In this document: positions 1-64,000 of the stretch, in pieces | Position numbering within the stretch: the stretch's first letter is position 1 | How the letters are laid out: each line of letters begins with the position of its first letter | Assembly (NCBI GenBank): GCA_965248195.1 | Contig: CBDFIQ010000002.1 | Span: 512,001 to 576,000, forward strand | DNA length: 64,000 bases | Origin: Longimicrobiales bacterium | GTDB lineage: Bacteria > Gemmatimonadota > Gemmatimonadetes > Longimicrobiales > Gaopeijiaceae | Direction of reading: 5' to 3' | Position numbers and translations under genes: made by a program | Notes under the pieces: model-generated | Told to the model about the DNA's origin: nothing | Seen by the model: the letters and a program-made list of their open reading frames with translations, nothing else | The model's database searches: none

Positions 1-1
1 C

Positions 2-364
2 ATCAACATCAGTCGGACCAGATCGCATTTATTGCCAGACGGTGTAACGTATCCAGGACTTCCGCCTGTGACCGTAACCGGAGTTCCACAGAGCGCCGAC
101 TGCGTCCCGCGCACGGACTCGGGGGCTTGTGGCGATTTGATGGTTGCGCTTCGATACGAGAGAATGGTGGAGTTGTTGTATACGGACGCCCTACGCGGAT
201 ACGCGGATTCGAGAGCCTTTGGCATTATCCCCGATGGGACGTTCACGCAGGCTCCCATGAATCCCCTCGAGTTGCTTGTGCTCGGTCTTGACAACTACAC
301 TTTCGGCGGCCCGGGTGACCCGTTTGGTGCGACCTACGCACCAGTCGATGACGGCGACCTGTGA
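2..364 (+). CDS. RagB/SusD-family nutrient-uptake lipoprotein, C-terminal part (starts before window)
   Basis: Frame open from position 2; LRYERMVEL...GYADSRAFG resembles the SusD C-terminal ERxxEL motif. Confidence 0.6.
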   Translation: MNISRTRSHLLPDGVTYPGLPPVTVTGVPQSADCVPRTDSGACGDLMVALRYERMVELLYTDALRGYADSRAFGIIPDGTFTQAPMNPLELLVLGLDNYTFGGPGDPFGATYAPVDDGDL

Positions 365-420
365 TGAGGTAGTAGACGACGGGGGGCCTGAGCGACACCC
401 GGTCAGTTTCCGCGAAGACA

Positions 421-457
421 AGTGGGGGGGCTAAGGAAGGCCCCCCCATTTGTTGTT
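421..457 (+). terminator. Intrinsic terminator hairpin (group IIC intron target)
   Basis: AGTGGGGGGGCT-loop-GGCCCCCCCATT followed by TTGTTGTT. Confidence 0.7.
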
Positions 458-677
458 GTTGGGCCCGGCATGGGCGATGACTTGGAGGTGAAAGTCCTCT
501 CGGAACCTGGTCGCAAGGACCGAAGGGAAGCGCAAGGCGTTCGTCGTGAGGCGTGCGCTGAACGAAGCGTGAAACGAACCCACTGACCTCAACTCACCGG
601 ACCGCCAGGTGCGGACCCGCATGCCTGGTGGTGTGGGAGGGGAAGGACCGGGATCGCCGGTCCTCCCCTATCCCAAT
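458..677 (+). mobile_element. ORF-less, internally deleted group IIC intron (5' domain I part plus domains V-VI)
   Basis: 5' GGGCCCGGCATGGGCG...GGTGAAAGTCC; domain V ACCGCCAGGTGCGGACCCGCATGCCTGGTGGTGTGGGAGG; 3' end CCTATCCCAAT. Confidence 0.75.
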
Positions 678-920
678 CCCGGCATGTGACTTGGAGGTGA
701 GAGTCCCCCGGAGAGTAGGTCGTAACGATCCAAGTGAACCCCAGGGCGAGCGGGCCAACAGCCGCGAAGCTCTGACGACCAAAGCTCCGGCGGTGTAAAT
801 CCGGCGGTTGTGCGGAGAAGGCCACGTGTCTTACCTGGGGAGATCTCGCTTTACGCTTGAAAGGGCGACGGAGTCGCACCGGAGCGAGAAGTCAGCAGAG
901 GCCATAATAGTCTGACGAAG
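678..920 (+). mobile_element. Second group IIC intron relic (domains I-III only)
   Basis: CCCGGCATG...GGTGAGAGTCC...CTTACCTGGGGAGATCT...GAGAAGTCAGCAGAGGCCATAATAG; no RT ORF or domain V follows. Confidence 0.7.
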
Positions 921-934
921 TCCTACCGCACGGG

Positions 935-1150
935 GTGAGCTTGAAGGTCACGAAGCAGATTCCGCTGACCGACGGGCCGAACAACATCGCCATCACACCC
1001 AACGGGGGAAAGCTGTACGTAGCCATCACGTGCGGGAGCGCCGGGGTCGACGTGATCGATACACGCACTCAGACGAACGTTCGGTTCATTCCGACCACGG
1101 GTGGCGTCCACAACGTCTTCGCCACGCCGGACGGGAGGCACATCGAAGCG
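935..1150 (+). pseudogene. YVTN/YncE beta-propeller fragment
   Basis: GPNNIAITPNGGKLYVA..VDVIDT..GVHNVFATPDGRH repeats, lacking N- and C-termini. Confidence 0.55.
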
Positions 1151-1635
1151 CCTTCCACGTGGGCGGGAAGTTCTGGGATTCCCGGGATCACGCGGACTGG
1201 CGGGCGATCGCCGCCTGGGTGCGAACAGCCGACGCCGGGAGCGCTCCCGCCCGGGAGGTCATGCTTCCTCCCGACTTCGAGTTTTTCCGCACCTGTGTAC
1301 AGCGGATCTTCCTCGATCGGGAAGACGATCGCATGGAGTGTCAGGCCTGCCACGGCGGGGGAGGCCGGGGCTTCGCCCAGGAAATCCCCGAGGGCCGCGA
1401 TTACTGGAACGAGGCGGAGTCGCGACAGAACTACGGGATCATCCTGCGCTACATAGAATCGGGCTACCCGCTCAGGAGCCGGTTCCTGACCCATCCTCTC
1501 GATTCCCACGAGGGAGGAGACAACTACCACTCCGGTGGACGGCGCTGGATGTCGCAGGATGATCCCGAGTGGCAGATGTTGGCCGACTGGGTCCGGGGCG
1601 ACACGCCCACCACCTGTGCAGTCGCGGACAAATAG
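1150..1635 (+). pseudogene. C-terminal fragment of c-type cytochrome-like protein
   Basis: CQACH haem motif; repeated HxGG(K/R)xW..D..W..A.WVR motif; no own start. Confidence 0.5.
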
Positions 1636-1885
1636 AAATGCGCTCGAGGGATCGGCGGTCGGCGGCGCCAGTGGCTTAGTTCGCGAGGACGAGCGGCCTG
1701 CCGACGAGCTTGCTTGGATCGGCGCCGGGCCTCGGAACGAACTTGTTCATCCATCCGCCGTCCCCATGGTCGAAACCGACAGCCAAGAGATACGCTGCAG
1801 ACCCCAAGGGCATTCCTTCCGTCGCCCGTCGCATCGCTTCCACCGGGTGACTGGGGCGTTCTAGCGATGTCTTCGGGACGTGTTC

Positions 1886-2917
1886 CTACGGAAACAAAGA
1901 CTTGGCGAGCATCCCGTGGACGCCTTTCGTGCCGTCGACGAGCTGCGTGATGCTCAGGTCGAGCGCGACCGAGCAGAGCACGTAGGCATCGCCCGGATCC
2001 ATGCCGAGCTCCCGAACGAGAAAGTCGACCATCTCCTGCGTCGCGAGCCGTGCCGCTTCGTCGAGGTCGGGATCGAGACCCATCGACATATAGTGCGTAG
2101 GCGTCTCCGCACGAGGCCACAGAAGGGTGCGGTCCCGGTGGAGGATCACCTGAACCGTGCCGCCCAGCGAAGTTTCGATGGCGGTCCCGCTCACTTCACC
2201 GTCGCCCTGCGCGGCGTGACCGTCCCCGATCGAGAGCAGCGCGCCTCGGGCGTGGACCGGAAGGAAAAGCGTGGTGCCTGCGACGAGGTCCTTGTTGTCG
2301 AGGTTGCCGACGTGCTCGCCGGGAGCCGTGCTCGAGACGCGACCCCGTTCTGGCGGGGGGGCGACGCCGATCGAGCCGAAGAAAGGCCGCATGGGTATGG
2401 TGGCCGTGCTCCCCATGCGCGCCACCCCCGCTTCCGCATCAAGCTCGAAGAGCCGAAGCCCACTATGCGAAAAAGCGTCCGGGAGGGCTCCCCCACCCTG
2501 TCGGAAAGCCGAGACGCCGGACGGCATCAAGAGTCCCGTGTCTAGAATCCGCACCTCCAACACATCGCCCGGCTCGGCGCCCACCACATAGATCGGACCT
2601 GTCAGCGGATGTGCGCCCGGCCCCCGCCCGGCCCCCGCGTTCTCGACCTCGATCATGGCCGCGCTGAAGTCGCTCTCCGGGGCGCCCGCTTCGCGCATCC
2701 GCTCGAGCCCTCGAGCGACGAGCGACTCCACGCGGATCCAGTCTCCCGAGCGAATCCTCAGGACCGGAAGCAAGCTCGCGTCGTAGTATCCCCAGTGCAC
2801 ATTGGAGGGCGCTAAGGGCAAGGAGTGCATCGTACCTCCCTGGCCCTGAAGAGCTGTCGGGGACAGCGCCACGACGAGCCACACTGCCGACGCTTCCAGA
2901 TCGCGTCGTGTCAACAT
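1886..2917 (-). CDS. Acetamidase/formamidase family protein (signal peptide)
   Basis: HWGYYD, HPLTGPIYVVGAEPGDVLEVRI, GNLDNKDL, GDGHAAQGDGEV motifs. Confidence 0.9.
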   Translation of the reverse strand: MLTRRDLEASAVWLVVALSPTALQGQGGTMHSLPLAPSNVHWGYYDASLLPVLRIRSGDWIRVESLVARGLERMREAGAPESDFSAAMIEVENAGAGRGPGAHPLTGPIYVVGAEPGDVLEVRILDTGLLMPSGVSAFRQGGGALPDAFSHSGLRLFELDAEAGVARMGSTATIPMRPFFGSIGVAPPPERGRVSSTAPGEHVGNLDNKDLVAGTTLFLPVHARGALLSIGDGHAAQGDGEVSGTAIETSLGGTVQVILHRDRTLLWPRAETPTHYMSMGLDPDLDEAARLATQEMVDFLVRELGMDPGDAYVLCSVALDLSITQLVDGTKGVHGMLAKSLFP

Positions 2918-3043
2918 GATCGACCTCCTTGGTGGCGGGACCTACGCCAGAACTCTCCTGATCGGCGACCAAGGTAGCGAGGAGAGTCGAAGCGAGCGAT
3001 GTTCCCAGCGTCGAACCCCGACTGCTTCGAAGGAGACGAGACC

Positions 3044-4729
3044 ATGACCGTCCGCAGCGTACCTTTGGTTCTCACCCTGGCCTTCCTCGTAGGAAGCGTT
3101 CCGGCCGGTCTTCAAGCTCAGGCCAATCCGTCGAGCTACGATCTTGTGATCCGGGGTGGCCGCGTCGTCGACGGTACGGGAAACCCGTGGTTCTACGCCG
3201 ACGTGGGCATCCGCGACAGCCGTATCGTGACTGTCGGACAGCTCTCGAGTGCGGACGCGACCCGTGTCATCGATGCCACTGGCCTGGTCGTCGCCCCGGG
3301 CTTCATCGACCTGCACACGCACTCCGACTCTCAGCTCCTGGCGGACGGCACGGCCCAGAGCAAGATCCGCCAGGGCGTCACCCTCGACATCGCCGGGGAG
3401 TCGAGCAGCCCGGGTCCGCGAGACGGAATGCCCGCCTCGGTCGGACGCGGAGGTGTTCGGCAGGACTGGACCAACTTCACCGGCTACTTCGACCGTGTGC
3501 GAAGCCAGGGCATCTCCATGAACCTCATCACGCACGTCTCTTATCATCAGGTGCGGCTCGTGGTCAAAGGATTCGACGAAGGCCCGGCGACGCCGGCCGA
3601 CTTGGAGCGGATGAAGCAGCTCACGGCCCGATCGATGGAAGAGGGCGCCTGGGGTCTCGTCACGCGCTTCGGAAGCGGAGGGCCTCAGCACCCCGACGAG
3701 GTCCTCGAGCTCGCCAAAGTCGTCGCATCGTACGGTGGCAACTACACGTCCCACCACGGAAGCGAGGGGTACGAGCAGGAAAAGGAGATCGACTTCGCGA
3801 TCAGGGTCGCCGAGGAGGCCCGGATACCTGTGCACCTGTTCCACTTCAAGGTGAGGGCCCGCGGCAATTGGGGAACGATCGGTCGCTTCATCGCCCAGGT
3901 CGAAGAGGCGAGAAGCCGCGGGTTGGACGTCACGGCGAACCAGTACCCCTATACCGCGATGTTCCACGGGTGGAGCTCCTTCTTTCCGCTCTGGGTACGG
4001 GAAGGTGGCCCGGATCGGTTCGCCGCGAGACTTCGGGACCTATCCCTGCGAGAGCGGATCAAGAGCGATCCGGACTTCATCGCATGGGCCGAGGAGCATG
4101 GTTGGTGGGAGGGTATCGTACTCGCGCGAGCCAGCCGACCGGACGTCAGTCGGTACGAGGGGATGACGGTGGCGGAGATCGCATCCTCGCTGGGGGTGCC
4201 CGATCCCGCCGACGTCGCCATCGACCTCATGGCGCAGGAGGGCGGTGGCATCAGTGGCATCTTCCACGCGATGTCCGAGGAGGATGTGCGGTTGGCGATG
4301 CGGCAGCCCTGGATGGCTCACGCCAGCGATGGCTCCGCGATCAACCTGGACGCTGGGGGTGTCCCGCACCCACGCAACTACGGGACCGTCCCTCGCGTGC
4401 TCGGACACTATGTGCGCGATGAGGGCGTCCTCACCCTTGAGGAAGCCATCCGAAAAATGACCTCCCTGCCCGCCCAAATTCTAGGGTTACGGGACCGGGG
4501 GCAGATCCGGGAGGGTCTCGTCGCGGACATCGCAGTGTTCGATCCGGCCCGGGTCGCTGAAACGAACTCGTTCGAGAATCCGAAGTCCTATCCGGTCGGG
4601 ATTCCCTACGTCATCGTCAACGGGACCCTCGTGATCGAAGGGGGAGAGCACACGGGTGCCCGCCCGGGAGTCGTGATTCTCGGAAGAGGGTACAGGCCGG
4701 GCACTCCCGTGAGCTTCGGGTCCCAGTAG
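3044..4729 (+). CDS. N-acyl-D-amino-acid deacylase (D-aminoacylase) family amidohydrolase
   Basis: YDLVIRGGRVVDGTG, PGFIDLHTHSD, HPRNYGT, EEAIRKMTSLPA; AGGAGA RBS. Confidence 0.9.
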   Translation: MTVRSVPLVLTLAFLVGSVPAGLQAQANPSSYDLVIRGGRVVDGTGNPWFYADVGIRDSRIVTVGQLSSADATRVIDATGLVVAPGFIDLHTHSDSQLLADGTAQSKIRQGVTLDIAGESSSPGPRDGMPASVGRGGVRQDWTNFTGYFDRVRSQGISMNLITHVSYHQVRLVVKGFDEGPATPADLERMKQLTARSMEEGAWGLVTRFGSGGPQHPDEVLELAKVVASYGGNYTSHHGSEGYEQEKEIDFAIRVAEEARIPVHLFHFKVRARGNWGTIGRFIAQVEEARSRGLDVTANQYPYTAMFHGWSSFFPLWVREGGPDRFAARLRDLSLRERIKSDPDFIAWAEEHGWWEGIVLARASRPDVSRYEGMTVAEIASSLGVPDPADVAIDLMAQEGGGISGIFHAMSEEDVRLAMRQPWMAHASDGSAINLDAGGVPHPRNYGTVPRVLGHYVRDEGVLTLEEAIRKMTSLPAQILGLRDRGQIREGLVADIAVFDPARVAETNSFENPKSYPVGIPYVIVNGTLVIEGGEHTGARPGVVILGRGYRPGTPVSFGSQ

Positions 4730-4880
4730 CGGTGATCTACTCAGGCCTTTGGTTTTTTGTTTTTCCCGGGGAAATTTTTTTTTGTTTTTTCCGATCCCTC
4801 TCCCTAAATTGGGTCGCTGGGCTCACTAGCCCCGGGGTCGTGTGGGACGGGAGGTGCCGGCATCCACCGGAGATCGAGGT

Positions 4881-7355
4881 ATGAAGACAGTCGCTGCTAG
4901 CGTCGCTGTGCTGGGAATCTGGCTCTCGGTATGGAGTCAGCCCGCCGGCGTGCATGCGGTCGGTTATGCGGCCGCGGCGACCCCTTGGTTCCAAGGCGAG
5001 GCCATCTCGCTCACGGTCGCGCCGACCGTCGAGCCGAACGAGGTCGTCGAGCTGAACGAGGTCCTGGAGCAGTACTGTGTCCGGTGCCACAGTGAACGCC
5101 GGCTGACCGGAAACCTGTCGCTCGAAGGCTTCGATGTCGAAGCTGCGCACCAGCAGGCCGAGATCGCCGAGAAGATGATCCTGAAGCTTCGGGCCGGGAT
5201 GATGCCGCCTCCGGGGCAGAGGCGCCCGTCACCGGACACCCTCTTGCAGCTCGTGGAGACCCTCGAGGCGGTGGTCGACGAAGCCGCCGCAGCCAATCCG
5301 AATCCGGGCGTTCGCAGGTTCCAGAGGCTCACTCGGGCCGAGTACTCCAGGGTGATCCGTGACCTCCTCGCGCTGGAGGTGGACGCCGGGCGCTGGCTGC
5401 CGGCCGACACGTACCTGGGCAGCTTCGACAACATGTCGGACGCCCAGGGACTCTCCGCCACCCTGATAGAGGCGTATCTGAGGGCCGCCACCGAGATTAG
5501 CCGGCTGGCCATGGGCAACCCGGGGGCGCTGTCGAACTCGACCAAGTACACGAACCCGATCGAGGTCTCGCAGCACGCGTGGGACCAAATCGAGGGCGCG
5601 CCCTTCGGAACCCGAGGCGGGATCGTCGTGACGCACGACTTCCCTTCAGACGGAGAGTACGTCTTCGAGGTCCAGACCAAACTCGGCGCGGGAACGGCGT
5701 TCGAGGACATCGATTTCGCCATCGACGGCGAGGGAGTCGCGCTTCTGGGTCTGCAGAACAACGGAGGCCCCGGCGGGCGCCGCGGAGGAGGCTTCAGCGT
5801 TCCCATCAGAACCGAGCCCATCTTCGTCCGGGCCGGTCAGCACCAGATCTCGGCGGCCTTTGTCCGGAAGATCGACGGACCCTACGAGGATCGGCACAGC
5901 CCGTTCGGTTTTTCCTTCGTCGGCGGGGAGGACTCGCAGAACTGGGCGAACTACGGGATCACGGCGTTGCCGCACCTGAGCGACCTGATGATCACCGGGC
6001 CGATCTTCGCCGCCGGCGTCTCCGAGACGGCGAGTCGCCGGAAGATCTTCCTCTGCTACCCGGATTCGGGAGGCACAGGCGAGGAGCGTTCCTGCGCAGA
6101 GTCGACTCTCTCGCGACTGGCCAGGGAAGCGTATCGGCGACCCATCACCCCCGAAGATCTCACGGGCCCGATGTCCTTCTACGATAACGCTGCCGCGGAA
6201 CAGGGCTTCGAGGTCGGCGTGCGAACGGGTATCCAGGCGATTCTCGCGAGCCCGTCGTTCATCTTCCGGCTCGAGCGTGAGCCTTCCGGCCTGCCACCCG
6301 GCGAGAGCTTTCGACTGAGCGATCTCGATCTTGCGACGCGACTGTCTTTCTTCCTGTGGGCCACGGGGCCGGACGACGAACTCCTGACGATCGCGGCCGA
6401 GGGCCGGCTGTCGGAGCCAGGCGTCCTCGAGAGACAGGTGGACCGCATGCTCGAGGATGAGCGTGCGTCAGCGCTGGCCACACGCTTCGCTTCACAGTGG
6501 CTGCGGCTGCAGGATGCCGAGAAGAACCACCCGGAGCCGTTCCTCTATCCAGACTTCACCGCTCAGCTCAGCGCCGACCTGGTGCGGGAGACGGAGCTGC
6601 TCTTCGAGCATCTCGTACGGGAGGACCGGAGTCTACTCGAGCTTTTCACCGCGGACTACACCTTCATCAACGATCGACTGGCCCGTCATTACGGAATCAC
6701 CGGCGTGTCGGGTAGCGAGTTCCGACGCGTCCAGTACCTGCCTGACACCCGGAGCGGCGTGCTGGGTCACGGGAGCGTCCTGCTGCTGACGTCCATGTCG
6801 GCACGGACGTCACCCGTGCTACGCGGGAAGTGGGTGATGGAAGTGCTGATGGGCACACCCCCGCCGCCACCACCGCCCAACATACCGGCGTTCGAAGAGA
6901 CCGAGGCCTTTGCGGACGGACGGCGTCTGACGACGCACGAGCGGATGGAGCAGCACCGGACCAATCCGACGTGCAACTCGTGTCACCGCTTCATGGACCC
7001 CATCGGCCTGGCGCTCGACAGCTACGACGTGACCGGCAGGTTTCGATTCCGGGAGAACGGCATGCCGCTCGACACGCACGGCACCTTCTATGACGGTACC
7101 GACGTGAGCTCCCCGAGCGATCTCACGGAGGTGCTCTTGAAGCGGCCGATCCCGTTGGTGAGGAACTTCACGGCGAATCTGCTCTCCTACGCCATGGGCA
7201 GGCGGGCCGAATACTACGACCAACCGGCGATCCGGGCGATCGGCCGGGAGGCCGAGGCGAACGACTATCGGATGTCCTCGTTCATCCTGGGGGTCGTGCA
7301 GAGCGACCCGTTCCAGATGATGCAAGCTCGAGCGGTAGCAGAGACCGAACCCTAG
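4881..7355 (+). CDS. DUF1592/DUF1588/DUF1595-type cytochrome c domain protein
   Basis: CVRCH and CNSCH; RLTRAEY, LATRLSFFLW, RTSPVLRGKWV. Confidence 0.85.
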   Translation: MKTVAASVAVLGIWLSVWSQPAGVHAVGYAAAATPWFQGEAISLTVAPTVEPNEVVELNEVLEQYCVRCHSERRLTGNLSLEGFDVEAAHQQAEIAEKMILKLRAGMMPPPGQRRPSPDTLLQLVETLEAVVDEAAAANPNPGVRRFQRLTRAEYSRVIRDLLALEVDAGRWLPADTYLGSFDNMSDAQGLSATLIEAYLRAATEISRLAMGNPGALSNSTKYTNPIEVSQHAWDQIEGAPFGTRGGIVVTHDFPSDGEYVFEVQTKLGAGTAFEDIDFAIDGEGVALLGLQNNGGPGGRRGGGFSVPIRTEPIFVRAGQHQISAAFVRKIDGPYEDRHSPFGFSFVGGEDSQNWANYGITALPHLSDLMITGPIFAAGVSETASRRKIFLCYPDSGGTGEERSCAESTLSRLAREAYRRPITPEDLTGPMSFYDNAAAEQGFEVGVRTGIQAILASPSFIFRLEREPSGLPPGESFRLSDLDLATRLSFFLWATGPDDELLTIAAEGRLSEPGVLERQVDRMLEDERASALATRFASQWLRLQDAEKNHPEPFLYPDFTAQLSADLVRETELLFEHLVREDRSLLELFTADYTFINDRLARHYGITGVSGSEFRRVQYLPDTRSGVLGHGSVLLLTSMSARTSPVLRGKWVMEVLMGTPPPPPPPNIPAFEETEAFADGRRLTTHERMEQHRTNPTCNSCHRFMDPIGLALDSYDVTGRFRFRENGMPLDTHGTFYDGTDVSSPSDLTEVLLKRPIPLVRNFTANLLSYAMGRRAEYYDQPAIRAIGREAEANDYRMSSFILGVVQSDPFQMMQARAVAETEP

Positions 7356-7371
7356 CAAGGATTGTAGAACC

Positions 7372-8799
7372 ATGGAGTTCATCACAGGGAGACACCTTCC
7401 TCGCAGGACGTTCATCCGCGGTGCGGGTGCGGCGATCGCGTCGCCGTTCCTGGACGCGATGGTGCCCGCCGGGCGACCCTGGCGCGACCCGACGCGGCAG
7501 GTCGGTTCCACGCGCCTGGTGTGCATCGAGGAGTCCATGGGCTCGGCCGGCTCGAACGATTGGGGAGATACTCAGCACCTGTTCGCGCCCGCTCAGGTCG
7601 GTCGGGATTTTGATTTTTCGCCGACGAATCAGCTGGCGCAGCTGGAGGAGTTCCGGGAGTACCTGACCATCATCAGCGACACGGACTGCCGCATGGCCGA
7701 GGCCTACAGGGCCGAGGAGATCGGTGGCGACCACGACCGGTCGACGGCCGTGTTCCTGACGCAGTCCCATCCCAAGCAGACACAGGGTTCGGACCTCTTT
7801 CTGGGGACCTCGATCGATCAGCTGCATGCACGCCGCTTCGGGAGAGACACCGCGCTGCCCTCGTTGGAGCTCTCTATCGAGGGGATCGACCGTGGAGGCG
7901 GCTGCGCCTACAACTACCACTGCGCGTACACGACCTCGCTCTCGTGGGCCTCGCCCAACCAGCCGCTTCCCGCCATCCGAGAGCCGCGGGTGGTCTTCGA
8001 GCGGCTCTTCGGGGCGGGGGACACGTCTGAAGACCGGGCAGCCCGACGGCGGACGGATCGGAGCATTATCGACTGGATCGCGAGCGAGGTCGTGCGCTTG
8101 CGACGCGAGCTCGGGGCCGTGGATCGCGTGGCCCTGGACGAGTATGTCACGCACATCCGAGAGATCGAGCGCCGAATCGAGCTCGTCGAAGCGCGCAACG
8201 CCAGTGGTGAGGAGAGGGAGATGCCCGAGGCGCCCTCCGGCGTTCCCGACGACTGGGAAGAGCACATGAGGCTGATGTTCGACCTCCAGGTGCTCGCGCT
8301 GCAATCCGACTTGACGCGTGTGATCACCTTCAAGACGGGCTTCGATCAGTCGAACAGGAGCCATCCGGAGAGCGGCACGAACAAAAGCTTCCACGGGGCG
8401 TCGCACCACGGCAACGTTCCCGAGGACGTCCTGGACTATAACAAGATCAACACGTACCGCACGAGCCAGCTCGGCTACTTCCTCGCCAAGATGCGAGACA
8501 CCATGGATGGGGAGGCCTCTCTGCTGGACAAGACCGCGATCGTGTGGGGCTCCCCCATGGGCGATCCGAACCTCCACAACCACCGTCGTTGCCCGCTCCT
8601 TCTGATGGGTCACGCCAACGGAGCCCTCGAGGGTGGCCTTCATCTGAGGACCCCGCGGGGCACGCCGATGGCGAACGTGTTTGTGAGCCTGATGCAGGGC
8701 CTCGGGCACGACGAAATGGAGAGCTTCGGCGACAGCACGGGGGCCTTCGACCTGAGCTTCCCGGGCGGTGTCATATCCGGCGGCGGGAGCGGCGCGTGA
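7372..8799 (+). CDS. DUF1552 domain protein
   Basis: RRTFIRGAG Tat-like start, SIDQL, LPSLELS, DLTRVITF; usual partner of DUF1592. Confidence 0.85.
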   Translation: MEFITGRHLPRRTFIRGAGAAIASPFLDAMVPAGRPWRDPTRQVGSTRLVCIEESMGSAGSNDWGDTQHLFAPAQVGRDFDFSPTNQLAQLEEFREYLTIISDTDCRMAEAYRAEEIGGDHDRSTAVFLTQSHPKQTQGSDLFLGTSIDQLHARRFGRDTALPSLELSIEGIDRGGGCAYNYHCAYTTSLSWASPNQPLPAIREPRVVFERLFGAGDTSEDRAARRRTDRSIIDWIASEVVRLRRELGAVDRVALDEYVTHIREIERRIELVEARNASGEEREMPEAPSGVPDDWEEHMRLMFDLQVLALQSDLTRVITFKTGFDQSNRSHPESGTNKSFHGASHHGNVPEDVLDYNKINTYRTSQLGYFLAKMRDTMDGEASLLDKTAIVWGSPMGDPNLHNHRRCPLLLMGHANGALEGGLHLRTPRGTPMANVFVSLMQGLGHDEMESFGDSTGAFDLSFPGGVISGGGSGA

Positions 8800-10712
8800 A
8801 GAACGTGAAATCGATGGGTGCCTTGGGCTTGGCGGCTGTGCTCTGTGCCGCGGCGCTCCAAACGGACGGGCCGCTCATCGACGCGGCGAGGAACGGTGAC
8901 GTAGAGGCCGTACGGTCACTGTTGGCCGAAGGCGCCGACGTGAATGCGACACCGGGCGATGGCATGACCGCGCTGCATTGGGCCGCGGAGCGCAGCCACG
9001 CCGCGGTCGTGGATCTGCTCCTGTCCGCGGGCGCCAGCGTGGAGGCCAAGACCCGAATCGGCGGCTACACGCCGCTTCACCTGGCCAGCCGCAGCGGCAA
9101 CGGCACAATCGTGAGTGCGCTTCTCGATGCGGGCGCCGATCCCCATGCGACCACCACGCACAGCAGCGTAACCCCGCTTCACCTCGCGGCCGCCGCCTTC
9201 GACGGCGCGGAGGCCGTCACCGCGCTCCTGAGGCGCGACGCCGAGGTGGACGCTCGTGAGGCGTCGTCTGGCCAGACCCCGTTGATGTTCGCTGCCGCGT
9301 ACAATCGCACCGAGGCGGCCGTGGCGCTGCTCGAACACGGCGCCGACCCCGCGATCCGAACCGAGACCATCGACGTGCTCCGGAGCATGGCCGTCGATCG
9401 GGAGGCCGCCCAAATCCTCGGCGACGCGATCGACGATTTTCGTGAAGCCGACGCAGCCGGAGCTAGCTGGGAGCCCAGCTCGGCCCAGGTTCAAGCGGCT
9501 ATCATGGCCCAGCGTGACTTTTTGTTATCCGGCTACGATCCGGGACCGGTCGACGGAGAGTCGTTGGCGAGGGTCAACTCCGAATATCCCGGGGGACCCG
9601 AGATTGTTCACCCCCCCTACCGTGAGGTACTCGTCGGCAAGACGGGCGGCATGTCCGCACTCTTGCATGCTGCCCGGGAGGGTCACGTAGAGGCGGCGCT
9701 CGCCCTCCTCGACGGGGGTGCTGACATCGATCAGGTCAGCGCCGACAATACCAGCCCGCTTCTGATGACTACGCTGAACGGCCAGTTCGACTTGGCGATG
9801 CTTCTGGTGGCGCGTGGCGCGGATCCGAACCTGGCGACTTCCACCGAAGGATCGGCGCCCCTCTTCGCCACGCTCGAGACCCAGTGGGCTCCCCAGTCCA
9901 ACTATCCGCAGCCCCGCGCGCACGACGATCAGAGCGCGGAGTACATGGATGTGTTGAGGGTGCTCCTGGAGGCGGGGGCCGACCCCGACATGCGCCTCAA
10001 CACGCATCTGTGGTACTGGGAGTTCGGCCTCACGAAGATCGGGCTCGACCTCACCGGCGCGACGCCATTCTGGCGGGCCGCCATCGCCCAGGACATCCCA
10101 GCGATGCGGCTGCTCGCCTCCCACGGTGCCGATCCGAACATCCCGACGCGGTGGCCGGCCATAGGAATGCGGGAGCGCCGCCAGCAGGACGGGCGGCAGC
10201 AGGAGGACTCCGGGTTACCGTCGGTCCCTGAAGGCGTGGAGAACGCCTACCCGATCCATGCCGCCACAGGTGGGGGGTACCTCGGGCTCGGGGCCTTCAG
10301 CATGCGCAACGCGCCCGATCAGTTCCTGCCCGCGGTCCGGTACCTGATCGAAGAGCAGGGTGCCGACGTGAACATGCTCGACTCGTGGCTCTACACCCCG
10401 CTCCACTATGCGGCGTCGCGTGGGGACAACGAGATGATCGAGTATCTGGTGTCCCAGGGCGCGGACGTCGAGGCGGTCACGCGTCTCGGGCAGTCTACTG
10501 CCGACATGGCCCGCGGTGGGCGCGCCGGCTTCTTCACGCGGGTGGCCTACCCGGAGACGGTCGAGCTGCTGCAGAGCCTGGGCTCGACGCTGGAGTGCCT
10601 GAACACGCACTTCCTCGACACCGGGGACTTCTGTGTGGGGGCCGGAGTGGAAGACCCCTGGCAGCCCGGGGCGGATGGGCATCGGCCGGGCATTCGAAGA
10701 GGGGGGAATTGA
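8796..10712 (+). CDS. Secreted ankyrin-repeat protein
   Basis: Multiple GxTALHWAA/TPLHLA repeats; GTG start overlaps upstream stop. Confidence 0.85.
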   Translation: MKNVKSMGALGLAAVLCAAALQTDGPLIDAARNGDVEAVRSLLAEGADVNATPGDGMTALHWAAERSHAAVVDLLLSAGASVEAKTRIGGYTPLHLASRSGNGTIVSALLDAGADPHATTTHSSVTPLHLAAAAFDGAEAVTALLRRDAEVDAREASSGQTPLMFAAAYNRTEAAVALLEHGADPAIRTETIDVLRSMAVDREAAQILGDAIDDFREADAAGASWEPSSAQVQAAIMAQRDFLLSGYDPGPVDGESLARVNSEYPGGPEIVHPPYREVLVGKTGGMSALLHAAREGHVEAALALLDGGADIDQVSADNTSPLLMTTLNGQFDLAMLLVARGADPNLATSTEGSAPLFATLETQWAPQSNYPQPRAHDDQSAEYMDVLRVLLEAGADPDMRLNTHLWYWEFGLTKIGLDLTGATPFWRAAIAQDIPAMRLLASHGADPNIPTRWPAIGMRERRQQDGRQQEDSGLPSVPEGVENAYPIHAATGGGYLGLGAFSMRNAPDQFLPAVRYLIEEQGADVNMLDSWLYTPLHYAASRGDNEMIEYLVSQGADVEAVTRLGQSTADMARGGRAGFFTRVAYPETVELLQSLGSTLECLNTHFLDTGDFCVGAGVEDPWQPGADGHRPGIRRGGN

Positions 10713-10824
10713 CGGTGGGTGGGTGGACAAGTTCGTGCCTAAGCCGGGGGCGGATCCGAGCAAGCTGATCGGCCCTCGGGCGTTGCTCCATTCTTGAAGG
10801 GGCAACACCGCGTTTCCCATTTGC

Positions 10825-12549
10825 ATGAGTCTGAGAGCCCCCATGAAACTTCATACCCTCGCTGCGTCGCCCGTTATCAGCTTGTTAGTCTCGTTTTCGA
10901 TCGTCTCAAGTGTACGAGCGCAGTGTGACACGCGGGGTGAAGGCTCCGAGAGGGTTTCGGGGATAGTTTTTGATGACCTCGATCAAGACGGACAGCACGG
11001 TGCCAGGGAGTCTGGTGTGGGGAGTGTCAGTGTCAGCAATGGCTGTGAAGTTGTTCTAACTGACTCGGACGGCCTTTACGAAATAAACCTGGCGCCAGGA
11101 CAAATACTGTTTGTCTCTCAACCATCTGGGTACGTAGTACCCGTTGACGAAAACAACCTACCTCTGTTTTTCTACCGTCACTATCCAGATGGTACTCCCA
11201 CGGCAATTTCCGGCACGTCAGTCGAATGGTTGTGGCCGGTTATAGAACCCACAGGCCCGCTTCCCGCCCGCATCGATTTTCCCCTGCATGAGCTCAGTTC
11301 GCAAGAAATCCGGTTTACGGCGCACGCTTTTGCAGATCCACAGGCTCGAAGTGATCTCGGCGAAGACATGTTGCGCGAGGATCTGGTGAATACACTGCTG
11401 GGCAATCCCTACCAGGCAGAGTTTTCGATCACCGTAGGTGACGTGGTCTATGATAATCTCGGCCTTTACGATCGCCACAAAGAAATGATTGGCTTGATCG
11501 GAATACCGCAGTGGAATCTGCCAGGCAATCATGACATGAATTTCGAGTCTCCTAATGCGCACTATGCCAACGAAACCTTCAAGAAGCACTTTGGCCCAAC
11601 CTATTTTTCGTTCAATTATGGAAACGCACATGTTGTTGCTCTGAACAACGTTGAATACGCGGGCGCAGGACAACGCAACTCCGCCAACGGGACTTATCGT
11701 GGGTTTATTTCAGACGACCAGCTGCTTTGGCTCGAGCGAGATCTCGCCAATGTCCCTGAAGACAAGCTCATCGTTATTGCCACTCACATTTCACTGATCA
11801 GCGAAGCTTCCGATGGCAATCCATCTCATGAAATAACTGGCCCCCATACCGATAACTTCGACCAACTGCTAGAACTCCTTCTTCCGTTCAACAACATCTA
11901 TGGCCTTGCAGGACACGATACCAGCAATAGCTGGAAGGTGGAGATCAACCATGAGCATGGCTGGACTGGTCAGCCATGGATAGCCCATACCCTGGCCGAA
12001 GTCCGCGGCAGCGGTTGGACCAGAGGCCCGAAGGATTTACGCGGCGTGGCGGACGCTACAATGGAGGACGGCAACCCCAACGGTTTTTATCTGTTGAAAT
12101 TTGATGACGTAACATTAGTCCCGGAGTTCATTCCATTTCCGTATGGGAGAGACGCAGCGCAGCGTTTGCGCATCGTGCTGGATCCAGAACTCGTCCATCC
12201 CGCCGATAACAGTATCAATCGAGGGATACTACGAACCAATACCAAAGTGGTCGTCAATCTCTTCGACGGGGGTGAGCGCGACAGCGTAAGATTGTCTCTT
12301 GACGGTGGCCCGCTGACACCGATGCGTTATGTGGTGCGAACCGACCCCTTCATGGAAAAAGCCTACCGGCAGCTTGCTGACACTCGCGACGCGTTTCCAA
12401 CGCCGGCAGCCTCAACACACATCTGGGAATTCGACTTGCCTGAAAACCTCGAACCTGGAATCCATCGTGTGGTGGTGGAAAGCGAGGATGAATTTGAGCA
12501 GCAACAACGCGGTGTTCTTTCGTTTGAGGTCACTCAAGCGGCACGGTGA
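10825..12549 (+). CDS. Calcineurin-like metallophosphoesterase with N- and C-terminal accessory domains
   Basis: ADPQ, VGDVVYD, PGNHD, ATHI, AGHD metal motifs; signal peptide. Confidence 0.85.
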   Translation: MSLRAPMKLHTLAASPVISLLVSFSIVSSVRAQCDTRGEGSERVSGIVFDDLDQDGQHGARESGVGSVSVSNGCEVVLTDSDGLYEINLAPGQILFVSQPSGYVVPVDENNLPLFFYRHYPDGTPTAISGTSVEWLWPVIEPTGPLPARIDFPLHELSSQEIRFTAHAFADPQARSDLGEDMLREDLVNTLLGNPYQAEFSITVGDVVYDNLGLYDRHKEMIGLIGIPQWNLPGNHDMNFESPNAHYANETFKKHFGPTYFSFNYGNAHVVALNNVEYAGAGQRNSANGTYRGFISDDQLLWLERDLANVPEDKLIVIATHISLISEASDGNPSHEITGPHTDNFDQLLELLLPFNNIYGLAGHDTSNSWKVEINHEHGWTGQPWIAHTLAEVRGSGWTRGPKDLRGVADATMEDGNPNGFYLLKFDDVTLVPEFIPFPYGRDAAQRLRIVLDPELVHPADNSINRGILRTNTKVVVNLFDGGERDSVRLSLDGGPLTPMRYVVRTDPFMEKAYRQLADTRDAFPTPAASTHIWEFDLPENLEPGIHRVVVESEDEFEQQQRGVLSFEVTQAAR

Positions 12550-12586
12550 CTGAGGGTCCAAGGGCCTTCGAAATCCCCACCTCCGC

Positions 12587-13057
12587 TCACTCGACCCGAC
12601 GGTACGTGAAGGTCGTGGTGACAGTACCGGCTGCGTTTGTTCCACTAGTCACCAGGGTGTTTCCGTCGATCCTGAATTCCCGTGAATAGGTGGAGTTTTG
12701 AGGCAACATGCCGTTTGCGGACTTCGCCACCACTATGTGGTAGGTAATCGTCGATCCGCTCAGTTCGTAGGTACCGGCCTGGGCAGTGAGTGGCCCCCAA
12801 GCGGCAACCAAGTCCGCATCTGTCGGATTCTGGGGGATGAGGGGCCGACCCTCCGTGCCGTTCACGAACAAGAGGGAGTAGTGGTCCTGGGTGTAGAACA
12901 GGAGCCTCGGCTGTACATCGGACCCTGAAATCGTGCCCGCATTTTGACCACCCTCGACAACCATTCTCGTCCCTCGCCATACCCCTTCTAGAGACTGGGC
13001 AGAAGCCAGCATTGGGGTCGCGAGCAACACCCCCAAAACGATCACTGAGCGCAGCAT
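12587..13057 (-). CDS. Secreted lipocalin-like domain protein
   Basis: Signal peptide, LEGVW, AQAGTYEL, terminal YRRVE; GGAGG RBS. Confidence 0.6.
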   Translation of the reverse strand: MLRSVIVLGVLLATPMLASAQSLEGVWRGTRMVVEGGQNAGTISGSDVQPRLLFYTQDHYSLLFVNGTEGRPLIPQNPTDADLVAAWGPLTAQAGTYELSGSTITYHIVVAKSANGMLPQNSTYSREFRIDGNTLVTSGTNAAGTVTTTFTYRRVE

Positions 13058-13270
13058 GGAGCACCTCCTCAGATCGGTGATCGTGCCGTTCGCCTTACGA
13101 ACGGCGTTCGGCAACATTTCCAGCTCGACTGAGAACCGCAAGGGAGCCGTCCCAGAGCAGCCGCTGCCCGGGAAGTTCAACACCCCGCCCGGCACCTGAT
13201 GTCGGCTGCCTCCTGTCGCGATGCGACCCAGGACGTGGTATGATTGCCGACCACATCAGGGGAGGCTCGC

Positions 13271-15250
13271 ATGGGCACACGTTCGTGGCCGCGACGTCTC
13301 GCGGTGGGTGCGCTGGCACTGGTCTGGGTGACCTTTGCTCGGTCCCCGTCCGCCGAGGCGCAGTCGTCCAGGCCGGCAGGCGAGTGGCACGCCACCGGGG
13401 GCGATCACACCAACACCAAGTACTCGCCGCTCGACCAGATCACGGCGGACAACTTCATGGATCTGGAGATCGCGTGGCGCTGGACGTCGATCTCGACCGA
13501 CGTCACCGAACGGAACGAGTCGATCATCCCTCCCAACGGGTTCAAGACGACGCCGTTGATGGCGGGCGGACTCATATATCTCAGCACGTCACTCGGCCAG
13601 GTAGCGGCGCTGGACGCCGGCAGCGGCGAGCTGGTCTGGTCGTACGATCCCCGTGCCTACGAGAGGATGGGGCGGCCGGCCAGCATGGGGTGGCAGCACC
13701 GTGGCGTGTCCTATTGGGAGGATGACGAGAGCGACGACGCCCGCATCTTCATCGCGCTGCAAGACCTGCGTCTGGTCGCGCTGAATGCTCGCACGGGCGC
13801 GCTTTATCCAGACTTCGGCCACGGTGGTTTCGTCGATCTCAGCCTCAGCCTCGGGCGCGAGATCAATCCGGTGCGGGTGACGCACACGTCGCCCGTCGCG
13901 ATCGCCCGCGACGTCGTGGTCGTGGGCAGCATCGTGCAGGATACCGAGCTGAGGCTCCGGGAGGCATCACCGGGACATGTGCGCGGGTTCGATGCGCGCA
14001 CCGGCGAGATGAGGTGGATCTTCCACACCATCCCACAGGGGGACGAGCTCGCGGTCGAGACCTGGGAGAACGAGTCGTGGCGGTACAGCGGTCACACGAA
14101 CGTCTGGGGGACGATGGCGGTCGACGACGAGCTGGGCATGGTCTACCTGCCGACAGGCACCCCGACCAACGACTATTACGGCGGAATGCGTCCGGGGAAT
14201 AACCTGTTCGCCGAGAGTATCATTGCCGTCGATGTCGAGACCGGAGAACGGGTCTGGCACTTCCAGGCGGTACATCACGGGCTTTGGGACTACGACTTCC
14301 CGACCGCAGGCAACCTGCTCGACATCACGGTCGACGGACGCGAGATCAAGGCGATCGCCCAGACGAGCAAGCAGGCCTTCGTCTATGTGCTCGACAGGGT
14401 GACCGGGGAGCCGGTCTGGCCGATCGAGGAGAGACCCGTTCCGCAGGGTGACGTGCCGGGCGAGTGGTACTCGCCCACGCAGCCGTTCCCGACCAAGCCG
14501 GCTCCGTTCGATCTGCAGGGGGTGACGGGGGACGACGTGATCGATTTCACGCCCGAGCTTCGCGCCGAGGCGCTCGAGATCATCGCAGAAAACGCACGCT
14601 TCGGGCCGCTCTTCGAGCCACCAGCGGTGGCCGGCACCAGACTGCCGGTCATCCAAGCTCCGGGGACCGGCGGCGGCATCAACTGGCCGGGCTCCGCCGT
14701 CGATCCGGAGACTGGACGGCTCTTCATCCCATCTCAGACCCGGCTACGGACCGTCGAGCTGATTCCGTACGAGGCGCCCGCCACGGTAGGGTACTTTACG
14801 GATCCCTGGGCAAGACCCATTCCGGGCCCCCGGGGGCTGCCGATCGTCAAGCCGCCGTACAAGAGGATAACGGCCATCGATCTGAACACCGGTGACCACC
14901 TCTGGATGAGCGCGCATGGCGATGGTCCCAGGAACCACCCGGCTCTCCAACATCTCAACCTGCCGGCACTCGGGGGGGGGAACGGGATGGCCGGCGGTGG
15001 ACCCCTGGTCACCAAGACGCTGCTGATGGTCAACTCCGGCGGGCGTGACGTAGCGAGCATGGAGGAGGTCGCTTCTACGATCACCGCCTACGACAAGGAC
15101 ACCGGGGAATATCTCGGGTCGGTGGAGCTCCCGTCGACACCGTGGGGCAATCCGATCACCTATCTCCACGATGGCAAGCAGCACATCCTGGTGGCTGTTG
15201 GTGGCCGTCCCGGCACCGTGGCGGAGCTGATCGCGTTGGCACTTCCGTAG
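13271..15250 (+). CDS. PQQ-dependent (glucose/quinate-type) dehydrogenase
   Basis: YSPLDQITADN, WHFQAVHHGLWDYD, GGINWPG, PITY motifs. Confidence 0.9.
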   Translation: MGTRSWPRRLAVGALALVWVTFARSPSAEAQSSRPAGEWHATGGDHTNTKYSPLDQITADNFMDLEIAWRWTSISTDVTERNESIIPPNGFKTTPLMAGGLIYLSTSLGQVAALDAGSGELVWSYDPRAYERMGRPASMGWQHRGVSYWEDDESDDARIFIALQDLRLVALNARTGALYPDFGHGGFVDLSLSLGREINPVRVTHTSPVAIARDVVVVGSIVQDTELRLREASPGHVRGFDARTGEMRWIFHTIPQGDELAVETWENESWRYSGHTNVWGTMAVDDELGMVYLPTGTPTNDYYGGMRPGNNLFAESIIAVDVETGERVWHFQAVHHGLWDYDFPTAGNLLDITVDGREIKAIAQTSKQAFVYVLDRVTGEPVWPIEERPVPQGDVPGEWYSPTQPFPTKPAPFDLQGVTGDDVIDFTPELRAEALEIIAENARFGPLFEPPAVAGTRLPVIQAPGTGGGINWPGSAVDPETGRLFIPSQTRLRTVELIPYEAPATVGYFTDPWARPIPGPRGLPIVKPPYKRITAIDLNTGDHLWMSAHGDGPRNHPALQHLNLPALGGGNGMAGGGPLVTKTLLMVNSGGRDVASMEEVASTITAYDKDTGEYLGSVELPSTPWGNPITYLHDGKQHILVAVGGRPGTVAELIALALP

Positions 15251-15288
15251 CCCGCTGAGGGATTTTCTTCGAAGAATCGACGAGGGGG

Positions 15289-15324
15289 TTGACAACGGCG
15301 CTCACTTCATACAGACTGGTCGGT
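15289..15324 (+). promoter_or_regulatory. tetR promoter with overlapping operator
   Basis: TTGACA(15289)-17 nt-CAGACT; near-palindrome ACAGACTGGTCGGT 15311-15324 abutting ATG. Confidence 0.6.
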
Positions 15325-15960
15325 ATGTTAACGCAAGCGACCACCACACCCCCCGCACGGGGCCGCACGCACGACCCCGAGGGCACTCGTGCGCTACTCG
15401 TGGAGAACGCTTTCCGTGAGATCCACGCCCACGGTTATGCGGGAGCGAGCCTCGACCGCATCCTGGCCAGCTCGAGCGTCACGAAGGGAGCGCTGTATCA
15501 CCACTTCAACAGCAAGGCCGACCTGCTGCACGCGGTCATCGACGAGGCGATACGGCCGATGGTCGTGGAGCGATGGTTGGGGCCGCTCCAGGAGTCCGAC
15601 GATCCGATCCGCACGCTGGCCGAGTCGACCGTCGCCATGATGGCAGAGGCCACTCCCGAAGAGATGTGCTGCGGGTGCCCACTGAACAACCTCACGCAGG
15701 AGCTCGCGGGCGTTGATGAGGATTTCAGGCAGCATCTCGATCGCATTGCAGACGACTGGAGGGCAGGCATTCGGGCCGCCTTCGAACGCGGTCAGGTGGC
15801 CGGAAACATCCGCAAGGACGTGAATGCGGCAGCAGTGGCGAGTCTGGTGTTCGCCACGTACCAGGGTCTCATCGGTTCGGTGAAGACCTCGCACGATAAG
15901 GATGCGGTCATGGCAGGTCTTTCGATGTTCCTGGACCTTTTGGAAGGACTGAGACCCTAG
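15325..15960 (+). CDS. TetR/AcrR family transcriptional regulator
   Basis: GYAGASLDRILASSSVTKGALYHHFNSKADL HTH; GCPLNNL. Confidence 0.92.
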   Translation: MLTQATTTPPARGRTHDPEGTRALLVENAFREIHAHGYAGASLDRILASSSVTKGALYHHFNSKADLLHAVIDEAIRPMVVERWLGPLQESDDPIRTLAESTVAMMAEATPEEMCCGCPLNNLTQELAGVDEDFRQHLDRIADDWRAGIRAAFERGQVAGNIRKDVNAAAVASLVFATYQGLIGSVKTSHDKDAVMAGLSMFLDLLEGLRP

Positions 15961-15966
15961 GACGTT

Positions 15967-15996
15967 CCCCACGAAGTTCGTCGTGGGGTTTTTTTT
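15967..15996 (+). terminator. Intrinsic terminator
   Basis: CCCCACGA-agttcg-TCGTGGGG plus T8. Confidence 0.8.
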
Positions 15997-16009
15997 GGAC
16001 CCGTAACAT

Positions 16010-16023
16010 ACCGACTAGTCGGT
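16010..16023. promoter_or_regulatory. Predicted TetR operator
   Basis: Perfect palindrome ACCGACTAGTCGGT, 12/14 identical to the site at 15311. Confidence 0.7.
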
Positions 16024-17205
16024 TTCTAAGGAGACGATAGGATGAGTGAGATGACGAACGGCTCTCCCGGACGCACGGACCGCTACACGCGCTGGGTAAT
16101 CCGGAACAGGTGGTGGGTCGTGCTGAGCGCCTTGCTTGTGACGATGGCTTTGGGCACGGGCATGTCGAAGCTGGGACTGGCGAACGACTACCGCGTCTTC
16201 TTCAGTGAAGACAACCCCGATCTGAACGCCTTCGAGGCGGTCGAGAACATCTACACGAAGAATGACAACGTGTTGTTCATCGTGAAGCCCAGGGAGGGCG
16301 AGGTGTTCACGGCGGCGAATCTCGAGGTGATCCGTTCGCTCACCGAAGACGCATGGCAGATCCCGTTTTCGACGCGGGTCGACGCCATCACGAACTTCCA
16401 GCATACCTGGGCGGACGGCGACGAGTTGATCGTCGAAGACCTCGTGGGGCGTGGGGAGATCAGGCCGGAGATAGTGGCGCGCGCCAGGCGCGTCTCGCTC
16501 GCGGAACCACTACTGACGGGACGGCTCATCGCGCCCGACGCGCGCACGACGGGCGTGAACGTACGCATCTCGCTGCGTGGTGAAGCCGTCGACGAACTGG
16601 CCCAGACCGTGGCGTACGCTCGCGGACTGGTCGCCGAGTACAGCGAGGCGCATCCGGAGTTGGAGATCCAGGTGGGCGGCCTGTCCATGCTCAACTGGGC
16701 CTTTGCCGAGGCGCCCATGCGGGACATGCCGGTCGTGATGCCACTGATGTTCCTGATGTTCATGATCACGATGGGGCTTTTCCTGCGTTCCGTCACCGGG
16801 CTGGTGGCGACGCTGGGCGTGATCGGATTCTCGACGGCGAGCGCGTTGGGAATCGCGGGGCACATGGGTGTGTTTCTGGATCCGACCAGCGCGTCGGCGC
16901 CCACGATCATCCTGACGCTCGCGGTGGCTGACTCGGTGCACGTCCTGGTGTCGCTGCTCCAGTCGATGCGCGCGGGCAACCCGAAGCTGGACGCTCTGGT
17001 CGAGGCGATCCGTGTCAACGCCAAGCCGGTCTTTCTCACCAGCCTTACCACGGTTGTTGGTTTCTTGACGCTCAACTTCAGCGACTCGCCGCCGTTCCGG
17101 CTTCTCGGCAACCTGACAGCGGTGGGCGTGGTCTTCGCCTGGATCTTCTCGATGACGCTGCTGCCCGCGCTGGTCGCCATCCTCCCGGTCAAGCAGCCCC
17201 GCGAG

Positions 17206-18581
17206 GGTAGTGTCCCTAGATTTGTGTAAAAGCGGATAAGCTGGACAGGAGGGAAAGAAAAACGGAAGCTCCTCTGTTGTTGTTCACTGTCACATGAACC
17301 CGGGAGTCCGGGTCTGCAGAGCAGGCTCGGAACCGGAGAGGAGCTTCCGATGCAAGAGATTGTGGAGATCGGTCGGGCCACGCAAGACGAGCTACGCGAT
17401 GATTTGCGCGAGCTGTTTCAAGGCGCGATCCGGCTGACGCTCGAGATGGTGCTGGAAGAGGAGCTGAAGGCCATGGTAGGTGCACGCCGCTTCGAGCGGG
17501 TGGGAAGCCGGAAGGACCATAGGAACGGCACATACCTGAGGCGGCTGCTGACGAGCCTGGGGCAGATCGAGGTCGCCATGCCCCGGAGCCGGGACAACGG
17601 TTCGCCGGCCGACGTGATCGGCCGCTACCAGCGCAGGAGCCCCGAGCTCGACGAGATGATGGTCGAGGCGTATGTGAGCGGCGTGTCACAGCGCAAGATG
17701 GGCGACGTCACCGAGGCGCTGATGGGCGAGCGTGTTGGGCGCTCGACGGTGAGTCGTGTGGCAAAACGGCTCGACGAGGCCGTGGAAGGGCTGCGCCGTG
17801 CGCCGATCGAGGGGCCTCACCCCTATCTGTACCTGGACGCCACGTTCTTGGACGCCCGCTGGGCCCGCAAAGTCGAGAACGTGAGTGCGCTCGTGGCGTA
17901 TGCAGTGGGCCCTGAGGGTCACCGACGGCTCCTGGCCGTCACGCTGGGCGCTGAGGAGTCGCAGCAGAGCTGGTCGGAGCTCCTCGAGCAACTCCAGGAC
18001 CGCGGCCTCGGCGGTGTCGAGCTCGTGATCGCCGATGAGCACGCAGGCCTGGCAGCTGCGGTCCGCCGCTTCCTGCCCGAGGCACGCCGTCAGAGGTGTA
18101 CGGTCCATCTGCAGCGTAATGTGGGGGCGAGGGTCCCCCACCGCTTACGCAAGCGCGTGGCGCGTGAGGTCTCGGTGATCTTCCAGACATCCGGACTCGC
18201 CGAGGCGAAGAAGCTCCTGGGCGAGTTCGGCGCACGCTGGAAGAAGGAGCTGCCCGAGGCCGTGGAGGTCCTGGAGCGGGGCTTCGGGGCAGCGACGCAG
18301 TTCTACGCGTTCCCCGAGGCGCACTGGCCCCGGCTGCGTACCACCAACAGCCTCGAGCGGCTGCACGGCGAGATCAAACGCAGGATCAAGGCCGCCGGCG
18401 CCTTCCCGGACCGGGCCAGCGCCCTCAGGCTCATCACGGCCGTCGCACTCAGGACCACACACGTCTGGGGCGACCGGCGTTACCTCGACCTCTCACTCCT
18501 CCAGAAACAGGAGGTCGCCCAAGCAGCCTAGCCGAAGGCGAGGAGCTTCCTCCGCTTTTACACACAAATCGGGACTTGACC
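17206..18581 (+). mobile_element. IS256-family element, copy 1 (1376 bp)
   Basis: Imperfect IRs GGTAGTGTCCC.. / ..GGGACTTGACC; 9-bp TSD CCCCGCGAG (17197-17205, 18582-18590). Confidence 0.95.
17350..18531 (+). CDS. IS256-family transposase
   Basis: YLYLDAT, VIADEHAGL, QRCTVH, RTTNSLER. Confidence 0.95.
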   Translation: MQEIVEIGRATQDELRDDLRELFQGAIRLTLEMVLEEELKAMVGARRFERVGSRKDHRNGTYLRRLLTSLGQIEVAMPRSRDNGSPADVIGRYQRRSPELDEMMVEAYVSGVSQRKMGDVTEALMGERVGRSTVSRVAKRLDEAVEGLRRAPIEGPHPYLYLDATFLDARWARKVENVSALVAYAVGPEGHRRLLAVTLGAEESQQSWSELLEQLQDRGLGGVELVIADEHAGLAAAVRRFLPEARRQRCTVHLQRNVGARVPHRLRKRVAREVSVIFQTSGLAEAKKLLGEFGARWKKELPEAVEVLERGFGAATQFYAFPEAHWPRLRTTNSLERLHGEIKRRIKAAGAFPDRASALRLITAVALRTTHVWGDRRYLDLSLLQKQEVAQAA

Positions 18582-18721
18582 CCCCGCGAGAGCGGCAGCC
18601 GCATTAACGCGTGGCTCGACCGCCTCAGCGAGATGATGGTGGTCCGTCACCGGACGGTCCTGGCAGGCATGGCCGTGGCCACCGTGGGTCTGTCCTTCGC
18701 GGTGACCACGCTGGAAGTGAA

Positions 18722-18731
18722 CGACCACTTC
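18722..18731 (+). repeat. attL core CGACCACTTC
   Basis: Identical to 60341-60350; next to integrase 3' end. Confidence 0.88.
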
Positions 18732-18794
18732 TACTACAATCGAGCAAGTACAACACTCTGTGGTCTGGCATATGGCAAACCGTTGTTTTCGCTG

Positions 18795-20045
18795 TCACCC
18801 CTGGATCCTCCTTTCGATGTACTGAACGGCGGCCCGGTAGGTGTCAGGAATAAGGTGGGCGTAGGTCTCCTCGACGACCTTGGTCGTGTCACCTAGCAGG
18901 GTGGCGATCACATTGAGCGGAACGCCATCCTGGGCCAGCCATGAGGCGTAAGTGTGACGACCCGAATGCAGCGTGAGCCCGTCGCCTTCCCTCCCGTACT
19001 TGATCCCGGCCAGCTCGAAAGCGTCCTGGGTCCAGCGAGCCGAGGTGCCGGCCGTCACAGGCTGATCTCCGCGATGAGGGCTCAGAATCAAGTACCGCTC
19101 CCCGGCATACCCTCTGCGGAGGTGGTCTTCGATGATCGTGACGAGGCTCTCGGTGATCGGCACATCCCTTTCACCGCGCCGCGTCTTCGGCCTCCAGGGA
19201 TAGGCATCCTTGCGGGACTGGACGCGGATGAGCGGTTCGGGGCTCTCCAGAAGCACATCCACGTCGGTGCGCAGATGTAGAATCTCGCCTTGGCGCAGTC
19301 CGGCGAGGAACGCAATCGCGATCATCGCCCGGCTGGGGATCCCAACCATACTGCGGTCCAGGTCCATCCACTCCGGCGGAGTCAGGAACACAGCCCGTGT
19401 CGGCCGGATCTCGGGCATCTCGACGCCCTTCCAGGGGTTGCTACGGATCGCGGGCTGTACGTTGAGGCGAGCGAGCAGGTCGGCCTCCTCGTCCATAACC
19501 ATGCTCCAGAGTGCCCCGCACACGACCTGGCAAGCCCCTTGGCTGGCAGGTGCCCACGGACGTCCCCCGGTGCTTGCTTTCGGGCCGTGCAGGTACGCGC
19601 GCGCCTCGTCGACCGTCAGCTCTTCCATAGGGAAGTCCGAGCCAAGGTCTCTCTCAAGGTTCCCGAGAACCGTCCGATACTTATTGATGGTGGCCCTGCT
19701 GCGTGTGGCCTCTTTGAGCCTCAGGAATCGTTCGATCGCTGGCCCGAGCCGGGGGGAGTCGGAGCCCATGCGCCGCAGCTTGGTGGCGTCGCCGTTACGT
19801 AGCGCGGCCTGCGCGTCGGTGATGTGCATGTCGCCACGGCGGATCGCCTCAAGCACGTTCCAGTCGCCACGATCCATGAGCTGAGTCAGGACGGTATGAC
19901 GCTCGGTGGCCACATCCCGATCGCCGGTCCTGAGCGAAATCGCGAGCCGCCCGCCGTTGAACCGCGAGTGCCGACGGTCGAAGTAGGCGCGGCCAGCTCG
20001 CCATACGAGGCCCTTGGGGGCACGTGAGCGCTTTCTAGGACTCAC
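18795..20045 (-). CDS. int: Tyrosine integrase
   Basis: GLRQGE (R), HSGRH (HxxR), LLGD..Y catalytic residues; start approximate. Confidence 0.92.
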   Translation of the reverse strand: MSPRKRSRAPKGLVWRAGRAYFDRRHSRFNGGRLAISLRTGDRDVATERHTVLTQLMDRGDWNVLEAIRRGDMHITDAQAALRNGDATKLRRMGSDSPRLGPAIERFLRLKEATRSRATINKYRTVLGNLERDLGSDFPMEELTVDEARAYLHGPKASTGGRPWAPASQGACQVVCGALWSMVMDEEADLLARLNVQPAIRSNPWKGVEMPEIRPTRAVFLTPPEWMDLDRSMVGIPSRAMIAIAFLAGLRQGEILHLRTDVDVLLESPEPLIRVQSRKDAYPWRPKTRRGERDVPITESLVTIIEDHLRRGYAGERYLILSPHRGDQPVTAGTSARWTQDAFELAGIKYGREGDGLTLHSGRHTYASWLAQDGVPLNVIATLLGDTTKVVEETYAHLIPDTYRAAVQYIERRIQG

Positions 20046-20280
20046 TGCCCACGAGCTCCTCACACTCTTGGACGAAGCGATCGACAGCCTTCGGCGAGAT
20101 TCGGTAGTGTGCCTTGCCAGAGCGCGACACGTTCAGGACCCCGGGGGGCTTCAGGTGGCCTTCGTGGATCATCTTGAGCACGAAACCGGCGGACATCCCG
20201 CCGATGCGCTCGCCCGCCTGTTCCGTACTGAGCCAGTTGTATGCGGCCTCGTACTGCTCCGGGGTCTTCGTTCTGCTCAC
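20035..20280 (-). CDS. Excisionase-like HTH protein
   Basis: WLSTEQAGERIGG..YRIS..VDRFV; directly upstream of int. Confidence 0.7.
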   Translation of the reverse strand: MSRTKTPEQYEAAYNWLSTEQAGERIGGMSAGFVLKMIHEGHLKPPGVLNVSRSGKAHYRISPKAVDRFVQECEELVGSES

Positions 20281-20281
20281 C

Positions 20282-21076
20282 TCACCACGCCTCTACGGCT
20301 TCAGTGGCCCAGGGAGTCGGGCGCACGACCCGCTCCTCTGCGCCCCGCTCCACCATCCGCCGGAACAAAAGGACCGCGCTGTCTTGCAGTGCGCGTTTCG
20401 TGGGCTCCAGCGCGGCCCCGGCAGCGGCCCAGGCAGCGTCCCCGGCGGCGGCCCTGGTGGCGTCCACGGCGGCGGCCCTGGCGGCGGCCCAGGCAGCGGC
20501 CCCGGCAGCAGCCCAGGCAGCGTCCCAGGCGGCGGCCCTGGCAGCGTCCCCGGCGGCGGCCCTGGTGGCGTCCACGGCGGGGGCCCAGGCGGCGGCCCAG
20601 GCGGCGGCCCAGGCGGCGTCCGATCTGCGAACAGCTCCTAACCTCCCTCGCGCAGCATCGAGCGTTTCCATGTTTACGATCTCGGGGAGCGACTCCAGTC
20701 CCTCAGCGTCCGTGTCCAGGCGGGCCAGCCGCAGCCATGCGGGCGTATAGGTACGGACGATCCAATCCATCGCCATGAAGCCGCGAGCCTCGGCCTGGCC
20801 ATCGCTCGCCGTGCCGACGAGCGCCGGGATGAGTGGCTTCAGCCGCCCTCGTCGCTCGACGTCCAGACGGTCGTTGAGGTCGCGCCCGAACGCGCCGAGC
20901 ACCGGGCAGACGGATTTCGGTTCATCGCTGTGCGGCTCGCACGCCAGCCAGGCGACGGCCTCCATGAGGCACACGCCTTCGTCCGGGCCCTGGTGCGATC
21001 CATTTTCCAGCCTCAGGCGCCCGAACTCCTCCGCGCTCCGCCAGAACCGCGGTTCGCTACGTGTCTCTGTCATCAT
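20282..21076 (-). CDS. Phage protein with AAWA/AARA tetrapeptide repeats
   Basis: GSH..CLMEAV..HSD.P..VCPVL N-terminus; 12-nt repeat array 20410-20620. Confidence 0.75.
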   Translation of the reverse strand: MMTETRSEPRFWRSAEEFGRLRLENGSHQGPDEGVCLMEAVAWLACEPHSDEPKSVCPVLGAFGRDLNDRLDVERRGRLKPLIPALVGTASDGQAEARGFMAMDWIVRTYTPAWLRLARLDTDAEGLESLPEIVNMETLDAARGRLGAVRRSDAAWAAAWAAAWAPAVDATRAAAGDAARAAAWDAAWAAAGAAAWAAARAAAVDATRAAAGDAAWAAAGAALEPTKRALQDSAVLLFRRMVERGAEERVVRPTPWATEAVEAW

Positions 21077-21411
21077 TGCACCTCCCCTTGTGTGCAGTTC
21101 GCCATCCCTTTACTCACACACCAATCGAATGCGTCGTCGGCTGATCTCCATACCAGACTCGTGCCGCCGTTGTCGTTCCAGTGCATCCTGAAATGCTCCT
21201 GGCGCAACGTGAGTTTGCCTTTCGGTACCTTTACCTCCACGAACAACGTGCGCCCGTGGCCGGCGATGATGAGATCCGGTATGCCAGGCGATGTCCTCGT
21301 GCCGCCGCGCTCCTTTCTGTAGCCTTGCTCCGAGCTCCAGACGCTGAAGCCAACTTGGGTGAGCACATCGTGGATGTCGCGGCTGATCTTCGCCTCGGGC
21401 TTCAATGGAAC
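21073..21411 (-). CDS. VRR-NUC domain nuclease
   Basis: GIPDLII..LFVEVK..GKL..QE PD-(D/E)XK motif; start approximate. Confidence 0.8.
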   Translation of the reverse strand, partial: VPLKPEAKISRDIHDVLTQVGFSVWSSEQGYRKERGGTRTSPGIPDLIIAGHGRTLFVEVKVPKGKLTLRQEHFRMHWNDNGGTSLVWRSADDAFDWCVSKGMANCTQGEVQ

Positions 21412-21480
21412 ACCCTCACATCCGACCCGCCGCGATCGACACAGCGAGGGCAAGGATCACGACAGCGAGCCCGAGCCCAT

Positions 21481-21732
21481 TCATCTGTCTATGTTCTCCA
21501 CCACGGCCCCAGGGCCTCCCACGCGCAGCGCATCGACAAGCTCGCGCCGCTTCGATTCCAGGCCGTCGAGCCGCGAGAGCGAGGTGTCCACACACGTCTG
21601 AGCGAGGTCGCGGAACCCCACCGCGCTTTCGGCCAGCTGTGCGTTGTGCACCTCGGCCCTCCACCAGCCGACGGCCGTGAAGAGCAGACCCGAGAGCAGC
21701 AGGAACCGTTTCAGCGCTTCGACGTCGATCAT
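21481..21732 (-). CDS. Hypothetical phage membrane-anchored protein
   Basis: N-terminal hydrophobic segment; co-oriented with neighbours. Confidence 0.45.
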   Translation of the reverse strand: MIDVEALKRFLLLSGLLFTAVGWWRAEVHNAQLAESAVGFRDLAQTCVDTSLSRLDGLESKRRELVDALRVGGPGAVVENIDR

Positions 21733-22013
21733 CTTTCAGAGGCCATCGTCTGGGTCTCCTTCTTCGTGGGTTCGGCGTGCGCGTCAGCCTTCATGGGTCT
21801 TCTTATCGGTCCAGAGCAGCGCCGCGATCAGCACCAACACGCCGCCGAGGACCAGGGCTCCGGAAAGAAATTTCAGGTAGAGCATTCAGTGCACCGTCCA
21901 CGGGTTCGGTGTCTTCACTCGCTTCAGGCTCCGGAGCCACTTCCTCCATTTCTGGAGCCTCGATAGACTGGGGGGGATTCTTGTGCCTGAGAATTCGACT
22001 GGCTGTAGCTGAA

Positions 22014-22085
22014 TAGCGGGGGGCGGACTCGAACCGCCGACCTTCGGGTTATGGGCCCGACGAGCTGCCGCTGCTCTACCCCGCA
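22014..22085 (-). tRNA. tRNA-Met(CAT), initiator type, no encoded CCA
   Basis: Cloverleaf TGCGGGG..TCGGG-CCCATAA-CCCGA..GGCGG-TTCGAGT-CCGCC-CCCCGCT-A; three G:C anticodon-stem pairs and 1:72 mismatch. Confidence 0.88.
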
Positions 22086-22164
22086 TATATCACCCGCCGT
22101 CGCCGGTCGCCACCAAGCCGTGCCGATTTATCACCTCGCACTCTCCGGCCTCTGGGGGGTGTAT

Positions 22165-23151
22165 TCACGCGGGCTGCGCGTCCAGCGCCCGCTTCTGTAG
22201 GTCCACGATCGCCTCGCGGATTGCACGGCCCTGCTTCTGCTCGATGGCCACGTCCAGTTCGTCTGCTTCCTGGTCCGTGACTACGGGTGTCCCGCCGAGC
22301 GTGTCGAGCAGTTCTTTCAACTGCCGCACCTCGCCCCGTGTCGGTGGCTTGTCGAGATCCTCGTCCTTGTCCGGGCTCCCTGCGAGGTCCTCCGCCATGC
22401 GCTCGGACTTCGACGGGAGCGGCTCGCTGCCGATGACCTCGGCAGGCGTGAGTGAGCCCGTCGATACCGCGTCGTCCTTGGCGATCGCGCGCTCTAGCTC
22501 GGTGCTCATCGGGAGAGATTTGCAGAGGCGCCGGACGGCGGACTTCTTCCACATCTCCGACTCCCAATCGACCCACGGCCCGCGTTGCGAGGCCTTCGAA
22601 GCGGCCCTGATCTTGTTCACTTCCTCGCGAGTCAGAACGACGAACTTTGAGTGCCCGTTGTTGAAGCGTGCGACCGCGTAGGCGTAGGTCAGAACGCCCT
22701 CGTCGTCGGGCCTGCCCTCAGCGGGCTTGTGCGTGAGCACTGGATCAAGCCCGAGGCGGTATTCGAACTCGTCGCCATCGCGTACGACCTGCGGGTCGAT
22801 GTCGTAGACGCGCCCGCCTCGGTAGACCAGCTCGGCCATGCCCCGATAGCCGACTTGGAGTTGGACCTCCTTCTGCTGCGTGTTCTTGTTGTAGTACGGC
22901 ACGAGGTACGCTTGGCCGAGCACACCGGTCGGCTCGAGCCCGAGCCCGCCCACCTCGATCAGAGCGAGTGCCATGCTCTCCTGGCTGCATTCGAGGAGCG
23001 CCGGATTCTTGAGCACGGCGGTGATCGCGACCTTGATGAGCCGCTCGGCCGTGACGTGCTCCGCGATGACCTTCTGGATCGCGGAGGCCTCGCCCTCGAG
23101 GAAGGTCTGGAGCCCCCCTACCATGTCTCTATTCGCTAATGCTGTTCCCAT
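22165..23151 (-). CDS. recT: RecT-family single-strand annealing protein
   Basis: LGLEP..GQAYLVPY..QLQVGYRG..EMWKKSAVRRLCK.LP. Confidence 0.92.
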   Translation of the reverse strand: MGTALANRDMVGGLQTFLEGEASAIQKVIAEHVTAERLIKVAITAVLKNPALLECSQESMALALIEVGGLGLEPTGVLGQAYLVPYYNKNTQQKEVQLQVGYRGMAELVYRGGRVYDIDPQVVRDGDEFEYRLGLDPVLTHKPAEGRPDDEGVLTYAYAVARFNNGHSKFVVLTREEVNKIRAASKASQRGPWVDWESEMWKKSAVRRLCKSLPMSTELERAIAKDDAVSTGSLTPAEVIGSEPLPSKSERMAEDLAGSPDKDEDLDKPPTRGEVRQLKELLDTLGGTPVVTDQEADELDVAIEQKQGRAIREAIVDLQKRALDAQPA

Positions 23152-23160
23152 GAGGTCCTC

Positions 23161-24273
23161 CTAGAAAAACTTGGGCAGGAACCGCCGCGTGCCCGGCTTC
23201 GTCGTGGTGTGCTTCTCGAGCACTCCCTCGACCTCGTCCGGCGTAATCCCGCGAAGTTCCGCCATCGTGGATAGTTCGATGAACGCGGCCTTGTGGTCGG
23301 TCACGTCGCCGTCCTTCGTCTTCTTCCAAGTGATCTTGAAGCCGGGGCCGATGAGCGTAGCGAGTTCGCCCATCCTGTCCTTCACGGCGTTCTCGGCTGC
23401 GGTCTTCGCCGTCTGTGCTTCCTTGGCCGCTTCGCGGGCGTCGTGCAGATCGTCGGCTAACACAGCGTATTTGTGGCGACCGTCGACTGTCAGTTCGGAA
23501 TCCGGCTTGTGTTCCGGATAGAAGATGCCGAGCGCCTTCTTGCCGGTCTCGGTATTCATCGCCTCGGGCGGGTGCCGTCGCTGGATCCTGCTCCAGAACA
23601 ACATCTCCTCGTCAAGGATCTTGGCCTGTAGGTCCGCATTCGGATCTACCGTGAACACCCGGAACTTCTGGCCACCGACCAGCGTCGGTACGATCACCGG
23701 TAGGGCCTCCCCTGTGATGCTCTCGTAGACCATCGACTCGTGCTGGCACTGGACGATGTACTCGTCGGGGATCTCGTCGGTGAGCTCGTCGTCCAGATTC
23801 CAGCGCTCGGCCATCCAGGTGCCCGCCGTCTTGGCTTCGACGAGCGCAATCACCTCGCCCGGACGGTAGCCGGCGTTCCCCAGCACCAACCCGTCCAGAT
23901 GACAGCCGATGAAATCGTGGTCGGCGTGGCGGAGCGTGTCGAGGCGTGCCTCCTCCTCCGGCGCTGCGGGGCCTTGCCACCCGTCCGGGTGGAACCGCAC
24001 GACCTCGTCAGCGCGGTTGCGCCCTACGATGACGTGACCGGAGCGCGTGGCGTACTGCTGCAGGATCACGGGCTCGAGGATCAGCCCCCACTCGGCCGGC
24101 TCGCTCATCTCGCCGCGCTCTGTCAGCCCGAGCTTATCCAGATAGAGATCGAGCGGCGTGCTGCCCTCCCATGGACTGAGCCCCATCACCTTCGGGGCAT
24201 CCGAGCCGCCGATCAGGGTGCTTCGAACAGCTGGATCTGATGCGGGACCGCGTACGCTCGTCGCCGTGCTCAT
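23161..24273 (-). CDS. YqaJ-like viral recombinase exonuclease
   Basis: IGGSDAP, WGLILEPVI, HLDG..EAKT, YIVQCQH; upstream of recT. Confidence 0.88.
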   Translation of the reverse strand: MSTATSVRGPASDPAVRSTLIGGSDAPKVMGLSPWEGSTPLDLYLDKLGLTERGEMSEPAEWGLILEPVILQQYATRSGHVIVGRNRADEVVRFHPDGWQGPAAPEEEARLDTLRHADHDFIGCHLDGLVLGNAGYRPGEVIALVEAKTAGTWMAERWNLDDELTDEIPDEYIVQCQHESMVYESITGEALPVIVPTLVGGQKFRVFTVDPNADLQAKILDEEMLFWSRIQRRHPPEAMNTETGKKALGIFYPEHKPDSELTVDGRHKYAVLADDLHDAREAAKEAQTAKTAAENAVKDRMGELATLIGPGFKITWKKTKDGDVTDHKAAFIELSTMAELRGITPDEVEGVLEKHTTTKPGTRRFLPKFF

Positions 24274-24650
24274 CGGATCGCCTCCCACTCACGCACGAAG
24301 TCTTGCCAGGTGGGGCAATCCCTGAGCTTCACTGAGCGCTGATGCAGGGCAACCCAGGCCGCGACCTTCGCTTCCGATCCGTAGCATGAAGCCGGTGGCA
24401 CGTTTCTGAGCCAACGCAGGATGTACTCAATGCAGTGCCGGTTTCGGTCGTCAGCGCTCCGAAAGGTGCCGAACAGATCGCCCACGAGCACAGCGTATAG
24501 GAACGAGCCGACCGGCCTGCCGTGCTCCACGTATTCGATCAGAGCATCGATCGTGTATTCCGGGATTGCCACCCAGGCCTGCGGTCTCAGTGGGATACGG
24601 CCGTTCATTCCTCCTTCGGGCACAAGGGCCCGCTCCTTGACCTCATTCAT
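24270..24650 (-). CDS. Hypothetical phage protein
   Basis: GGAGG RBS; GSFLYAVL.GDL..AD..N motif; stop overlaps yqaJ start. Confidence 0.6.
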   Translation of the reverse strand: MNEVKERALVPEGGMNGRIPLRPQAWVAIPEYTIDALIEYVEHGRPVGSFLYAVLVGDLFGTFRSADDRNRHCIEYILRWLRNVPPASCYGSEAKVAAWVALHQRSVKLRDCPTWQDFVREWEAIR

Positions 24651-24745
24651 TCAGGCCTCCAGCTTTGATGGATGAAACCCGCGATGTCCTCCGATGGAGG
24701 GACGAAGCGGGGCGCACGGTTGGCCGATAACCGACCGTGCGACTG

Positions 24746-24781
24746 ACGAGAGGGCTCTTTTCGAGTCCTCTCGTTTGTTTT
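24746..24781. terminator. Hairpin/terminator in the early operon
   Basis: ACGAGAGGGCTC-TTTC-GAGTCCTCTCGT followed by TTGTTTT on +. Confidence 0.5.
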
Positions 24782-24790
24782 GTTGGGGGA

Positions 24791-25087
24791 TCACAGCGCT
24801 CGCCCCTCGTGGAGGAGGCCGGGGACCTTGACCCCGTTCTCTTCGAGGATCTCACGCTGCTCCTCCTCGGGGATCGGTTGGACGTCGTCGCCGAAGACGT
24901 GCGCCATCCCATCCCGGACCATGTCGTCCCGGTTCTTCCGGAGCTGGCGGTATATCGAGCGGCGGGTTAGGCCGTAGAGCACCACCCGGCTCAAGAACTC
25001 CGGATCCGTCTTCTGGACCTCCTCGGCCTGCTCGGCGATATCATGGGGAAGCCGGACGGTGATCTCGACGGTTCTAGTCTCCCACAT
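24791..25087 (-). CDS. Small protein, possible ribbon-helix-helix regulator
   Basis: Strong AGGAGG RBS; VEITVRLP strand then helices. Confidence 0.55.
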   Translation of the reverse strand: MWETRTVEITVRLPHDIAEQAEEVQKTDPEFLSRVVLYGLTRRSIYRQLRKNRDDMVRDGMAHVFGDDVQPIPEEEQREILEENGVKVPGLLHEGRAL

Positions 25088-25257
25088 GGTCTTCCTCCTG
25101 GTTCATGGCGTGACCCCCGCAGCCCTCTCACGGAAGTCCAGGACCTCACGGACGGTGGGCTCGTCTTCGTCGGGGCGGACTTCGTCGCGGACTTCGTCGA
25201 GGTGGTCGTAGGTCCCAGCCTCTCCGTAGTACTCGTTCTCGCTCATATCCTCGGGTT

Positions 25258-26193
25258 TCACGACGCGCGCCCATTTCGGAGGAACCTCACGGCGTCGTCG
25301 AAGCGTTCGGAGATCAGGCTGAGGCTGCGCCGGGCCTCTTCGTCTTCTTCTCTGTCCTGCTGCCAAAGAGCCTCGTCACGGCCCGCCAGGACGCGCTCGC
25401 GGACCAACTCCTCCAACACGGCCGGTTCCAAGGCATCTAGCTCCCAGGACTCGTCGCCGTGGACTCTGGTGTAGTCCTTCGCCCTCGGGTCTGTCTGCTT
25501 CGCTGGGTTCGGCGGTGGGCCGTATTGCTCGACCTGATCCATGTTGAGCGCGAGGCGCTCGACGTTGACCAAACCCTCATCCGGGTGGTCGCTGACATGG
25601 TCGAAGAGATTTTGGCGGTCCAGGATGTCGCGGGTCATGTCTATCCCGCTCGCATCGTGATCGCCGAAGTGAAGGATGGTGACCTCTTGCCCGTCGTGCT
25701 CCTGCAGTCTGCGAGCTGCCCTCCAGACCGAGGACTGAGACGGGTAGCCACGGCACGGGAAGAGTGGAACCTGCAGCTCGTCGCACACACGGCGGAAGAC
25801 GCCCGCGAGGGCCTCCTTCTCTACCCACACCTCAAAGCGCTCGGGCTGTCGTGCCCAGCGGTCGGTGCGGAAGCTGTTGGCGGAGACGCCGACAATCGAC
25901 GACGGGCTGCTCCAGTTGGGTAGCTCGTGCAAGTTCCGGGTCCGGTCGACGATGGTGTCCCAGTCGATCCAGCCGGCCAGCCGGGCTCGGTCGACGATCC
26001 GACCGAGCCGGTCGTACATGGCTGACGTGTTGGGGAGCAGGTCTCGCGCCACGAACTGGTAGTAGAGCTGCCTGAGCGTCAGGTCGTAGCCAGCGGCGGT
26101 GTATTCGTCGATGATCTCGACGGCCTGCTCCACAACAGAGTAGGTCGCCGCCGTCGGGTTCCACGCCTTGTACTCGATGCAGGGGCTCACCAC
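25258..26193 (-). CDS. Topoisomerase VI-A/Spo11-like wHTH-TOPRIM protein
   Basis: LTLRQLYY, VWVEK, GDHDASG, WELDAL. Confidence 0.7.
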   Translation of the reverse strand: MVSPCIEYKAWNPTAATYSVVEQAVEIIDEYTAAGYDLTLRQLYYQFVARDLLPNTSAMYDRLGRIVDRARLAGWIDWDTIVDRTRNLHELPNWSSPSSIVGVSANSFRTDRWARQPERFEVWVEKEALAGVFRRVCDELQVPLFPCRGYPSQSSVWRAARRLQEHDGQEVTILHFGDHDASGIDMTRDILDRQNLFDHVSDHPDEGLVNVERLALNMDQVEQYGPPPNPAKQTDPRAKDYTRVHGDESWELDALEPAVLEELVRERVLAGRDEALWQQDREEDEEARRSLSLISERFDDAVRFLRNGRAS

Positions 26194-26474
26194 GCACCCC
26201 CATTCACCCGGACCACCGTGTCCTGGGCCAACTGGATCCGCTGGCGACTGGACTTGATCGTGACCCGCTTGCCGTTTCCGGTCTCGAAGGTGCGACCGGA
26301 CGCCTTACGGACGACGGTGGTGCCGCCGGGCGACTGGTCCAGGACCTTCAGCTTGGACCCGCTGCCGTCGTTCACCACGACCCAGCACACGCGGCCCCGG
26401 CGCAGACTGCCGAGGTAGACGTGGCCGGGGGAGTGCCGGGGGACATCGCTGCCGTAGGCGTCGAGGTAGGTCAT
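26187..26474 (-). CDS. Hypothetical phage protein
   Basis: Overlapping start/stop with both neighbours. Confidence 0.55.
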   Translation of the reverse strand: MTYLDAYGSDVPRHSPGHVYLGSLRRGRVCWVVVNDGSGSKLKVLDQSPGGTTVVRKASGRTFETGNGKRVTIKSSRQRIQLAQDTVVRVNGGAW

Positions 26475-26986
26475 GGCACGCTCCCTTCGGCCAGCGCATC
26501 CCGCAATTCGATGCCCTCACGGGCGCGGAGGACGTCGCGGATGTCGGCCAACTCGAACTGCGCGTGGCCTTCGTCCCGCTGCGCGTCGGCGTACTGCTCG
26601 CCGCTTGCCATGCCAAGGAAGTACTGTTGCCCTACATCGACCTCCTGGTAGCCGAGCACGTTGACCCGGCCCCGGAGGTAGCGTGCGCGATCGAGCAACG
26701 TCTCGGTCGAGGCGGTCCAAAGCTCCGAGGCGATAACCGCCCGGGTGATGGCCTCGGAGAACTCCCTCGCCGTCGCTTCGTCCGACTCCGCGAGATCCAT
26801 GACGCTGACGATGAGGCGGGTGAGCGGATTGTCAGGCTCGTCGGTGAGCCAATGTGAGAGCCGGGCGCGGCTAACGTTGAGTTCGTCGGCGACGTGTTTT
26901 TGCTTGCCTGAACGGCTGATGGCATACCGGAGGAGCCCGTGGGCTACCCGACTCCGTGCCAGACGCTTCCTGGTCTCGGTTGGCAT
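26471..26986 (-). CDS. HTH protein in CII position
   Basis: QKHVADELNVSRARLSHWL; GGAGG RBS before MPTET. Confidence 0.6.
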   Translation of the reverse strand: MPTETRKRLARSRVAHGLLRYAISRSGKQKHVADELNVSRARLSHWLTDEPDNPLTRLIVSVMDLAESDEATAREFSEAITRAVIASELWTASTETLLDRARYLRGRVNVLGYQEVDVGQQYFLGMASGEQYADAQRDEGHAQFELADIRDVLRAREGIELRDALAEGSVP

Positions 26987-27173
26987 TGATGGAACCTCCG
27001 TGCGATGCCGCACCTCTACGGCGGTTTGCGCGGGACGACCCCGATACGACCGCCCCAGATTGTCGGGCATGACGCACATCTCCGAGATCATTGCGAGGGC
27101 GTTGGCGAGTCTCATATCAGGGCAGCAGTTGCCTCCGTCTCCGGCAGCACACGCTCGCGGGCCTCGTTCGCCG

Positions 27174-27449
27174 TCACGATGCCACCTCCGCTGGCTTCGG
27201 TGCAGACCCGTCAATGAGTTGATCGACCTGTTCCCGAGTCAGGCCGAGACGCTCGGCAAGCGCGTCCCGGATGTCGTCGTAGCGCCGACGCCCCTGGAGA
27301 CACATGCTCACTTCCTCGATGTACCGACCGAGGTACCGCGCAAAATCCCGGTACGTCTCGTATCCGGCCTCGCGCATGAGCGCCTTTAGTTGATCGGCCC
27401 CCGTCATGCCGTCGAGGATGCGGCGCTCTACTTCGTTGATCTTGGCCAT
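27174..27449 (-). CDS. Cro-like HTH protein
   Basis: Small XRE-type HTH divergent from the repressor. Confidence 0.7.
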   Translation of the reverse strand: MAKINEVERRILDGMTGADQLKALMREAGYETYRDFARYLGRYIEEVSMCLQGRRRYDDIRDALAERLGLTREQVDQLIDGSAPKPAEVAS

Positions 27450-27469
27450 TCTGTGACCTACCTTGTCGT

Positions 27470-27587
27470 GTTAAGTCGTTAACCAACACACAGTCCATCT
27501 CTACCGCTGTGGCGGCAAGTGTTAACGGCTAAACGTCAACCTGCGGTTTTCGCGAACCGTTGTCAAGAGGCGTATTGACGGTGAACC
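27470..27587. promoter_or_regulatory. cI/cro operator region
   Basis: Related near-palindromes GTTAAGTCGTTAAC (27470), GTTAACGGCTAAAC (27521), TTGACGGTGAAC (~27575); minus-strand TTGACA 27561-27566. Confidence 0.5.
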
Positions 27588-28498
27588 GTGAATTGGCATT
27601 CCGGGAGAGACTGGCCGAAGCGATTCGGCTATCCGGCCTTCAGAAGCAAGAAATCGCCAGCACACTGGAGATTAGGAGGTCGACGATCTCGTCATGGTTG
27701 AGTACAGGCGAAAGCGGCACACTTCCCCGCACAGACCAGCTTTTGCGGTTAGTCGGTATTTTAGGGATCTCCAGCCATTGGCTACTTACCGGCGAGGGTC
27801 CGATCGTTCCCGACCTGGTAAGAGACCGACGTATGATTGCGATGCACGGCGTCCTAAGTGCTACTCCAGAGCAACTGGCGGAGCTGATTGAGCTGATCGA
27901 ACCGTCAGCGGCCGTCAGTGATAACGACAACGGAGCAACCGATCCGGCGGCCTCACGCGAGGAGCTGGAAGCCGCGCTCCAGCGCATTACGGAAGAGCAC
28001 GACCGCCTCCGGGCTCAGGTGTCAGGAGGCCCCGAGCTCCCGGACCCCGACGTGTCCCCGATCCAGTCAGCGCCGGGGTGGCGGGACGAAGACTACGAGA
28101 CCGTGAGACGCTACGAGTCCGAGGATGTAGCGCTCGCGGCGGGAACCGGCACATTCGCCGACCAAGAACCCGTCGCAGGTGAGGTCAAATTCCGCACAAG
28201 CTGGCTGCGGGAGCACCACCTGAGGGCCAATGACCTCTTTCTGGTCGATGTCTTGGGCGATAGTATGGAGCCCACGATCTGCGACGGAGACTCGGCGCTA
28301 GTTGATGAGACCCACAGATCACCACGCAGCGGCAAGATCTACGCACTGCGTACGGGAGACGGTCCACTCGTCAAGCGGCTGCGGAAGCGTGACCACCGCT
28401 GGTGGGCGGACAGCGACAACGATAAGTACGAGCCCCAGCCGCTCGACGATGTAGCCCGAATCCTAGGGCGCGTCGTCTGGTGGGCGCACACGGATTAG
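27560..28498 (+). CDS. CI-like repressor (XRE HTH plus S24 peptidase)
   Basis: HTH with HWLLTGEG; A-G cleavage site (LAAG), GDSMEP, LVKRL, GRVVW. Confidence 0.9.
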   Translation: MSRGVLTVNRELAFRERLAEAIRLSGLQKQEIASTLEIRRSTISSWLSTGESGTLPRTDQLLRLVGILGISSHWLLTGEGPIVPDLVRDRRMIAMHGVLSATPEQLAELIELIEPSAAVSDNDNGATDPAASREELEAALQRITEEHDRLRAQVSGGPELPDPDVSPIQSAPGWRDEDYETVRRYESEDVALAAGTGTFADQEPVAGEVKFRTSWLREHHLRANDLFLVDVLGDSMEPTICDGDSALVDETHRSPRSGKIYALRTGDGPLVKRLRKRDHRWWADSDNDKYEPQPLDDVARILGRVVWWAHTD

Positions 28499-28571
28499 GG
28501 GAGATGTTTCACTAACGGCTATCCCCCCATGGCGCACAATAATGGCGCACAATAGAGGAGGGTTGTTACCA

Positions 28572-29075
28572 ATGAGAAAGGTTGACGCAGTTCGAGGACT
28601 CTCCGTTTTCGCTCTCGCGATCTCGGTAGTTGGATGTGGCACGATGTTCGGCGGCACTACCAAGAATATCTCAGTCACGTCCGCGCCATCAGCCGCAACG
28701 ATCACGACAAACCCCAGTACAGCCGTTTTCACAACTCCAACCACTCTAAATCTTCAGCGCAAGAACGAATACACACTTATCGCCCGGAGGGATGGGTACA
28801 ACGAAGCTCAGTTCCAGATTCGTAAGTCTATGCGAGCCGGGCCGCTCATTCTGGATATTCTATTCACGGGCCTGCTCGGAGTGATCGTGGACGCCGCCAC
28901 TGGCGGCTGGTGGGACCTCAATCCCGAGGATGTGACCCTCGTCCTTGAGCGCGTGGACGACAGCGTCGATGGCCCGGTTGCGATCGAGGTATCCATCAGT
29001 TCGTCGCGAAACGACCCTGGCTCTATGGTGATCGACGCTACCGAACCGGTCCAGATCGAACTTATCGCGAACTAA
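28572..29075 (+). CDS. PEGA-like domain lipoprotein (cargo)
   Basis: Lipobox VVGC; ISVTSAPSAA..TP..RDGY..IVDAATG. Confidence 0.7.
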   Translation: MRKVDAVRGLSVFALAISVVGCGTMFGGTTKNISVTSAPSAATITTNPSTAVFTTPTTLNLQRKNEYTLIARRDGYNEAQFQIRKSMRAGPLILDILFTGLLGVIVDAATGGWWDLNPEDVTLVLERVDDSVDGPVAIEVSISSSRNDPGSMVIDATEPVQIELIAN

Positions 29076-29084
29076 CGGGGTGGT

Positions 29085-29228
29085 GGTCCACTGGTCAAGC
29101 GGCTTCGCAAGCGCGACCATCGCTGGTGGGCGGATAGCGACAACGAAGAGTACGAGCCGCAGCCGCTCGAGGATCGAGCCCGAATCATGGGCCGCGTCGT
29201 CTGGTGGGCGCACACGGAGGAGGGGTGA
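29085..29228 (+). repeat. Diverged copy 2 of cI 3' end
   Basis: Encodes GPLVKRLRKRDHRWWADSDNEEYEPQPLEDRARIMGRVVWWAHTEEG*; matches 28361-28498. Confidence 0.92.
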
Positions 29229-29275
29229 GGGCGGCCGCCTATCCCCCCCTGGTGGAAAACGAATAGGAGGGTGTC

Positions 29276-29340
29276 GTGGCACTTCAACCATGCCGCGAGT
29301 GAGGCAAGGAAATCAGTACCGAAGCTACCTGCTCCAAGAT
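29276..29340 (+). pseudogene. Zinc-ribbon protein N-terminal stub
   Basis: After AGGAGG: (M)ALQPCRE*GKEISTEATC, a CxxC with Cys replaced by TGA. Confidence 0.5.
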
Positions 29341-29470
29341 CGCTTCCGCGTTGTCGCAACCACAGCAATCGATCGCATGCCGAGTTATCTGAGCGGCCAA
29401 CCCGCTCTAATTCTCCCTCGACCCCGACCGTAAGAAGCCTACGCTGACTACCCGCCCAAAGGAGCCCCAG

Positions 29471-30664
29471 ATGTCTGAGAAGCACAACCAGACACGGTCT
29501 GTCCTCCGAAGCCTGATAGTCTGTGCTGTCGGCCTTCTCCCAGGCATGGCGTGGCCCTGGGCAACGCTCACACCCCAGGTCCCCTCCGACGCTCCCGTGA
29601 CCACGGACGCGCATTTCCATATGCTCGACTTCCTACAAAACGGTGAATATCTGGACGACGGTAGCCTGGTCTATAGTTCTCCAGCCAACACCCTCCCCTC
29701 GGGCGAGCGGGGCAAGCGTATTGAGGCCGTGTTTTGGGCGATGGATCAGGCGAACGTGAGCCACGCGGTCATCATGGGCATGCCGTTCCTAAAGAAGTGG
29801 GGATTGAGTGATGCCTTCCGACCCCAATACTACCTCGACAGCAGCTCACGCATGGTGCGTGCACGCGACACGGACTACGTCTTGGCTCTGGCCATTGAGG
29901 ACTACCGGCGCACGCACGGTACCGCAGCCGACGCTGAACTTGCCCGTTTGTTTCCGTCTATCTCTGGGTTCGATGGGACCGACCTTGGAGCTGTTGATAT
30001 GATCGTCAAGCGCATCAAAGAATTCCCTGGTGTGTTTAGGGGAATCGGCGAGGCCATGTCGCGCCATGACGACTTGACGAACCTGACCACAGGAGAACGA
30101 CCCCGAGCAGACCACCCCGCGTTCTTCCGAATCTTCGACTTCGCCGGTCGTGTAGGGATGCCGGTCATTATCCATCACAATATCGCCCCCATCTCTGCAA
30201 GCGAGGGGGTGAAGGACCCTGACTATCTCCCCGAGATACTGAGAGCGTTCGAGGAGTTCCCCAACACGACTTTCATCTGGTCTCACGCCGGAATCAGCCG
30301 TCGTATCACGGTGGCTGACCTTCCTGGTATCCTGGATTCGATTCTCGACCGGCACCGGGACCATGTGTACATCGGTCTTTCGTGGGTCGTATACGAGGAC
30401 TATGTATTGAGAGACTTAGACTCTTGGTCAGAGCTCATCCGTCGTTATCCGAACAACTTTGTGATCGGATCGGATGTGGTGGGACGGTACGACGGGTATG
30501 CAACAACGGTCCGTAGGTACGACACGCTTCTCTCGAATCTCGAAGCAGACGTGGCCGACAACGTGGGGCGTGCTAATCTGCTGAGAATCATGCCGCAGGA
30601 TGGGATCACGCTAGATCGCGAGTATGCCTATCCTGAGAACGCGTACACCGGCAACCGGAATTGA
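29471..30664 (+). CDS. Secreted amidohydrolase-family protein (cargo)
   Basis: DAHFH, GIGE, IIHHN, WSHAG, IGSD. Confidence 0.8.
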   Translation: MSEKHNQTRSVLRSLIVCAVGLLPGMAWPWATLTPQVPSDAPVTTDAHFHMLDFLQNGEYLDDGSLVYSSPANTLPSGERGKRIEAVFWAMDQANVSHAVIMGMPFLKKWGLSDAFRPQYYLDSSSRMVRARDTDYVLALAIEDYRRTHGTAADAELARLFPSISGFDGTDLGAVDMIVKRIKEFPGVFRGIGEAMSRHDDLTNLTTGERPRADHPAFFRIFDFAGRVGMPVIIHHNIAPISASEGVKDPDYLPEILRAFEEFPNTTFIWSHAGISRRITVADLPGILDSILDRHRDHVYIGLSWVVYEDYVLRDLDSWSELIRRYPNNFVIGSDVVGRYDGYATTVRRYDTLLSNLEADVADNVGRANLLRIMPQDGITLDREYAYPENAYTGNRN

Positions 30665-30676
30665 GACGGACGGGGC

Positions 30677-30869
30677 CTCCGCCTCAGCGGGTTTCTACGA
30701 ATCTCCGTGGGCGAAGCATCCACGGCTCCAGCTTCTGACAATCGAAGAGCTGCTCCAGGGCGGGAGGATCGATTACCCCTCGACACCCGGCACGAACGTC
30801 ACGTACAAGCGGGCACCAAGGAAAGAGAAGCAAACCGCCGAACAGCTGCGTCTCGGAGAAGGGGAATGA
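30677..30869 (+). pseudogene. C-terminal stub of an MTase/Mrr-type fusion protein
   Basis: ASAGFYES..PRLQLLTIEELL.G..IDYP..NVTYKRA. Confidence 0.5.
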
Positions 30870-30881
30870 GGCATGCCGCCA

Positions 30882-30920
30882 GGCCGCGTCGTCTGGTGGG
30901 CGCACACGGAGCGGGGGTGA
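30882..30920 (+). repeat. Copy 3 of cI 3' end
   Basis: GRVVWWAHTERG*; 26-bp core identical. Confidence 0.88.
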
Positions 30921-30983
30921 TGATGGGCAAGGAGCGGCAAGTACGTAGGATCTCGGAGCAATGACTCGATCGGAGCGGACCAG

Positions 30984-31208
30984 ATGACGGACACACATCG
31001 CGTCCTGCCCCACCCAGACGGTGGCTGGCAGGTGAAGAGAGACGGGAGAAACCGCGCGTCGAAGCGGACTCGGACGAAGGCCGAAGCCGAGGCAAGCGGT
31101 CGGGAGACCAGCCAGAACCAGCGGACCGAGCTGGCCATCCACCGGAAGGATGGCACGATCGAGCGGCGCGATAGCCACGGGAACGACCCGCCGAGCCGAC
31201 CCGGTTGA
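30984..31208 (+). CDS. DUF2188 protein
   Basis: HRVLPH..GWQVKRDG..RAS..IHRKDGTI..RDSHGNDP. Confidence 0.85.
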   Translation: MTDTHRVLPHPDGGWQVKRDGRNRASKRTRTKAEAEASGRETSQNQRTELAIHRKDGTIERRDSHGNDPPSRPG

Positions 31209-31209
31209 G

Positions 31210-32016
31210 GTGGAGAGCCTAGAGCCTCTGAAAGTCCTGATTTGGGCCAAGACCTACCCCGAACTTTCGAAGAGGCACCGCGAAACGGTTTGCACCGGAG
31301 GATGCCTAGAAGACGGCACGCCAATCCGCCTCTACCCGGTCCCGCTCCGGTATCTCCCTGTCACGAGCCAATACCGACTCTACGACTGGATTTCCGTGCC
31401 GCTTCGCCGCAACTCGATGGACACCCGTCCGGAGAGCTTCCGGGTCGCACAAGGAGTGATGCCGACGACGGTCGGTAAGGCGAGGACGACCCACGGATGG
31501 GAGGCACGGAGGGAGGTCGTGTTCAAACGACAGGATTGGCACTTCGACTGTGCCTCGGACCTGCACGCCGCGCAGGAACGCGCAGGGACCTCGCTCGGAC
31601 TCGTAGCGGTGCGTGACGTTGATCGTGTGAGTGTGTCGTCGAGGCCGGACAGTGATCGCGTTGAGCACCAGGCAAGGTTGCGCACCCTGAGAGCGAACCG
31701 AGACCTGTTCGGGGGTGCCGGTATTCAGAAGGATTTGGAGTTCCTCCCGTGGCGTTTCAAACTCTGGTGGCGCTGCGAGGCCAAGGGATGCGACGGCCAC
31801 TCGGGATCCGTCCTAGACTGGGGGCTCGGCGAGTTGGCGCGCCGCGAGGGACCGGATAGCGCCGAAGCCAAGCTCCGAGAGCTGACCGACCTAGGGCGCT
31901 ACGACCTACGGCTCTTCCTCGGAAACATGAAGATGCGACCTCGGACCTTCAGCATCGTCGGGCTTTGGCATCCGCTGCGCTCTGAGCAGGCCCAGCTCTC
32001 GTTGTTCATCGACTGA
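31210..32016 (+). CDS. Hypothetical protein (KTYP..ETVC..RLYP family)
   Basis: Intact 268-aa ORF convergent with DUF488. Confidence 0.7.
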   Translation: MESLEPLKVLIWAKTYPELSKRHRETVCTGGCLEDGTPIRLYPVPLRYLPVTSQYRLYDWISVPLRRNSMDTRPESFRVAQGVMPTTVGKARTTHGWEARREVVFKRQDWHFDCASDLHAAQERAGTSLGLVAVRDVDRVSVSSRPDSDRVEHQARLRTLRANRDLFGGAGIQKDLEFLPWRFKLWWRCEAKGCDGHSGSVLDWGLGELARREGPDSAEAKLRELTDLGRYDLRLFLGNMKMRPRTFSIVGLWHPLRSEQAQLSLFID

Positions 32017-32500
32017 CGAAGCGGGGGGCTCCATCCGGGCCGAGGTGCTCGACCCGTGCCTCGAGCCCGAGCACTTCGAGGAGGATGTGGCGGTGGCAGT
32101 CCTCCGGATGCCGCTCATAGCAAAGGAGGCAGCCCTTCTCGCCTTCGCGGGATAGCTCTTCAAGCAGCGCCCGCAGGCGTTCCGCGATCTGGGGGTGCGC
32201 GTTTAGGTGCGCTCGGTACATCGCTAGGCACTCCTCGTGAGACCGGGCGCTCTGCCGGATCCACTTTGGGTTGCCCGCAAACTGTGCGTGGAGGTATCGG
32301 ATCCCTCGCTCCGCAAGCACGACCCGCAGCGTCGCGGCCCGGTACGCAGGGACGTAACTCCACGGTGTCTCTCGAACGTCGATGACGACCGACACGCCTG
32401 CGCCGACCAGTTCGGTCAGCAGGTCGTCCATTGGTCGAAGCTGGTAGCCGACTGTACTTACCAAGTGCTTCCCGACAGCTAGGGGGTTATCGTGCCGCAA
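32006..32500 (-). CDS. DUF488 protein
   Basis: TVGY, IDVR..P.S, GIRY.H..GNP, LLCYE..P..CHR. Confidence 0.85.
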   Translation of the reverse strand: MRHDNPLAVGKHLVSTVGYQLRPMDDLLTELVGAGVSVVIDVRETPWSYVPAYRAATLRVVLAERGIRYLHAQFAGNPKWIRQSARSHEECLAMYRAHLNAHPQIAERLRALLEELSREGEKGCLLCYERHPEDCHRHILLEVLGLEARVEHLGPDGAPRFVSR

Positions 32501-32594
32501 GCCGCCAAGTTAGGACCGATCGGCTGCCCGCGCCAAGCCGATGCGCTTGTTGGTGATGGGTCATCTCAAACTGACCCATCACCGCGGCTCCGGT

Positions 32595-32768
32595 AAGTGT
32601 GCGGGCGACGACGCCGAGTGGTTGCCTCCGAGGAGCCAGTGCTGGTTCGCCGACCGGGTCGTCTCCGTGAGGAGGAAGTACCGCCTCACCATCGACCCGC
32701 TAGAGGCTGCAGCTCTGGACCGCGTACTTTCGGGTTGCGGTTCCACGGTCGGGCACACTCCGCTCTAG
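32595..32768 (+). pseudogene. DUF1524/HNH nuclease C-terminal stub
   Basis: DAEWLPP..CWFA..VV.V..KY.LTID..E..AL. Confidence 0.5.
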
Positions 32769-32855
32769 CCGGGACACTGTCCTCAGAAGATCACCTCGCC
32801 CGGTTGCTTATAACTCCTTACAATATTGCAGGTGCGGCCCCACCAGGTACCGAAC

Positions 32856-33625
32856 GGTCAAGTCCCGATTTGTGTGTAAAAGCGGAGGAAGCTCCTCGCC
32901 TTCGGCTAGGCTGCTTGGGCGACCTCCTGTTTCTGGAGGAGTGAGAGGTCGAGGTAACGCCGGTCGCCCCAGACGTGTGTGGTCCTGAGTGCGACGGCCG
33001 TGATGAGCCTGAGGGCGCTGGCCCGGTCCGGGAAGGCGCCGGCGGCCTTGATCCTGCGTTTGATCTCGCCGTGCAGCCGCTCGAGGCTGTTGGTGGTACG
33101 CAGCCGGGGCCAGTGCGCCTCGGGGAACGCGTAGAACTGCGTCGCTGCCCCGAAGCCCCGCTCCAGGACCTCCACGGCCTCGGGCAGCTCCTTCTTCCAG
33201 CGTGCGCCGAACTCGCCCAGGAGCTTCTTCGCCTCGGCGAGTCCGGATGTCTGGAAGATCACCGAGACCTCACGCGCCACGCGCTTGCGTAGGCGGTGGG
33301 GGACCCTCGCCCCCACATTACGCTGCAGATGGACCGTACACCTCTGACGGCGTGCCTCGGGCAGGAAGCGGCGGACCGCAGCTGCCAGGCCTGCGTGCTC
33401 ATCGGCGATCACGAGCTCGACACCGCCGAGGCCGCGGTCCTGGAGTTGCTCGAGGAGCTCCGACCAGCTCTGCTGCGACTCCTCAGCGCCCAGCGTGACG
33501 GCCAGGAGCCGTCGGTGACCCTCAGGGCCCACTGCATACGCCACGAGCGCACTCACGTTCTCGACTTTGCGGGCCCAGCGGGCGTCCAAGAACGTGGCGT
33601 CCAGGTACAGATAGGGGTGAGGCCC
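32856..33625 (-). mobile_element. IS256 copy 2, inverted and 5'-truncated
   Basis: Reverse complement of the right 770 bp of copies 1 and 3, including the right IR. Confidence 0.93.
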
Positions 33626-35001
33626 GGTAGTGTCCCTAGATTTGTGTAAAAGCGGATAAGCTGGACAGGAGGGAAAGAAAAACGGAAGCTCCTCTGTTGT
33701 TGTTCACTGTCACATGAACCCGGGAGTCCGGGTCTGCAGAGCAGGCTCGGAACCGGAGAGGAGCTTCCGATGCAAGAGATTGTGGAGATCGGTCGGGCCA
33801 CGCAAGACGAGCTACGCGATGATTTGCGCGAGCTGTTTCAAGGCGCGATCCGGCTGACGCTCGAGATGGTGCTGGAAGAGGAGCTGAAGGCCATGGTAGG
33901 TGCACGCCGCTTCGAGCGGGTGGGAAGCCGGAAGGACCATAGGAACGGCACATACCTGAGGCGGCTGCTGACGAGCCTGGGGCAGATCGAGGTCGCCATG
34001 CCCCGGAGCCGGGACAACGGTTCGCCGGCCGACGTGATCGGCCGCTACCAGCGCAGGAGCCCCGAGCTCGACGAGATGATGGTCGAGGCGTATGTGAGCG
34101 GCGTGTCACAGCGCAAGATGGGCGACGTCACCGAGGCGCTGATGGGCGAGCGTGTTGGGCGCTCGACGGTGAGTCGTGTGGCAAAACGGCTCGACGAGGC
34201 CGTGGAAGGGCTGCGCCGTGCGCCGATCGAGGGGCCTCACCCCTATCTGTACCTGGACGCCACGTTCTTGGACGCCCGCTGGGCCCGCAAAGTCGAGAAC
34301 GTGAGTGCGCTCGTGGCGTATGCAGTGGGCCCTGAGGGTCACCGACGGCTCCTGGCCGTCACGCTGGGCGCTGAGGAGTCGCAGCAGAGCTGGTCGGAGC
34401 TCCTCGAGCAACTCCAGGACCGCGGCCTCGGCGGTGTCGAGCTCGTGATCGCCGATGAGCACGCAGGCCTGGCAGCTGCGGTCCGCCGCTTCCTGCCCGA
34501 GGCACGCCGTCAGAGGTGTACGGTCCATCTGCAGCGTAATGTGGGGGCGAGGGTCCCCCACCGCCTACGCAAGCGCGTGGCGCGTGAGGTCTCGGTGATC
34601 TTCCAGACATCCGGACTCGCCGAGGCGAAGAAGCTCCTGGGCGAGTTCGGCGCACGCTGGAAGAAGGAGCTGCCCGAGGCCGTGGAGGTCCTGGAGCGGG
34701 GCTTCGGGGCAGCGACGCAGTTCTACGCGTTCCCCGAGGCGCACTGGCCCCGGCTGCGTACCACCAACAGCCTCGAGCGGCTGCACGGCGAGATCAAACG
34801 CAGGATCAAGGCCGCCGGCGCCTTCCCGGACCGGGCCAGCGCCCTCAGGCTCATCACGGCCGTCGCACTCAGGACCACACACGTCTGGGGCGACCGGCGT
34901 TACCTCGACCTCTCACTCCTCCAGAAACAGGAGGTCGCCCAAGCAGCCTAGCCGAAGGCGAGGAGCTTCCTCCGCTTTTACACACAAATCGGGACTTGAC
35001 C
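33626..35001 (+). mobile_element. IS256 copy 3 (transposase 33770-34951), no TSD
   Basis: Same ends and same 393-aa protein as copy 1. Confidence 0.95.
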
Positions 35002-35202
35002 CTGGCTGCTGTGAGCGGTCCGGGCCACGAGCGCGGCCTGAGCCTCTTCGAGCGCAACCGCCTGGGCATCGATGACGATCACTGCATCGGCGTGCCTGGA
35101 GCGCCACAGCGCGGCCGTGGAATCTGCGGCAGATAGCTGAACCCGCAGGGCCTGAACGACGGACTGGTGCGCCTCGCGCTCCTCTTCCAACCCCGTAGAC
35201 AA
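35002..35202 (-). pseudogene. Coiled-coil phage gene remnant cut by IS256
   Basis: GLEEEREAHQSVVQALRVQL.. runs into the IS end. Confidence 0.3.
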
Positions 35203-35252
35203 ACCCTCTGCCTCTTGACATATAGTATCCTATTGGATACATTATACCGTGT

Positions 35253-35546
35253 ATGAACTACACGGTCACCAAGAGCAATACCTTTCTTCGCTGGCTAAAG
35301 GGACTGCGTGACAAGCGTGCTCAGGCACGGATCGTCATCCGCATCGATCGCATCGAGGAGGGTAACCTTGGGGACCACAGATCGGTCGGCGGTGGCGTCA
35401 GCGAACTGCGCGTCGATGTTGGCAAGGGCTACCGTGTCTACTACACAATTCGCGACAAAGCGCTGGTGATTTTGCTCTGTGGGGGAGACAAGTCAACGCA
35501 GCCGCAAGACGTACAACGTGCCCAGCAGATGGCAAGTGAACTCTAA
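35253..35546 (+). CDS. RelE/HigB-type addiction module toxin
   Basis: FLRWLKGLRD..GNLGD...GGGVSELRVDVGKGYRVYY..LLCGGDKSTQ. Confidence 0.92.
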   Translation: MNYTVTKSNTFLRWLKGLRDKRAQARIVIRIDRIEEGNLGDHRSVGGGVSELRVDVGKGYRVYYTIRDKALVILLCGGDKSTQPQDVQRAQQMASEL

Positions 35547-35552
35547 GGAGGG

Positions 35553-35855
35553 ATGATGGGCAAAGAGACGTATACTCCATGGGACAGTGCTGAAGTTCTC
35601 GATAATGATGAGGCAGTCGTCGAATATTTGCAGGCAGCGCTTGAAGAAGACGATCCGGAGTTTTTCGTCAAAGCCGTTGGCAACGTTGCGCGCGCCATCG
35701 GCATGGCCGTCATCGCTGAGGAATCCCAGCTCGGTCGCACCAGCTTGTACAAAGCATTGTCCGGAGAGCGCAATCCACGGATCGGCACCGTAATGAGGGT
35801 TCTTCGCACGTTTGGTGTCCGACTCACCGTTGCACGACGACCACAGACCCGCTGA
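35553..35855 (+). CDS. Addiction module antidote (HTH antitoxin)
   Basis: WDSAEVL..YLQAALE..ARAIGM..SLYKALS..NP. Confidence 0.92.
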   Translation: MMGKETYTPWDSAEVLDNDEAVVEYLQAALEEDDPEFFVKAVGNVARAIGMAVIAEESQLGRTSLYKALSGERNPRIGTVMRVLRTFGVRLTVARRPQTR

Positions 35856-35878
35856 GAGGCTCGTAAGTGGCAGATTCT

Positions 35879-37335
35879 GAAGCTGTCCCAACCGTAGTTG
35901 AAGGTTCCTGATAGGGGAGAAAGAAAAGTGGTGGCTCCGGGGGTCCCGGGCCGATAGGCTCGGGTAGGCAAAAACCCCAACACGGAGCCACCACGATGAA
36001 GAGAACGTACGAGGTAAGGGATCGGGCGGACAAGCGCGCGATCAGGGAGTTCCTGAAGCGGGAGGGGCAGTTTCTGCTTCCGATGCTTGAGCTCGTGGAG
36101 CAGACGGAGGTCGCGATCGACGAAGTCATCCAGGTGATGGGACGAGCGACGATCGAAGCGGTGCTGGAGATGAGCGCCGAGGGTGTGGCAGGCGTGAAGC
36201 AGGCAGGTCGGTCACGAGCGGAAGACGACACGGTGTGGTATGGCCGGCAGGGTGGTGTGGTTTACCTGTCGGACCGGAAGGTGCGTGTGGAGCGGCCACG
36301 GCTCAGGCGCCGGGGCGCCGGGGAGGGTGGCGAGGTCGAGGTGCCGGCGTACGCAGCGATGCGGAGACCGGGCGCCGTGGCGGATCGGATGCTCGAGGTC
36401 CTGATGGCGGGGGTGAGCACGCGGAAGTACGGCCGTGTGATCGGTGAGATGGCCGACACGGTCGGGGTGAGCAAGTCGGCGGTGAGCCGTGAGACGGTCG
36501 AGGCCTCGGAGCGCGTGCTGAAGGAGCTGATGGAGCGCCGGCTGGATGCGTGGGACCTCCTGGTGATCTACCTGGACGGGATCCAGATGGGCTCGCACCA
36601 CGTGCTTGCTGCGGTAGGCGTGGACTCAGACGGAAAGAAGCACGTGCTGGGCGTGAGGGAAGGAGCGAGTGAGAACGCCGAGGTGACCAGCGCGCTCCTA
36701 GAGGATCTGGTCGAGCGCGGCCTGGACCCGGGCAGGCGGCGGCTGTTCGTGATCGATGGCTCGAAAGCGCTCAGGAAGGCGATCGAGAAGGTGTTCGGCC
36801 AACGTCACCCCATCCAGCGCTGCCGCAACCACAAGCTCCGCAACGTGCTGGGTCATCTGCCGAAGGATCAGCATCCTCAGGTGAAGGCGGCGTTCCGGGC
36901 GGCGATGAAGCTGGACGCGAAGCAGGGCGAGCAGAAGCTCGAGCAGCTCGCCCGATGGCTCGAGCGCGACCACCCCTCGGCCTCGGCCAGCCTACGCGAA
37001 GGCCTCAGCGAGATGTTCACGATCAACCGGCTCGGCCTCCCGCCGCGGCTGAGGAAGTGCCTGGGCTCGACCAACCTGATCGACAGCACCCACTCGGGCG
37101 TAAGACAGAAGACCCGCAGGGTGACCAACTGGAAGAACGGAGCGATGGCCTTGCGCTGGGCTGCGGCCTCGTTCGTGGAGACCGAGAAGAGCTACCGGAG
37201 GATCATCGGCTACGACCAGCTCTGGATGCTCAGGGCCCACCTCGACGACCATGAACCGGTTGCCGAAATGAGAAAGGCAGGCTAACAAGGAGACTCTCCG
37301 GAGCCACCACCTTCAACTGTCAGCGGGACACCATC
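35879..37335 (+). mobile_element. Second IS256-family element (transposase 35996-37285)
   Basis: IRs GAAGCTGTCCC..GTTGAAGG / CCTTCAAC..GGGACACCATC; 8-bp TSD CAGATTCT; YLDG, VIDG, QRC, STN motifs. Confidence 0.93.
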
Positions 37336-37554
37336 CAGATTCTTCCCACCTCGATCGAGGTCGAAGAACCTGCAACGAGACCGAGCCACATGGCCAGGTC
37401 ATGTGGACGGGGAGGACGCTGTGAGGGGACGGGGATTGGCTTGCTGAGGATCGGGCAGTCGATATAGTACCAGCAGCACACGTAGGTAATCCGCCTACGG
37501 ATTTTTTCGCCAAGCCGCCCCCCCCCAGCGGCGGAAAGGGAAGGGACGTGAGAA

Positions 37555-37791
37555 ATGGCCATTACCCGGAGCGCGGTGATCGTGTTGTTTGCGCTGGCCT
37601 GTGGGACGACCTCTACCGAGCCGTGTCGCGAGGTCGAGCAATTCATCGAGTGTACTTACGGGGCCAGGGTATGCGACGTAGCTCTCAAGCAGCGGACGGA
37701 TCAGGGGTTCTCGTGTACGTTCCTGGAAACGATTCGTAACGCCTTCGGGAGGGTACTCGGGGAGCGCTACGTCTGCAAGAAATGCGAGTAG
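37555..37791 (+). CDS. Small Cys-rich lipoprotein
   Basis: Lipobox ALAC; six further Cys. Confidence 0.55.
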   Translation: MAITRSAVIVLFALACGTTSTEPCREVEQFIECTYGARVCDVALKQRTDQGFSCTFLETIRNAFGRVLGERYVCKKCE

Positions 37792-37969
37792 CTCGTGACC
37801 ACCCCGAATGGGTGAGGCCGGTAACCGCCCCAAGGGCCAGGACCTACTTCGCCGCCGGACCTGGCATAGGCCCGGGGACAGCCAGTCCTGTGGACGGGGC
37901 GGGAAGCTGTGAGGGAAATAGTATCACTAAATGGTTGACATGGTACTATAACATAGTTAAATTGGTACC

Positions 37970-38221
37970 ATGAAAAAGAAACACTTCAAGACGCTCGCCG
38001 CGATCTTCGCCAAGCCGACCAACGGCAATATCAAGTGGCAGGACATCGAGTCTCTTCTTCTGGCCTGTGGGGCCACCATCACACCAAGCGGCAAGGGCAT
38101 GAAGATTTCTCTGGGCGGGCAGAAGCTCGCCTACCACAGACCGCATGGTCGGAACAACGCAGGCGAGGGTTTGGTGAAGAGGGTGCGCAGATTGCTTGAG
38201 GATCAGGAGGTGACGCCATGA
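37970..38221 (+). CDS. hicA: HicA toxin
   Basis: IKWQDIESLL..G..HRPH. Confidence 0.85.
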   Translation: MKKKHFKTLAAIFAKPTNGNIKWQDIESLLLACGATITPSGKGMKISLGGQKLAYHRPHGRNNAGEGLVKRVRRLLEDQEVTP

Positions 38222-38541
38222 TCGAGTACAAGGGCTATACGGGGGTCATTGAGTTCAGCGGCATGGATCGGATGTTCTACGGGGAAGTGGTCGGACTGCG
38301 TGACATCATCGGCTTCGAGGGTCGAACAGTCGACGAACTCGAGGACTCGATGCACCAGGCCGTGGACCTCTACCTCGAGATGTGCGAGGAAGACGGCACC
38401 GACCCCGACAAGCCCTACTCGGGGCAGTTCCAGATTCGTGTTGACCCGCTACTGCACCGCCAGATCGCCACCGCGGCAGCGGCGCACAGGATGTCCATGA
38501 ACAGCTTCGTGGGGAAGCGGCTCAAGGAGATCGTTGGATAA
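38218..38541 (+). CDS. hicB: HicB antitoxin
   Basis: EYKGYTG..YLEMC..KPYSG.F..R..P.LH. Confidence 0.9.
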   Translation: MIEYKGYTGVIEFSGMDRMFYGEVVGLRDIIGFEGRTVDELEDSMHQAVDLYLEMCEEDGTDPDKPYSGQFQIRVDPLLHRQIATAAAAHRMSMNSFVGKRLKEIVG

Positions 38542-38560
38542 CCCGCCCAGTGATCCCAAA

Positions 38561-38635
38561 GAGCACGAACCACAGCCGCTCGACGATCGAGCCCGAATCA
38601 TGGGGCGCGTCGTCTGGTGGGCGCACACGGATTGA
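38561..38635 (+). repeat. Copy 4 of cI 3' end
   Basis: EHEPQPLDDRARIMGRVVWWAHTD*. Confidence 0.9.
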
Positions 38636-38747
38636 GGGTGAACAAGGGGGGGGACGGTCGCTTGGGGCTCCGGCCGTCCCCCCTTCGGCGCGGGCACGGG
38701 TCAACACTTCTGTTGACATAAACAGATGTGTTGACTATATTCACTCC

Positions 38748-38936
38748 ATGAATTCAAGCGAATTTCGCCGCTGGCTCAAGAAGCAAGGCTGCTCCTTCGA
38801 GACACATAAGGGCGGCAGCGGCCACCTCACGGTTCGTCGTGGCAACCGCACATCACAATTGCCCTTGCATGGCAGCCGGAAGGAGCTCGGAAAAGGTCTC
38901 GTGGCGAAAATCAAAAAAGACCTGGAGCTAGAGTGA
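38748..38936 (+). CDS. hicA: HicA toxin (second family)
   Basis: SEFRRWLKKQG..GSGH..LPLHG..EL..I.KDL.L. Confidence 0.88.
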   Translation: MNSSEFRRWLKKQGCSFETHKGGSGHLTVRRGNRTSQLPLHGSRKELGKGLVAKIKKDLELE

Positions 38937-38937
38937 T

Positions 38938-39345
38938 ATGTACGACTATCCCGTCAATCTCACCGAAGACAGCAACGGTACGATTCTCGTGACCTCGCCG
39001 GATTTTCCTGAACTCACCACCTTCGGCGACGATGAGGAGGATGCCCTGGCGCGAGCGGCTGACGCTTTCGATGAGGCGATCGCGGCGAGAATCGCGTATC
39101 GGAAGGATGTTCCCCGTCCTTCACGAGGAAAGATTCGTGTGGCGCTTCGTAGCCTCACGGCCGTGAAGCTCATTCTGTACCAAGGAATGCGAGATCAGGG
39201 TGTCGGCAAGGCAGAGTTAGCGCGACGCTTGAATTGGCATTTGCCGCAAGTAGATCGCGTTCTCGATATTCAGCACAACTCGCGCCTCGATCAAATGGAC
39301 GCCGCCTTGGGGGCTATCGGTCTCCGCCTCCATGTAAGCGCGTAA
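38938..39345 (+). CDS. hicB: HicB antitoxin with C-terminal HTH
   Basis: YPV..VTSPDFPE..G..KAELARRL.W..PQVDR. Confidence 0.88.
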   Translation: MYDYPVNLTEDSNGTILVTSPDFPELTTFGDDEEDALARAADAFDEAIAARIAYRKDVPRPSRGKIRVALRSLTAVKLILYQGMRDQGVGKAELARRLNWHLPQVDRVLDIQHNSRLDQMDAALGAIGLRLHVSA

Positions 39346-39804
39346 TCGGGCCCCGAGGTTCACTCACCGACTCGCCAGCGCATAACCAGCCGCGAACACC
39401 CCCGCGTACTTGAGGACCCCAATCACTGGGTCGGACCAGCTGCCTTGGCTCTGGGCGATCCGTGCCGCGAGCGCGCTCTGACACCTCACTCGGGCTCACG
39501 CATCGCTGGGTGCTGTCAGCGGGTGTGATCGGCTGATGGGCGAAAGGGGATCCATGGGGCGAAAAGGGGTCGGGTGGTGGTGGAAGAGAGGGTAGTGTCC
39601 TAATTTGAATTTGGCTGTCGTGGGAATTCCCCGACGCGCCTTCCGTCGGTCTCTATGACTTCGCGCATGGGGCCGGGAACCGCGTCAATGTTTTCGAAGA
39701 TCATCTGCATCTCGACAGGATCGCTGTCGTTGAACGTCATGATCGTGTAGAGGCTCCCTTGACCATCCCCGTCTAGCTCCCAGCGAAAGCCGAGGGTGCG
39801 GGTT

Positions 39805-40359
39805 TCATCCATCGTCAGCGGACGTGCCTAGTATAGCGGGCCCGTACCGTTCGTCCGCCTCCGCTTGGTTGAGGACGATGCCGAGGTCGTCGAGGCGTAG
39901 CCTCGACATACGCGCCAACCCGACCGTCAGCTTCTGGAGCGCCTCGGTGGCTTCGATTCCTTGGGCTCGACCGAGGATGCGCGAGATGTTCACCTGACGC
40001 GCGAACTCTTCCGTGGTCTTAGCCGAGCCAAGCGCAAGAGCCTGGTTGAGCAGGGCCATGAGCTGGAAGTCTTCGATCGTGTTGCGCGAGGCTTCACGGA
40101 GCCTGCGCAGGGCCGCGACCTCGTCGCCCGTGATCTTGGCGAACGTGCGCTTGACCGCGATCACCTTCGAGCCGCGCTCGCCGACCTTGGTAAGTCCGAG
40201 CACCAGAGCAGCCGTCGCCGCGGTGAGAGCGGCTATTCCGCGCGCGACGTCCTTCGCCGTTCGGGTGATGCCCCGCAGCGTACGCCGGAAGCGGCCGACT
40301 ACCGAAGAAGCAATGTCCTTCGCTTTGATGATGACTTCGACGACGTTGCCGCGGGCCAT
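39805..40359 (-). pseudogene. Tape-measure protein, N-terminal 184 aa only
   Basis: VEVIIKAKD.AS start; LDDLGI; follows tail chaperones; far too short. Confidence 0.7.
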
Positions 40360-40646
40360 CAGTCGCTCGCCTCTGGGTCTTCTTGGTTTTCGGCGAACCG
40401 ATTCGGCAGGAAATGTGGAGTAGCGGCTTTACTCGTCGGGTAAGCCTGCTTCTCCAGCTCACTTCTCAGACGCTGGGATTCGCTCCCGTCTCCAAGGATG
40501 CCACCGACACCGATCGACACGGCGTCCATCTGCATGAGCTGGAGTCGTCCCCAGAACTGGCCAGTACGTCTGGCGAATGCCAGGAAGAGTGGCCACGGGT
40601 CGGACGGGGCAGGGGGACCACCGTAGACGGCCGCGTACTCAGCCAT
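40359..40646 (-). CDS. Probable tail assembly chaperone (second)
   Basis: Synteny before tape measure; TGATG coupling. Confidence 0.5.
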   Translation of the reverse strand: MAEYAAVYGGPPAPSDPWPLFLAFARRTGQFWGRLQLMQMDAVSIGVGGILGDGSESQRLRSELEKQAYPTSKAATPHFLPNRFAENQEDPEASD

Positions 40647-41203
40647 CAGGTCGTCGAGCCCCGCAGTGCACTCGGACTCGCTGTCGCCCTCTGCGTCCTC
40701 ATCCTGGCCCCCGGGCTCGTGGTCAGGTCCAACCAGAAACGCCGGGCGATCCCGTAAATCAGGCTGTAGACCTGCTCAGCAAGCGCACGACCGAGTTCGA
40801 AGGTGTCGAACGGGCTTAGGTGTTCTGGATCGATAGCGAGCGCGGCCGGAAACCGGTCGAGGAAATCGTATTGCGCGTTGGGGTCGCCGTGCTCCGCGTC
40901 CCCAAGGAGCCCCAAGAGACCCGTCGCTTGGCGGACCGTCACGTTCTCGAGGGCGAGTGGGCCACCGGGCCGGTCGAGCGTCACACCCAGATCAGCGAGC
41001 GACGCCTCCGCCAGCTTGATACGATCCGGGAATTCCTGCATGAATCGGTAGTGCGCACTGAAATCGGACTCGACGCTAGACATCATCCGGAGGAATCCCA
41101 ACGCCTCTGAGACCGTGAGCACGTTACAGCGAACGACGAACCCACCCTCGAGCTCGAACGCTACTCCGTCGTAGCTCTCGTAGGTCGCCTCGCTTCGCTC
41201 CAT
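40646..41203 (-). CDS. Probable tail assembly chaperone
   Basis: Synteny after tail tube. Confidence 0.5.
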   Translation of the reverse strand: MERSEATYESYDGVAFELEGGFVVRCNVLTVSEALGFLRMMSSVESDFSAHYRFMQEFPDRIKLAEASLADLGVTLDRPGGPLALENVTVRQATGLLGLLGDAEHGDPNAQYDFLDRFPAALAIDPEHLSPFDTFELGRALAEQVYSLIYGIARRFWLDLTTSPGARMRTQRATASPSALRGSTT

Positions 41204-41226
41204 CTATTCAACTCCCCGGGAGATAC

Positions 41227-42186
41227 TCAGTCGAAGAGGATGGCGAGATCACGGAGCAGATAGTCGATCTCCCAGCCAGTGAACCGATTGTCATCGGTCG
41301 GACGCGGGGCCGTGATCACGCGGGCATCGTTCACGTCGATCTTGATCTGGTTGTACTGGACCGATCCGAGCGTGGAATCGATCGTGTTCACCGTCCGAGC
41401 CGAGAGATTCGTGTGCGGATCGTAGGTCGAGAGAGCCACAGCCCGAGCGCTCACAGTGAACCGGGACTGCCGATCCGCGATGTGGAAACCATCGATCGCA
41501 TCGGCCGCGTTGGCGTCGTCGAGACGCACGATATCGTTACCCAGATCGACAGACGCCGAGGAAACGTTCGGGGTCCATCCGCCGATCAGGAGACCCAAGC
41601 TCACGGCCCCGGGCGATTCCACCGAGTCGTACGTAATCGACGGCATGGCGATTTCCGTGATCGAGGCGACCATGCCTTGCATCACGAAGCGCATCCGCCC
41701 GAGCTCACCGGCCAGGAGGTCCCAGACCAGGTTGCCCCGGCAGCCGACGATCTTGTAGAGCTTGCCGCCGGCATACGCCCAGATTGTCGCGCTCCCGTGG
41801 CCGGTATCGGCGAACGCGTAACTGACCGACTCAGTGCTGACCGTGTCGTCATGCGTCCGCGCGAGGCCGGCCGCTGTCAGGAGCGGATCCACTTCCGGAC
41901 GTATAGGGGTACCGGATGCATATGCGACTCCGGCACCCTTGAGTTCGACGGCGAAGTCGAGCGAGATCATGTGGCCCCTTGGTACCGCGGGGATCGCTTC
42001 GGTCAGGCCCCCGACCGCCACGTTTTCACGCTCGTTCCCGAACGCGTACTCGTCCCCGAGCTGCGACCACAACCGCCCGATCACGCGGACGCCATCGGTA
42101 CCGACGACCGGAGCAGCGTCGGTGCCGTAGGTGGTCTCCACTTTCGCGAGGAGGCCATCAATCTTGATCGGGTGGGGGTAGGGCAT
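41227..42186 (-). CDS. Major tail tube protein
   Basis: LLAKVETTYGTD, ELKG.G..P..LL.A.G, GCRG; synteny. Confidence 0.75.
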   Translation of the reverse strand: MPYPHPIKIDGLLAKVETTYGTDAAPVVGTDGVRVIGRLWSQLGDEYAFGNERENVAVGGLTEAIPAVPRGHMISLDFAVELKGAGVAYASGTPIRPEVDPLLTAAGLARTHDDTVSTESVSYAFADTGHGSATIWAYAGGKLYKIVGCRGNLVWDLLAGELGRMRFVMQGMVASITEIAMPSITYDSVESPGAVSLGLLIGGWTPNVSSASVDLGNDIVRLDDANAADAIDGFHIADRQSRFTVSARAVALSTYDPHTNLSARTVNTIDSTLGSVQYNQIKIDVNDARVITAPRPTDDNRFTGWEIDYLLRDLAILFD

Positions 42187-42468
42187 CTAAGCCTCCTCGC
42201 CGGCTGCTGCCGGGTCCTCAAGTTCGTTGATGCGCCGCTCGTAGTGAGCGGCGGCCGTGGGGCGTCGATCGATTCTCTGGAGCCTGTGGAGCATCTCGAC
42301 GTCGTCGATCTCGGCGAGTGACTCTTCGAGAGTCCTGACCTTGATCTCGGCTGGATCGAACGGAAGCTCTTGACTCGTGCGGGCCCGGTCCTGCGCATCC
42401 TGGAAGCCTGCCGACGTCGGCGCCGGCATCGTCTCGCGAGGTTTGCCCGCGGTCTCTTTCTTGCTCAT
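42187..42468 (-). CDS. Hypothetical virion-region protein
   Basis: Coupled ORF in the tail module. Confidence 0.55.
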   Translation of the reverse strand: MSKKETAGKPRETMPAPTSAGFQDAQDRARTSQELPFDPAEIKVRTLEESLAEIDDVEMLHRLQRIDRRPTAAAHYERRINELEDPAAAGEEA

Positions 42469-42959
42469 GTCTTCAGCTCCGGATCGTTTCTGAGTGTCTG
42501 GTAGTCAACATCGAAGACCGTGGCCGTTCGACCGAAGAAGACCTCTCCGTTCTTGTCGAAATCGCGGGCGGTCTCCGCTTCCTCGATCTGGTGGACGACC
42601 CCGCCGAGCGTCTCGTCGGACATCACGGCGCGCACGGCCCACATCTCGAGCTCGTCCATTTGGTCGTCGGGCGGGTCCCCCGCGATGGCGACCTGTTTCC
42701 GGCTCTCGATGCCAACCCGGACGATCCGGTCGAGCGTGCCAGTGGCACGGGATTCGGACTTCGGGGAGTCGAGCAGGTAGACGATCTGCGACGGCAGCAA
42801 GTCGTGTTCGATCGGGCGAAGCCGCATCCGGTGGACGTTGAGCCCGGCCGGTTTCGTGTAGGTCGCTTCGTTTGGCGTACCGCCGTGGAGCTTGACGGAC
42901 GCCTGGGCGAGTGCGGTCGCGATCGCGTTTACCGCCTGGAGCCGGATCGAGTCGCCCAC
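42465..42959 (-). CDS. Tail terminator-like protein
   Basis: D.TLGG motif, terminal F.V.Y.T...DP; synteny. Confidence 0.6.
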   Translation of the reverse strand: MGDSIRLQAVNAIATALAQASVKLHGGTPNEATYTKPAGLNVHRMRLRPIEHDLLPSQIVYLLDSPKSESRATGTLDRIVRVGIESRKQVAIAGDPPDDQMDELEMWAVRAVMSDETLGGVVHQIEEAETARDFDKNGEVFFGRTATVFDVDYQTLRNDPELKT

Positions 42960-42962
42960 CCC

Positions 42963-43283
42963 TCAACTCTCCTGGAGCATGAGCCGGATCGTTCCGCCGT
43001 CCTCGTCGGCGGGGACGATATTCGACACCAGCCAGCTCGTGCCATCCACCACGACCGTCGCTCCGATGCCCTTCCGCGGCCCGAAATTCGAGAGTCGTCC
43101 GTCCGCGATCACTACCGACGGCTCGGTTGTGAGAACGCCTCCGCCGTAACCGCCCTGGCCCTCACCCGCCTCGACCGGCACGCGATCAAAGTGGCCATAG
43201 GTGGTCTCGCCGCCATTCGTGACGGTCTCACCGGCCTGGCCCTTGATCATGGCCTCGATCTGCGCGGGCGAGTGTAGCGCCAT
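42963..43283 (-). CDS. Head-tail joining protein (gpFII-like)
   Basis: Small beta-rich protein, VVDG..W.V...DG...L.L. Confidence 0.55.
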   Translation of the reverse strand: MALHSPAQIEAMIKGQAGETVTNGGETTYGHFDRVPVEAGEGQGGYGGGVLTTEPSVVIADGRLSNFGPRKGIGATVVVDGTSWLVSNIVPADEDGGTIRLMLQES

Positions 43284-43289
43284 GGGGCA

Positions 43290-43733
43290 TCAACTCTCCT
43301 CGACGAAGAGCTTCACGGTCAGGTCGTCCGCGGCCACGTACGTCGGTGTCCCGGACGTGAAGAGCTGCCCAAATAGCGACGTGGCAGCCGGGACGTACGG
43401 CATGTTGAGATTCGACTTTGTCGCCACGGAGTTACTCGGCCCGCCGGCGTAGTCGCCCGCCGCGAAATCGATGTGCCCGATCGAATTCAGCACGTCGGCG
43501 TCGCTCGGATCGAAAGCCGCCTGATCCGCCGACGCGGTGAACGTCACGTCGAAGAGCGCCAGCTTGAGCGGAGCGTCCTGATTGCCCTCGTCGACAATCA
43601 CCGCGCCGACGATTCGCCCGCCCTGCCCGTCTGACCCGCCGGCGAATGGGAACTCCAGGAGGCCGCCGACCGCGTCCCCTGCTGCGTAAATCGCGGTCGA
43701 GATGGTCGGCGTGACCTCGATGACCTTCATCAT
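43290..43733 (-). CDS. Virion structural protein (unknown)
   Basis: YAAGDAVGG beta-rich ORF between capsid and neck genes. Confidence 0.55.
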   Translation of the reverse strand: MMKVIEVTPTISTAIYAAGDAVGGLLEFPFAGGSDGQGGRIVGAVIVDEGNQDAPLKLALFDVTFTASADQAAFDPSDADVLNSIGHIDFAAGDYAGGPSNSVATKSNLNMPYVPAATSLFGQLFTSGTPTYVAADDLTVKLFVEES

Positions 43734-44095
43734 TCCTCCCCGTCTTCACCGCCGGGCTCGTCCTCGACGAGCGCATCGAGCGCATCGAGGATCTGCCCCG
43801 CCAAGGCCTCCCCGATGCTCTTGAGGGCGACCAGTTCCTCCTCGGTTCCGGGAACTTCGTCGAGGCGATGGATCTCGGCCTTTCGTAGATGTTTGGCGCC
43901 GGGAAATCCATCCGGGATGGCCCCCTCGCCGCCGCCATCCTGACCGTCGTACGGCACGGCGCGGTTGCTGAATATCAGCTCGCGCCCGAACGTCGCGCCC
44001 ACTGTCTGCTTGGTCCGGACCGGCAATGCCTCGCCTTCCTCGCCACGCACGCGAGCGAGCATCCAGACCTCGGCTGTCTCGTTTTTCGATGCCAC
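43730..44095 (-). CDS. Post-capsid protein with C-terminal HhH-like domain
   Basis: IPDGFPG..L..A.I...L..IG..LA..I; GAGGTG RBS. Confidence 0.55.
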   Translation of the reverse strand: MASKNETAEVWMLARVRGEEGEALPVRTKQTVGATFGRELIFSNRAVPYDGQDGGGEGAIPDGFPGAKHLRKAEIHRLDEVPGTEEELVALKSIGEALAGQILDALDALVEDEPGGEDGEE

Positions 44096-44185
44096 GATTT
44101 CACCTCGCATGTTGACTGGACTCACCGGGAGAGGGGAGGAGCCCCGAAGGGCCCTCCCCAACCGATTTCCGGCGAATCACTTGGT

Positions 44186-46753
44186 TTAAGTGACGTCCGC
44201 GTCCTGAACGGCCGAGAAAGCCGCCGGATGACGCACGGCGATGCCGGCCATCTGGAAGGACGTGAGTTCGATCACACCCTGCTTCTTCAGGCGGTACGGA
44301 TCGACCACGAGCTCGTAGGCGCCCCAGTAACCGACCATGAGCTGCGACCACACGCCGAAGAACACGGCGTGCAGGTTCGTGCCCGTGCCCTTGGTCAAAC
44401 CGGAAGGAACCTGCGTCGAGACGTGAGCCGGGTATCCGTTCACCTCACCCTCCATGCCACCCGTCCACACCGGACGACCGTTCGAGGTAGCGAACTCCTC
44501 GGTCTTCTTGAGCTTGCCCCGCACGCCCGGAGTCGTCAGATACGCCATCGACCCGATGTCCGCGTTGGCCGTAGCCACGTCGGTCTCGAGATCGACCATG
44601 TGCGCGTAGGTCGGAGCTCCTCCGTTCGTGCCGATCGCCACATCCCCGATCCCGGTCGTCTGCCGCACACCGGTCGGTTGGTTGCTGGCGCCCGATCCGT
44701 TGATCGCCGCCAAGTCGATGCCCAGCGCGGTGATCAGCGCCAGATCCATCTTCACAAGGTTGTCGACGTCGACGACGCCTTCGGACAGGAGTTGGCGGCT
44801 GTACGCCGTGCTGCTCTGCCCGGTCTTGGGATCCAGCGCGACCTGCGTGAACGTCATGTCGCTGTCGGCCACGTCGGATGCGGGATCCTCCGCAACCCAA
44901 GTGAACGTCCCAGCCGCGTTCTGCTTCGGGAATTTGACCGGACCCCGGAGCCCCGTGAGGATCGTCGCACCGAGTTGCGCGACCTTCATGCGCGCCCGCA
45001 GAAGATCGATGAAGTCACCGGCCTCCGTGAACACGATATCTCCGCCGGCCGCTGCCGTGCCGGTATCGAGCGCGGCCTGCATGTCGTTGATCTGGGTGAT
45101 CAGCCGCTCACGCGTGGCGAATGGTAGATGTCGGTCGCCTTCGACCGCGGCACGCATTCGCTGCAATCCCACGTGGGTTACCGGCACTCGATCGGACGCG
45201 ACCGCCGGGCGCCGTGCCGGGAAGAAAAATCCGCCGTGGTCTGTGTACCCCTTCGGCAAATTCTTCCGGATCTCATCGGAGACGTCACGCTCGAAGCCCA
45301 CCCACGGCGTGCCCTCCAACTGATGGTTCACCGAGCCCATGATCGCCCGGGTGAGCGAGTACAGCCCCACCTCCCGCTCGGTAAGATGGACGCCCGGAGC
45401 CGTCATCGCTTCCAGGCTCGCCTCTGCCTCGGCGCGGACGATCTCCGCCGCCTGGTCGGTCGTCACACCGGTCTCCAAAAAGCCCTGGATCCGGTTGCCG
45501 ATCTTGTGCTCTCGGCACATTGCGATAATGCCGCTGATCCTTTCCTGCTCCGCAGCGCGGTCTTCGCCGGCGCGAATCTCAGCGGGCGTCTCTAGCGTTG
45601 CGACTCCGCCATCTCCGGCCCCGTCTTGGGCCGCCGCGTCTCCTGGCTTCACGGTTTCCTCCTGGCCGCTTGGGGCCGTTGGATCCGGGGTAGTTGAGTC
45701 TTCGGCCGACGCGTCCCCGTCCGCATCGTCAGTCTTCGGTTTTCCGATCATGTCCAGCACAATTGCCTCGCGTGCCTCTTCCGCTAGCACAGCGAGATCA
45801 CCGAGTGAGAGCACAGGAGCGTCGGGAGCGGGCAGGATCCCCGAATGGATTCCTGTGGCCGCGATGTCGACTCCGTCGTCCGCCTCCGCACGTGACCCGC
45901 GTAGCGCACTCGACTCGACGCCGAGCTCGCCCAGCACCTCCTCGAGCGTCCCGAGTCGGTCCACCATGCCAGCGTCGAGAGCTTGCGTCGCCGTGAGCAC
46001 CGCGCCCTCGCCGTACCCGTTCCGCACACGCTTCTCGTCGACGCCCCGGGCTCGTGCGACCGCTTCAACGAACATGCCGTAGAACTCGTCGACTCGGCCT
46101 TGCATATGCTTCTCGGCAGCCTCGGAGAGAGGCTCGTGCGGGTTGCCCTCGGCCTTGTATTTGCCAGCCTTCACGATCGTGCGGGTGATGCCGGCCTCGG
46201 CCTCGGCCTTCGAGACCTCGGTGTGCATCGCGAGGACCCCGATCGCGCCGGCCAAACCCGACGGCGTGATCACGATCTCGTCCGCATTGACTGCCACCCA
46301 ATAGGCGGCGGAAGCGATCACGCCATCCACCGCGGCGATGATCCTCTTCTTGCCGCGCGCCTCGAAGATGCGAGTCGAGAGCTCCTCGACGCCTTGCACG
46401 CTGCCCCCTGGAGAATCGACGTGGATCACGATCGCGCCGATGTCATCGTTCGCCATCGCTTCGTCGAAGGAGTCTCCGAATCCCTCAAGCGATGTGCCGC
46501 CCGAGAAGCGCGTCATTGAGTCCATGCGAGGAGCGAGCACCCCAAAGAGCGGGAGCACCGCGATGCTTCCCCCGGTCGGCTTGATGTGGTCATGGCGCCG
46601 CGCAGTGATGTCTTGCATCTCTTCATCGCTGATCTCGCCGCCCTCGAGCCGGAGGTTCAGGATATCGATGATTTCCTGCGCTTTGCCCGACTCGATCGCC
46701 CACGGCACCCCGCTGATGAAGCTGAGGACGCGTCTCGGCTCAATGATTCGCAT
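44186..46753 (-). CDS. S49 prohead protease-scaffold-major capsid (HK97 fold) fusion
   Basis: VDSPGG, ASAAYW, GKYK; acidic linker; AAINGSG...QPTG, FFGVWS, VDPY, VRHPAAF. Confidence 0.88.
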   Translation of the reverse strand: MRIIEPRRVLSFISGVPWAIESGKAQEIIDILNLRLEGGEISDEEMQDITARRHDHIKPTGGSIAVLPLFGVLAPRMDSMTRFSGGTSLEGFGDSFDEAMANDDIGAIVIHVDSPGGSVQGVEELSTRIFEARGKKRIIAAVDGVIASAAYWVAVNADEIVITPSGLAGAIGVLAMHTEVSKAEAEAGITRTIVKAGKYKAEGNPHEPLSEAAEKHMQGRVDEFYGMFVEAVARARGVDEKRVRNGYGEGAVLTATQALDAGMVDRLGTLEEVLGELGVESSALRGSRAEADDGVDIAATGIHSGILPAPDAPVLSLGDLAVLAEEAREAIVLDMIGKPKTDDADGDASAEDSTTPDPTAPSGQEETVKPGDAAAQDGAGDGGVATLETPAEIRAGEDRAAEQERISGIIAMCREHKIGNRIQGFLETGVTTDQAAEIVRAEAEASLEAMTAPGVHLTEREVGLYSLTRAIMGSVNHQLEGTPWVGFERDVSDEIRKNLPKGYTDHGGFFFPARRPAVASDRVPVTHVGLQRMRAAVEGDRHLPFATRERLITQINDMQAALDTGTAAAGGDIVFTEAGDFIDLLRARMKVAQLGATILTGLRGPVKFPKQNAAGTFTWVAEDPASDVADSDMTFTQVALDPKTGQSSTAYSRQLLSEGVVDVDNLVKMDLALITALGIDLAAINGSGASNQPTGVRQTTGIGDVAIGTNGGAPTYAHMVDLETDVATANADIGSMAYLTTPGVRGKLKKTEEFATSNGRPVWTGGMEGEVNGYPAHVSTQVPSGLTKGTGTNLHAVFFGVWSQLMVGYWGAYELVVDPYRLKKQGVIELTSFQMAGIAVRHPAAFSAVQDADVT

Positions 46754-48305
46754 CGTTGTCTCCTCCGTTGAGTACGGCAGCCATGCGTGACGAATGCGCC
46801 GCGTTTCCGTTCGCCCTCGGTCCGTCCTCGTCCATCGCGAGAAGCGCGTTCGTGAGAGCGTCCTCTCGGGAGTTAGGGCCGAGCCGGACGCCCTTGCGCT
46901 TCGCGAGCTCCTCCTCGCGTGCCAGCTCGTCAAGCACGTCGCCGAAGTCACGGCCCTGCTCAGCAGCGAGACGGGTGCGCGAATCGAGTCCGAGTTCGAG
47001 CGAGAGTTCGCTAGCCTTGCCGTCCTTGAGCGGATCGATGTTCGGGAAGCCGCGGCCCTGCCAGTCGTGACGTTCGAGAGCTGCTCGATCGCGTACCGGT
47101 AAGTCGATCGCGCGCATGGTGAGCGCCCACTTCAGCCACCATCGGAACACCGGATCATGGACATGCGTCCACGTCCGACGCTGGAGCCGCCGGTAGATAT
47201 CCCGCTCTTGGAGCGAACCGTGGCGGATCGAACTGAAGTTCACGTCACGGAGATCACCAGTCAGGCTGTGGTACGAGGTTTTCAGGCCCGCGGCGATCGT
47301 GTGCAGGATGATTTTATTGAATTCCCCGAACGCCCCGTTCGGGTGCGTGGGGTCGAAGAAATTGGCTTTCAGTCCAGGCGGCAGCGTGTCGAAGACCCCA
47401 GGCTCCATGTCCCAGGTGAAGTCGGTCACACCGTGGGGTAGATCCGGGTCCGGGACCATGCTCGCGTCGTCGTATTCGAACACGCCGCTCTTCGAAGCCG
47501 CGATCCTCGATGCGATGAGTTCCGCCTCCTGGAGCGCCGAGAGCATCTGCGCATCCATGAGAATCGGAGCGAGCCACGAGACGCCGCGCGTTTGCCCCGG
47601 CCGGCGAATCTGATACCGGTGGATGATCTGCTCGGCGGGGATGCGTACGCGCTGGCGCCGAAAACTTCCCTGGAAGTCGAACGGATGCGCGTCCCACATC
47701 CAGTAGGCGACGGGGCGACCCCACTGGTCTATCTCGACGCCCATGCGGATCTCGTTCGTACCCTTGCCGGCCGGCCGGTTGAACTCCTCGTCGAGCTGAT
47801 CAGCGTCGAGGAGTTGAACGGCGAACCCGAATTCGTTGTTAAAGCCGGGCAACATCCGGAGAATCCCTTCGCCGTCCATCGCCTCGGTCTGCAGCACGAG
47901 CTCCGAGATCCCCTGCCACGACAACCGCCCATCCGCCGAGGAGGATCTCGGATCACCCCAACGACGCCACGCCTCTTCAATCTTCTTAGCCGCGCCCTCA
48001 TCGAGTTCGCCGTCGAAACCGAGCGGCTGAGACTGGAGCCGGATGCCGTTCGGTCCGATGATGTTGTCGGCGAGTAGATCGATGAACCGGGAGCAATGGG
48101 CGGTGTTCCGGGCCATCTCGCGGGTGCGCTTTCTTAGGGTACGGAGGTCGCCGCGCACCTCGGCGTCGGCACTCCGGATCGATGCGAGTATCCAGTCCTC
48201 GGTCAGCCGGTTCTGAACTGCCCCACGGAATGCCGTAGCCTTCGGATGCGCCCGCGTGCTACGGTACATCCTGCGAGTCGCCTCACGAAACGGATTAACC
48301 ATCAT
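46740..48305 (-). CDS. Lambda-family portal protein
   Basis: LRKRTREMARN, MGVE.D.WGRP.AY, RPGQTRG, LTGD...VNFSS.R, IDPLKD. Confidence 0.92.
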   Translation of the reverse strand: MMVNPFREATRRMYRSTRAHPKATAFRGAVQNRLTEDWILASIRSADAEVRGDLRTLRKRTREMARNTAHCSRFIDLLADNIIGPNGIRLQSQPLGFDGELDEGAAKKIEEAWRRWGDPRSSSADGRLSWQGISELVLQTEAMDGEGILRMLPGFNNEFGFAVQLLDADQLDEEFNRPAGKGTNEIRMGVEIDQWGRPVAYWMWDAHPFDFQGSFRRQRVRIPAEQIIHRYQIRRPGQTRGVSWLAPILMDAQMLSALQEAELIASRIAASKSGVFEYDDASMVPDPDLPHGVTDFTWDMEPGVFDTLPPGLKANFFDPTHPNGAFGEFNKIILHTIAAGLKTSYHSLTGDLRDVNFSSIRHGSLQERDIYRRLQRRTWTHVHDPVFRWWLKWALTMRAIDLPVRDRAALERHDWQGRGFPNIDPLKDGKASELSLELGLDSRTRLAAEQGRDFGDVLDELAREEELAKRKGVRLGPNSREDALTNALLAMDEDGPRANGNAAHSSRMAAVLNGGDNDANH

Positions 48306-48537
48306 CAGGCTTCCGGTGCCGCAAACTGTAAACTCCGTCTTTCATCACGCCGTACATCCATTCCCAACCCGTGAAAGACAGGAGGAGGACGCCGCCCGAG
48401 AAGATCCAGGCCTCGACGCTCGTGAGGCGGGCAATGCCCCACGTGACCAACGCCCAGCCGCCGAGCCAGGCGATCGAGACCGCGATCTCGGCCCACATGG
48501 TACAGGCGGTCCGTAACGCATTACGAAATCGCCCCAC
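48295..48537 (-). CDS. Small 2-TM membrane protein
   Basis: Hydrophobic ORF between connector and portal. Confidence 0.5.
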   Translation of the reverse strand: MGRFRNALRTACTMWAEIAVSIAWLGGWALVTWGIARLTSVEAWIFSGGVLLLSFTGWEWMYGVMKDGVYSLRHRKPDDG

Positions 48538-49042
48538 AACTCACCTTCCGTTTTGAGAACTGGCCTTGCTTGCGAGCGAACGCGACGCGGGCCCGGTATA
48601 CGCCCTGGCCCTTCGTGAGCATGCCCATGTCGGTGAACTCGACCCGGCGACCACTGACCTGAGTCACGGAGTGCGGGTTCAGCGTAAGCTCTTCGATGGC
48701 TGCGTTGAGCTGGCCGAGCACCTTCTCGTCGTGCGTCAGCTCGCCGAGCTGGAGCTCGGATCGATAAATCTCGAAGCGATCGGTGCCCTTCTCGACGTAA
48801 CCGACCATGACGTAGGTGCCGGGAAGTAAGTCTACCGTGGCAGCCTTGGCCTCGCGGACCTCGTAGTAGTCGCCGCTCGAGGAGGTCGCGGCCGTGACAG
48901 CGGCGATCGCGGAGGGGCCGTGGAACTCGTACTTGAGGGTGTAGCCGTCAGACGGCGGCCCGTCGGAGTAGGTTCGGTCCCACTCCCAGTTCGCCCCGAT
49001 GACGAGGGTTTTCGGCTCTGATGTTGGAGGCGTTGGCGCCAA
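48521..49042 (-). CDS. Head-completion (gpW-position) protein
   Basis: EP.TL..G..W.W; synteny before portal. Confidence 0.55.
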   Translation of the reverse strand: MAPTPPTSEPKTLVIGANWEWDRTYSDGPPSDGYTLKYEFHGPSAIAAVTAATSSSGDYYEVREAKAATVDLLPGTYVMVGYVEKGTDRFEIYRSELQLGELTHDEKVLGQLNAAIEELTLNPHSVTQVSGRRVEFTDMGMLTKGQGVYRARVAFARKQGQFSKRKVSCGAIS

Positions 49043-49068
49043 GGCACAGTCCCTTGTGGGGTCTTAAC

Positions 49069-50634
49069 CCTCTCTGCCAACGTACGTGAGACACGGAGCA
49101 CGCAAAGAATTAGAGTAGGGCGAAGGCAGAGAAAACGAACATGTTGGGACTGCGAGAGAGAATGGAAGAGAATGGTAGTGCCCCTGGAATCGGGGAGGCC
49201 AAGCGAAGCGCGGCAGCTCCTGCGGACCCGGAGGTAGTAGATAGGCCGCTACGCCGGCGGTTCAGTCCATCGTACAAGCTGCGGATCGTCGAAGAAGCGG
49301 ACCGGTGCACCGAGCCCGGCGAGGTGGGTCAGCTCCTGCGGCGCGAGGGCCTGTACTCGTCGCACCTGACGACGTGGCGCAAGGCGGCGCATAGCGGGTC
49401 GCTGAAGGCCCTGTCGAAGAAACGCGGCCGCAAGCCGGAGCGGAATCCGCTGGATGAGAAGGTACGCAAGCTGGAGCGGCAAAACGCACGGCTCGAGAAT
49501 GAGCTCAGGAAGGCACACCTGATCATCGACGTGCAGGGAAAAGTTGCGGGGCTGCTGGGGATAAGCCTCGACGACGGGACGAACTCTTGAAGGCGGCCGA
49601 TGAGCTGGCTAAGCACGTCGGTGTAAAACCGGCGTGCGCGGCTCTCGAGGTCTCCCGATCGACGTTCTACCGTCGTCGAGGCCCATCGACCGGGCAACGG
49701 CAGCCCCGCCCGACGCCCGCCCGGGCATTGAGCGAGACGGAACGAGGCGAGGTCTTCGACACGCTGTGTTCGGAGCGGTTCGTGGACCGCTCACCCGCCG
49801 AGGTGGTGGCCACGCTGCTCGACGAAGAGGTCTACCTGTGCAGCGAACGCACGATGTATCGTGTTCTGGCCTCCGAGGTGCCGGTTCAGGAACGCCGGGC
49901 GCAGCGCACCCATCCCGAGTACAAGAAGCCCGAGTTGATGGCCACGGCGCCGAACCAGGTGTGGTCCTGGGATATCACGCGGCTACTCGGGCCGAAGAAG
50001 TGGAGCTATTACTACCTCTACGTCATCATGGACATCTACAGCCGCTACGTCGTGGGCTGGATGGTGGCGGACCGGGAGAACTCGGCCCTGGCCGGCCGGT
50101 TGATCCAGCAGAGCTGCCTGAAGCATGGCGTCCAGCCCCGGGTCCTGACCCTGCACTCGGATCGGGGAGCTCCAATGACGAGCCAATGCACCGCTCAACT
50201 TCTCGCTGACCTCGGCGTGACTCGCTCGTTGAGCCGGCCTCAGGTGTCGGATGACAACCCGTTTTCCGAGGCTCAGTTCAAAACCTTGAAGTACCATCCC
50301 TCGTTTCCCGGGCGGTTCGGGGATCAGGGCCAGGCCAAGACGTTGTGTCGATCGTTCTTCCGCTGGTACAATGCCGAGCACCGCCATGGCGGTATCTCGA
50401 TGCTAACCCCCGAGCAGGTCCACTTCGGGAACGCCGATCAGGTCATTGCCGGCAGGAAATCCGTGCTCCGCGAAGCATGGGCCGCTCATCCCGAACGCTT
50501 CGTCACAGGTGTGCCGAAGCCCAAACCGCTCCCGGAGGCCGTCTACATCAATCCTCCCATCCCTTCCCTCACCACACAGGATATTGCTCTCTAATTAATC
50601 CCGTAGAGTGTCCCATTGTCGTTGACAGGTTCCG
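49069..50634 (+). mobile_element. IS3-family element (orfA 49141-49590, orfB 49587-50594)
   Basis: IRs TGCCAACG..GAGACAC (49075) / GTGTCCC..CGTTGACA (50627); probable TSD TAAC; WSWDIT, DIYSR, HSDRG, NPFSE DDE motifs. Confidence 0.9.
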
Positions 50635-50686
50635 TAACGGATTCACCCACTAAGGAACGGTATGTGCAACACTCGCCCTGCGTAAT

Positions 50687-50730
50687 TGGCGTTTTCGCCA
50701 CTGGCGTTTTCGCCACGGGCGTTTTCGCCA
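50687..50730. repeat. Three tandem 15-bp-period palindromes (T/G)GGCGTTTTCGCCA
   Basis: GGCGTTTTCGCCA at 50688, 50703, 50718. Confidence 0.85.
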
Positions 50731-50732
50731 GG

Positions 50733-50987
50733 TTAGGCTGCGTCCGTGAAGCTGTCTGGGCTCGAGTGGTAGAGCTCGTTGAGCGCCTTCTGAGGAGGGA
50801 GTTTGCTATCCATCATATCCCGAATCCGCTCGGCATAATGACGGACGGTGCGGGGCGAAATCGTCTCATCGTCGTGGTGGCGATGTTTCAGTTGCGCCGC
50901 GGCCTTGGTGTACGACAAATGATCCCGGCCCACGAGCACAACGACCTCCCGCTCTCGTAGTGTGAGCCGAGTCTCGCGCTGCGCCAT
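50733..50987 (-). CDS. LuxR/GerE-type HTH regulator
   Basis: LTLREREVVVLV...SY...A..L..IS.RTV..Y..RI. Confidence 0.75.
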   Translation of the reverse strand: MAQRETRLTLREREVVVLVGRDHLSYTKAAAQLKHRHHDDETISPRTVRHYAERIRDMMDSKLPPQKALNELYHSSPDSFTDAA

Positions 50988-50992
50988 GGTTC

Positions 50993-51562
50993 TCAGCCGC
51001 CGCTTGCGTTCGATGGCGTCTGGTAGTTGAAGCATACTACTGCGTCCTCCTTGTAGCGTTCTCCGATGCAGTTGAGGGTTTCGTCGTCGTAGAACTCCGA
51101 GCTATCTGGCCGGGCCACGCCGTTGATATGGGGCAGGGACCTCGGGCTCACGCCGAGCCACTCGCACAGCCTCGTGAAATCTCGTGTCAGGTGCTCGAAG
51201 CGGCCGACCCAATCGGCACCGCGTGCGAACTGGACCTGCGGAGCCGTCACGTCGAGGGCGTACCGCGTCCCCTTGTAAAGCGTCGGGGGCCGACCGCAGG
51301 GATGCAGCATTCCGCTGGCCACCCAGTCGCGAAATCCAGCGGGCGTGATCTCGCGCTTACGATGCATAAACGCGTAGATCGAGACGGCGCGGTCCCACGG
51401 GTCTCTCACGAATGTGAAAACCTGGAGAGCCGCTCGGCGTCGGCTCCGGAGCTCGGCCAGCGTGAGGTGGATCTCGTGCATCGAAAGGCCGAGAGCCGCC
51501 CGCACGGCCTGACCGCCGGTACGGGGGACGTGAGCGAACACGGCCGACCTCACTTCTTCCAC
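50993..51562 (-). CDS. Sulfotransferase family 2 protein
   Basis: F.HVPRTGG (5'PSB), FTFVRDPWDRAVS.Y (3'PB), VGRFE.L..DF. Confidence 0.8.
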   Translation of the reverse strand: MEEVRSAVFAHVPRTGGQAVRAALGLSMHEIHLTLAELRSRRRAALQVFTFVRDPWDRAVSIYAFMHRKREITPAGFRDWVASGMLHPCGRPPTLYKGTRYALDVTAPQVQFARGADWVGRFEHLTRDFTRLCEWLGVSPRSLPHINGVARPDSSEFYDDETLNCIGERYKEDAVVCFNYQTPSNASGG

Positions 51563-53448
51563 CCCGTGGCCCAGTTCTTTTTACGAGGGGGTGCCGGACG
51601 TGCGACCGCCGTCTCGTCGGCGCCCTCCTCGATGGGCTCCCGCAAGTCGTCGGCCATCTTGCCGAGCCGGTTCACCAACGGGTCGCCCAGCGCGTAGAGC
51701 GCCGCGAGCGCATAGACCTCGAGGTCGATCGCCTCGTTTCGGTCGCGGTTCTGGACGAACGCGTAGACGAACTTCCTACCCTGGCGGACTTTCTTGCGGG
51801 TCTCAGCACCGAATTGGGCGAAATACTCCGCGTCCGCGCCCGTCTTCGTCGGCCCACAAAAGTGCATGTAGCCGGGTCCGCCGGGCTCCTCGCGGGAAGC
51901 GGTCAGAGCGAGCCGGCGGAAGATGATCGTCTTAAAGGCATGAGTGTTGATCGTCCAGGGTTTCACGCGAAACCGGTTCGGGCGCTTCGCACGTTGGAGC
52001 GCTTCCCGGACCCGGGAGTCCGCACCCTTCGACGCGTAGATACCCCGGCCTTCCTTGCCACGGATGAACCGGAACACGCGATCCTGCAAATAACCGGAGT
52101 CGATCATAGTCGCGCGAATCCGGAGATCACGGCCGGACTCGTGACGGTACGTCTTCGTGAGCATGTGCTCGAGTTCCTGCCATACCTCGTCCTGCTCCGG
52201 ATCGCCATGCAGTCGCTCGTGGGTAATCAGCCACGACTCTTCGCGGTCGCCCCAGCCCTTCACGGCCACCTCGAGCCGGTCGTCCTGGACGTCGACGGAC
52301 GCGGTGAGGACGCCGACGCCGTTCGGGATCTCGGCCGGGTACTTCTTCGCCGTACTCGCCAACTCGGTCGGCTCGAACGCCTGGTCGCGCTCCTCCCACG
52401 GCTCGCCGAGCTGCAGGTTGATGAACGTCTTCAACTCTTCCGGGCTGCGCTTCTTCTCGAGCCACAGCGCCGCGAGCTCCGCCCACGTCACCCACGGCGA
52501 ATACAGCGCTGAGATGTGGAAGCCGGCGAAGAGGCCCTTGGGGTTCGTCGTGCGCCACTCACCGTCTTCGAGCATCCGGCGCTTCGCCGTCTCGTCTATG
52601 ATCGCTCCGCAATCCTTGCACACGTAGCAGGCCGTCTCGGGGCGGTACACTTTCTCGCCGTCGACCTCGTCACTCTCCCACGTCACGTTCTTCCAGACGA
52701 GGATCTGACGGTGGTCGCAATGTGGGCACGGCACGAAGTACCGCCTCCTATCCGACGCGAGCCACTCCGGCCATATGCGGCTCGTCTCGAGGTCGCCAGG
52801 CGAAGAGACGAGCAAGACCTTGCGGTTCCAGAAGTTGCGGGTGCGCTGGATGCCGAGGCTCAACGGGTCGCCCTCCGTGCCGGCCGAAGCCGGGTAGCGG
52901 TCGATCTCGTCGCCAAGGAAATCGCGGATCGGATCCGACGACAGATCGGCCGCCGAGTTCGCGCCTACGATCGTCAGGAGGCCGCCCGGGTAAGTCTTCT
53001 GGAGCGTCGTGTTGCCCGAGTCGCGGGTCCTCGCGTCCGCCACCTTACCGCGCAGTGCCTTCGAGTCGCGGAGCATCGGAGCCAGCCGCGTCTTGCTCCA
53101 TCCCTGCGCCTTCTTGAGCGTCGGCTGTACCACCATCGTCGGGCCCGGGTCCTTGTGGATCCGCGAGCCCAGGTAGTTCATCACGACCTCGGTCTTGCCA
53201 ACCTGCGAAGCCGAAGCCCACACGACCTTCCGCACCAACGGATCTCCGAGCGTGTTCATGATCTCGCGCAGGTACGGAGCACGGCTCGTGCGCCATGGCC
53301 CCGGCTCTGGACACGACTCAGGCGAGAGGACGCGGTACCGGTCCGCCCATTCGGAGACCGTCATCCGGACTGGCGGCTGGATCCGCGCACGCATCTCCTC
53401 GGCGGCGGCGGAATGTGCTCGGGCCCTGGAGTCGGCGACGACGCTCAT
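51550..53448 (-). CDS. Terminase large subunit, GpA family
   Basis: SQVGKTE Walker A, FLGDEID, VPCPHC, VDVQDDRLE, IDSG, RNEAIDL. Confidence 0.95.
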   Translation of the reverse strand: MSVVADSRARAHSAAAEEMRARIQPPVRMTVSEWADRYRVLSPESCPEPGPWRTSRAPYLREIMNTLGDPLVRKVVWASASQVGKTEVVMNYLGSRIHKDPGPTMVVQPTLKKAQGWSKTRLAPMLRDSKALRGKVADARTRDSGNTTLQKTYPGGLLTIVGANSAADLSSDPIRDFLGDEIDRYPASAGTEGDPLSLGIQRTRNFWNRKVLLVSSPGDLETSRIWPEWLASDRRRYFVPCPHCDHRQILVWKNVTWESDEVDGEKVYRPETACYVCKDCGAIIDETAKRRMLEDGEWRTTNPKGLFAGFHISALYSPWVTWAELAALWLEKKRSPEELKTFINLQLGEPWEERDQAFEPTELASTAKKYPAEIPNGVGVLTASVDVQDDRLEVAVKGWGDREESWLITHERLHGDPEQDEVWQELEHMLTKTYRHESGRDLRIRATMIDSGYLQDRVFRFIRGKEGRGIYASKGADSRVREALQRAKRPNRFRVKPWTINTHAFKTIIFRRLALTASREEPGGPGYMHFCGPTKTGADAEYFAQFGAETRKKVRQGRKFVYAFVQNRDRNEAIDLEVYALAALYALGDPLVNRLGKMADDLREPIEEGADETAVARPAPPRKKNWATGWKK

Positions 53449-54092
53449 GCGGCTGGCTCCACCTGATCCACGATGCGCTTGGCCAGCTTGGGCCCGATGC
53501 CCCTCACCTGCGTCACGTCATCGAGCGCCCCGAGATCGATGAACGTATGGATCCCCGCGGCGACCAGCGCGCGGTAGCCCGGAAAGTCCTCGGGCAGCGG
53601 CTCTGCGACAGTTCCCTCGAGCTCAATGGAGTCGGCTACGCTCGCCATATCCCGGAGGAGCTCCTCGCTGCAAGTTCGCATCGCTTCGGTGCCCTCGGCC
53701 GGTGACGTGATACCCACCATCCGGGGTCCCCACGACCCCGGCACCGAGAGTAACGCCGCTCGGAACGCATCTGCTATCTTCCCGACAACCGTTCGATGGT
53801 CACCGATGTCGATGAGCTCGCCCTCCGCTTTGGCCACTTCGAGCTGCCGGCGCCTGACCTCGAGTCGCTCCTTTTCCAGCCGGGCCCGGTCGAGATCCGA
53901 CTCTTCGTGGCTGATCTGCTTCCGAACTTCTCGGATGTACCACGGCACGACCTCCTCCAAATCGTAGATCCGGCCTCGACCGTTCGCCGCCGGCCGTGAA
54001 GGGATCATCCTCGCCTCGTCCAGATTGCGAATCTGGCGAGTTGTGAGACCGAGAACGGTCGCCGCAGCCCTCTGGTTCACTTCTAAGGGCAC
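53445..54092 (-). CDS. Terminase small subunit (Nu1-like) with C-terminal HhH
   Basis: VNQ..A..LGLT.RQI..YDL..V..WY; GELI; VRGIGPK. Confidence 0.8.
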   Translation of the reverse strand: MPLEVNQRAAATVLGLTTRQIRNLDEARMIPSRPAANGRGRIYDLEEVVPWYIREVRKQISHEESDLDRARLEKERLEVRRRQLEVAKAEGELIDIGDHRTVVGKIADAFRAALLSVPGSWGPRMVGITSPAEGTEAMRTCSEELLRDMASVADSIELEGTVAEPLPEDFPGYRALVAAGIHTFIDLGALDDVTQVRGIGPKLAKRIVDQVEPAA

Positions 54093-54119
54093 CGGAAACG
54101 GATGTGCATTGTTTCAGAT

Positions 54120-54182
54120 CCTGTCGCTAAAGAAATTCGGTAGTCGTGCGAAACCCACCGGGCACACTCCCGGGAAGGACCC
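54120..54182 (-). other. Probable cos packaging site
   Basis: GGGTCCT (lambda cosQ sequence) at 54176-54182 on minus, ~85 nt upstream of small terminase. Confidence 0.55.
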
Positions 54183-54189
54183 GCTCCCA

Positions 54190-54825
54190 TCATCGGATCC
54201 CAATCGCCCGATCGAACGCACGCGTGAAGTTGGCCGCCCATACGTCGCGGACCGTGGAGCGTGCTGTCACCTCGAACTTCAACTCGGGATCGATCGACAC
54301 CCGCGGCACGAGCTGGTAGAGCGCGAAGATGTCACCATTGATGCGCTGGAAGATCGTTCCGCGTCCCCCAGGCCGGCGGATCAGGAAAGCTCGTCGGCCG
54401 CGGCGGCGCTGACGGGCCTTCTCCAAGAGTGACCGGGGCCTCCATCGCTTTGGGATGATCCCCGTACCAGTCCGTGGGACATTCTCGGTCGGAACGGCGA
54501 TTGAGCGCCCACGGAACGGCCTCTTCGATGTGTCGGTCTCGAACTTGGTGAAGATGTGCGAGCGACCCCTGGGACTATCGACACGGACGGTCGCCTCTGG
54601 CTTCGTTTTCGTAGTGAAGTCGCCCCGCCTGATCTTGATGCTCCGCTCGGCGAACGATCTCCTCCGGATCGTGAAGATGTCGTGGAGGCGGGAGCGCTCA
54701 CGCTTCTGGAATTCGAGAGCGGTCCAGTTGATGGCCAACGACGTAGCGAACGGTAGCTGGTCGCTCTCCACGGTACGCAGGAATACGCCCACCTCGCTGT
54801 CGCGGATGTCGACCTCGATTCTCAT
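54190..54825 (-). CDS. gpZ-like (tail completion) basic phage protein
   Basis: QLPFATSLAIN.TA; Arg-rich; precedes cos. Confidence 0.55.
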   Translation of the reverse strand: MRIEVDIRDSEVGVFLRTVESDQLPFATSLAINWTALEFQKRERSRLHDIFTIRRRSFAERSIKIRRGDFTTKTKPEATVRVDSPRGRSHIFTKFETDTSKRPFRGRSIAVPTENVPRTGTGIIPKRWRPRSLLEKARQRRRGRRAFLIRRPGGRGTIFQRINGDIFALYQLVPRVSIDPELKFEVTARSTVRDVWAANFTRAFDRAIGIR

Positions 54826-54846
54826 GAGAGCCTCCTGAGCACCTCG

Positions 54847-55344
54847 TCAGCCATCCGCGGGTATCCCCAACTGGAGCAAGCGACGCTTTTCTTGCGCAGC
54901 GACCATGTGGGTCGCCGCCGAGTCCCGAAGGGCTCTCGTGTATTCCCGGGTGAACAGTTCATACGCCTTCGCTGGATTGCGGCTGTAGGTCTGTTCCTTG
55001 AACGACAGCGGACCACCAAGCCTACCCACGGCCTGCCTAGCCTCCTCGGAGAGCGCGTCCCATGCCTCAACCCAACCATCCGGGACGTGTGGCGGTGTGT
55101 ATCGCTGGATGAGGCCGACGACCTGGTCCCACTCTCGCCCGGATCTAGCCTCGAGGAACTTCACCGGTGGAGGGAAGAACTCGGCCGAACTCCACACGCT
55201 CATCGCTGCCTCGTGGAACTCCTCCGTCGTGAGACGTGGGCCGAGGAAGCGGTAGTACATCGCGAGCTGCTCAGTGCCGGGCGGTCTGGCGCAGCGCTCG
55301 CTAATCGCGCTCATCGCCTTCTTGAAGTGCTCCCAATCGATCAC
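54847..55344 (-). CDS. Replication accessory (helicase loader/inhibitor-like) protein
   Basis: F..AM..YY..L..F..A..FFP motif; follows initiator. Confidence 0.5.
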   Translation of the reverse strand: MIDWEHFKKAMSAISERCARPPGTEQLAMYYRFLGPRLTTEEFHEAAMSVWSSAEFFPPPVKFLEARSGREWDQVVGLIQRYTPPHVPDGWVEAWDALSEEARQAVGRLGGPLSFKEQTYSRNPAKAYELFTREYTRALRDSAATHMVAAQEKRRLLQLGIPADG

Positions 55345-56252
55345 AGGCCAGTTTGCCTCTTGAGTGCGTTGTCCATGTCTTGGTCGAATTTCTCGGCGTC
55401 GAACCCGGTAGGGCCTCGTTGTCCACCAGCCTTCGGCGGTCGTTCGTAAGATTGCTGGATCCGGATGTGGAGCTTCGTTCGCAGGTTCCGGATGTCACCG
55501 ATGGAGTTTTTCATGCTCCCCTCGTCCTGGCCGAGCAACTCGTTGAACGCGGTCGCCAACAGTCCAGACTGCTCGTCGGGTGGTACGTGTGATCCGTCGG
55601 GTGTTCTCCAGGGCGTCTGGTCGAGGCCATTCCGCCAGCCGGCCAGGGTCTGGACATAGCCGACCTGTCGTGACTTGGGCACGCTCTGGGTGAGGTAACT
55701 ACGGAGGCTCCCCCGGCAGCCAGTGAAGAGTTCGTCGTAGGTCTCGAGTAGCGCCTCGATAGCGTGTGGAAGTTTCACGTCGCGTGCGCCCGCGTCTTCT
55801 TCTTCGTCTTCGTCTTTCTTCGTCCTACTACTACTACGCAGGCTTTGGTCCGCATGTGTGCCGGGTAGAGAGCCTGTATGGTCCGCAAACTCACTTTGCT
55901 GGTCCGCACCTGTGCGGTGTAAAGCTTTAGCCCGTATCTCTGCGGTGTATAATTCGGCCTTTAGTCCGCAAATATCCGGTGTAGAACGGCTCCCACACCA
56001 CTCGAAGACTGGTGAGCCACGTCCTCCTGGACTCTTTGTCACGTAACCGTGGACCTCGAGGAGGCGGACGTGACGGGCAATCGTGTCACCACTCGGAGCG
56101 CCGTGGAGGATGCCGGCGAACTCGTCGTAGGGGATGGCTACGGGCTCCTCTTGGGAAGCCGTCGCTGCAACATGGACACCGATGATACGGGCCGTGTCGG
56201 TGAGGCGCGCATCGTAAAGGAGCTCCGCCAAGGTGGGCTGGGCTTCGGTCAA
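55341..56252 (-). CDS. Replication initiator (wHTH, internal iterons)
   Basis: TTG start after AAGGGGG; TIARHVRLLE.HGYV wHTH; iteron repeats 55843-55988. Confidence 0.65.
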   Translation of the reverse strand: MTEAQPTLAELLYDARLTDTARIIGVHVAATASQEEPVAIPYDEFAGILHGAPSGDTIARHVRLLEVHGYVTKSPGGRGSPVFEWCGSRSTPDICGLKAELYTAEIRAKALHRTGADQQSEFADHTGSLPGTHADQSLRSSSRTKKDEDEEEDAGARDVKLPHAIEALLETYDELFTGCRGSLRSYLTQSVPKSRQVGYVQTLAGWRNGLDQTPWRTPDGSHVPPDEQSGLLATAFNELLGQDEGSMKNSIGDIRNLRTKLHIRIQQSYERPPKAGGQRGPTGFDAEKFDQDMDNALKRQTGL

Positions 56253-56471
56253 GGAGCCCCCCTTTTGCAGCCTTCTGAGACCACAGAACAGCCCACAGTC
56301 GGGTTCCACGCGATCCTCGCCGAGTACCCCGACGAAGAAGCCGTCCACGTGATCGCCGGTCGGAGGAAAGGCAAGGACTGGTACCGGGATGGGCGGGTCA
56401 TTTGACCCGCACGCACCCGGGTGGCGTGCGGCGATGACCACAACAACTACCTTAGACAGGAAGGCAGACCA

Positions 56472-56684
56472 ATGACGGAGGCTACGATGGACCTGATCGG
56501 GAAAGAGGCTCTGGCGGTAGTGATCGAGGCGATCGCCATCGGCGGCAGGAACGCGGAGGAGGCGGCCGAGAAACTCTGGCCTGCCTTCAAGGGAGCCGTG
56601 GCGGGAGCGCTGGAGGAGCTCGACGACGATCAGGCCGAGGGCATTGCGAACTGGCGCGAAGAGCGCCACGCCGACAAGGGATGA
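56472..56684 (+). CDS. Small acidic protein (module copy A)
   Basis: Paralog of 59657-59881; RBS present. Confidence 0.7.
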   Translation: MTEATMDLIGKEALAVVIEAIAIGGRNAEEAAEKLWPAFKGAVAGALEELDDDQAEGIANWREERHADKG

Positions 56685-56890
56685 GCACCAGCCAGAAGAC
56701 CCAGGCCGAACAAATGGACTTGCTCCGCGTGAGGATCGCCCAGTCGGAACTCTCGGCTCGGCGGTTCGCGGTGGACGTGCTCCATCGAGACGAGCGGACG
56801 ATGAGACGCTGGCTCTCTGGAGAGTCGCCGATCCCAGCCGTTGTGCTTGACTGGCTCGAGTATCCCGAAAAAGCGCCCTGGCCGTTGTAG
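56681..56890 (+). CDS. Small XRE-like HTH protein (module copy A)
   Basis: LSARRFA..VL.RDERT..RW...PIP; paralog of 59878-60087. Confidence 0.75.
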   Translation: MSTSQKTQAEQMDLLRVRIAQSELSARRFAVDVLHRDERTMRRWLSGESPIPAVVLDWLEYPEKAPWPL

Positions 56891-56926
56891 TTCTCCGGCG
56901 CGTGACCACATCTATACCTGGGAACA

Positions 56927-57154
56927 TCACTTCCGCAGTCTCATTCCGGGCCCCTCCGGCTCCTGCCACTCGCCACTCTCCAGCAGCTCCAGCGCCCGCC
57001 TGGCGATCGCTTCGAAATGCCTGGTACGGTGCCTGAGATCCCGTATCGCTTCTAGCCAGTCCATCAGCTCGTCATGCCTCCCGTGCGGACAGCCCGTCAG
57101 CAGCTGCCGCGCTATACGCTCTAGCTCGCGTGGCACCAGAGGCTGATGGCTCAT
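56927..57154 (-). CDS. Hypothetical phage protein
   Basis: GGGGAG RBS, co-oriented. Confidence 0.45.
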   Translation of the reverse strand: MSHQPLVPRELERIARQLLTGCPHGRHDELMDWLEAIRDLRHRTRHFEAIARRALELLESGEWQEPEGPGMRLRK

Positions 57155-57178
57155 TCACTCGCTCCCCTTCGGTTCATA

Positions 57179-57802
57179 TCACAGAGCCCCCAAGAGCCTT
57201 GCAGCGTCAGCGACCATTGAGAACTCCTCGTCGGTCCCCCCATAGTCCGGATGCGTTCGCTTCGCTGCCTTGCGGTACGCGGCTTTCGGATCGGCCTGCA
57301 CGTCCTCCAATGAGAGCCCCGACACACGAACCAATACCGACTCCGGACTCTCCGCGGACGTCTTCGCCGGGATCTGTAGCCAGCCCGTGTACTGCTGGCC
57401 GGTCTTCGTGATTCCGTACCGTTCGAGCCGGCGGAGATCCTCGAGGCCCTTGGCGATGGCCCTGAGGTTCCCCTTCCACTCTGTGAAAGTGTCGCACGGG
57501 TACGAAAGCGGGCCGTGCTTCGAATCGAACGAGAGGATGATGCCCGGATGCTCCGGCGAGGCCGTCGCCTTGATCCAGCCGTCTTTGCGGATGTGGCGAC
57601 GCTCGACGGCCATCTGCAGCACGACGCTCTCGGCGTCGAGTTGCCCGAGCTCCTGATCCAGCAGAGACATTGTGGCGTCCCAGTCTACGCCCTGGACGGT
57701 GCTGCCCCTCCATCGGTCGCTCTGCTTCCGAAACGGATGCTGCCGGCGCTCCCCCGTCATCGGGCCCGGCCATCGCTCGATCGGTACAACTTTCCAGTCC
57801 AT
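57179..57802 (-). CDS. Phage protein with C-terminal J-domain
   Basis: PCDTF..W..NLRAIA.GLE.LR..RYG; AYRKAAKRTHPD.GG. Confidence 0.75.
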   Translation of the reverse strand: MDWKVVPIERWPGPMTGERRQHPFRKQSDRWRGSTVQGVDWDATMSLLDQELGQLDAESVVLQMAVERRHIRKDGWIKATASPEHPGIILSFDSKHGPLSYPCDTFTEWKGNLRAIAKGLEDLRRLERYGITKTGQQYTGWLQIPAKTSAESPESVLVRVSGLSLEDVQADPKAAYRKAAKRTHPDYGGTDEEFSMVADAARLLGAL

Positions 57803-57911
57803 TAGACTCCCTTTTGTTTAGTTGGGTCGACGCTTCCCGCGGCGCTCCCCCATCCGACCGGGTGCCGTCGCTTCTCGTCTCGAGCCACCTTCTCTCTCTC
57901 AACTGGCCGAC

Positions 57912-59189
57912 TCATGGAAAGCGCCTCCCGATCCACTCGATCACCCGCACCGTCACCGCATTCCCCATCATCCTGTAGCGTGGGCCGTCCGCGAGTCCTT
58001 CCGTCCAACCGTCAGGGAAGCCTTGTAGTCGTTCGCATTCGGTTGGGGTCAGCCGGCGGGGTACGGCAGCCAGGACGGCACCAGCACCTACGCCAGCCCT
58101 ACCACCATTGGGAGTGAGTAGGGCGTTCGCCTTGCCATCATCACCGAGTTCGGCCTGGGGTGTGCCGTTACGACCACGCACGGCCAGACTCTGCGGCTCC
58201 AGCGGAACCACGCCCGCTGTGTCACCCTGCCCGTTGAGCGTGTTCGCGTAGTCGGCCTCCTCCCATCGCTCGTGATCCTTGGGGTCGTGGGCCTTTTGGG
58301 CTTTGCGGTAGACGGCCGGTTCCTTCGTTGCCCCGAGCGCGGGGCACAGTTCGTCCAAAGGGTTCATGGACTGGTGCGAGGACGCTTTCGGGTGGAAGGC
58401 GAGAATTGGTCCGCTCGTGTGACGCTCCATCCCTGGGCGCACCGTGCCCACGTCCGCGTTTACTTGGATGTCGCTGCCGTTCTGGTGGATGACGCTCGGG
58501 TCTAGGTCGTTTCGTTGTCCGCCCTCGCCGCCAGCGCGCCCGCCAATGCTTCCGGCAACCTCTTTCCCCGTCGTTCGGCTCGGCGCAAAATCCCCGAACA
58601 CGCCTTCGGGCTCAAGAAGTATTTCGAGGGGACAGAGTCCTCCAGCACGTCCGACAATGAACACACGGCGGCGGCGCTGGGCCACTCCGAAAAACTGTGA
58701 GTCACACACGCGCCACGAGACACCGCGACTGGGTCCGATGGCGAACCCAGCGTTGCGCCACCCGCCTTCTGGGACGGCTGGCCGCCAGCCTGTGAATCCC
58801 TCCAGGCATACGGCGAAATCTTCGCCTTGCTCGGAAGACAACAGACCAGGGACGTTCTCAAAGAGAACCCAACGGGGAGCGAGCTCATCAAGGATGCGTA
58901 TTGCCTCGAGGAACAGCCCGGATCGGTCGTCAGCCAGGCCCTTACGCTTTCCAGCCACACTGAGACCCTGGCAAGGGCTTCCGAAGGTGATGCAGTCCAC
59001 GGGAAAGAGATTTGCGACTCCGACATTCCTCACGTCCTCATATTTTGGGACATCCGGCCAATGGTGTCGGAGCACTTGGCGGCACTGCTTGTCGATTTCC
59101 ACCTGCCATGCGCACGTCCAGCCCGCGCGGTCCATTCCGAGGTCAAACCCGCCCACGCCAGAGAATAGCGAACCGTAGGTGGGCGTCAT
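57912..59189 (-). CDS. C5 cytosine DNA methyltransferase (alpha chain)
   Basis: SLFSGVGG, GSPCQ, ENV, QRRRRVF, RRLTPTECERLQGFP, GNAV. Confidence 0.93.
   Translation of the reverse strand: MTPTYGSLFSGVGGFDLGMDRAGWTCAWQVEIDKQCRQVLRHHWPDVPKYEDVRNVGVANLFPVDCITFGSPCQGLSVAGKRKGLADDRSGLFLEAIRILDELAPRWVLFENVPGLLSSEQGEDFAVCLEGFTGWRPAVPEGGWRNAGFAIGPSRGVSWRVCDSQFFGVAQRRRRVFIVGRAGGLCPLEILLEPEGVFGDFAPSRTTGKEVAGSIGGRAGGEGGQRNDLDPSVIHQNGSDIQVNADVGTVRPGMERHTSGPILAFHPKASSHQSMNPLDELCPALGATKEPAVYRKAQKAHDPKDHERWEEADYANTLNGQGDTAGVVPLEPQSLAVRGRNGTPQAELGDDGKANALLTPNGGRAGVGAGAVLAAVPRRLTPTECERLQGFPDGWTEGLADGPRYRMMGNAVTVRVIEWIGRRFP
58502..59026 (-). CDS. Overprinted MTase beta-chain-like ORF
   Basis: Alternative frame, ATG after GAGGA; SLSDVLE..VPSKYFLSPKACSGILRRAERRGKRLP. 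Confidence 0.65.
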   Translation of the reverse strand: MSESQISFPWTASPSEALARVSVWLESVRAWLTTDPGCSSRQYASLMSSLPVGFSLRTSLVCCLPSKAKISPYAWRDSQAGGQPSQKAGGATLGSPSDPVAVSRGACVTHSFSEWPSAAAVCSLSDVLEDSVPSKYFLSPKACSGILRRAERRGKRLPEALAGALAARADNETT

Positions 59190-59231
59190 GCGCTCACCCT
59201 CACAGAGGCGTTATCGTCTCCGGCACCACCC

Positions 59232-59260
59232 TTGCGTGTTATGACATATGTCGGTATATT
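59232..59260 (+). promoter_or_regulatory. Sigma70-type promoter with spacer palindrome
   Basis: TTGCGT-17-TATATT; GACATATGTC at 59243-59252. Confidence 0.6.
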
Positions 59261-59308
59261 TAGTGTACGGTCAAGGCAGTCCCGCCATACCGAGACAGGA
59301 GGCCACCA

Positions 59309-59584
59309 GTGACTTTCGAGATTTTCATCGCCAACGCGGACGCCGGTCGGGTTGCCCAGATCGGGCAGCGCCTTGGGCTGTCTGGCACGATCATCCGTGA
59401 TGCACTCGGGTTCGGAGAGTGGGGCGTAGAGCCCACGATCATCGCACGGATCGGGCAGACATCGAGCGAGCGAGCCATGGACTTCGTTGACGGGGTCTTC
59501 GCGGCATTTCCGAACGAGAAAGCGGTTTGGGTTGAATGCGAAGACTTCGAGGAACTCTGGTACCGGGAGGGCGGGGGCGGTTGA
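59309..59584 (+). CDS. Hypothetical protein (first gene of module copy B)
   Basis: AGGAGG RBS, GTG start; C-terminus resembles relic at ~56300-56405. Confidence 0.65.
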   Translation: MTFEIFIANADAGRVAQIGQRLGLSGTIIRDALGFGEWGVEPTIIARIGQTSSERAMDFVDGVFAAFPNEKAVWVECEDFEELWYREGGGG

Positions 59585-59656
59585 CCCGCCTCCCGGGCCA
59601 GGCCAGGAACAGACCACGTAGTGTCCGACGGATACTCTGACAGCCCAGGAGACACC

Positions 59657-59881
59657 ATGACGGAGGTGACGATGGAGACCACTAGACACAAGGCCCTCGG
59701 GCGACTGCTCACGCAGCTCGGGCCAGCCGCGCGCCGAATAGACCAGGGAGAGGACCCCGATGTAGTGGCCGAAGAGATCTGGCCCGACTTTGTTGACGCA
59801 GTTCGGAAGGCACGCGGTGAGCTCGCTGAGCGGCGAAGTGAGGGGCTTGAGCAGTGGCGCAAGGCCCGGCACTCGGAATGA
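59657..59881 (+). CDS. Small protein (module copy B)
   Basis: AGGAGA RBS; paralog of 56472-56684. Confidence 0.7.
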   Translation: MTEVTMETTRHKALGRLLTQLGPAARRIDQGEDPDVVAEEIWPDFVDAVRKARGELAERRSEGLEQWRKARHSE

Positions 59882-60087
59882 CGACGGAGGTGCCACGGAC
59901 CCGGGAGGAATGGAGGGATCTACTCCGACGCCGGATCGAGGAGTCCGGGTTATCGGCCCGGAAGTTTGCAACCGAAGTGCTACGGCGGGACGAGCGTACC
60001 ATCTACCGGTGGATCCAGCTCGACAACCCAATCCCGGAGCAGGTGCGTAACTTCCTACTCGATCCGATGCCGGCCCCGTGGCCGTGA
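59878..60087 (+). CDS. Small XRE-like HTH protein (module copy B)
   Basis: ATGA overlap; paralog of 56681-56890. Confidence 0.75.
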   Translation: MTTEVPRTREEWRDLLRRRIEESGLSARKFATEVLRRDERTIYRWIQLDNPIPEQVRNFLLDPMPAPWP

Positions 60088-60340
60088 GGGTCACCCCGAC
60101 GCTCACTGCTGGCTCCTTAGCCACCAGGCGCCCGCGTCGTCGAAGATCCGGTCTATGAGCTCGCGACAGGGGCCCGGGCCGGACCTACGCGAAAATGGGG
60201 CGTTGTGAAAACCGTTGACAAAGGTACCGACTTTCGGGACCGCTTCGGGCCTGTAACGACGCGATCCGCTACCCCCGCTACCGTGCGTATTAGGCGTATC
60301 TGTGCGGTTTAACGGGTTCTGTGAGGTTTCTGGGGTTGAT

Positions 60341-60350
60341 CGACCACTTC
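60341..60350 (+). repeat. attR core CGACCACTTC
   Basis: Identical to attL; MMPL frame resumes. Confidence 0.88.
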
Positions 60351-61409
60351 ATCGAGTATTTCTCCCCCAAACTCGAGATCCGTAGGGCCAGCGACTTCGG
60401 GATCGACAACCTGACGGGCTTCTACAGCGCAACTTTCTCACTCGAAGCCGGTGGCTCGCAGGAGGTGAGTGATCCCGAGTACCTGGCGACGGTCGACGAG
60501 TTCGCGGACTGGCTCGACGCCCGTCCGAACGTGGTGCACGTGAACAGTTTCACGCGAACCATGAAGCGTCTGAACATGAACATGCACGCCGACGATCCGG
60601 CCGAGTACGGGCTGCCGATCGAACAGGAGCTGGGTGCCCAATACCTGCTTCTCTACGAGCTGTCGCTCCCCTACGGCCTGGACGTCAACGACCAGATCGA
60701 CCTGGACAAGAGCTCGCTCCGGGTGGACGTCACCTACGGCGACGTCGACGTGAAGATCGTCGAGCAAGAAGTAGCGTTGGCCGAAGCGTGGCTGGCCCGA
60801 AACGGAACGGCAACCATGCGGTCGGCGCGGGCCACGGGCACGCCGTTGATGTTCGCCAAGATCACGCGGCGCAACATCGCCTCCATGCTGCTGGGCACGG
60901 GCCTCGGGTTCATTCTGATCGCGGGCATTCTGATGATTGCGCTGAGGAGTGTGCGGCTGGGCGTGATCAGCCTGGTGCCCAACGTGCTTCCGGCGGCGAT
61001 GGCCTTCGGCGTGTGGGCGATGCTCGTAGGCCAAGTCGGCTTTGCGGTATCGATCGTCGCCGGCCTGTCCATCGGAATCGTCGTGGACGACACGGTGCAC
61101 TTTCTCAGCAAGTACCAGTACGCCCGCCGCACGAAAGATGCGTCTGATGCGGTGCGGTACGCTTTCCGGATGGTCGGGCCCGCCATCCTGGGCACCACGC
61201 TGATCGTGTCCGTCGGTTTCGCGATGCTCGGACTGAGCACATTCCGCGTGACCTCCTACATGGGCCTGCTCACCTCGCTCACTGTGGTGTGCGCCCTGGT
61301 GGTTGATTTCCTACTCCTCCCGGCGATCCTGCTCACGTTCGACCGCCGTGCAGTGAAGTACCCCGTTCCGAACGCTGCCCTCGTGGGCGCCGTGTCCGGC
61401 GCGGACTGA
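60341..61409 (+). pseudogene. MMPL/RND transporter, 3' half
   Basis: QYLLLYELSLP.GLD, SLVPNVLP, GIVVDDTVHF. Confidence 0.88.
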
Positions 61410-61619
61410 TCTCCCTGATGACAACGAACCCCCAATTGAGAGGATGACGAACGATGAAGACGACAATAATTCGCATCGCGATGTCGGCCTTTTGCATGGC
61501 CACCGCGATGATCAAGGCCGCAGACGGTGCGGGCCCTCAGGATTCGGCACGCAGCTCTCGTAGCCGTCGCTGACCGATCTCCCCGATAACGACGAAACCC
61601 TAAAAGAGGATGACGAACG

Positions 61620-62447
61620 ATGAATACGACGAGAAAGACGAAAATGATGCGGACGGCGATGTCGGCCGTCGTGATGGCGGCGGCGACGATCACCCTCGCG
61701 GACGACGCGCGAGCTCAGCTTTCCGCAGACGTACAGGGTCGCGCGATCGCCGAGGAAGCCGACCGGCGCGACTACGGCTGGGGCGACAATTCCACCACGA
61801 TGCGCATGGTGCTGCGCAACCGGAACGGCGACGAGAGCGTGCGTGAGATGCGCAGGCGGGCCCTCGAGACGGAGGAGGCCGGCGCCGGCGACAAGAGCGT
61901 GATCACGTTCGACGCGCCGCGTGACGTGGCCGGCACGTCGCTCCTATCCCACACGAAGATTTTGGATCCGGACGACCAGTGGCTCTTCCTACCGGCCCTG
62001 AAGCGCGTGAAGCGCATCTCCTCGGCCAACAAGTCCGGGCCGTTCGTGGGTAGCGAGTTCGCCTATGAGGATCTCGTCTCCCAGGAGGTCGACAAGTACG
62101 ACTACCGCTTCGTGGGCGAGGAGGCATGCGGCGATCTGGACTGTTACGTGGTTGAGCGCCTGCCGCTGTACGAGAACTCGGGTTACACGAAGCAGATCGT
62201 GTGGTGGGACAGGGACGAGTACCGCGTGCAGCGCATCGATTTCTACGATCGCAAGGATACCCTGTTGAAGACGCTCACCTACCACGATTATGAGCAGTAC
62301 CTCGGCCAGTATTGGCGCCCGAACCTGATGGCGATGGAGAACCACCAGAACGGGAAGAGCACCGACTTGGTGTTCAGCGATTGGACGTTCGATAACGGGT
62401 TCGCCGACGGCGAGTTCACGCCATCGCGTCTTCGCCGCGGGAGGTAG
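61620..62447 (+). CDS. Outer-membrane lipoprotein-sorting protein (LolA-like)
   Basis: DDQWLFLPALKRVKRISS.NKSGPFVGSEFAYED. Confidence 0.88.
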   Translation: MNTTRKTKMMRTAMSAVVMAAATITLADDARAQLSADVQGRAIAEEADRRDYGWGDNSTTMRMVLRNRNGDESVREMRRRALETEEAGAGDKSVITFDAPRDVAGTSLLSHTKILDPDDQWLFLPALKRVKRISSANKSGPFVGSEFAYEDLVSQEVDKYDYRFVGEEACGDLDCYVVERLPLYENSGYTKQIVWWDRDEYRVQRIDFYDRKDTLLKTLTYHDYEQYLGQYWRPNLMAMENHQNGKSTDLVFSDWTFDNGFADGEFTPSRLRRGR

Positions 62448-62459
62448 GGGGCTGTACTC

Positions 62460-63683
62460 ATGAAGACCCCATGGACGCGTGCCCGAATGTGGGCAACGAT
62501 CGCGATATTCGCCGGGGGCGTCGCGCCCCCGGCGGCGGACGCTGTGGCCGGGCAGGAGATCAGGGGCTCGGTCTTCGTCGAGACCCGGATCTTCCCCAAT
62601 GACCCGCTGTTCGCGGTGCAGAGCGACGCGGTCTTCTCCCCGTCGATCGGGCTGGCGCCAGAGTTCATCTGGTGGATGGACGGGGACGGGCTGGAGCTGC
62701 GCGTGACGCCCATGCTGCGCCTGGACGCGCACGACGCGAGTCGCACACACTTCGACTTGCGCGAGTCCAGCGCCTTATGGCTGCGCGACGGATGGACGCT
62801 CATGGCAGGTGTCGGCAAGGTATTCTGGGGCACCACCGAATCGGTGCACCTGGTCGACATCGTGAATCAGACCGACGGCGTGGAGGATATCGATGGCGAG
62901 GACAAGCTCGGCCAGCCGATGGTGAACTTCACGCTGGAGCGGGACTGGGGCGCCCTGGACCTGTTCGTGATGCCGTTCTTCCGCGAGCGCACGTTTCCCG
63001 ACAGCGAGGGCCGCTTGAGCGGCCCCGCCTCGGTGCTGGACGACGCCCTCTACGAGTCCGACGTGGGGCGGTGGCGCCCGGACTTCGCGGCGCGCTGGTC
63101 CCACAGCCTGGGCGACATCGACCTCGGCGTAGCCGGGTTCTACGGCACGAGCCGTGAACCGACCCTGTTGCCCACCGAGGTCGTGAACGGCTTCGCACTG
63201 CAGCCGTACTACACGATCATCGACCAGTTCAGCGTGGACGCCCAATACACGCGGGGAGCCACGTTGTGGAAGCTCGAGGCCATGATGCGCGGCGGGCACG
63301 GAGACCGTTTCGCCGCAGGTGTCTTCGGGGTGGAGCACACTCTCTTCAGCGTGGGGCCCGGGGCGGCCGACCTGGGCCTTCTGGCCGAGGTCATGCTGGA
63401 CGGGCGGGGGGACGACGCCCCCTACACAGCGTTCGACAACGACGTGTTCGTGGGTTTTCGGTGGGCGTTCAATGACGTCCAGGGCACGTCCCTCCTGGGC
63501 GGGCCGATCGTGGATCTCGAGCACGGCGAAACGATCGCGTTCATCGAGGCCGAGCGTCGCTTCGGCGAGCGCTGGATCGGAGCACTCGAGATGCGCCTGC
63601 TCCTCAATACCGACGTCACCGCACCGCTGCACACGCTGCGGCAGGACGACTTCCTGACGTTCAGCCTGAGCCGTTTCTTCTAG
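62460..63683 (+). CDS. Outer-membrane beta-barrel protein
   Basis: Signal peptide, KVFWG..ES.HLVDIVNQTD, terminal Phe. Confidence 0.75.
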   Translation: MKTPWTRARMWATIAIFAGGVAPPAADAVAGQEIRGSVFVETRIFPNDPLFAVQSDAVFSPSIGLAPEFIWWMDGDGLELRVTPMLRLDAHDASRTHFDLRESSALWLRDGWTLMAGVGKVFWGTTESVHLVDIVNQTDGVEDIDGEDKLGQPMVNFTLERDWGALDLFVMPFFRERTFPDSEGRLSGPASVLDDALYESDVGRWRPDFAARWSHSLGDIDLGVAGFYGTSREPTLLPTEVVNGFALQPYYTIIDQFSVDAQYTRGATLWKLEAMMRGGHGDRFAAGVFGVEHTLFSVGPGAADLGLLAEVMLDGRGDDAPYTAFDNDVFVGFRWAFNDVQGTSLLGGPIVDLEHGETIAFIEAERRFGERWIGALEMRLLLNTDVTAPLHTLRQDDFLTFSLSRFF

Positions 63684-64000
63684 GGGGCATCTCGCGCACT
63701 CTAGGTGCGGCGTCTGGGACCAGCCGCCGGCGCCATCCCCTATGATGGGTATCCCTGAACTGTTAAAGTCTGCTTCCCGGTGATTTTAGGTGACACAGAG
63801 CGAGCGATCGGATGGCGGAAAGCTGCGCATGAATACCAGCGATCACGTTCAGTTGATGGACACCACGTTGCGGGACGGCGAGCAGACCCGCGACGTCTCG
63901 TTCTCCATATCGGAAAAGGTCAGTATCGCCAGCGCTTTGCTCCGCTCGCTGCGGGTCGATCGGGTCGAGGTTGCCTCGGCCGCCGTGTCCGCGGGTGAAA

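Follow-up and report, generated by a model that had tools for sequence, protein, structure and literature searches.

Why should a prophage carry the last codons of its own repressor gene several times over, each time in front of different genes? The window, by which we mean the whole 64,000-nt stretch analysed (Longimicrobiales bacterium, GenBank assembly GCA_965248195.1, contig CBDFIQ010000002.1, positions 512,001 to 576,000), holds such an arrangement, which an earlier note on this DNA had read as an integron-like system shuffling cargo by recombination between the repeats. The 26-bp core that it reported is exact at 28469, 29193, 30885 and 38606 (0 expected in 100 shuffles). The first copy (28469-28494) belongs to the end of the full cI repressor gene (27560..28498, plus strand; PF00717, PF07022, phrog_4), the left anchor of the array, which encodes an HTH, a linker and a type-A S24 domain, and the other three are 5′-truncated 3′ ends of prophage cI. 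With its HTH, an S24 domain bearing an Ala-Gly site and a Ser-Lys dyad, and a divergent cro-like HTH gene (27174..27449, minus strand), this repressor is of the LexA/cI S24 class; the Ala-Gly, Ser and Lys residues are invariant in A2. Profile matches identified a tyrosine integrase (18795..20063, minus strand; PF00589, phrog_1) and, as previously noted, both RecT and a YqaJ-type exonuclease, a candidate recombination pair (22165..24288, minus strand; TIGR00616 above cut-off, PF03837, PF09588). The prophage is defective, tail and lysis genes being missing downstream of a truncated tape-measure-like gene (39805..40359, minus strand; labelled from its place after the tail tube gene, PF18906), and a search for its att pair found none.

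Relative to cI the three downstream tails extend over 29085-29228 (144 bp, 87.5 %), 30881-30922 (42 bp, 88 %) and 38562-38638 (77 bp, 90 %), and read in the cI frame the four copies end in HTD, HTEEG, HTERG and HTD before the stop, confirming the earlier reading. Tail 2 (29085..29228, plus strand) measures 134 nt to the core end and consists of an L028-like left block overlapping an L030-like right block; tail 3 (about 30881..30922, plus strand) measures 30 nt, with homology to L030 stopping at 30920, and tail 4 (about 38559..38641, plus strand) 73 nt. Twenty of 35 distinct substitutions are synonymous against 22 % expected, a count that took in the A-type tails of G000, G005 and G150 and that becomes 20/34 without one false match (L030:4883). 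The changes are allele-like, and the tails derive, as had been suggested, from functional alleles of the repressors of related phages. We also identified type-D repressor tails that had been missed, one ending in GQVMWTGRTL before the stop (37392..37424, plus strand; matching the full D-type cI of L104 at its 3′ end, 94 %) and a degenerate one heading HicAB-1 (37881..37916, plus strand; intact in L230), together with two pieces of the convergent last late gene, likewise missed (35002-35202 and 39361-39474), and a methylase remnant (30679-30869). Tails range from 15 to 134 nt (median 36; 22 of 24 are ≤ 75 nt and none exceeds 140) and have their 3′ ends at the stop, although their clustering there is partly one of ascertainment, since tail searches detect only joints that leave a tail. 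No promoter-like site was found in the tails, and the one terminator-like match, weak and on the minus strand of tail 4, lies within chance (9 found vs 7.2 expected).

The cargo is mixed. Module 1 (28504..29084, plus strand) comprises a leader, a PEGA-like lipoprotein gene (28572-29075) and a junction; the gene gave no Pfam match at E 0.01, and the PEGA label stands on Atlas neighbours at 0.96-0.97 that carry this domain. Module 2 (29229..30679, plus strand) contains a leader, a zinc-ribbon stub (from 29276) and an amidohydrolase gene (29471-30664, PF04909); the ORF of the stub is broken by a stop, and its leader matches the leader of a zinc-ribbon gene of L028 at 76 %. It is followed by the 3′ remnant of an N6/N4 methylase-Mrr gene (30679..30880, plus strand; 97.9 % to L030:14387-14628, where the gene matches PF01555/PF04471). 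Module 3 (30984..32768) contains DUF2188 (PDC-S16), a PDC-M19B-like gene of 288 aa, DUF488 (PDC-M19A-like, minus strand) and a nuclease remnant 73 % to a GmrSD_C gene of L103. An IS256 pair, one partial inverted and one full copy (32856..35001), then abuts a fragment of the last late gene, the right anchor, which has lost its 3′ end at the IS (35002..35202, minus strand; 77-78 % to L103 and L104). Beyond it lie a RelE/ParE toxin with an HI1420 antitoxin (35253..35855, plus strand; TIGR02683 and TIGR02684 above cut-off; promoter-like site at 35215), a second IS256-family element with an 8-bp target duplication (35879..37335, plus strand), a 78-aa lipoprotein-like ORF without a family match (37555..37791, plus strand), HicAB-1 (37970..38541, plus strand; promoter-like site at 37935) and HicAB-2 (38748..39345, plus strand; promoter-like site at 38713), and the array closes on a 3′ tail, truncated on its 5′ side, from the convergent last late gene (39361..39474, minus strand; 91 % to L103 and, against the end of the complete gene of L104, 78 %). 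The product of this gene is probably a membrane-anchored, spanin-like coiled coil; its Atlas neighbours are unnamed phage proteins, of low recognition. Family matches bore out the labels amidohydrolase, DUF2188, DUF488, HicAB and RelE/HI1420. Given the missed type-D tails, last-late-gene fragments and methylase remnant, the toxin-antitoxin pairs downstream of copy 3 do not all belong to it as first assigned, and as all three have promoter-like sites of their own, first position need not matter for them. Hairpins predicted in the leaders do not exceed those of shuffled sequence.

Contigs built from short reads stop at the tails, and no single one crosses the whole array, as could be expected if strain variants had been chimerically co-assembled, the artefact named in the earlier note. 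We regard this as scarcely credible, since G005, a genome of one contig, and G150 have identical junctions, contigs of run X5, from another study, match 29191-29779, 29761-30911 and 30883-31894 with 0-3 other letters, and arrays lie at six loci of the window's two-contig genome assembly, with 14 tails and two full genes in total. Run X1, possibly the source sample, was not counted as independent, and the PEGA gene and cI N-terminus are uncovered in X5, X6 and X9. Among the sequencing runs listed as containing this DNA, none is an RNA data set.

Comparison with relatives identifies the tails as module boundaries. The stretch 28504-29218 is 95.4 % to L028:8837-9540, with an identical junction, 29085-30679 is 99.2 % to L030:9016-10610 and 37885-38548 is 96.2 % to L230:7665-7003; each of these blocks, and a further one to L030 (30679-30920), begins or ends at a tail. 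The cassette that is second in the window is first in L030, directly after the full cI. Whole units of leader, cargo, junction and tail thus recur in other orders, and the proposal that modules are reassorted at the tails holds. Their presence in other orders in related prophages points to ordinary recombination, and not a dedicated cassette enzyme, as the means of repeated gene capture and exchange. The tails might instead be inert scars, left by repeated out-of-register fusion of related prophages and by IS-driven decay and having no further role. The genome is certainly IS-rich (113 IS256 and 56 other IS matches), the prophage is truncated, many cargo genes are broken and some tails are stacked without cargo. 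However, homology blocks end at tails in all four window modules having a match, the tails keep synonymous variation of the allelic kind rather than random decay, and the arrays of L130 have exact repeats around intact cargo, so that we hold this reading to be improbable.

Multi-tail arrays recur in two relatives and in Acidobacteriota prophages. Of the 25 repressors examined in two S24 clades, 13 have tails and 12 show none, two of the latter having ≤ 1.5 kb downstream. A BLAST search of 99 loci with their own tails (58 with at least 3 kb downstream) gave five positives, of which three repeats of known loci were dropped and two were new (L129, L131); as this search misses tails of another type, which were found at L127, L130 and L147 among 15 loci re-examined, it is to be read for own-type tails. 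The core pattern is present in one of 60 relatives, and the D-tail pattern, among 400 searched, in G150 with one 3-mismatch match in G144. IMG/VR gave no exact core match, and no own tails followed the 16 distant repressors from IMG/VR or the 17 repressors of G016, G109 and G146. Among cultured phages, the 301 matching records, with a single place in each and identity < 60 % throughout, are too distant for tails to be visible. We found no description of cI-tail arrays in open-access PMC and bioRxiv main texts.

At several loci a tail of another type lies 5-57 nt beyond a full repressor, the order being B then A in L002 and L004 (one shared event), D, A in L104 and L129, A, D in L127 and B, A, D in L130. 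Such a switch of type with a retained tail is replacement with retention, which neither tandem duplication nor a tail-to-tail event yields. The repressors themselves have exchanged S24 domains: an A-type cI from another genus (L102) and a B-type cI (L002) have an 88-nt exact linker run in common, and the A (L028) and D (L104) genes a 35-nt exact run, swapping being seen across S24 lineages about 35-40 % alike. Mirror-image tails of the convergent last late gene occur in the window, L002, L006, L103, L104 and L229. Tails are thus left by other repressor types and by the opposite flanking gene too, and the 26-bp core loses the role of special anchor that it had been given.

We propose, with a probability of roughly 60 %, that cI is the anchor for one-sided homologous capture, which moves the old 3′ end and its cargo downstream, and that the short tails then become crossover points. 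The slot would be the cargo region of a temperate phage family, lying between the 3′ end of cI and that of the convergent last late gene. A fragment of a related phage would pair inside cI, in the linker or S24 domain, bringing its own cI end and cargo; its far end would join illegitimately slightly upstream of the old cI end, and the latter with its cargo would be pushed downstream as a 5′-truncated tail. The same capture may operate from the right side via the last late gene. Through a putative length filter, in which long repeats are lost by collapse, mostly short tails would persist, and at these RecT/YqaJ or RecA would exchange whole modules between phages that share a host or arrive by infection. 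Exact runs between window copies measure 26-31 nt, against minimal pairing lengths of 23-27 bp for Red-beta and 31-34 bp for RecA (PMC3945230). Judged from the end products, a homologous anchor with a non-homologous joint replacing resident DNA corresponds to homology-facilitated illegitimate recombination, and the two mapped joints with a known parent have 1-nt or imperfect overlap. Against the proposal, donor-side parents were not found for most junctions, 12 of the 25 repressors of the two clades show no tail, tail 2 is an interleaved mosaic rather than a single crossover, illegitimate recombination has been argued to be infrequent in phages (PMC3945230), and the homology-facilitated route is called rare in the Vibrio study (PMC5361080). 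RecT is strong only in the prophage of the window; six other prophage loci have weak, partial matches nearby, and none was found in G458 and G459. ERF was not found in three genomes.

The earlier note favoured recombination between copies, and in its fullest form the main route would be excision of a cassette as a circle and re-integration between tails at the cI end of another phage, where it takes first place. Several arrangements fit: L130 has an exact 80-bp A+D double tail repeated around one cargo and a 133-bp leader repeated around another, module 2 has changed place between L030 and the window, exact runs between window copies reach 26-31 nt, and mini-circles were demonstrated for the PeSL cassettes of T4-type phages (PMC2839356) and proposed for rhs (PMC2935791). 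However, neither the first tail nor a type switch without a left copy can arise from tail-to-tail events, and tails of 15-20 nt fall short of published minimal pairing lengths (23-27 bp for Red-beta, 31-34 bp for RecA; PMC3945230). The single deletion mapped in the window, of about 3.8 kb at 30679 relative to L030, does not use tails, contrary to the predicted loss of cargo between copies. Copy-to-copy joints in sequencing-run contigs have sides of ≤ 33 nt or other cI alleles, and none is convincing as the predicted recombinant junction. As the main route we therefore think circles unlikely.

Use of the 26-bp core as an att site by a site-specific recombinase, whether the phage integrase or a host IntI, appears very improbable, even though all four window copies have the core without a mismatch and G005 and G150 encode integron integrases at other places, as does G000 in broken form. 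Tails differ in their 5′ ends, running from 15 to 134 nt, some cores are variant or partial, B-, C- and D-type and right-gene tails have no common core, full repressors precede tails of another type and the convergent gene leaves mirror tails. On neither strand do the core and the D tail fold in the manner of attC (z -0.5 to -1.2, no better than shuffles). The claim that no dedicated integrase is involved was sustained: the prophage integrase has no TIGR02249 match, and the TIGR02249 matches of G000, G005 and G150 lie outside every array examined. Two further ideas were rejected. Most of the 23 metagenome stretches with a 20-nt core pattern are reverse-complement tRNA 3′ ends and none is a cI tail; host tRNA ends do not match the core, and we judge the resemblance a coincidence. 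Copying by a retroelement was likewise dropped, as PF00078 reverse transcriptases are absent from G000 and G005, the one in G150 is unrelated, and no tRNA primer match was found.

Under one-sided capture, the sequence in which genes entered a prophage cargo slot, and the way they came, can be read from the tails, a trace that most phages do not leave. More tentatively, the array may be a two-sided capture system that works without an integrase and is still active, with the final codons of the repressor and last late gene as shared handles for a cassette pool of Gemmatimonadota and Acidobacteriota prophages; as the same events swap the S24 induction domain, cargo order, defence content and induction behaviour would then change together, with whatever benefit this might bring. 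Repeats of 15-134 nt with a linked RecT/YqaJ make the accretion of accessory genes by temperate phages testable as anchored illegitimate capture, circles or plain swaps. Tails also mark module limits and so point to candidate defence genes in poorly studied phyla, including PDC-S16, PDC-M19, PDC-S33, PDC-S34, PDC-M41, AbiU2, restriction-modification and toxin-antitoxin genes.

Of the likeness to integrons, the array layout stands, with new cassettes plausibly entering beside a promoter-bearing gene, whereas IntI, attC hairpins and a fixed crossover are absent and several unrelated tail types occur. Rousset 2022 (PMC9122126) reportedly dealt with defence hotspots of P2 and P4 phages. These too are variable slots between conserved phage genes, with defence and toxin-antitoxin cargo and turnover by recombination, but the portion of the account used here (PMC13586616) describes swaps with small remnants and not anchor-tail arrays, in contrast to the serial accumulation with marked tails seen here. 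Displacement of Vibrio T6SS effector-immunity genes by homology-facilitated illegitimate recombination (Kirchberger 2017, PMC5361080) likewise combines one homologous anchor with an illegitimate joint, retained displaced 3′ ends and an integron-like order without integrase, although the site is a chromosomal weapon locus where immunity genes are under selection, and not a prophage slot with mixed cargo. PeSLs (Arbiol 2010, PMC2839356) are short repeats that flank accessory genes and act as crossover points without a dedicated recombinase; they are promoter-terminator elements of lytic phages, however, and the coding cI remnants have neither fold nor the early promoter and stem-loop terminator of those repeats. 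In rhs C-terminal displacement and CDI orphan arrays (Jackson 2009, PMC2935791; Poole 2011, PMC3150448), an intact anchor is followed by partial copies of varying length, each heading its own module, and newly arrived modules displace older ones downstream; both this layout and the sharing of anchor-bounded modules at different positions in relatives are found here. Those arrays retain the core that precedes a variable toxin tip in the same reading frame, whereas here the last codons of a phage repressor are kept, the cargo consists of separate genes, several repressor types and a second anchor from the other side take part, and there is no Rhs/CdiA core. In its working the arrangement resembles rhs/CDI orphan arrays and the PeSL cassettes of T4, and not an integron: displacement arrays of anchor copies are known, and here the anchors are phage repressor tails and a last late gene, with cargo as separate genes.

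The 26-bp core, an exact stretch at the 3′ end of the cI repressor gene, occurs in four copies at 28469, 29193, 30885 and 38606, all on the + strand and at the positions named in an earlier note on this DNA; none would be expected by chance. The first copy is the 3′ end of a 312-amino acid repressor with HTH and Peptidase_S24 domains, which is divergent from a cro-like gene and has its nearest relatives in Gemmatimonadota records. Copies 2-4 are 5′-truncated cI 3′ ends ("tails") that measure 134, 30 and 73 nt up to the end of the core, and all keep the cI frame as the note had proposed. The source genome (4.86 Mb, two contigs; the window is C2:512001-576000) is IS-rich. In its prophage the integrase, RecT/YqaJ and cro genes, in this order, face left, cI faces right, and the late genes beyond the cargo face left again, so that the cargo slot is flanked by two convergent 3′ ends. 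The prophage copy is defective: the gene that follows the one for the tail tube is truncated at 39805, and the subsequent tail and lysis genes are absent. It contains a tRNA-Met(CAT) on the minus strand (~22014-22085), found as an identical-ended copy within four related prophages of the genome (the window, C1:360685, C1:810392 and C1:1457825), a minus-strand 264-amino acid phage ORF (20282-21076) in which about 14-17 tandem copies of a 12-nt repeat encode AAW/AAA motifs, and a minus-strand major capsid protein fused to an S49 prohead protease (44186-46951). Near the window start are two related 62-nt repeats, 73 % alike (478-539 and 687-748), possibly a structured RNA.

The tail pattern extends beyond the four window copies. 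Typing repressors A to D by their S24 end, we identified 16 A-type ends in six loci of the source genome, two full genes and 14 tails, and further arrays in relatives, two in a genome of the same genus and two in one of another genus (G150), which also has one A-type cI without a tail in 14.8 kb. Of 60 relatives searched, one had the core pattern. A-type tails are 15-134 nt long (median 36, n = 24) and their substitutions are allele-like, 20 of 35 being synonymous vs 22 % expected (one non-synonymous change comes from a false hit), in agreement with the mostly synonymous changes reported earlier. Core-pattern matches in the source genome (14) and its congener (5) all lie on the contig forward strand; GC skew did not clearly tie these sites to a replichore in the two genomes.

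Two D-type tails also lie in the window, one (GQVMWTGRTL*) at 37392-37424 and a degenerate copy around 37881-37916, and B-, C- and D-type ends are present in further arrays. A hairpin-like stretch (37337-37390) lies 5′ of the first of these window tails, as it does of D-type tails in L001, L104 and L006, and could be a terminator travelling with the tail. In four Acidobacteriota records (L127, L129, L130 and L131) and an IMG/VR locus (L147), prophage repressors are likewise trailed by tails of types A, B and D. When 42 S24 domains chosen from the compared loci were placed on a tree, tail-bearing genes were confined to two clades, A and B/D (13 of 25 members vs 0 of 17 others), which demonstrates clustering only, as kin share labels. 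Some full repressors (L002/L004, L104, L127, L129, L130) have a tail of a different type 5-57 nt downstream, and an 88-nt exact linker run is common to an A-type gene of G150 and a B-type gene of the source genome; together these show that S24 domains are swapped behind a common linker, the former end staying in place. In the 3.7-Mb genome G016, none of nine closely related S24 repressors (L108-L116) has a tail of its own. A tandem pair of full HTH-S24 repressors was seen on an IMG/VR contig (L069:8979-10339).

Sequence comparison of loci indicates that modules travel whole. The stretch 28504-29218 of the window aligns with the relative locus L028 at 95.4 %, has an identical cargo-tail junction and loses the match right after the final base of core 2. 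Next, 29085-30679 matches L030 at 99.2 %, starting at the 5′ end of tail 2, in whose place L030 has a full cI; L030 is matched again over 30679-30920, ending 10 nt beyond core 3. The D tail with HicAB-1 (37970-38541) is shared with L230 at 96.2 %, a RelE module and its right-gene tail are common to L006 and L104 (92 %), and L129 and L130 have in common a lipoprotein headed by a D tail. The picture falls short of a tidy cassette system in two respects: tail 2 mixes alleles in an interleaved mosaic, and a 3.8-kb loss at 30679 relative to L030 involves no tail. Contigs from sequencing run X5, whose study code differs from that of the possible source sample X1, cover 29191-31894 as three near-identical pieces, and those of run X6 contain the L030-type joint at 30679; no piece in these two runs spans the whole array. 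An IS256 pair, one full copy and a 770-bp partial one inverted head to head with it, occupies 32856-35001 (113 matches to this IS across the genome) and adjoins a 37-bp element (32819-32855) that is exact in five cargo regions, the others being C1:821153, C1:1479232, C2:2561189 and C2:3023127.

A cI-specific site would be one explanation for the arrays, which is inadequate because the convergent last late gene likewise leaves tails in them. Its truncated 3′ ends lie within the window array at 39361-39474 and 35002-35202, with extra copies in L002, L006, L103, L104 and L229. In L104 the gene encodes 209 amino acids with a membrane anchor and coiled coil, and its product is probably spanin-like; searches gave no family match. 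Any conserved flanking gene can take the anchor role.

Annotation from sequence, which gives candidate functions, assigns the window cargo to a PEGA-like lipoprotein (module 1), an amidohydrolase, a methylase remnant, RelE/HI1420, two HicAB pairs, and PDC-S16 and PDC-M19-like candidates; relatives add RM systems, AbiU2, RelA/SpoT, Panacea, HigBA, PIN, Bor, Sel1 and ankyrin proteins. Among the TA modules, three carry sigma-70-like sites of their own (6 found vs 2.4 expected). The stretch from cI to module 1 yielded no terminator-like call, and cI transcription may therefore read through into the module. Leaders at 28519-28562 and 29238-29272 both have a C-run and then a GGAGGG ribosome site directly before the cargo starts, as also in L002 and L004; their folding was not above shuffles.

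Anatomy, recurrence, bounded module exchange and domain swaps have direct support in the compared loci, from which we infer how tails are born, survive and recombine. Tails would arise from homologous capture on one side and an illegitimate joint close to the old 3′ end; short ones would persist because long repeats collapse, and could later serve as crossing-over points. Exact runs between window copies (26-31 nt) are near the minimal pairing lengths quoted from PMC3945230 (23-27 bp for Red-beta, 31-34 bp for RecA). RecT is clear only in the window prophage among the prophage loci compared, so elsewhere the work may fall to RecA or another annealase. Excised circles, as in the earlier note and the rhs and PeSL models, may add to module traffic, as an exact 80-bp repeat in L130 suggests, but could not start an array.

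The arrays are real and recurrent, and are documented here beyond the earlier note; no description of cI-tail arrays was found in the open-access literature (main texts). They are not an integron, to which they had been likened. They work like rhs/CDI orphan arrays (PMC2935791, PMC3150448), Vibrio T6SS displacement (PMC5361080) and PeSL shuffling (PMC2839356) without belonging to these families. A variant of anchored displacement is the likeliest reading, ahead of a new machine.
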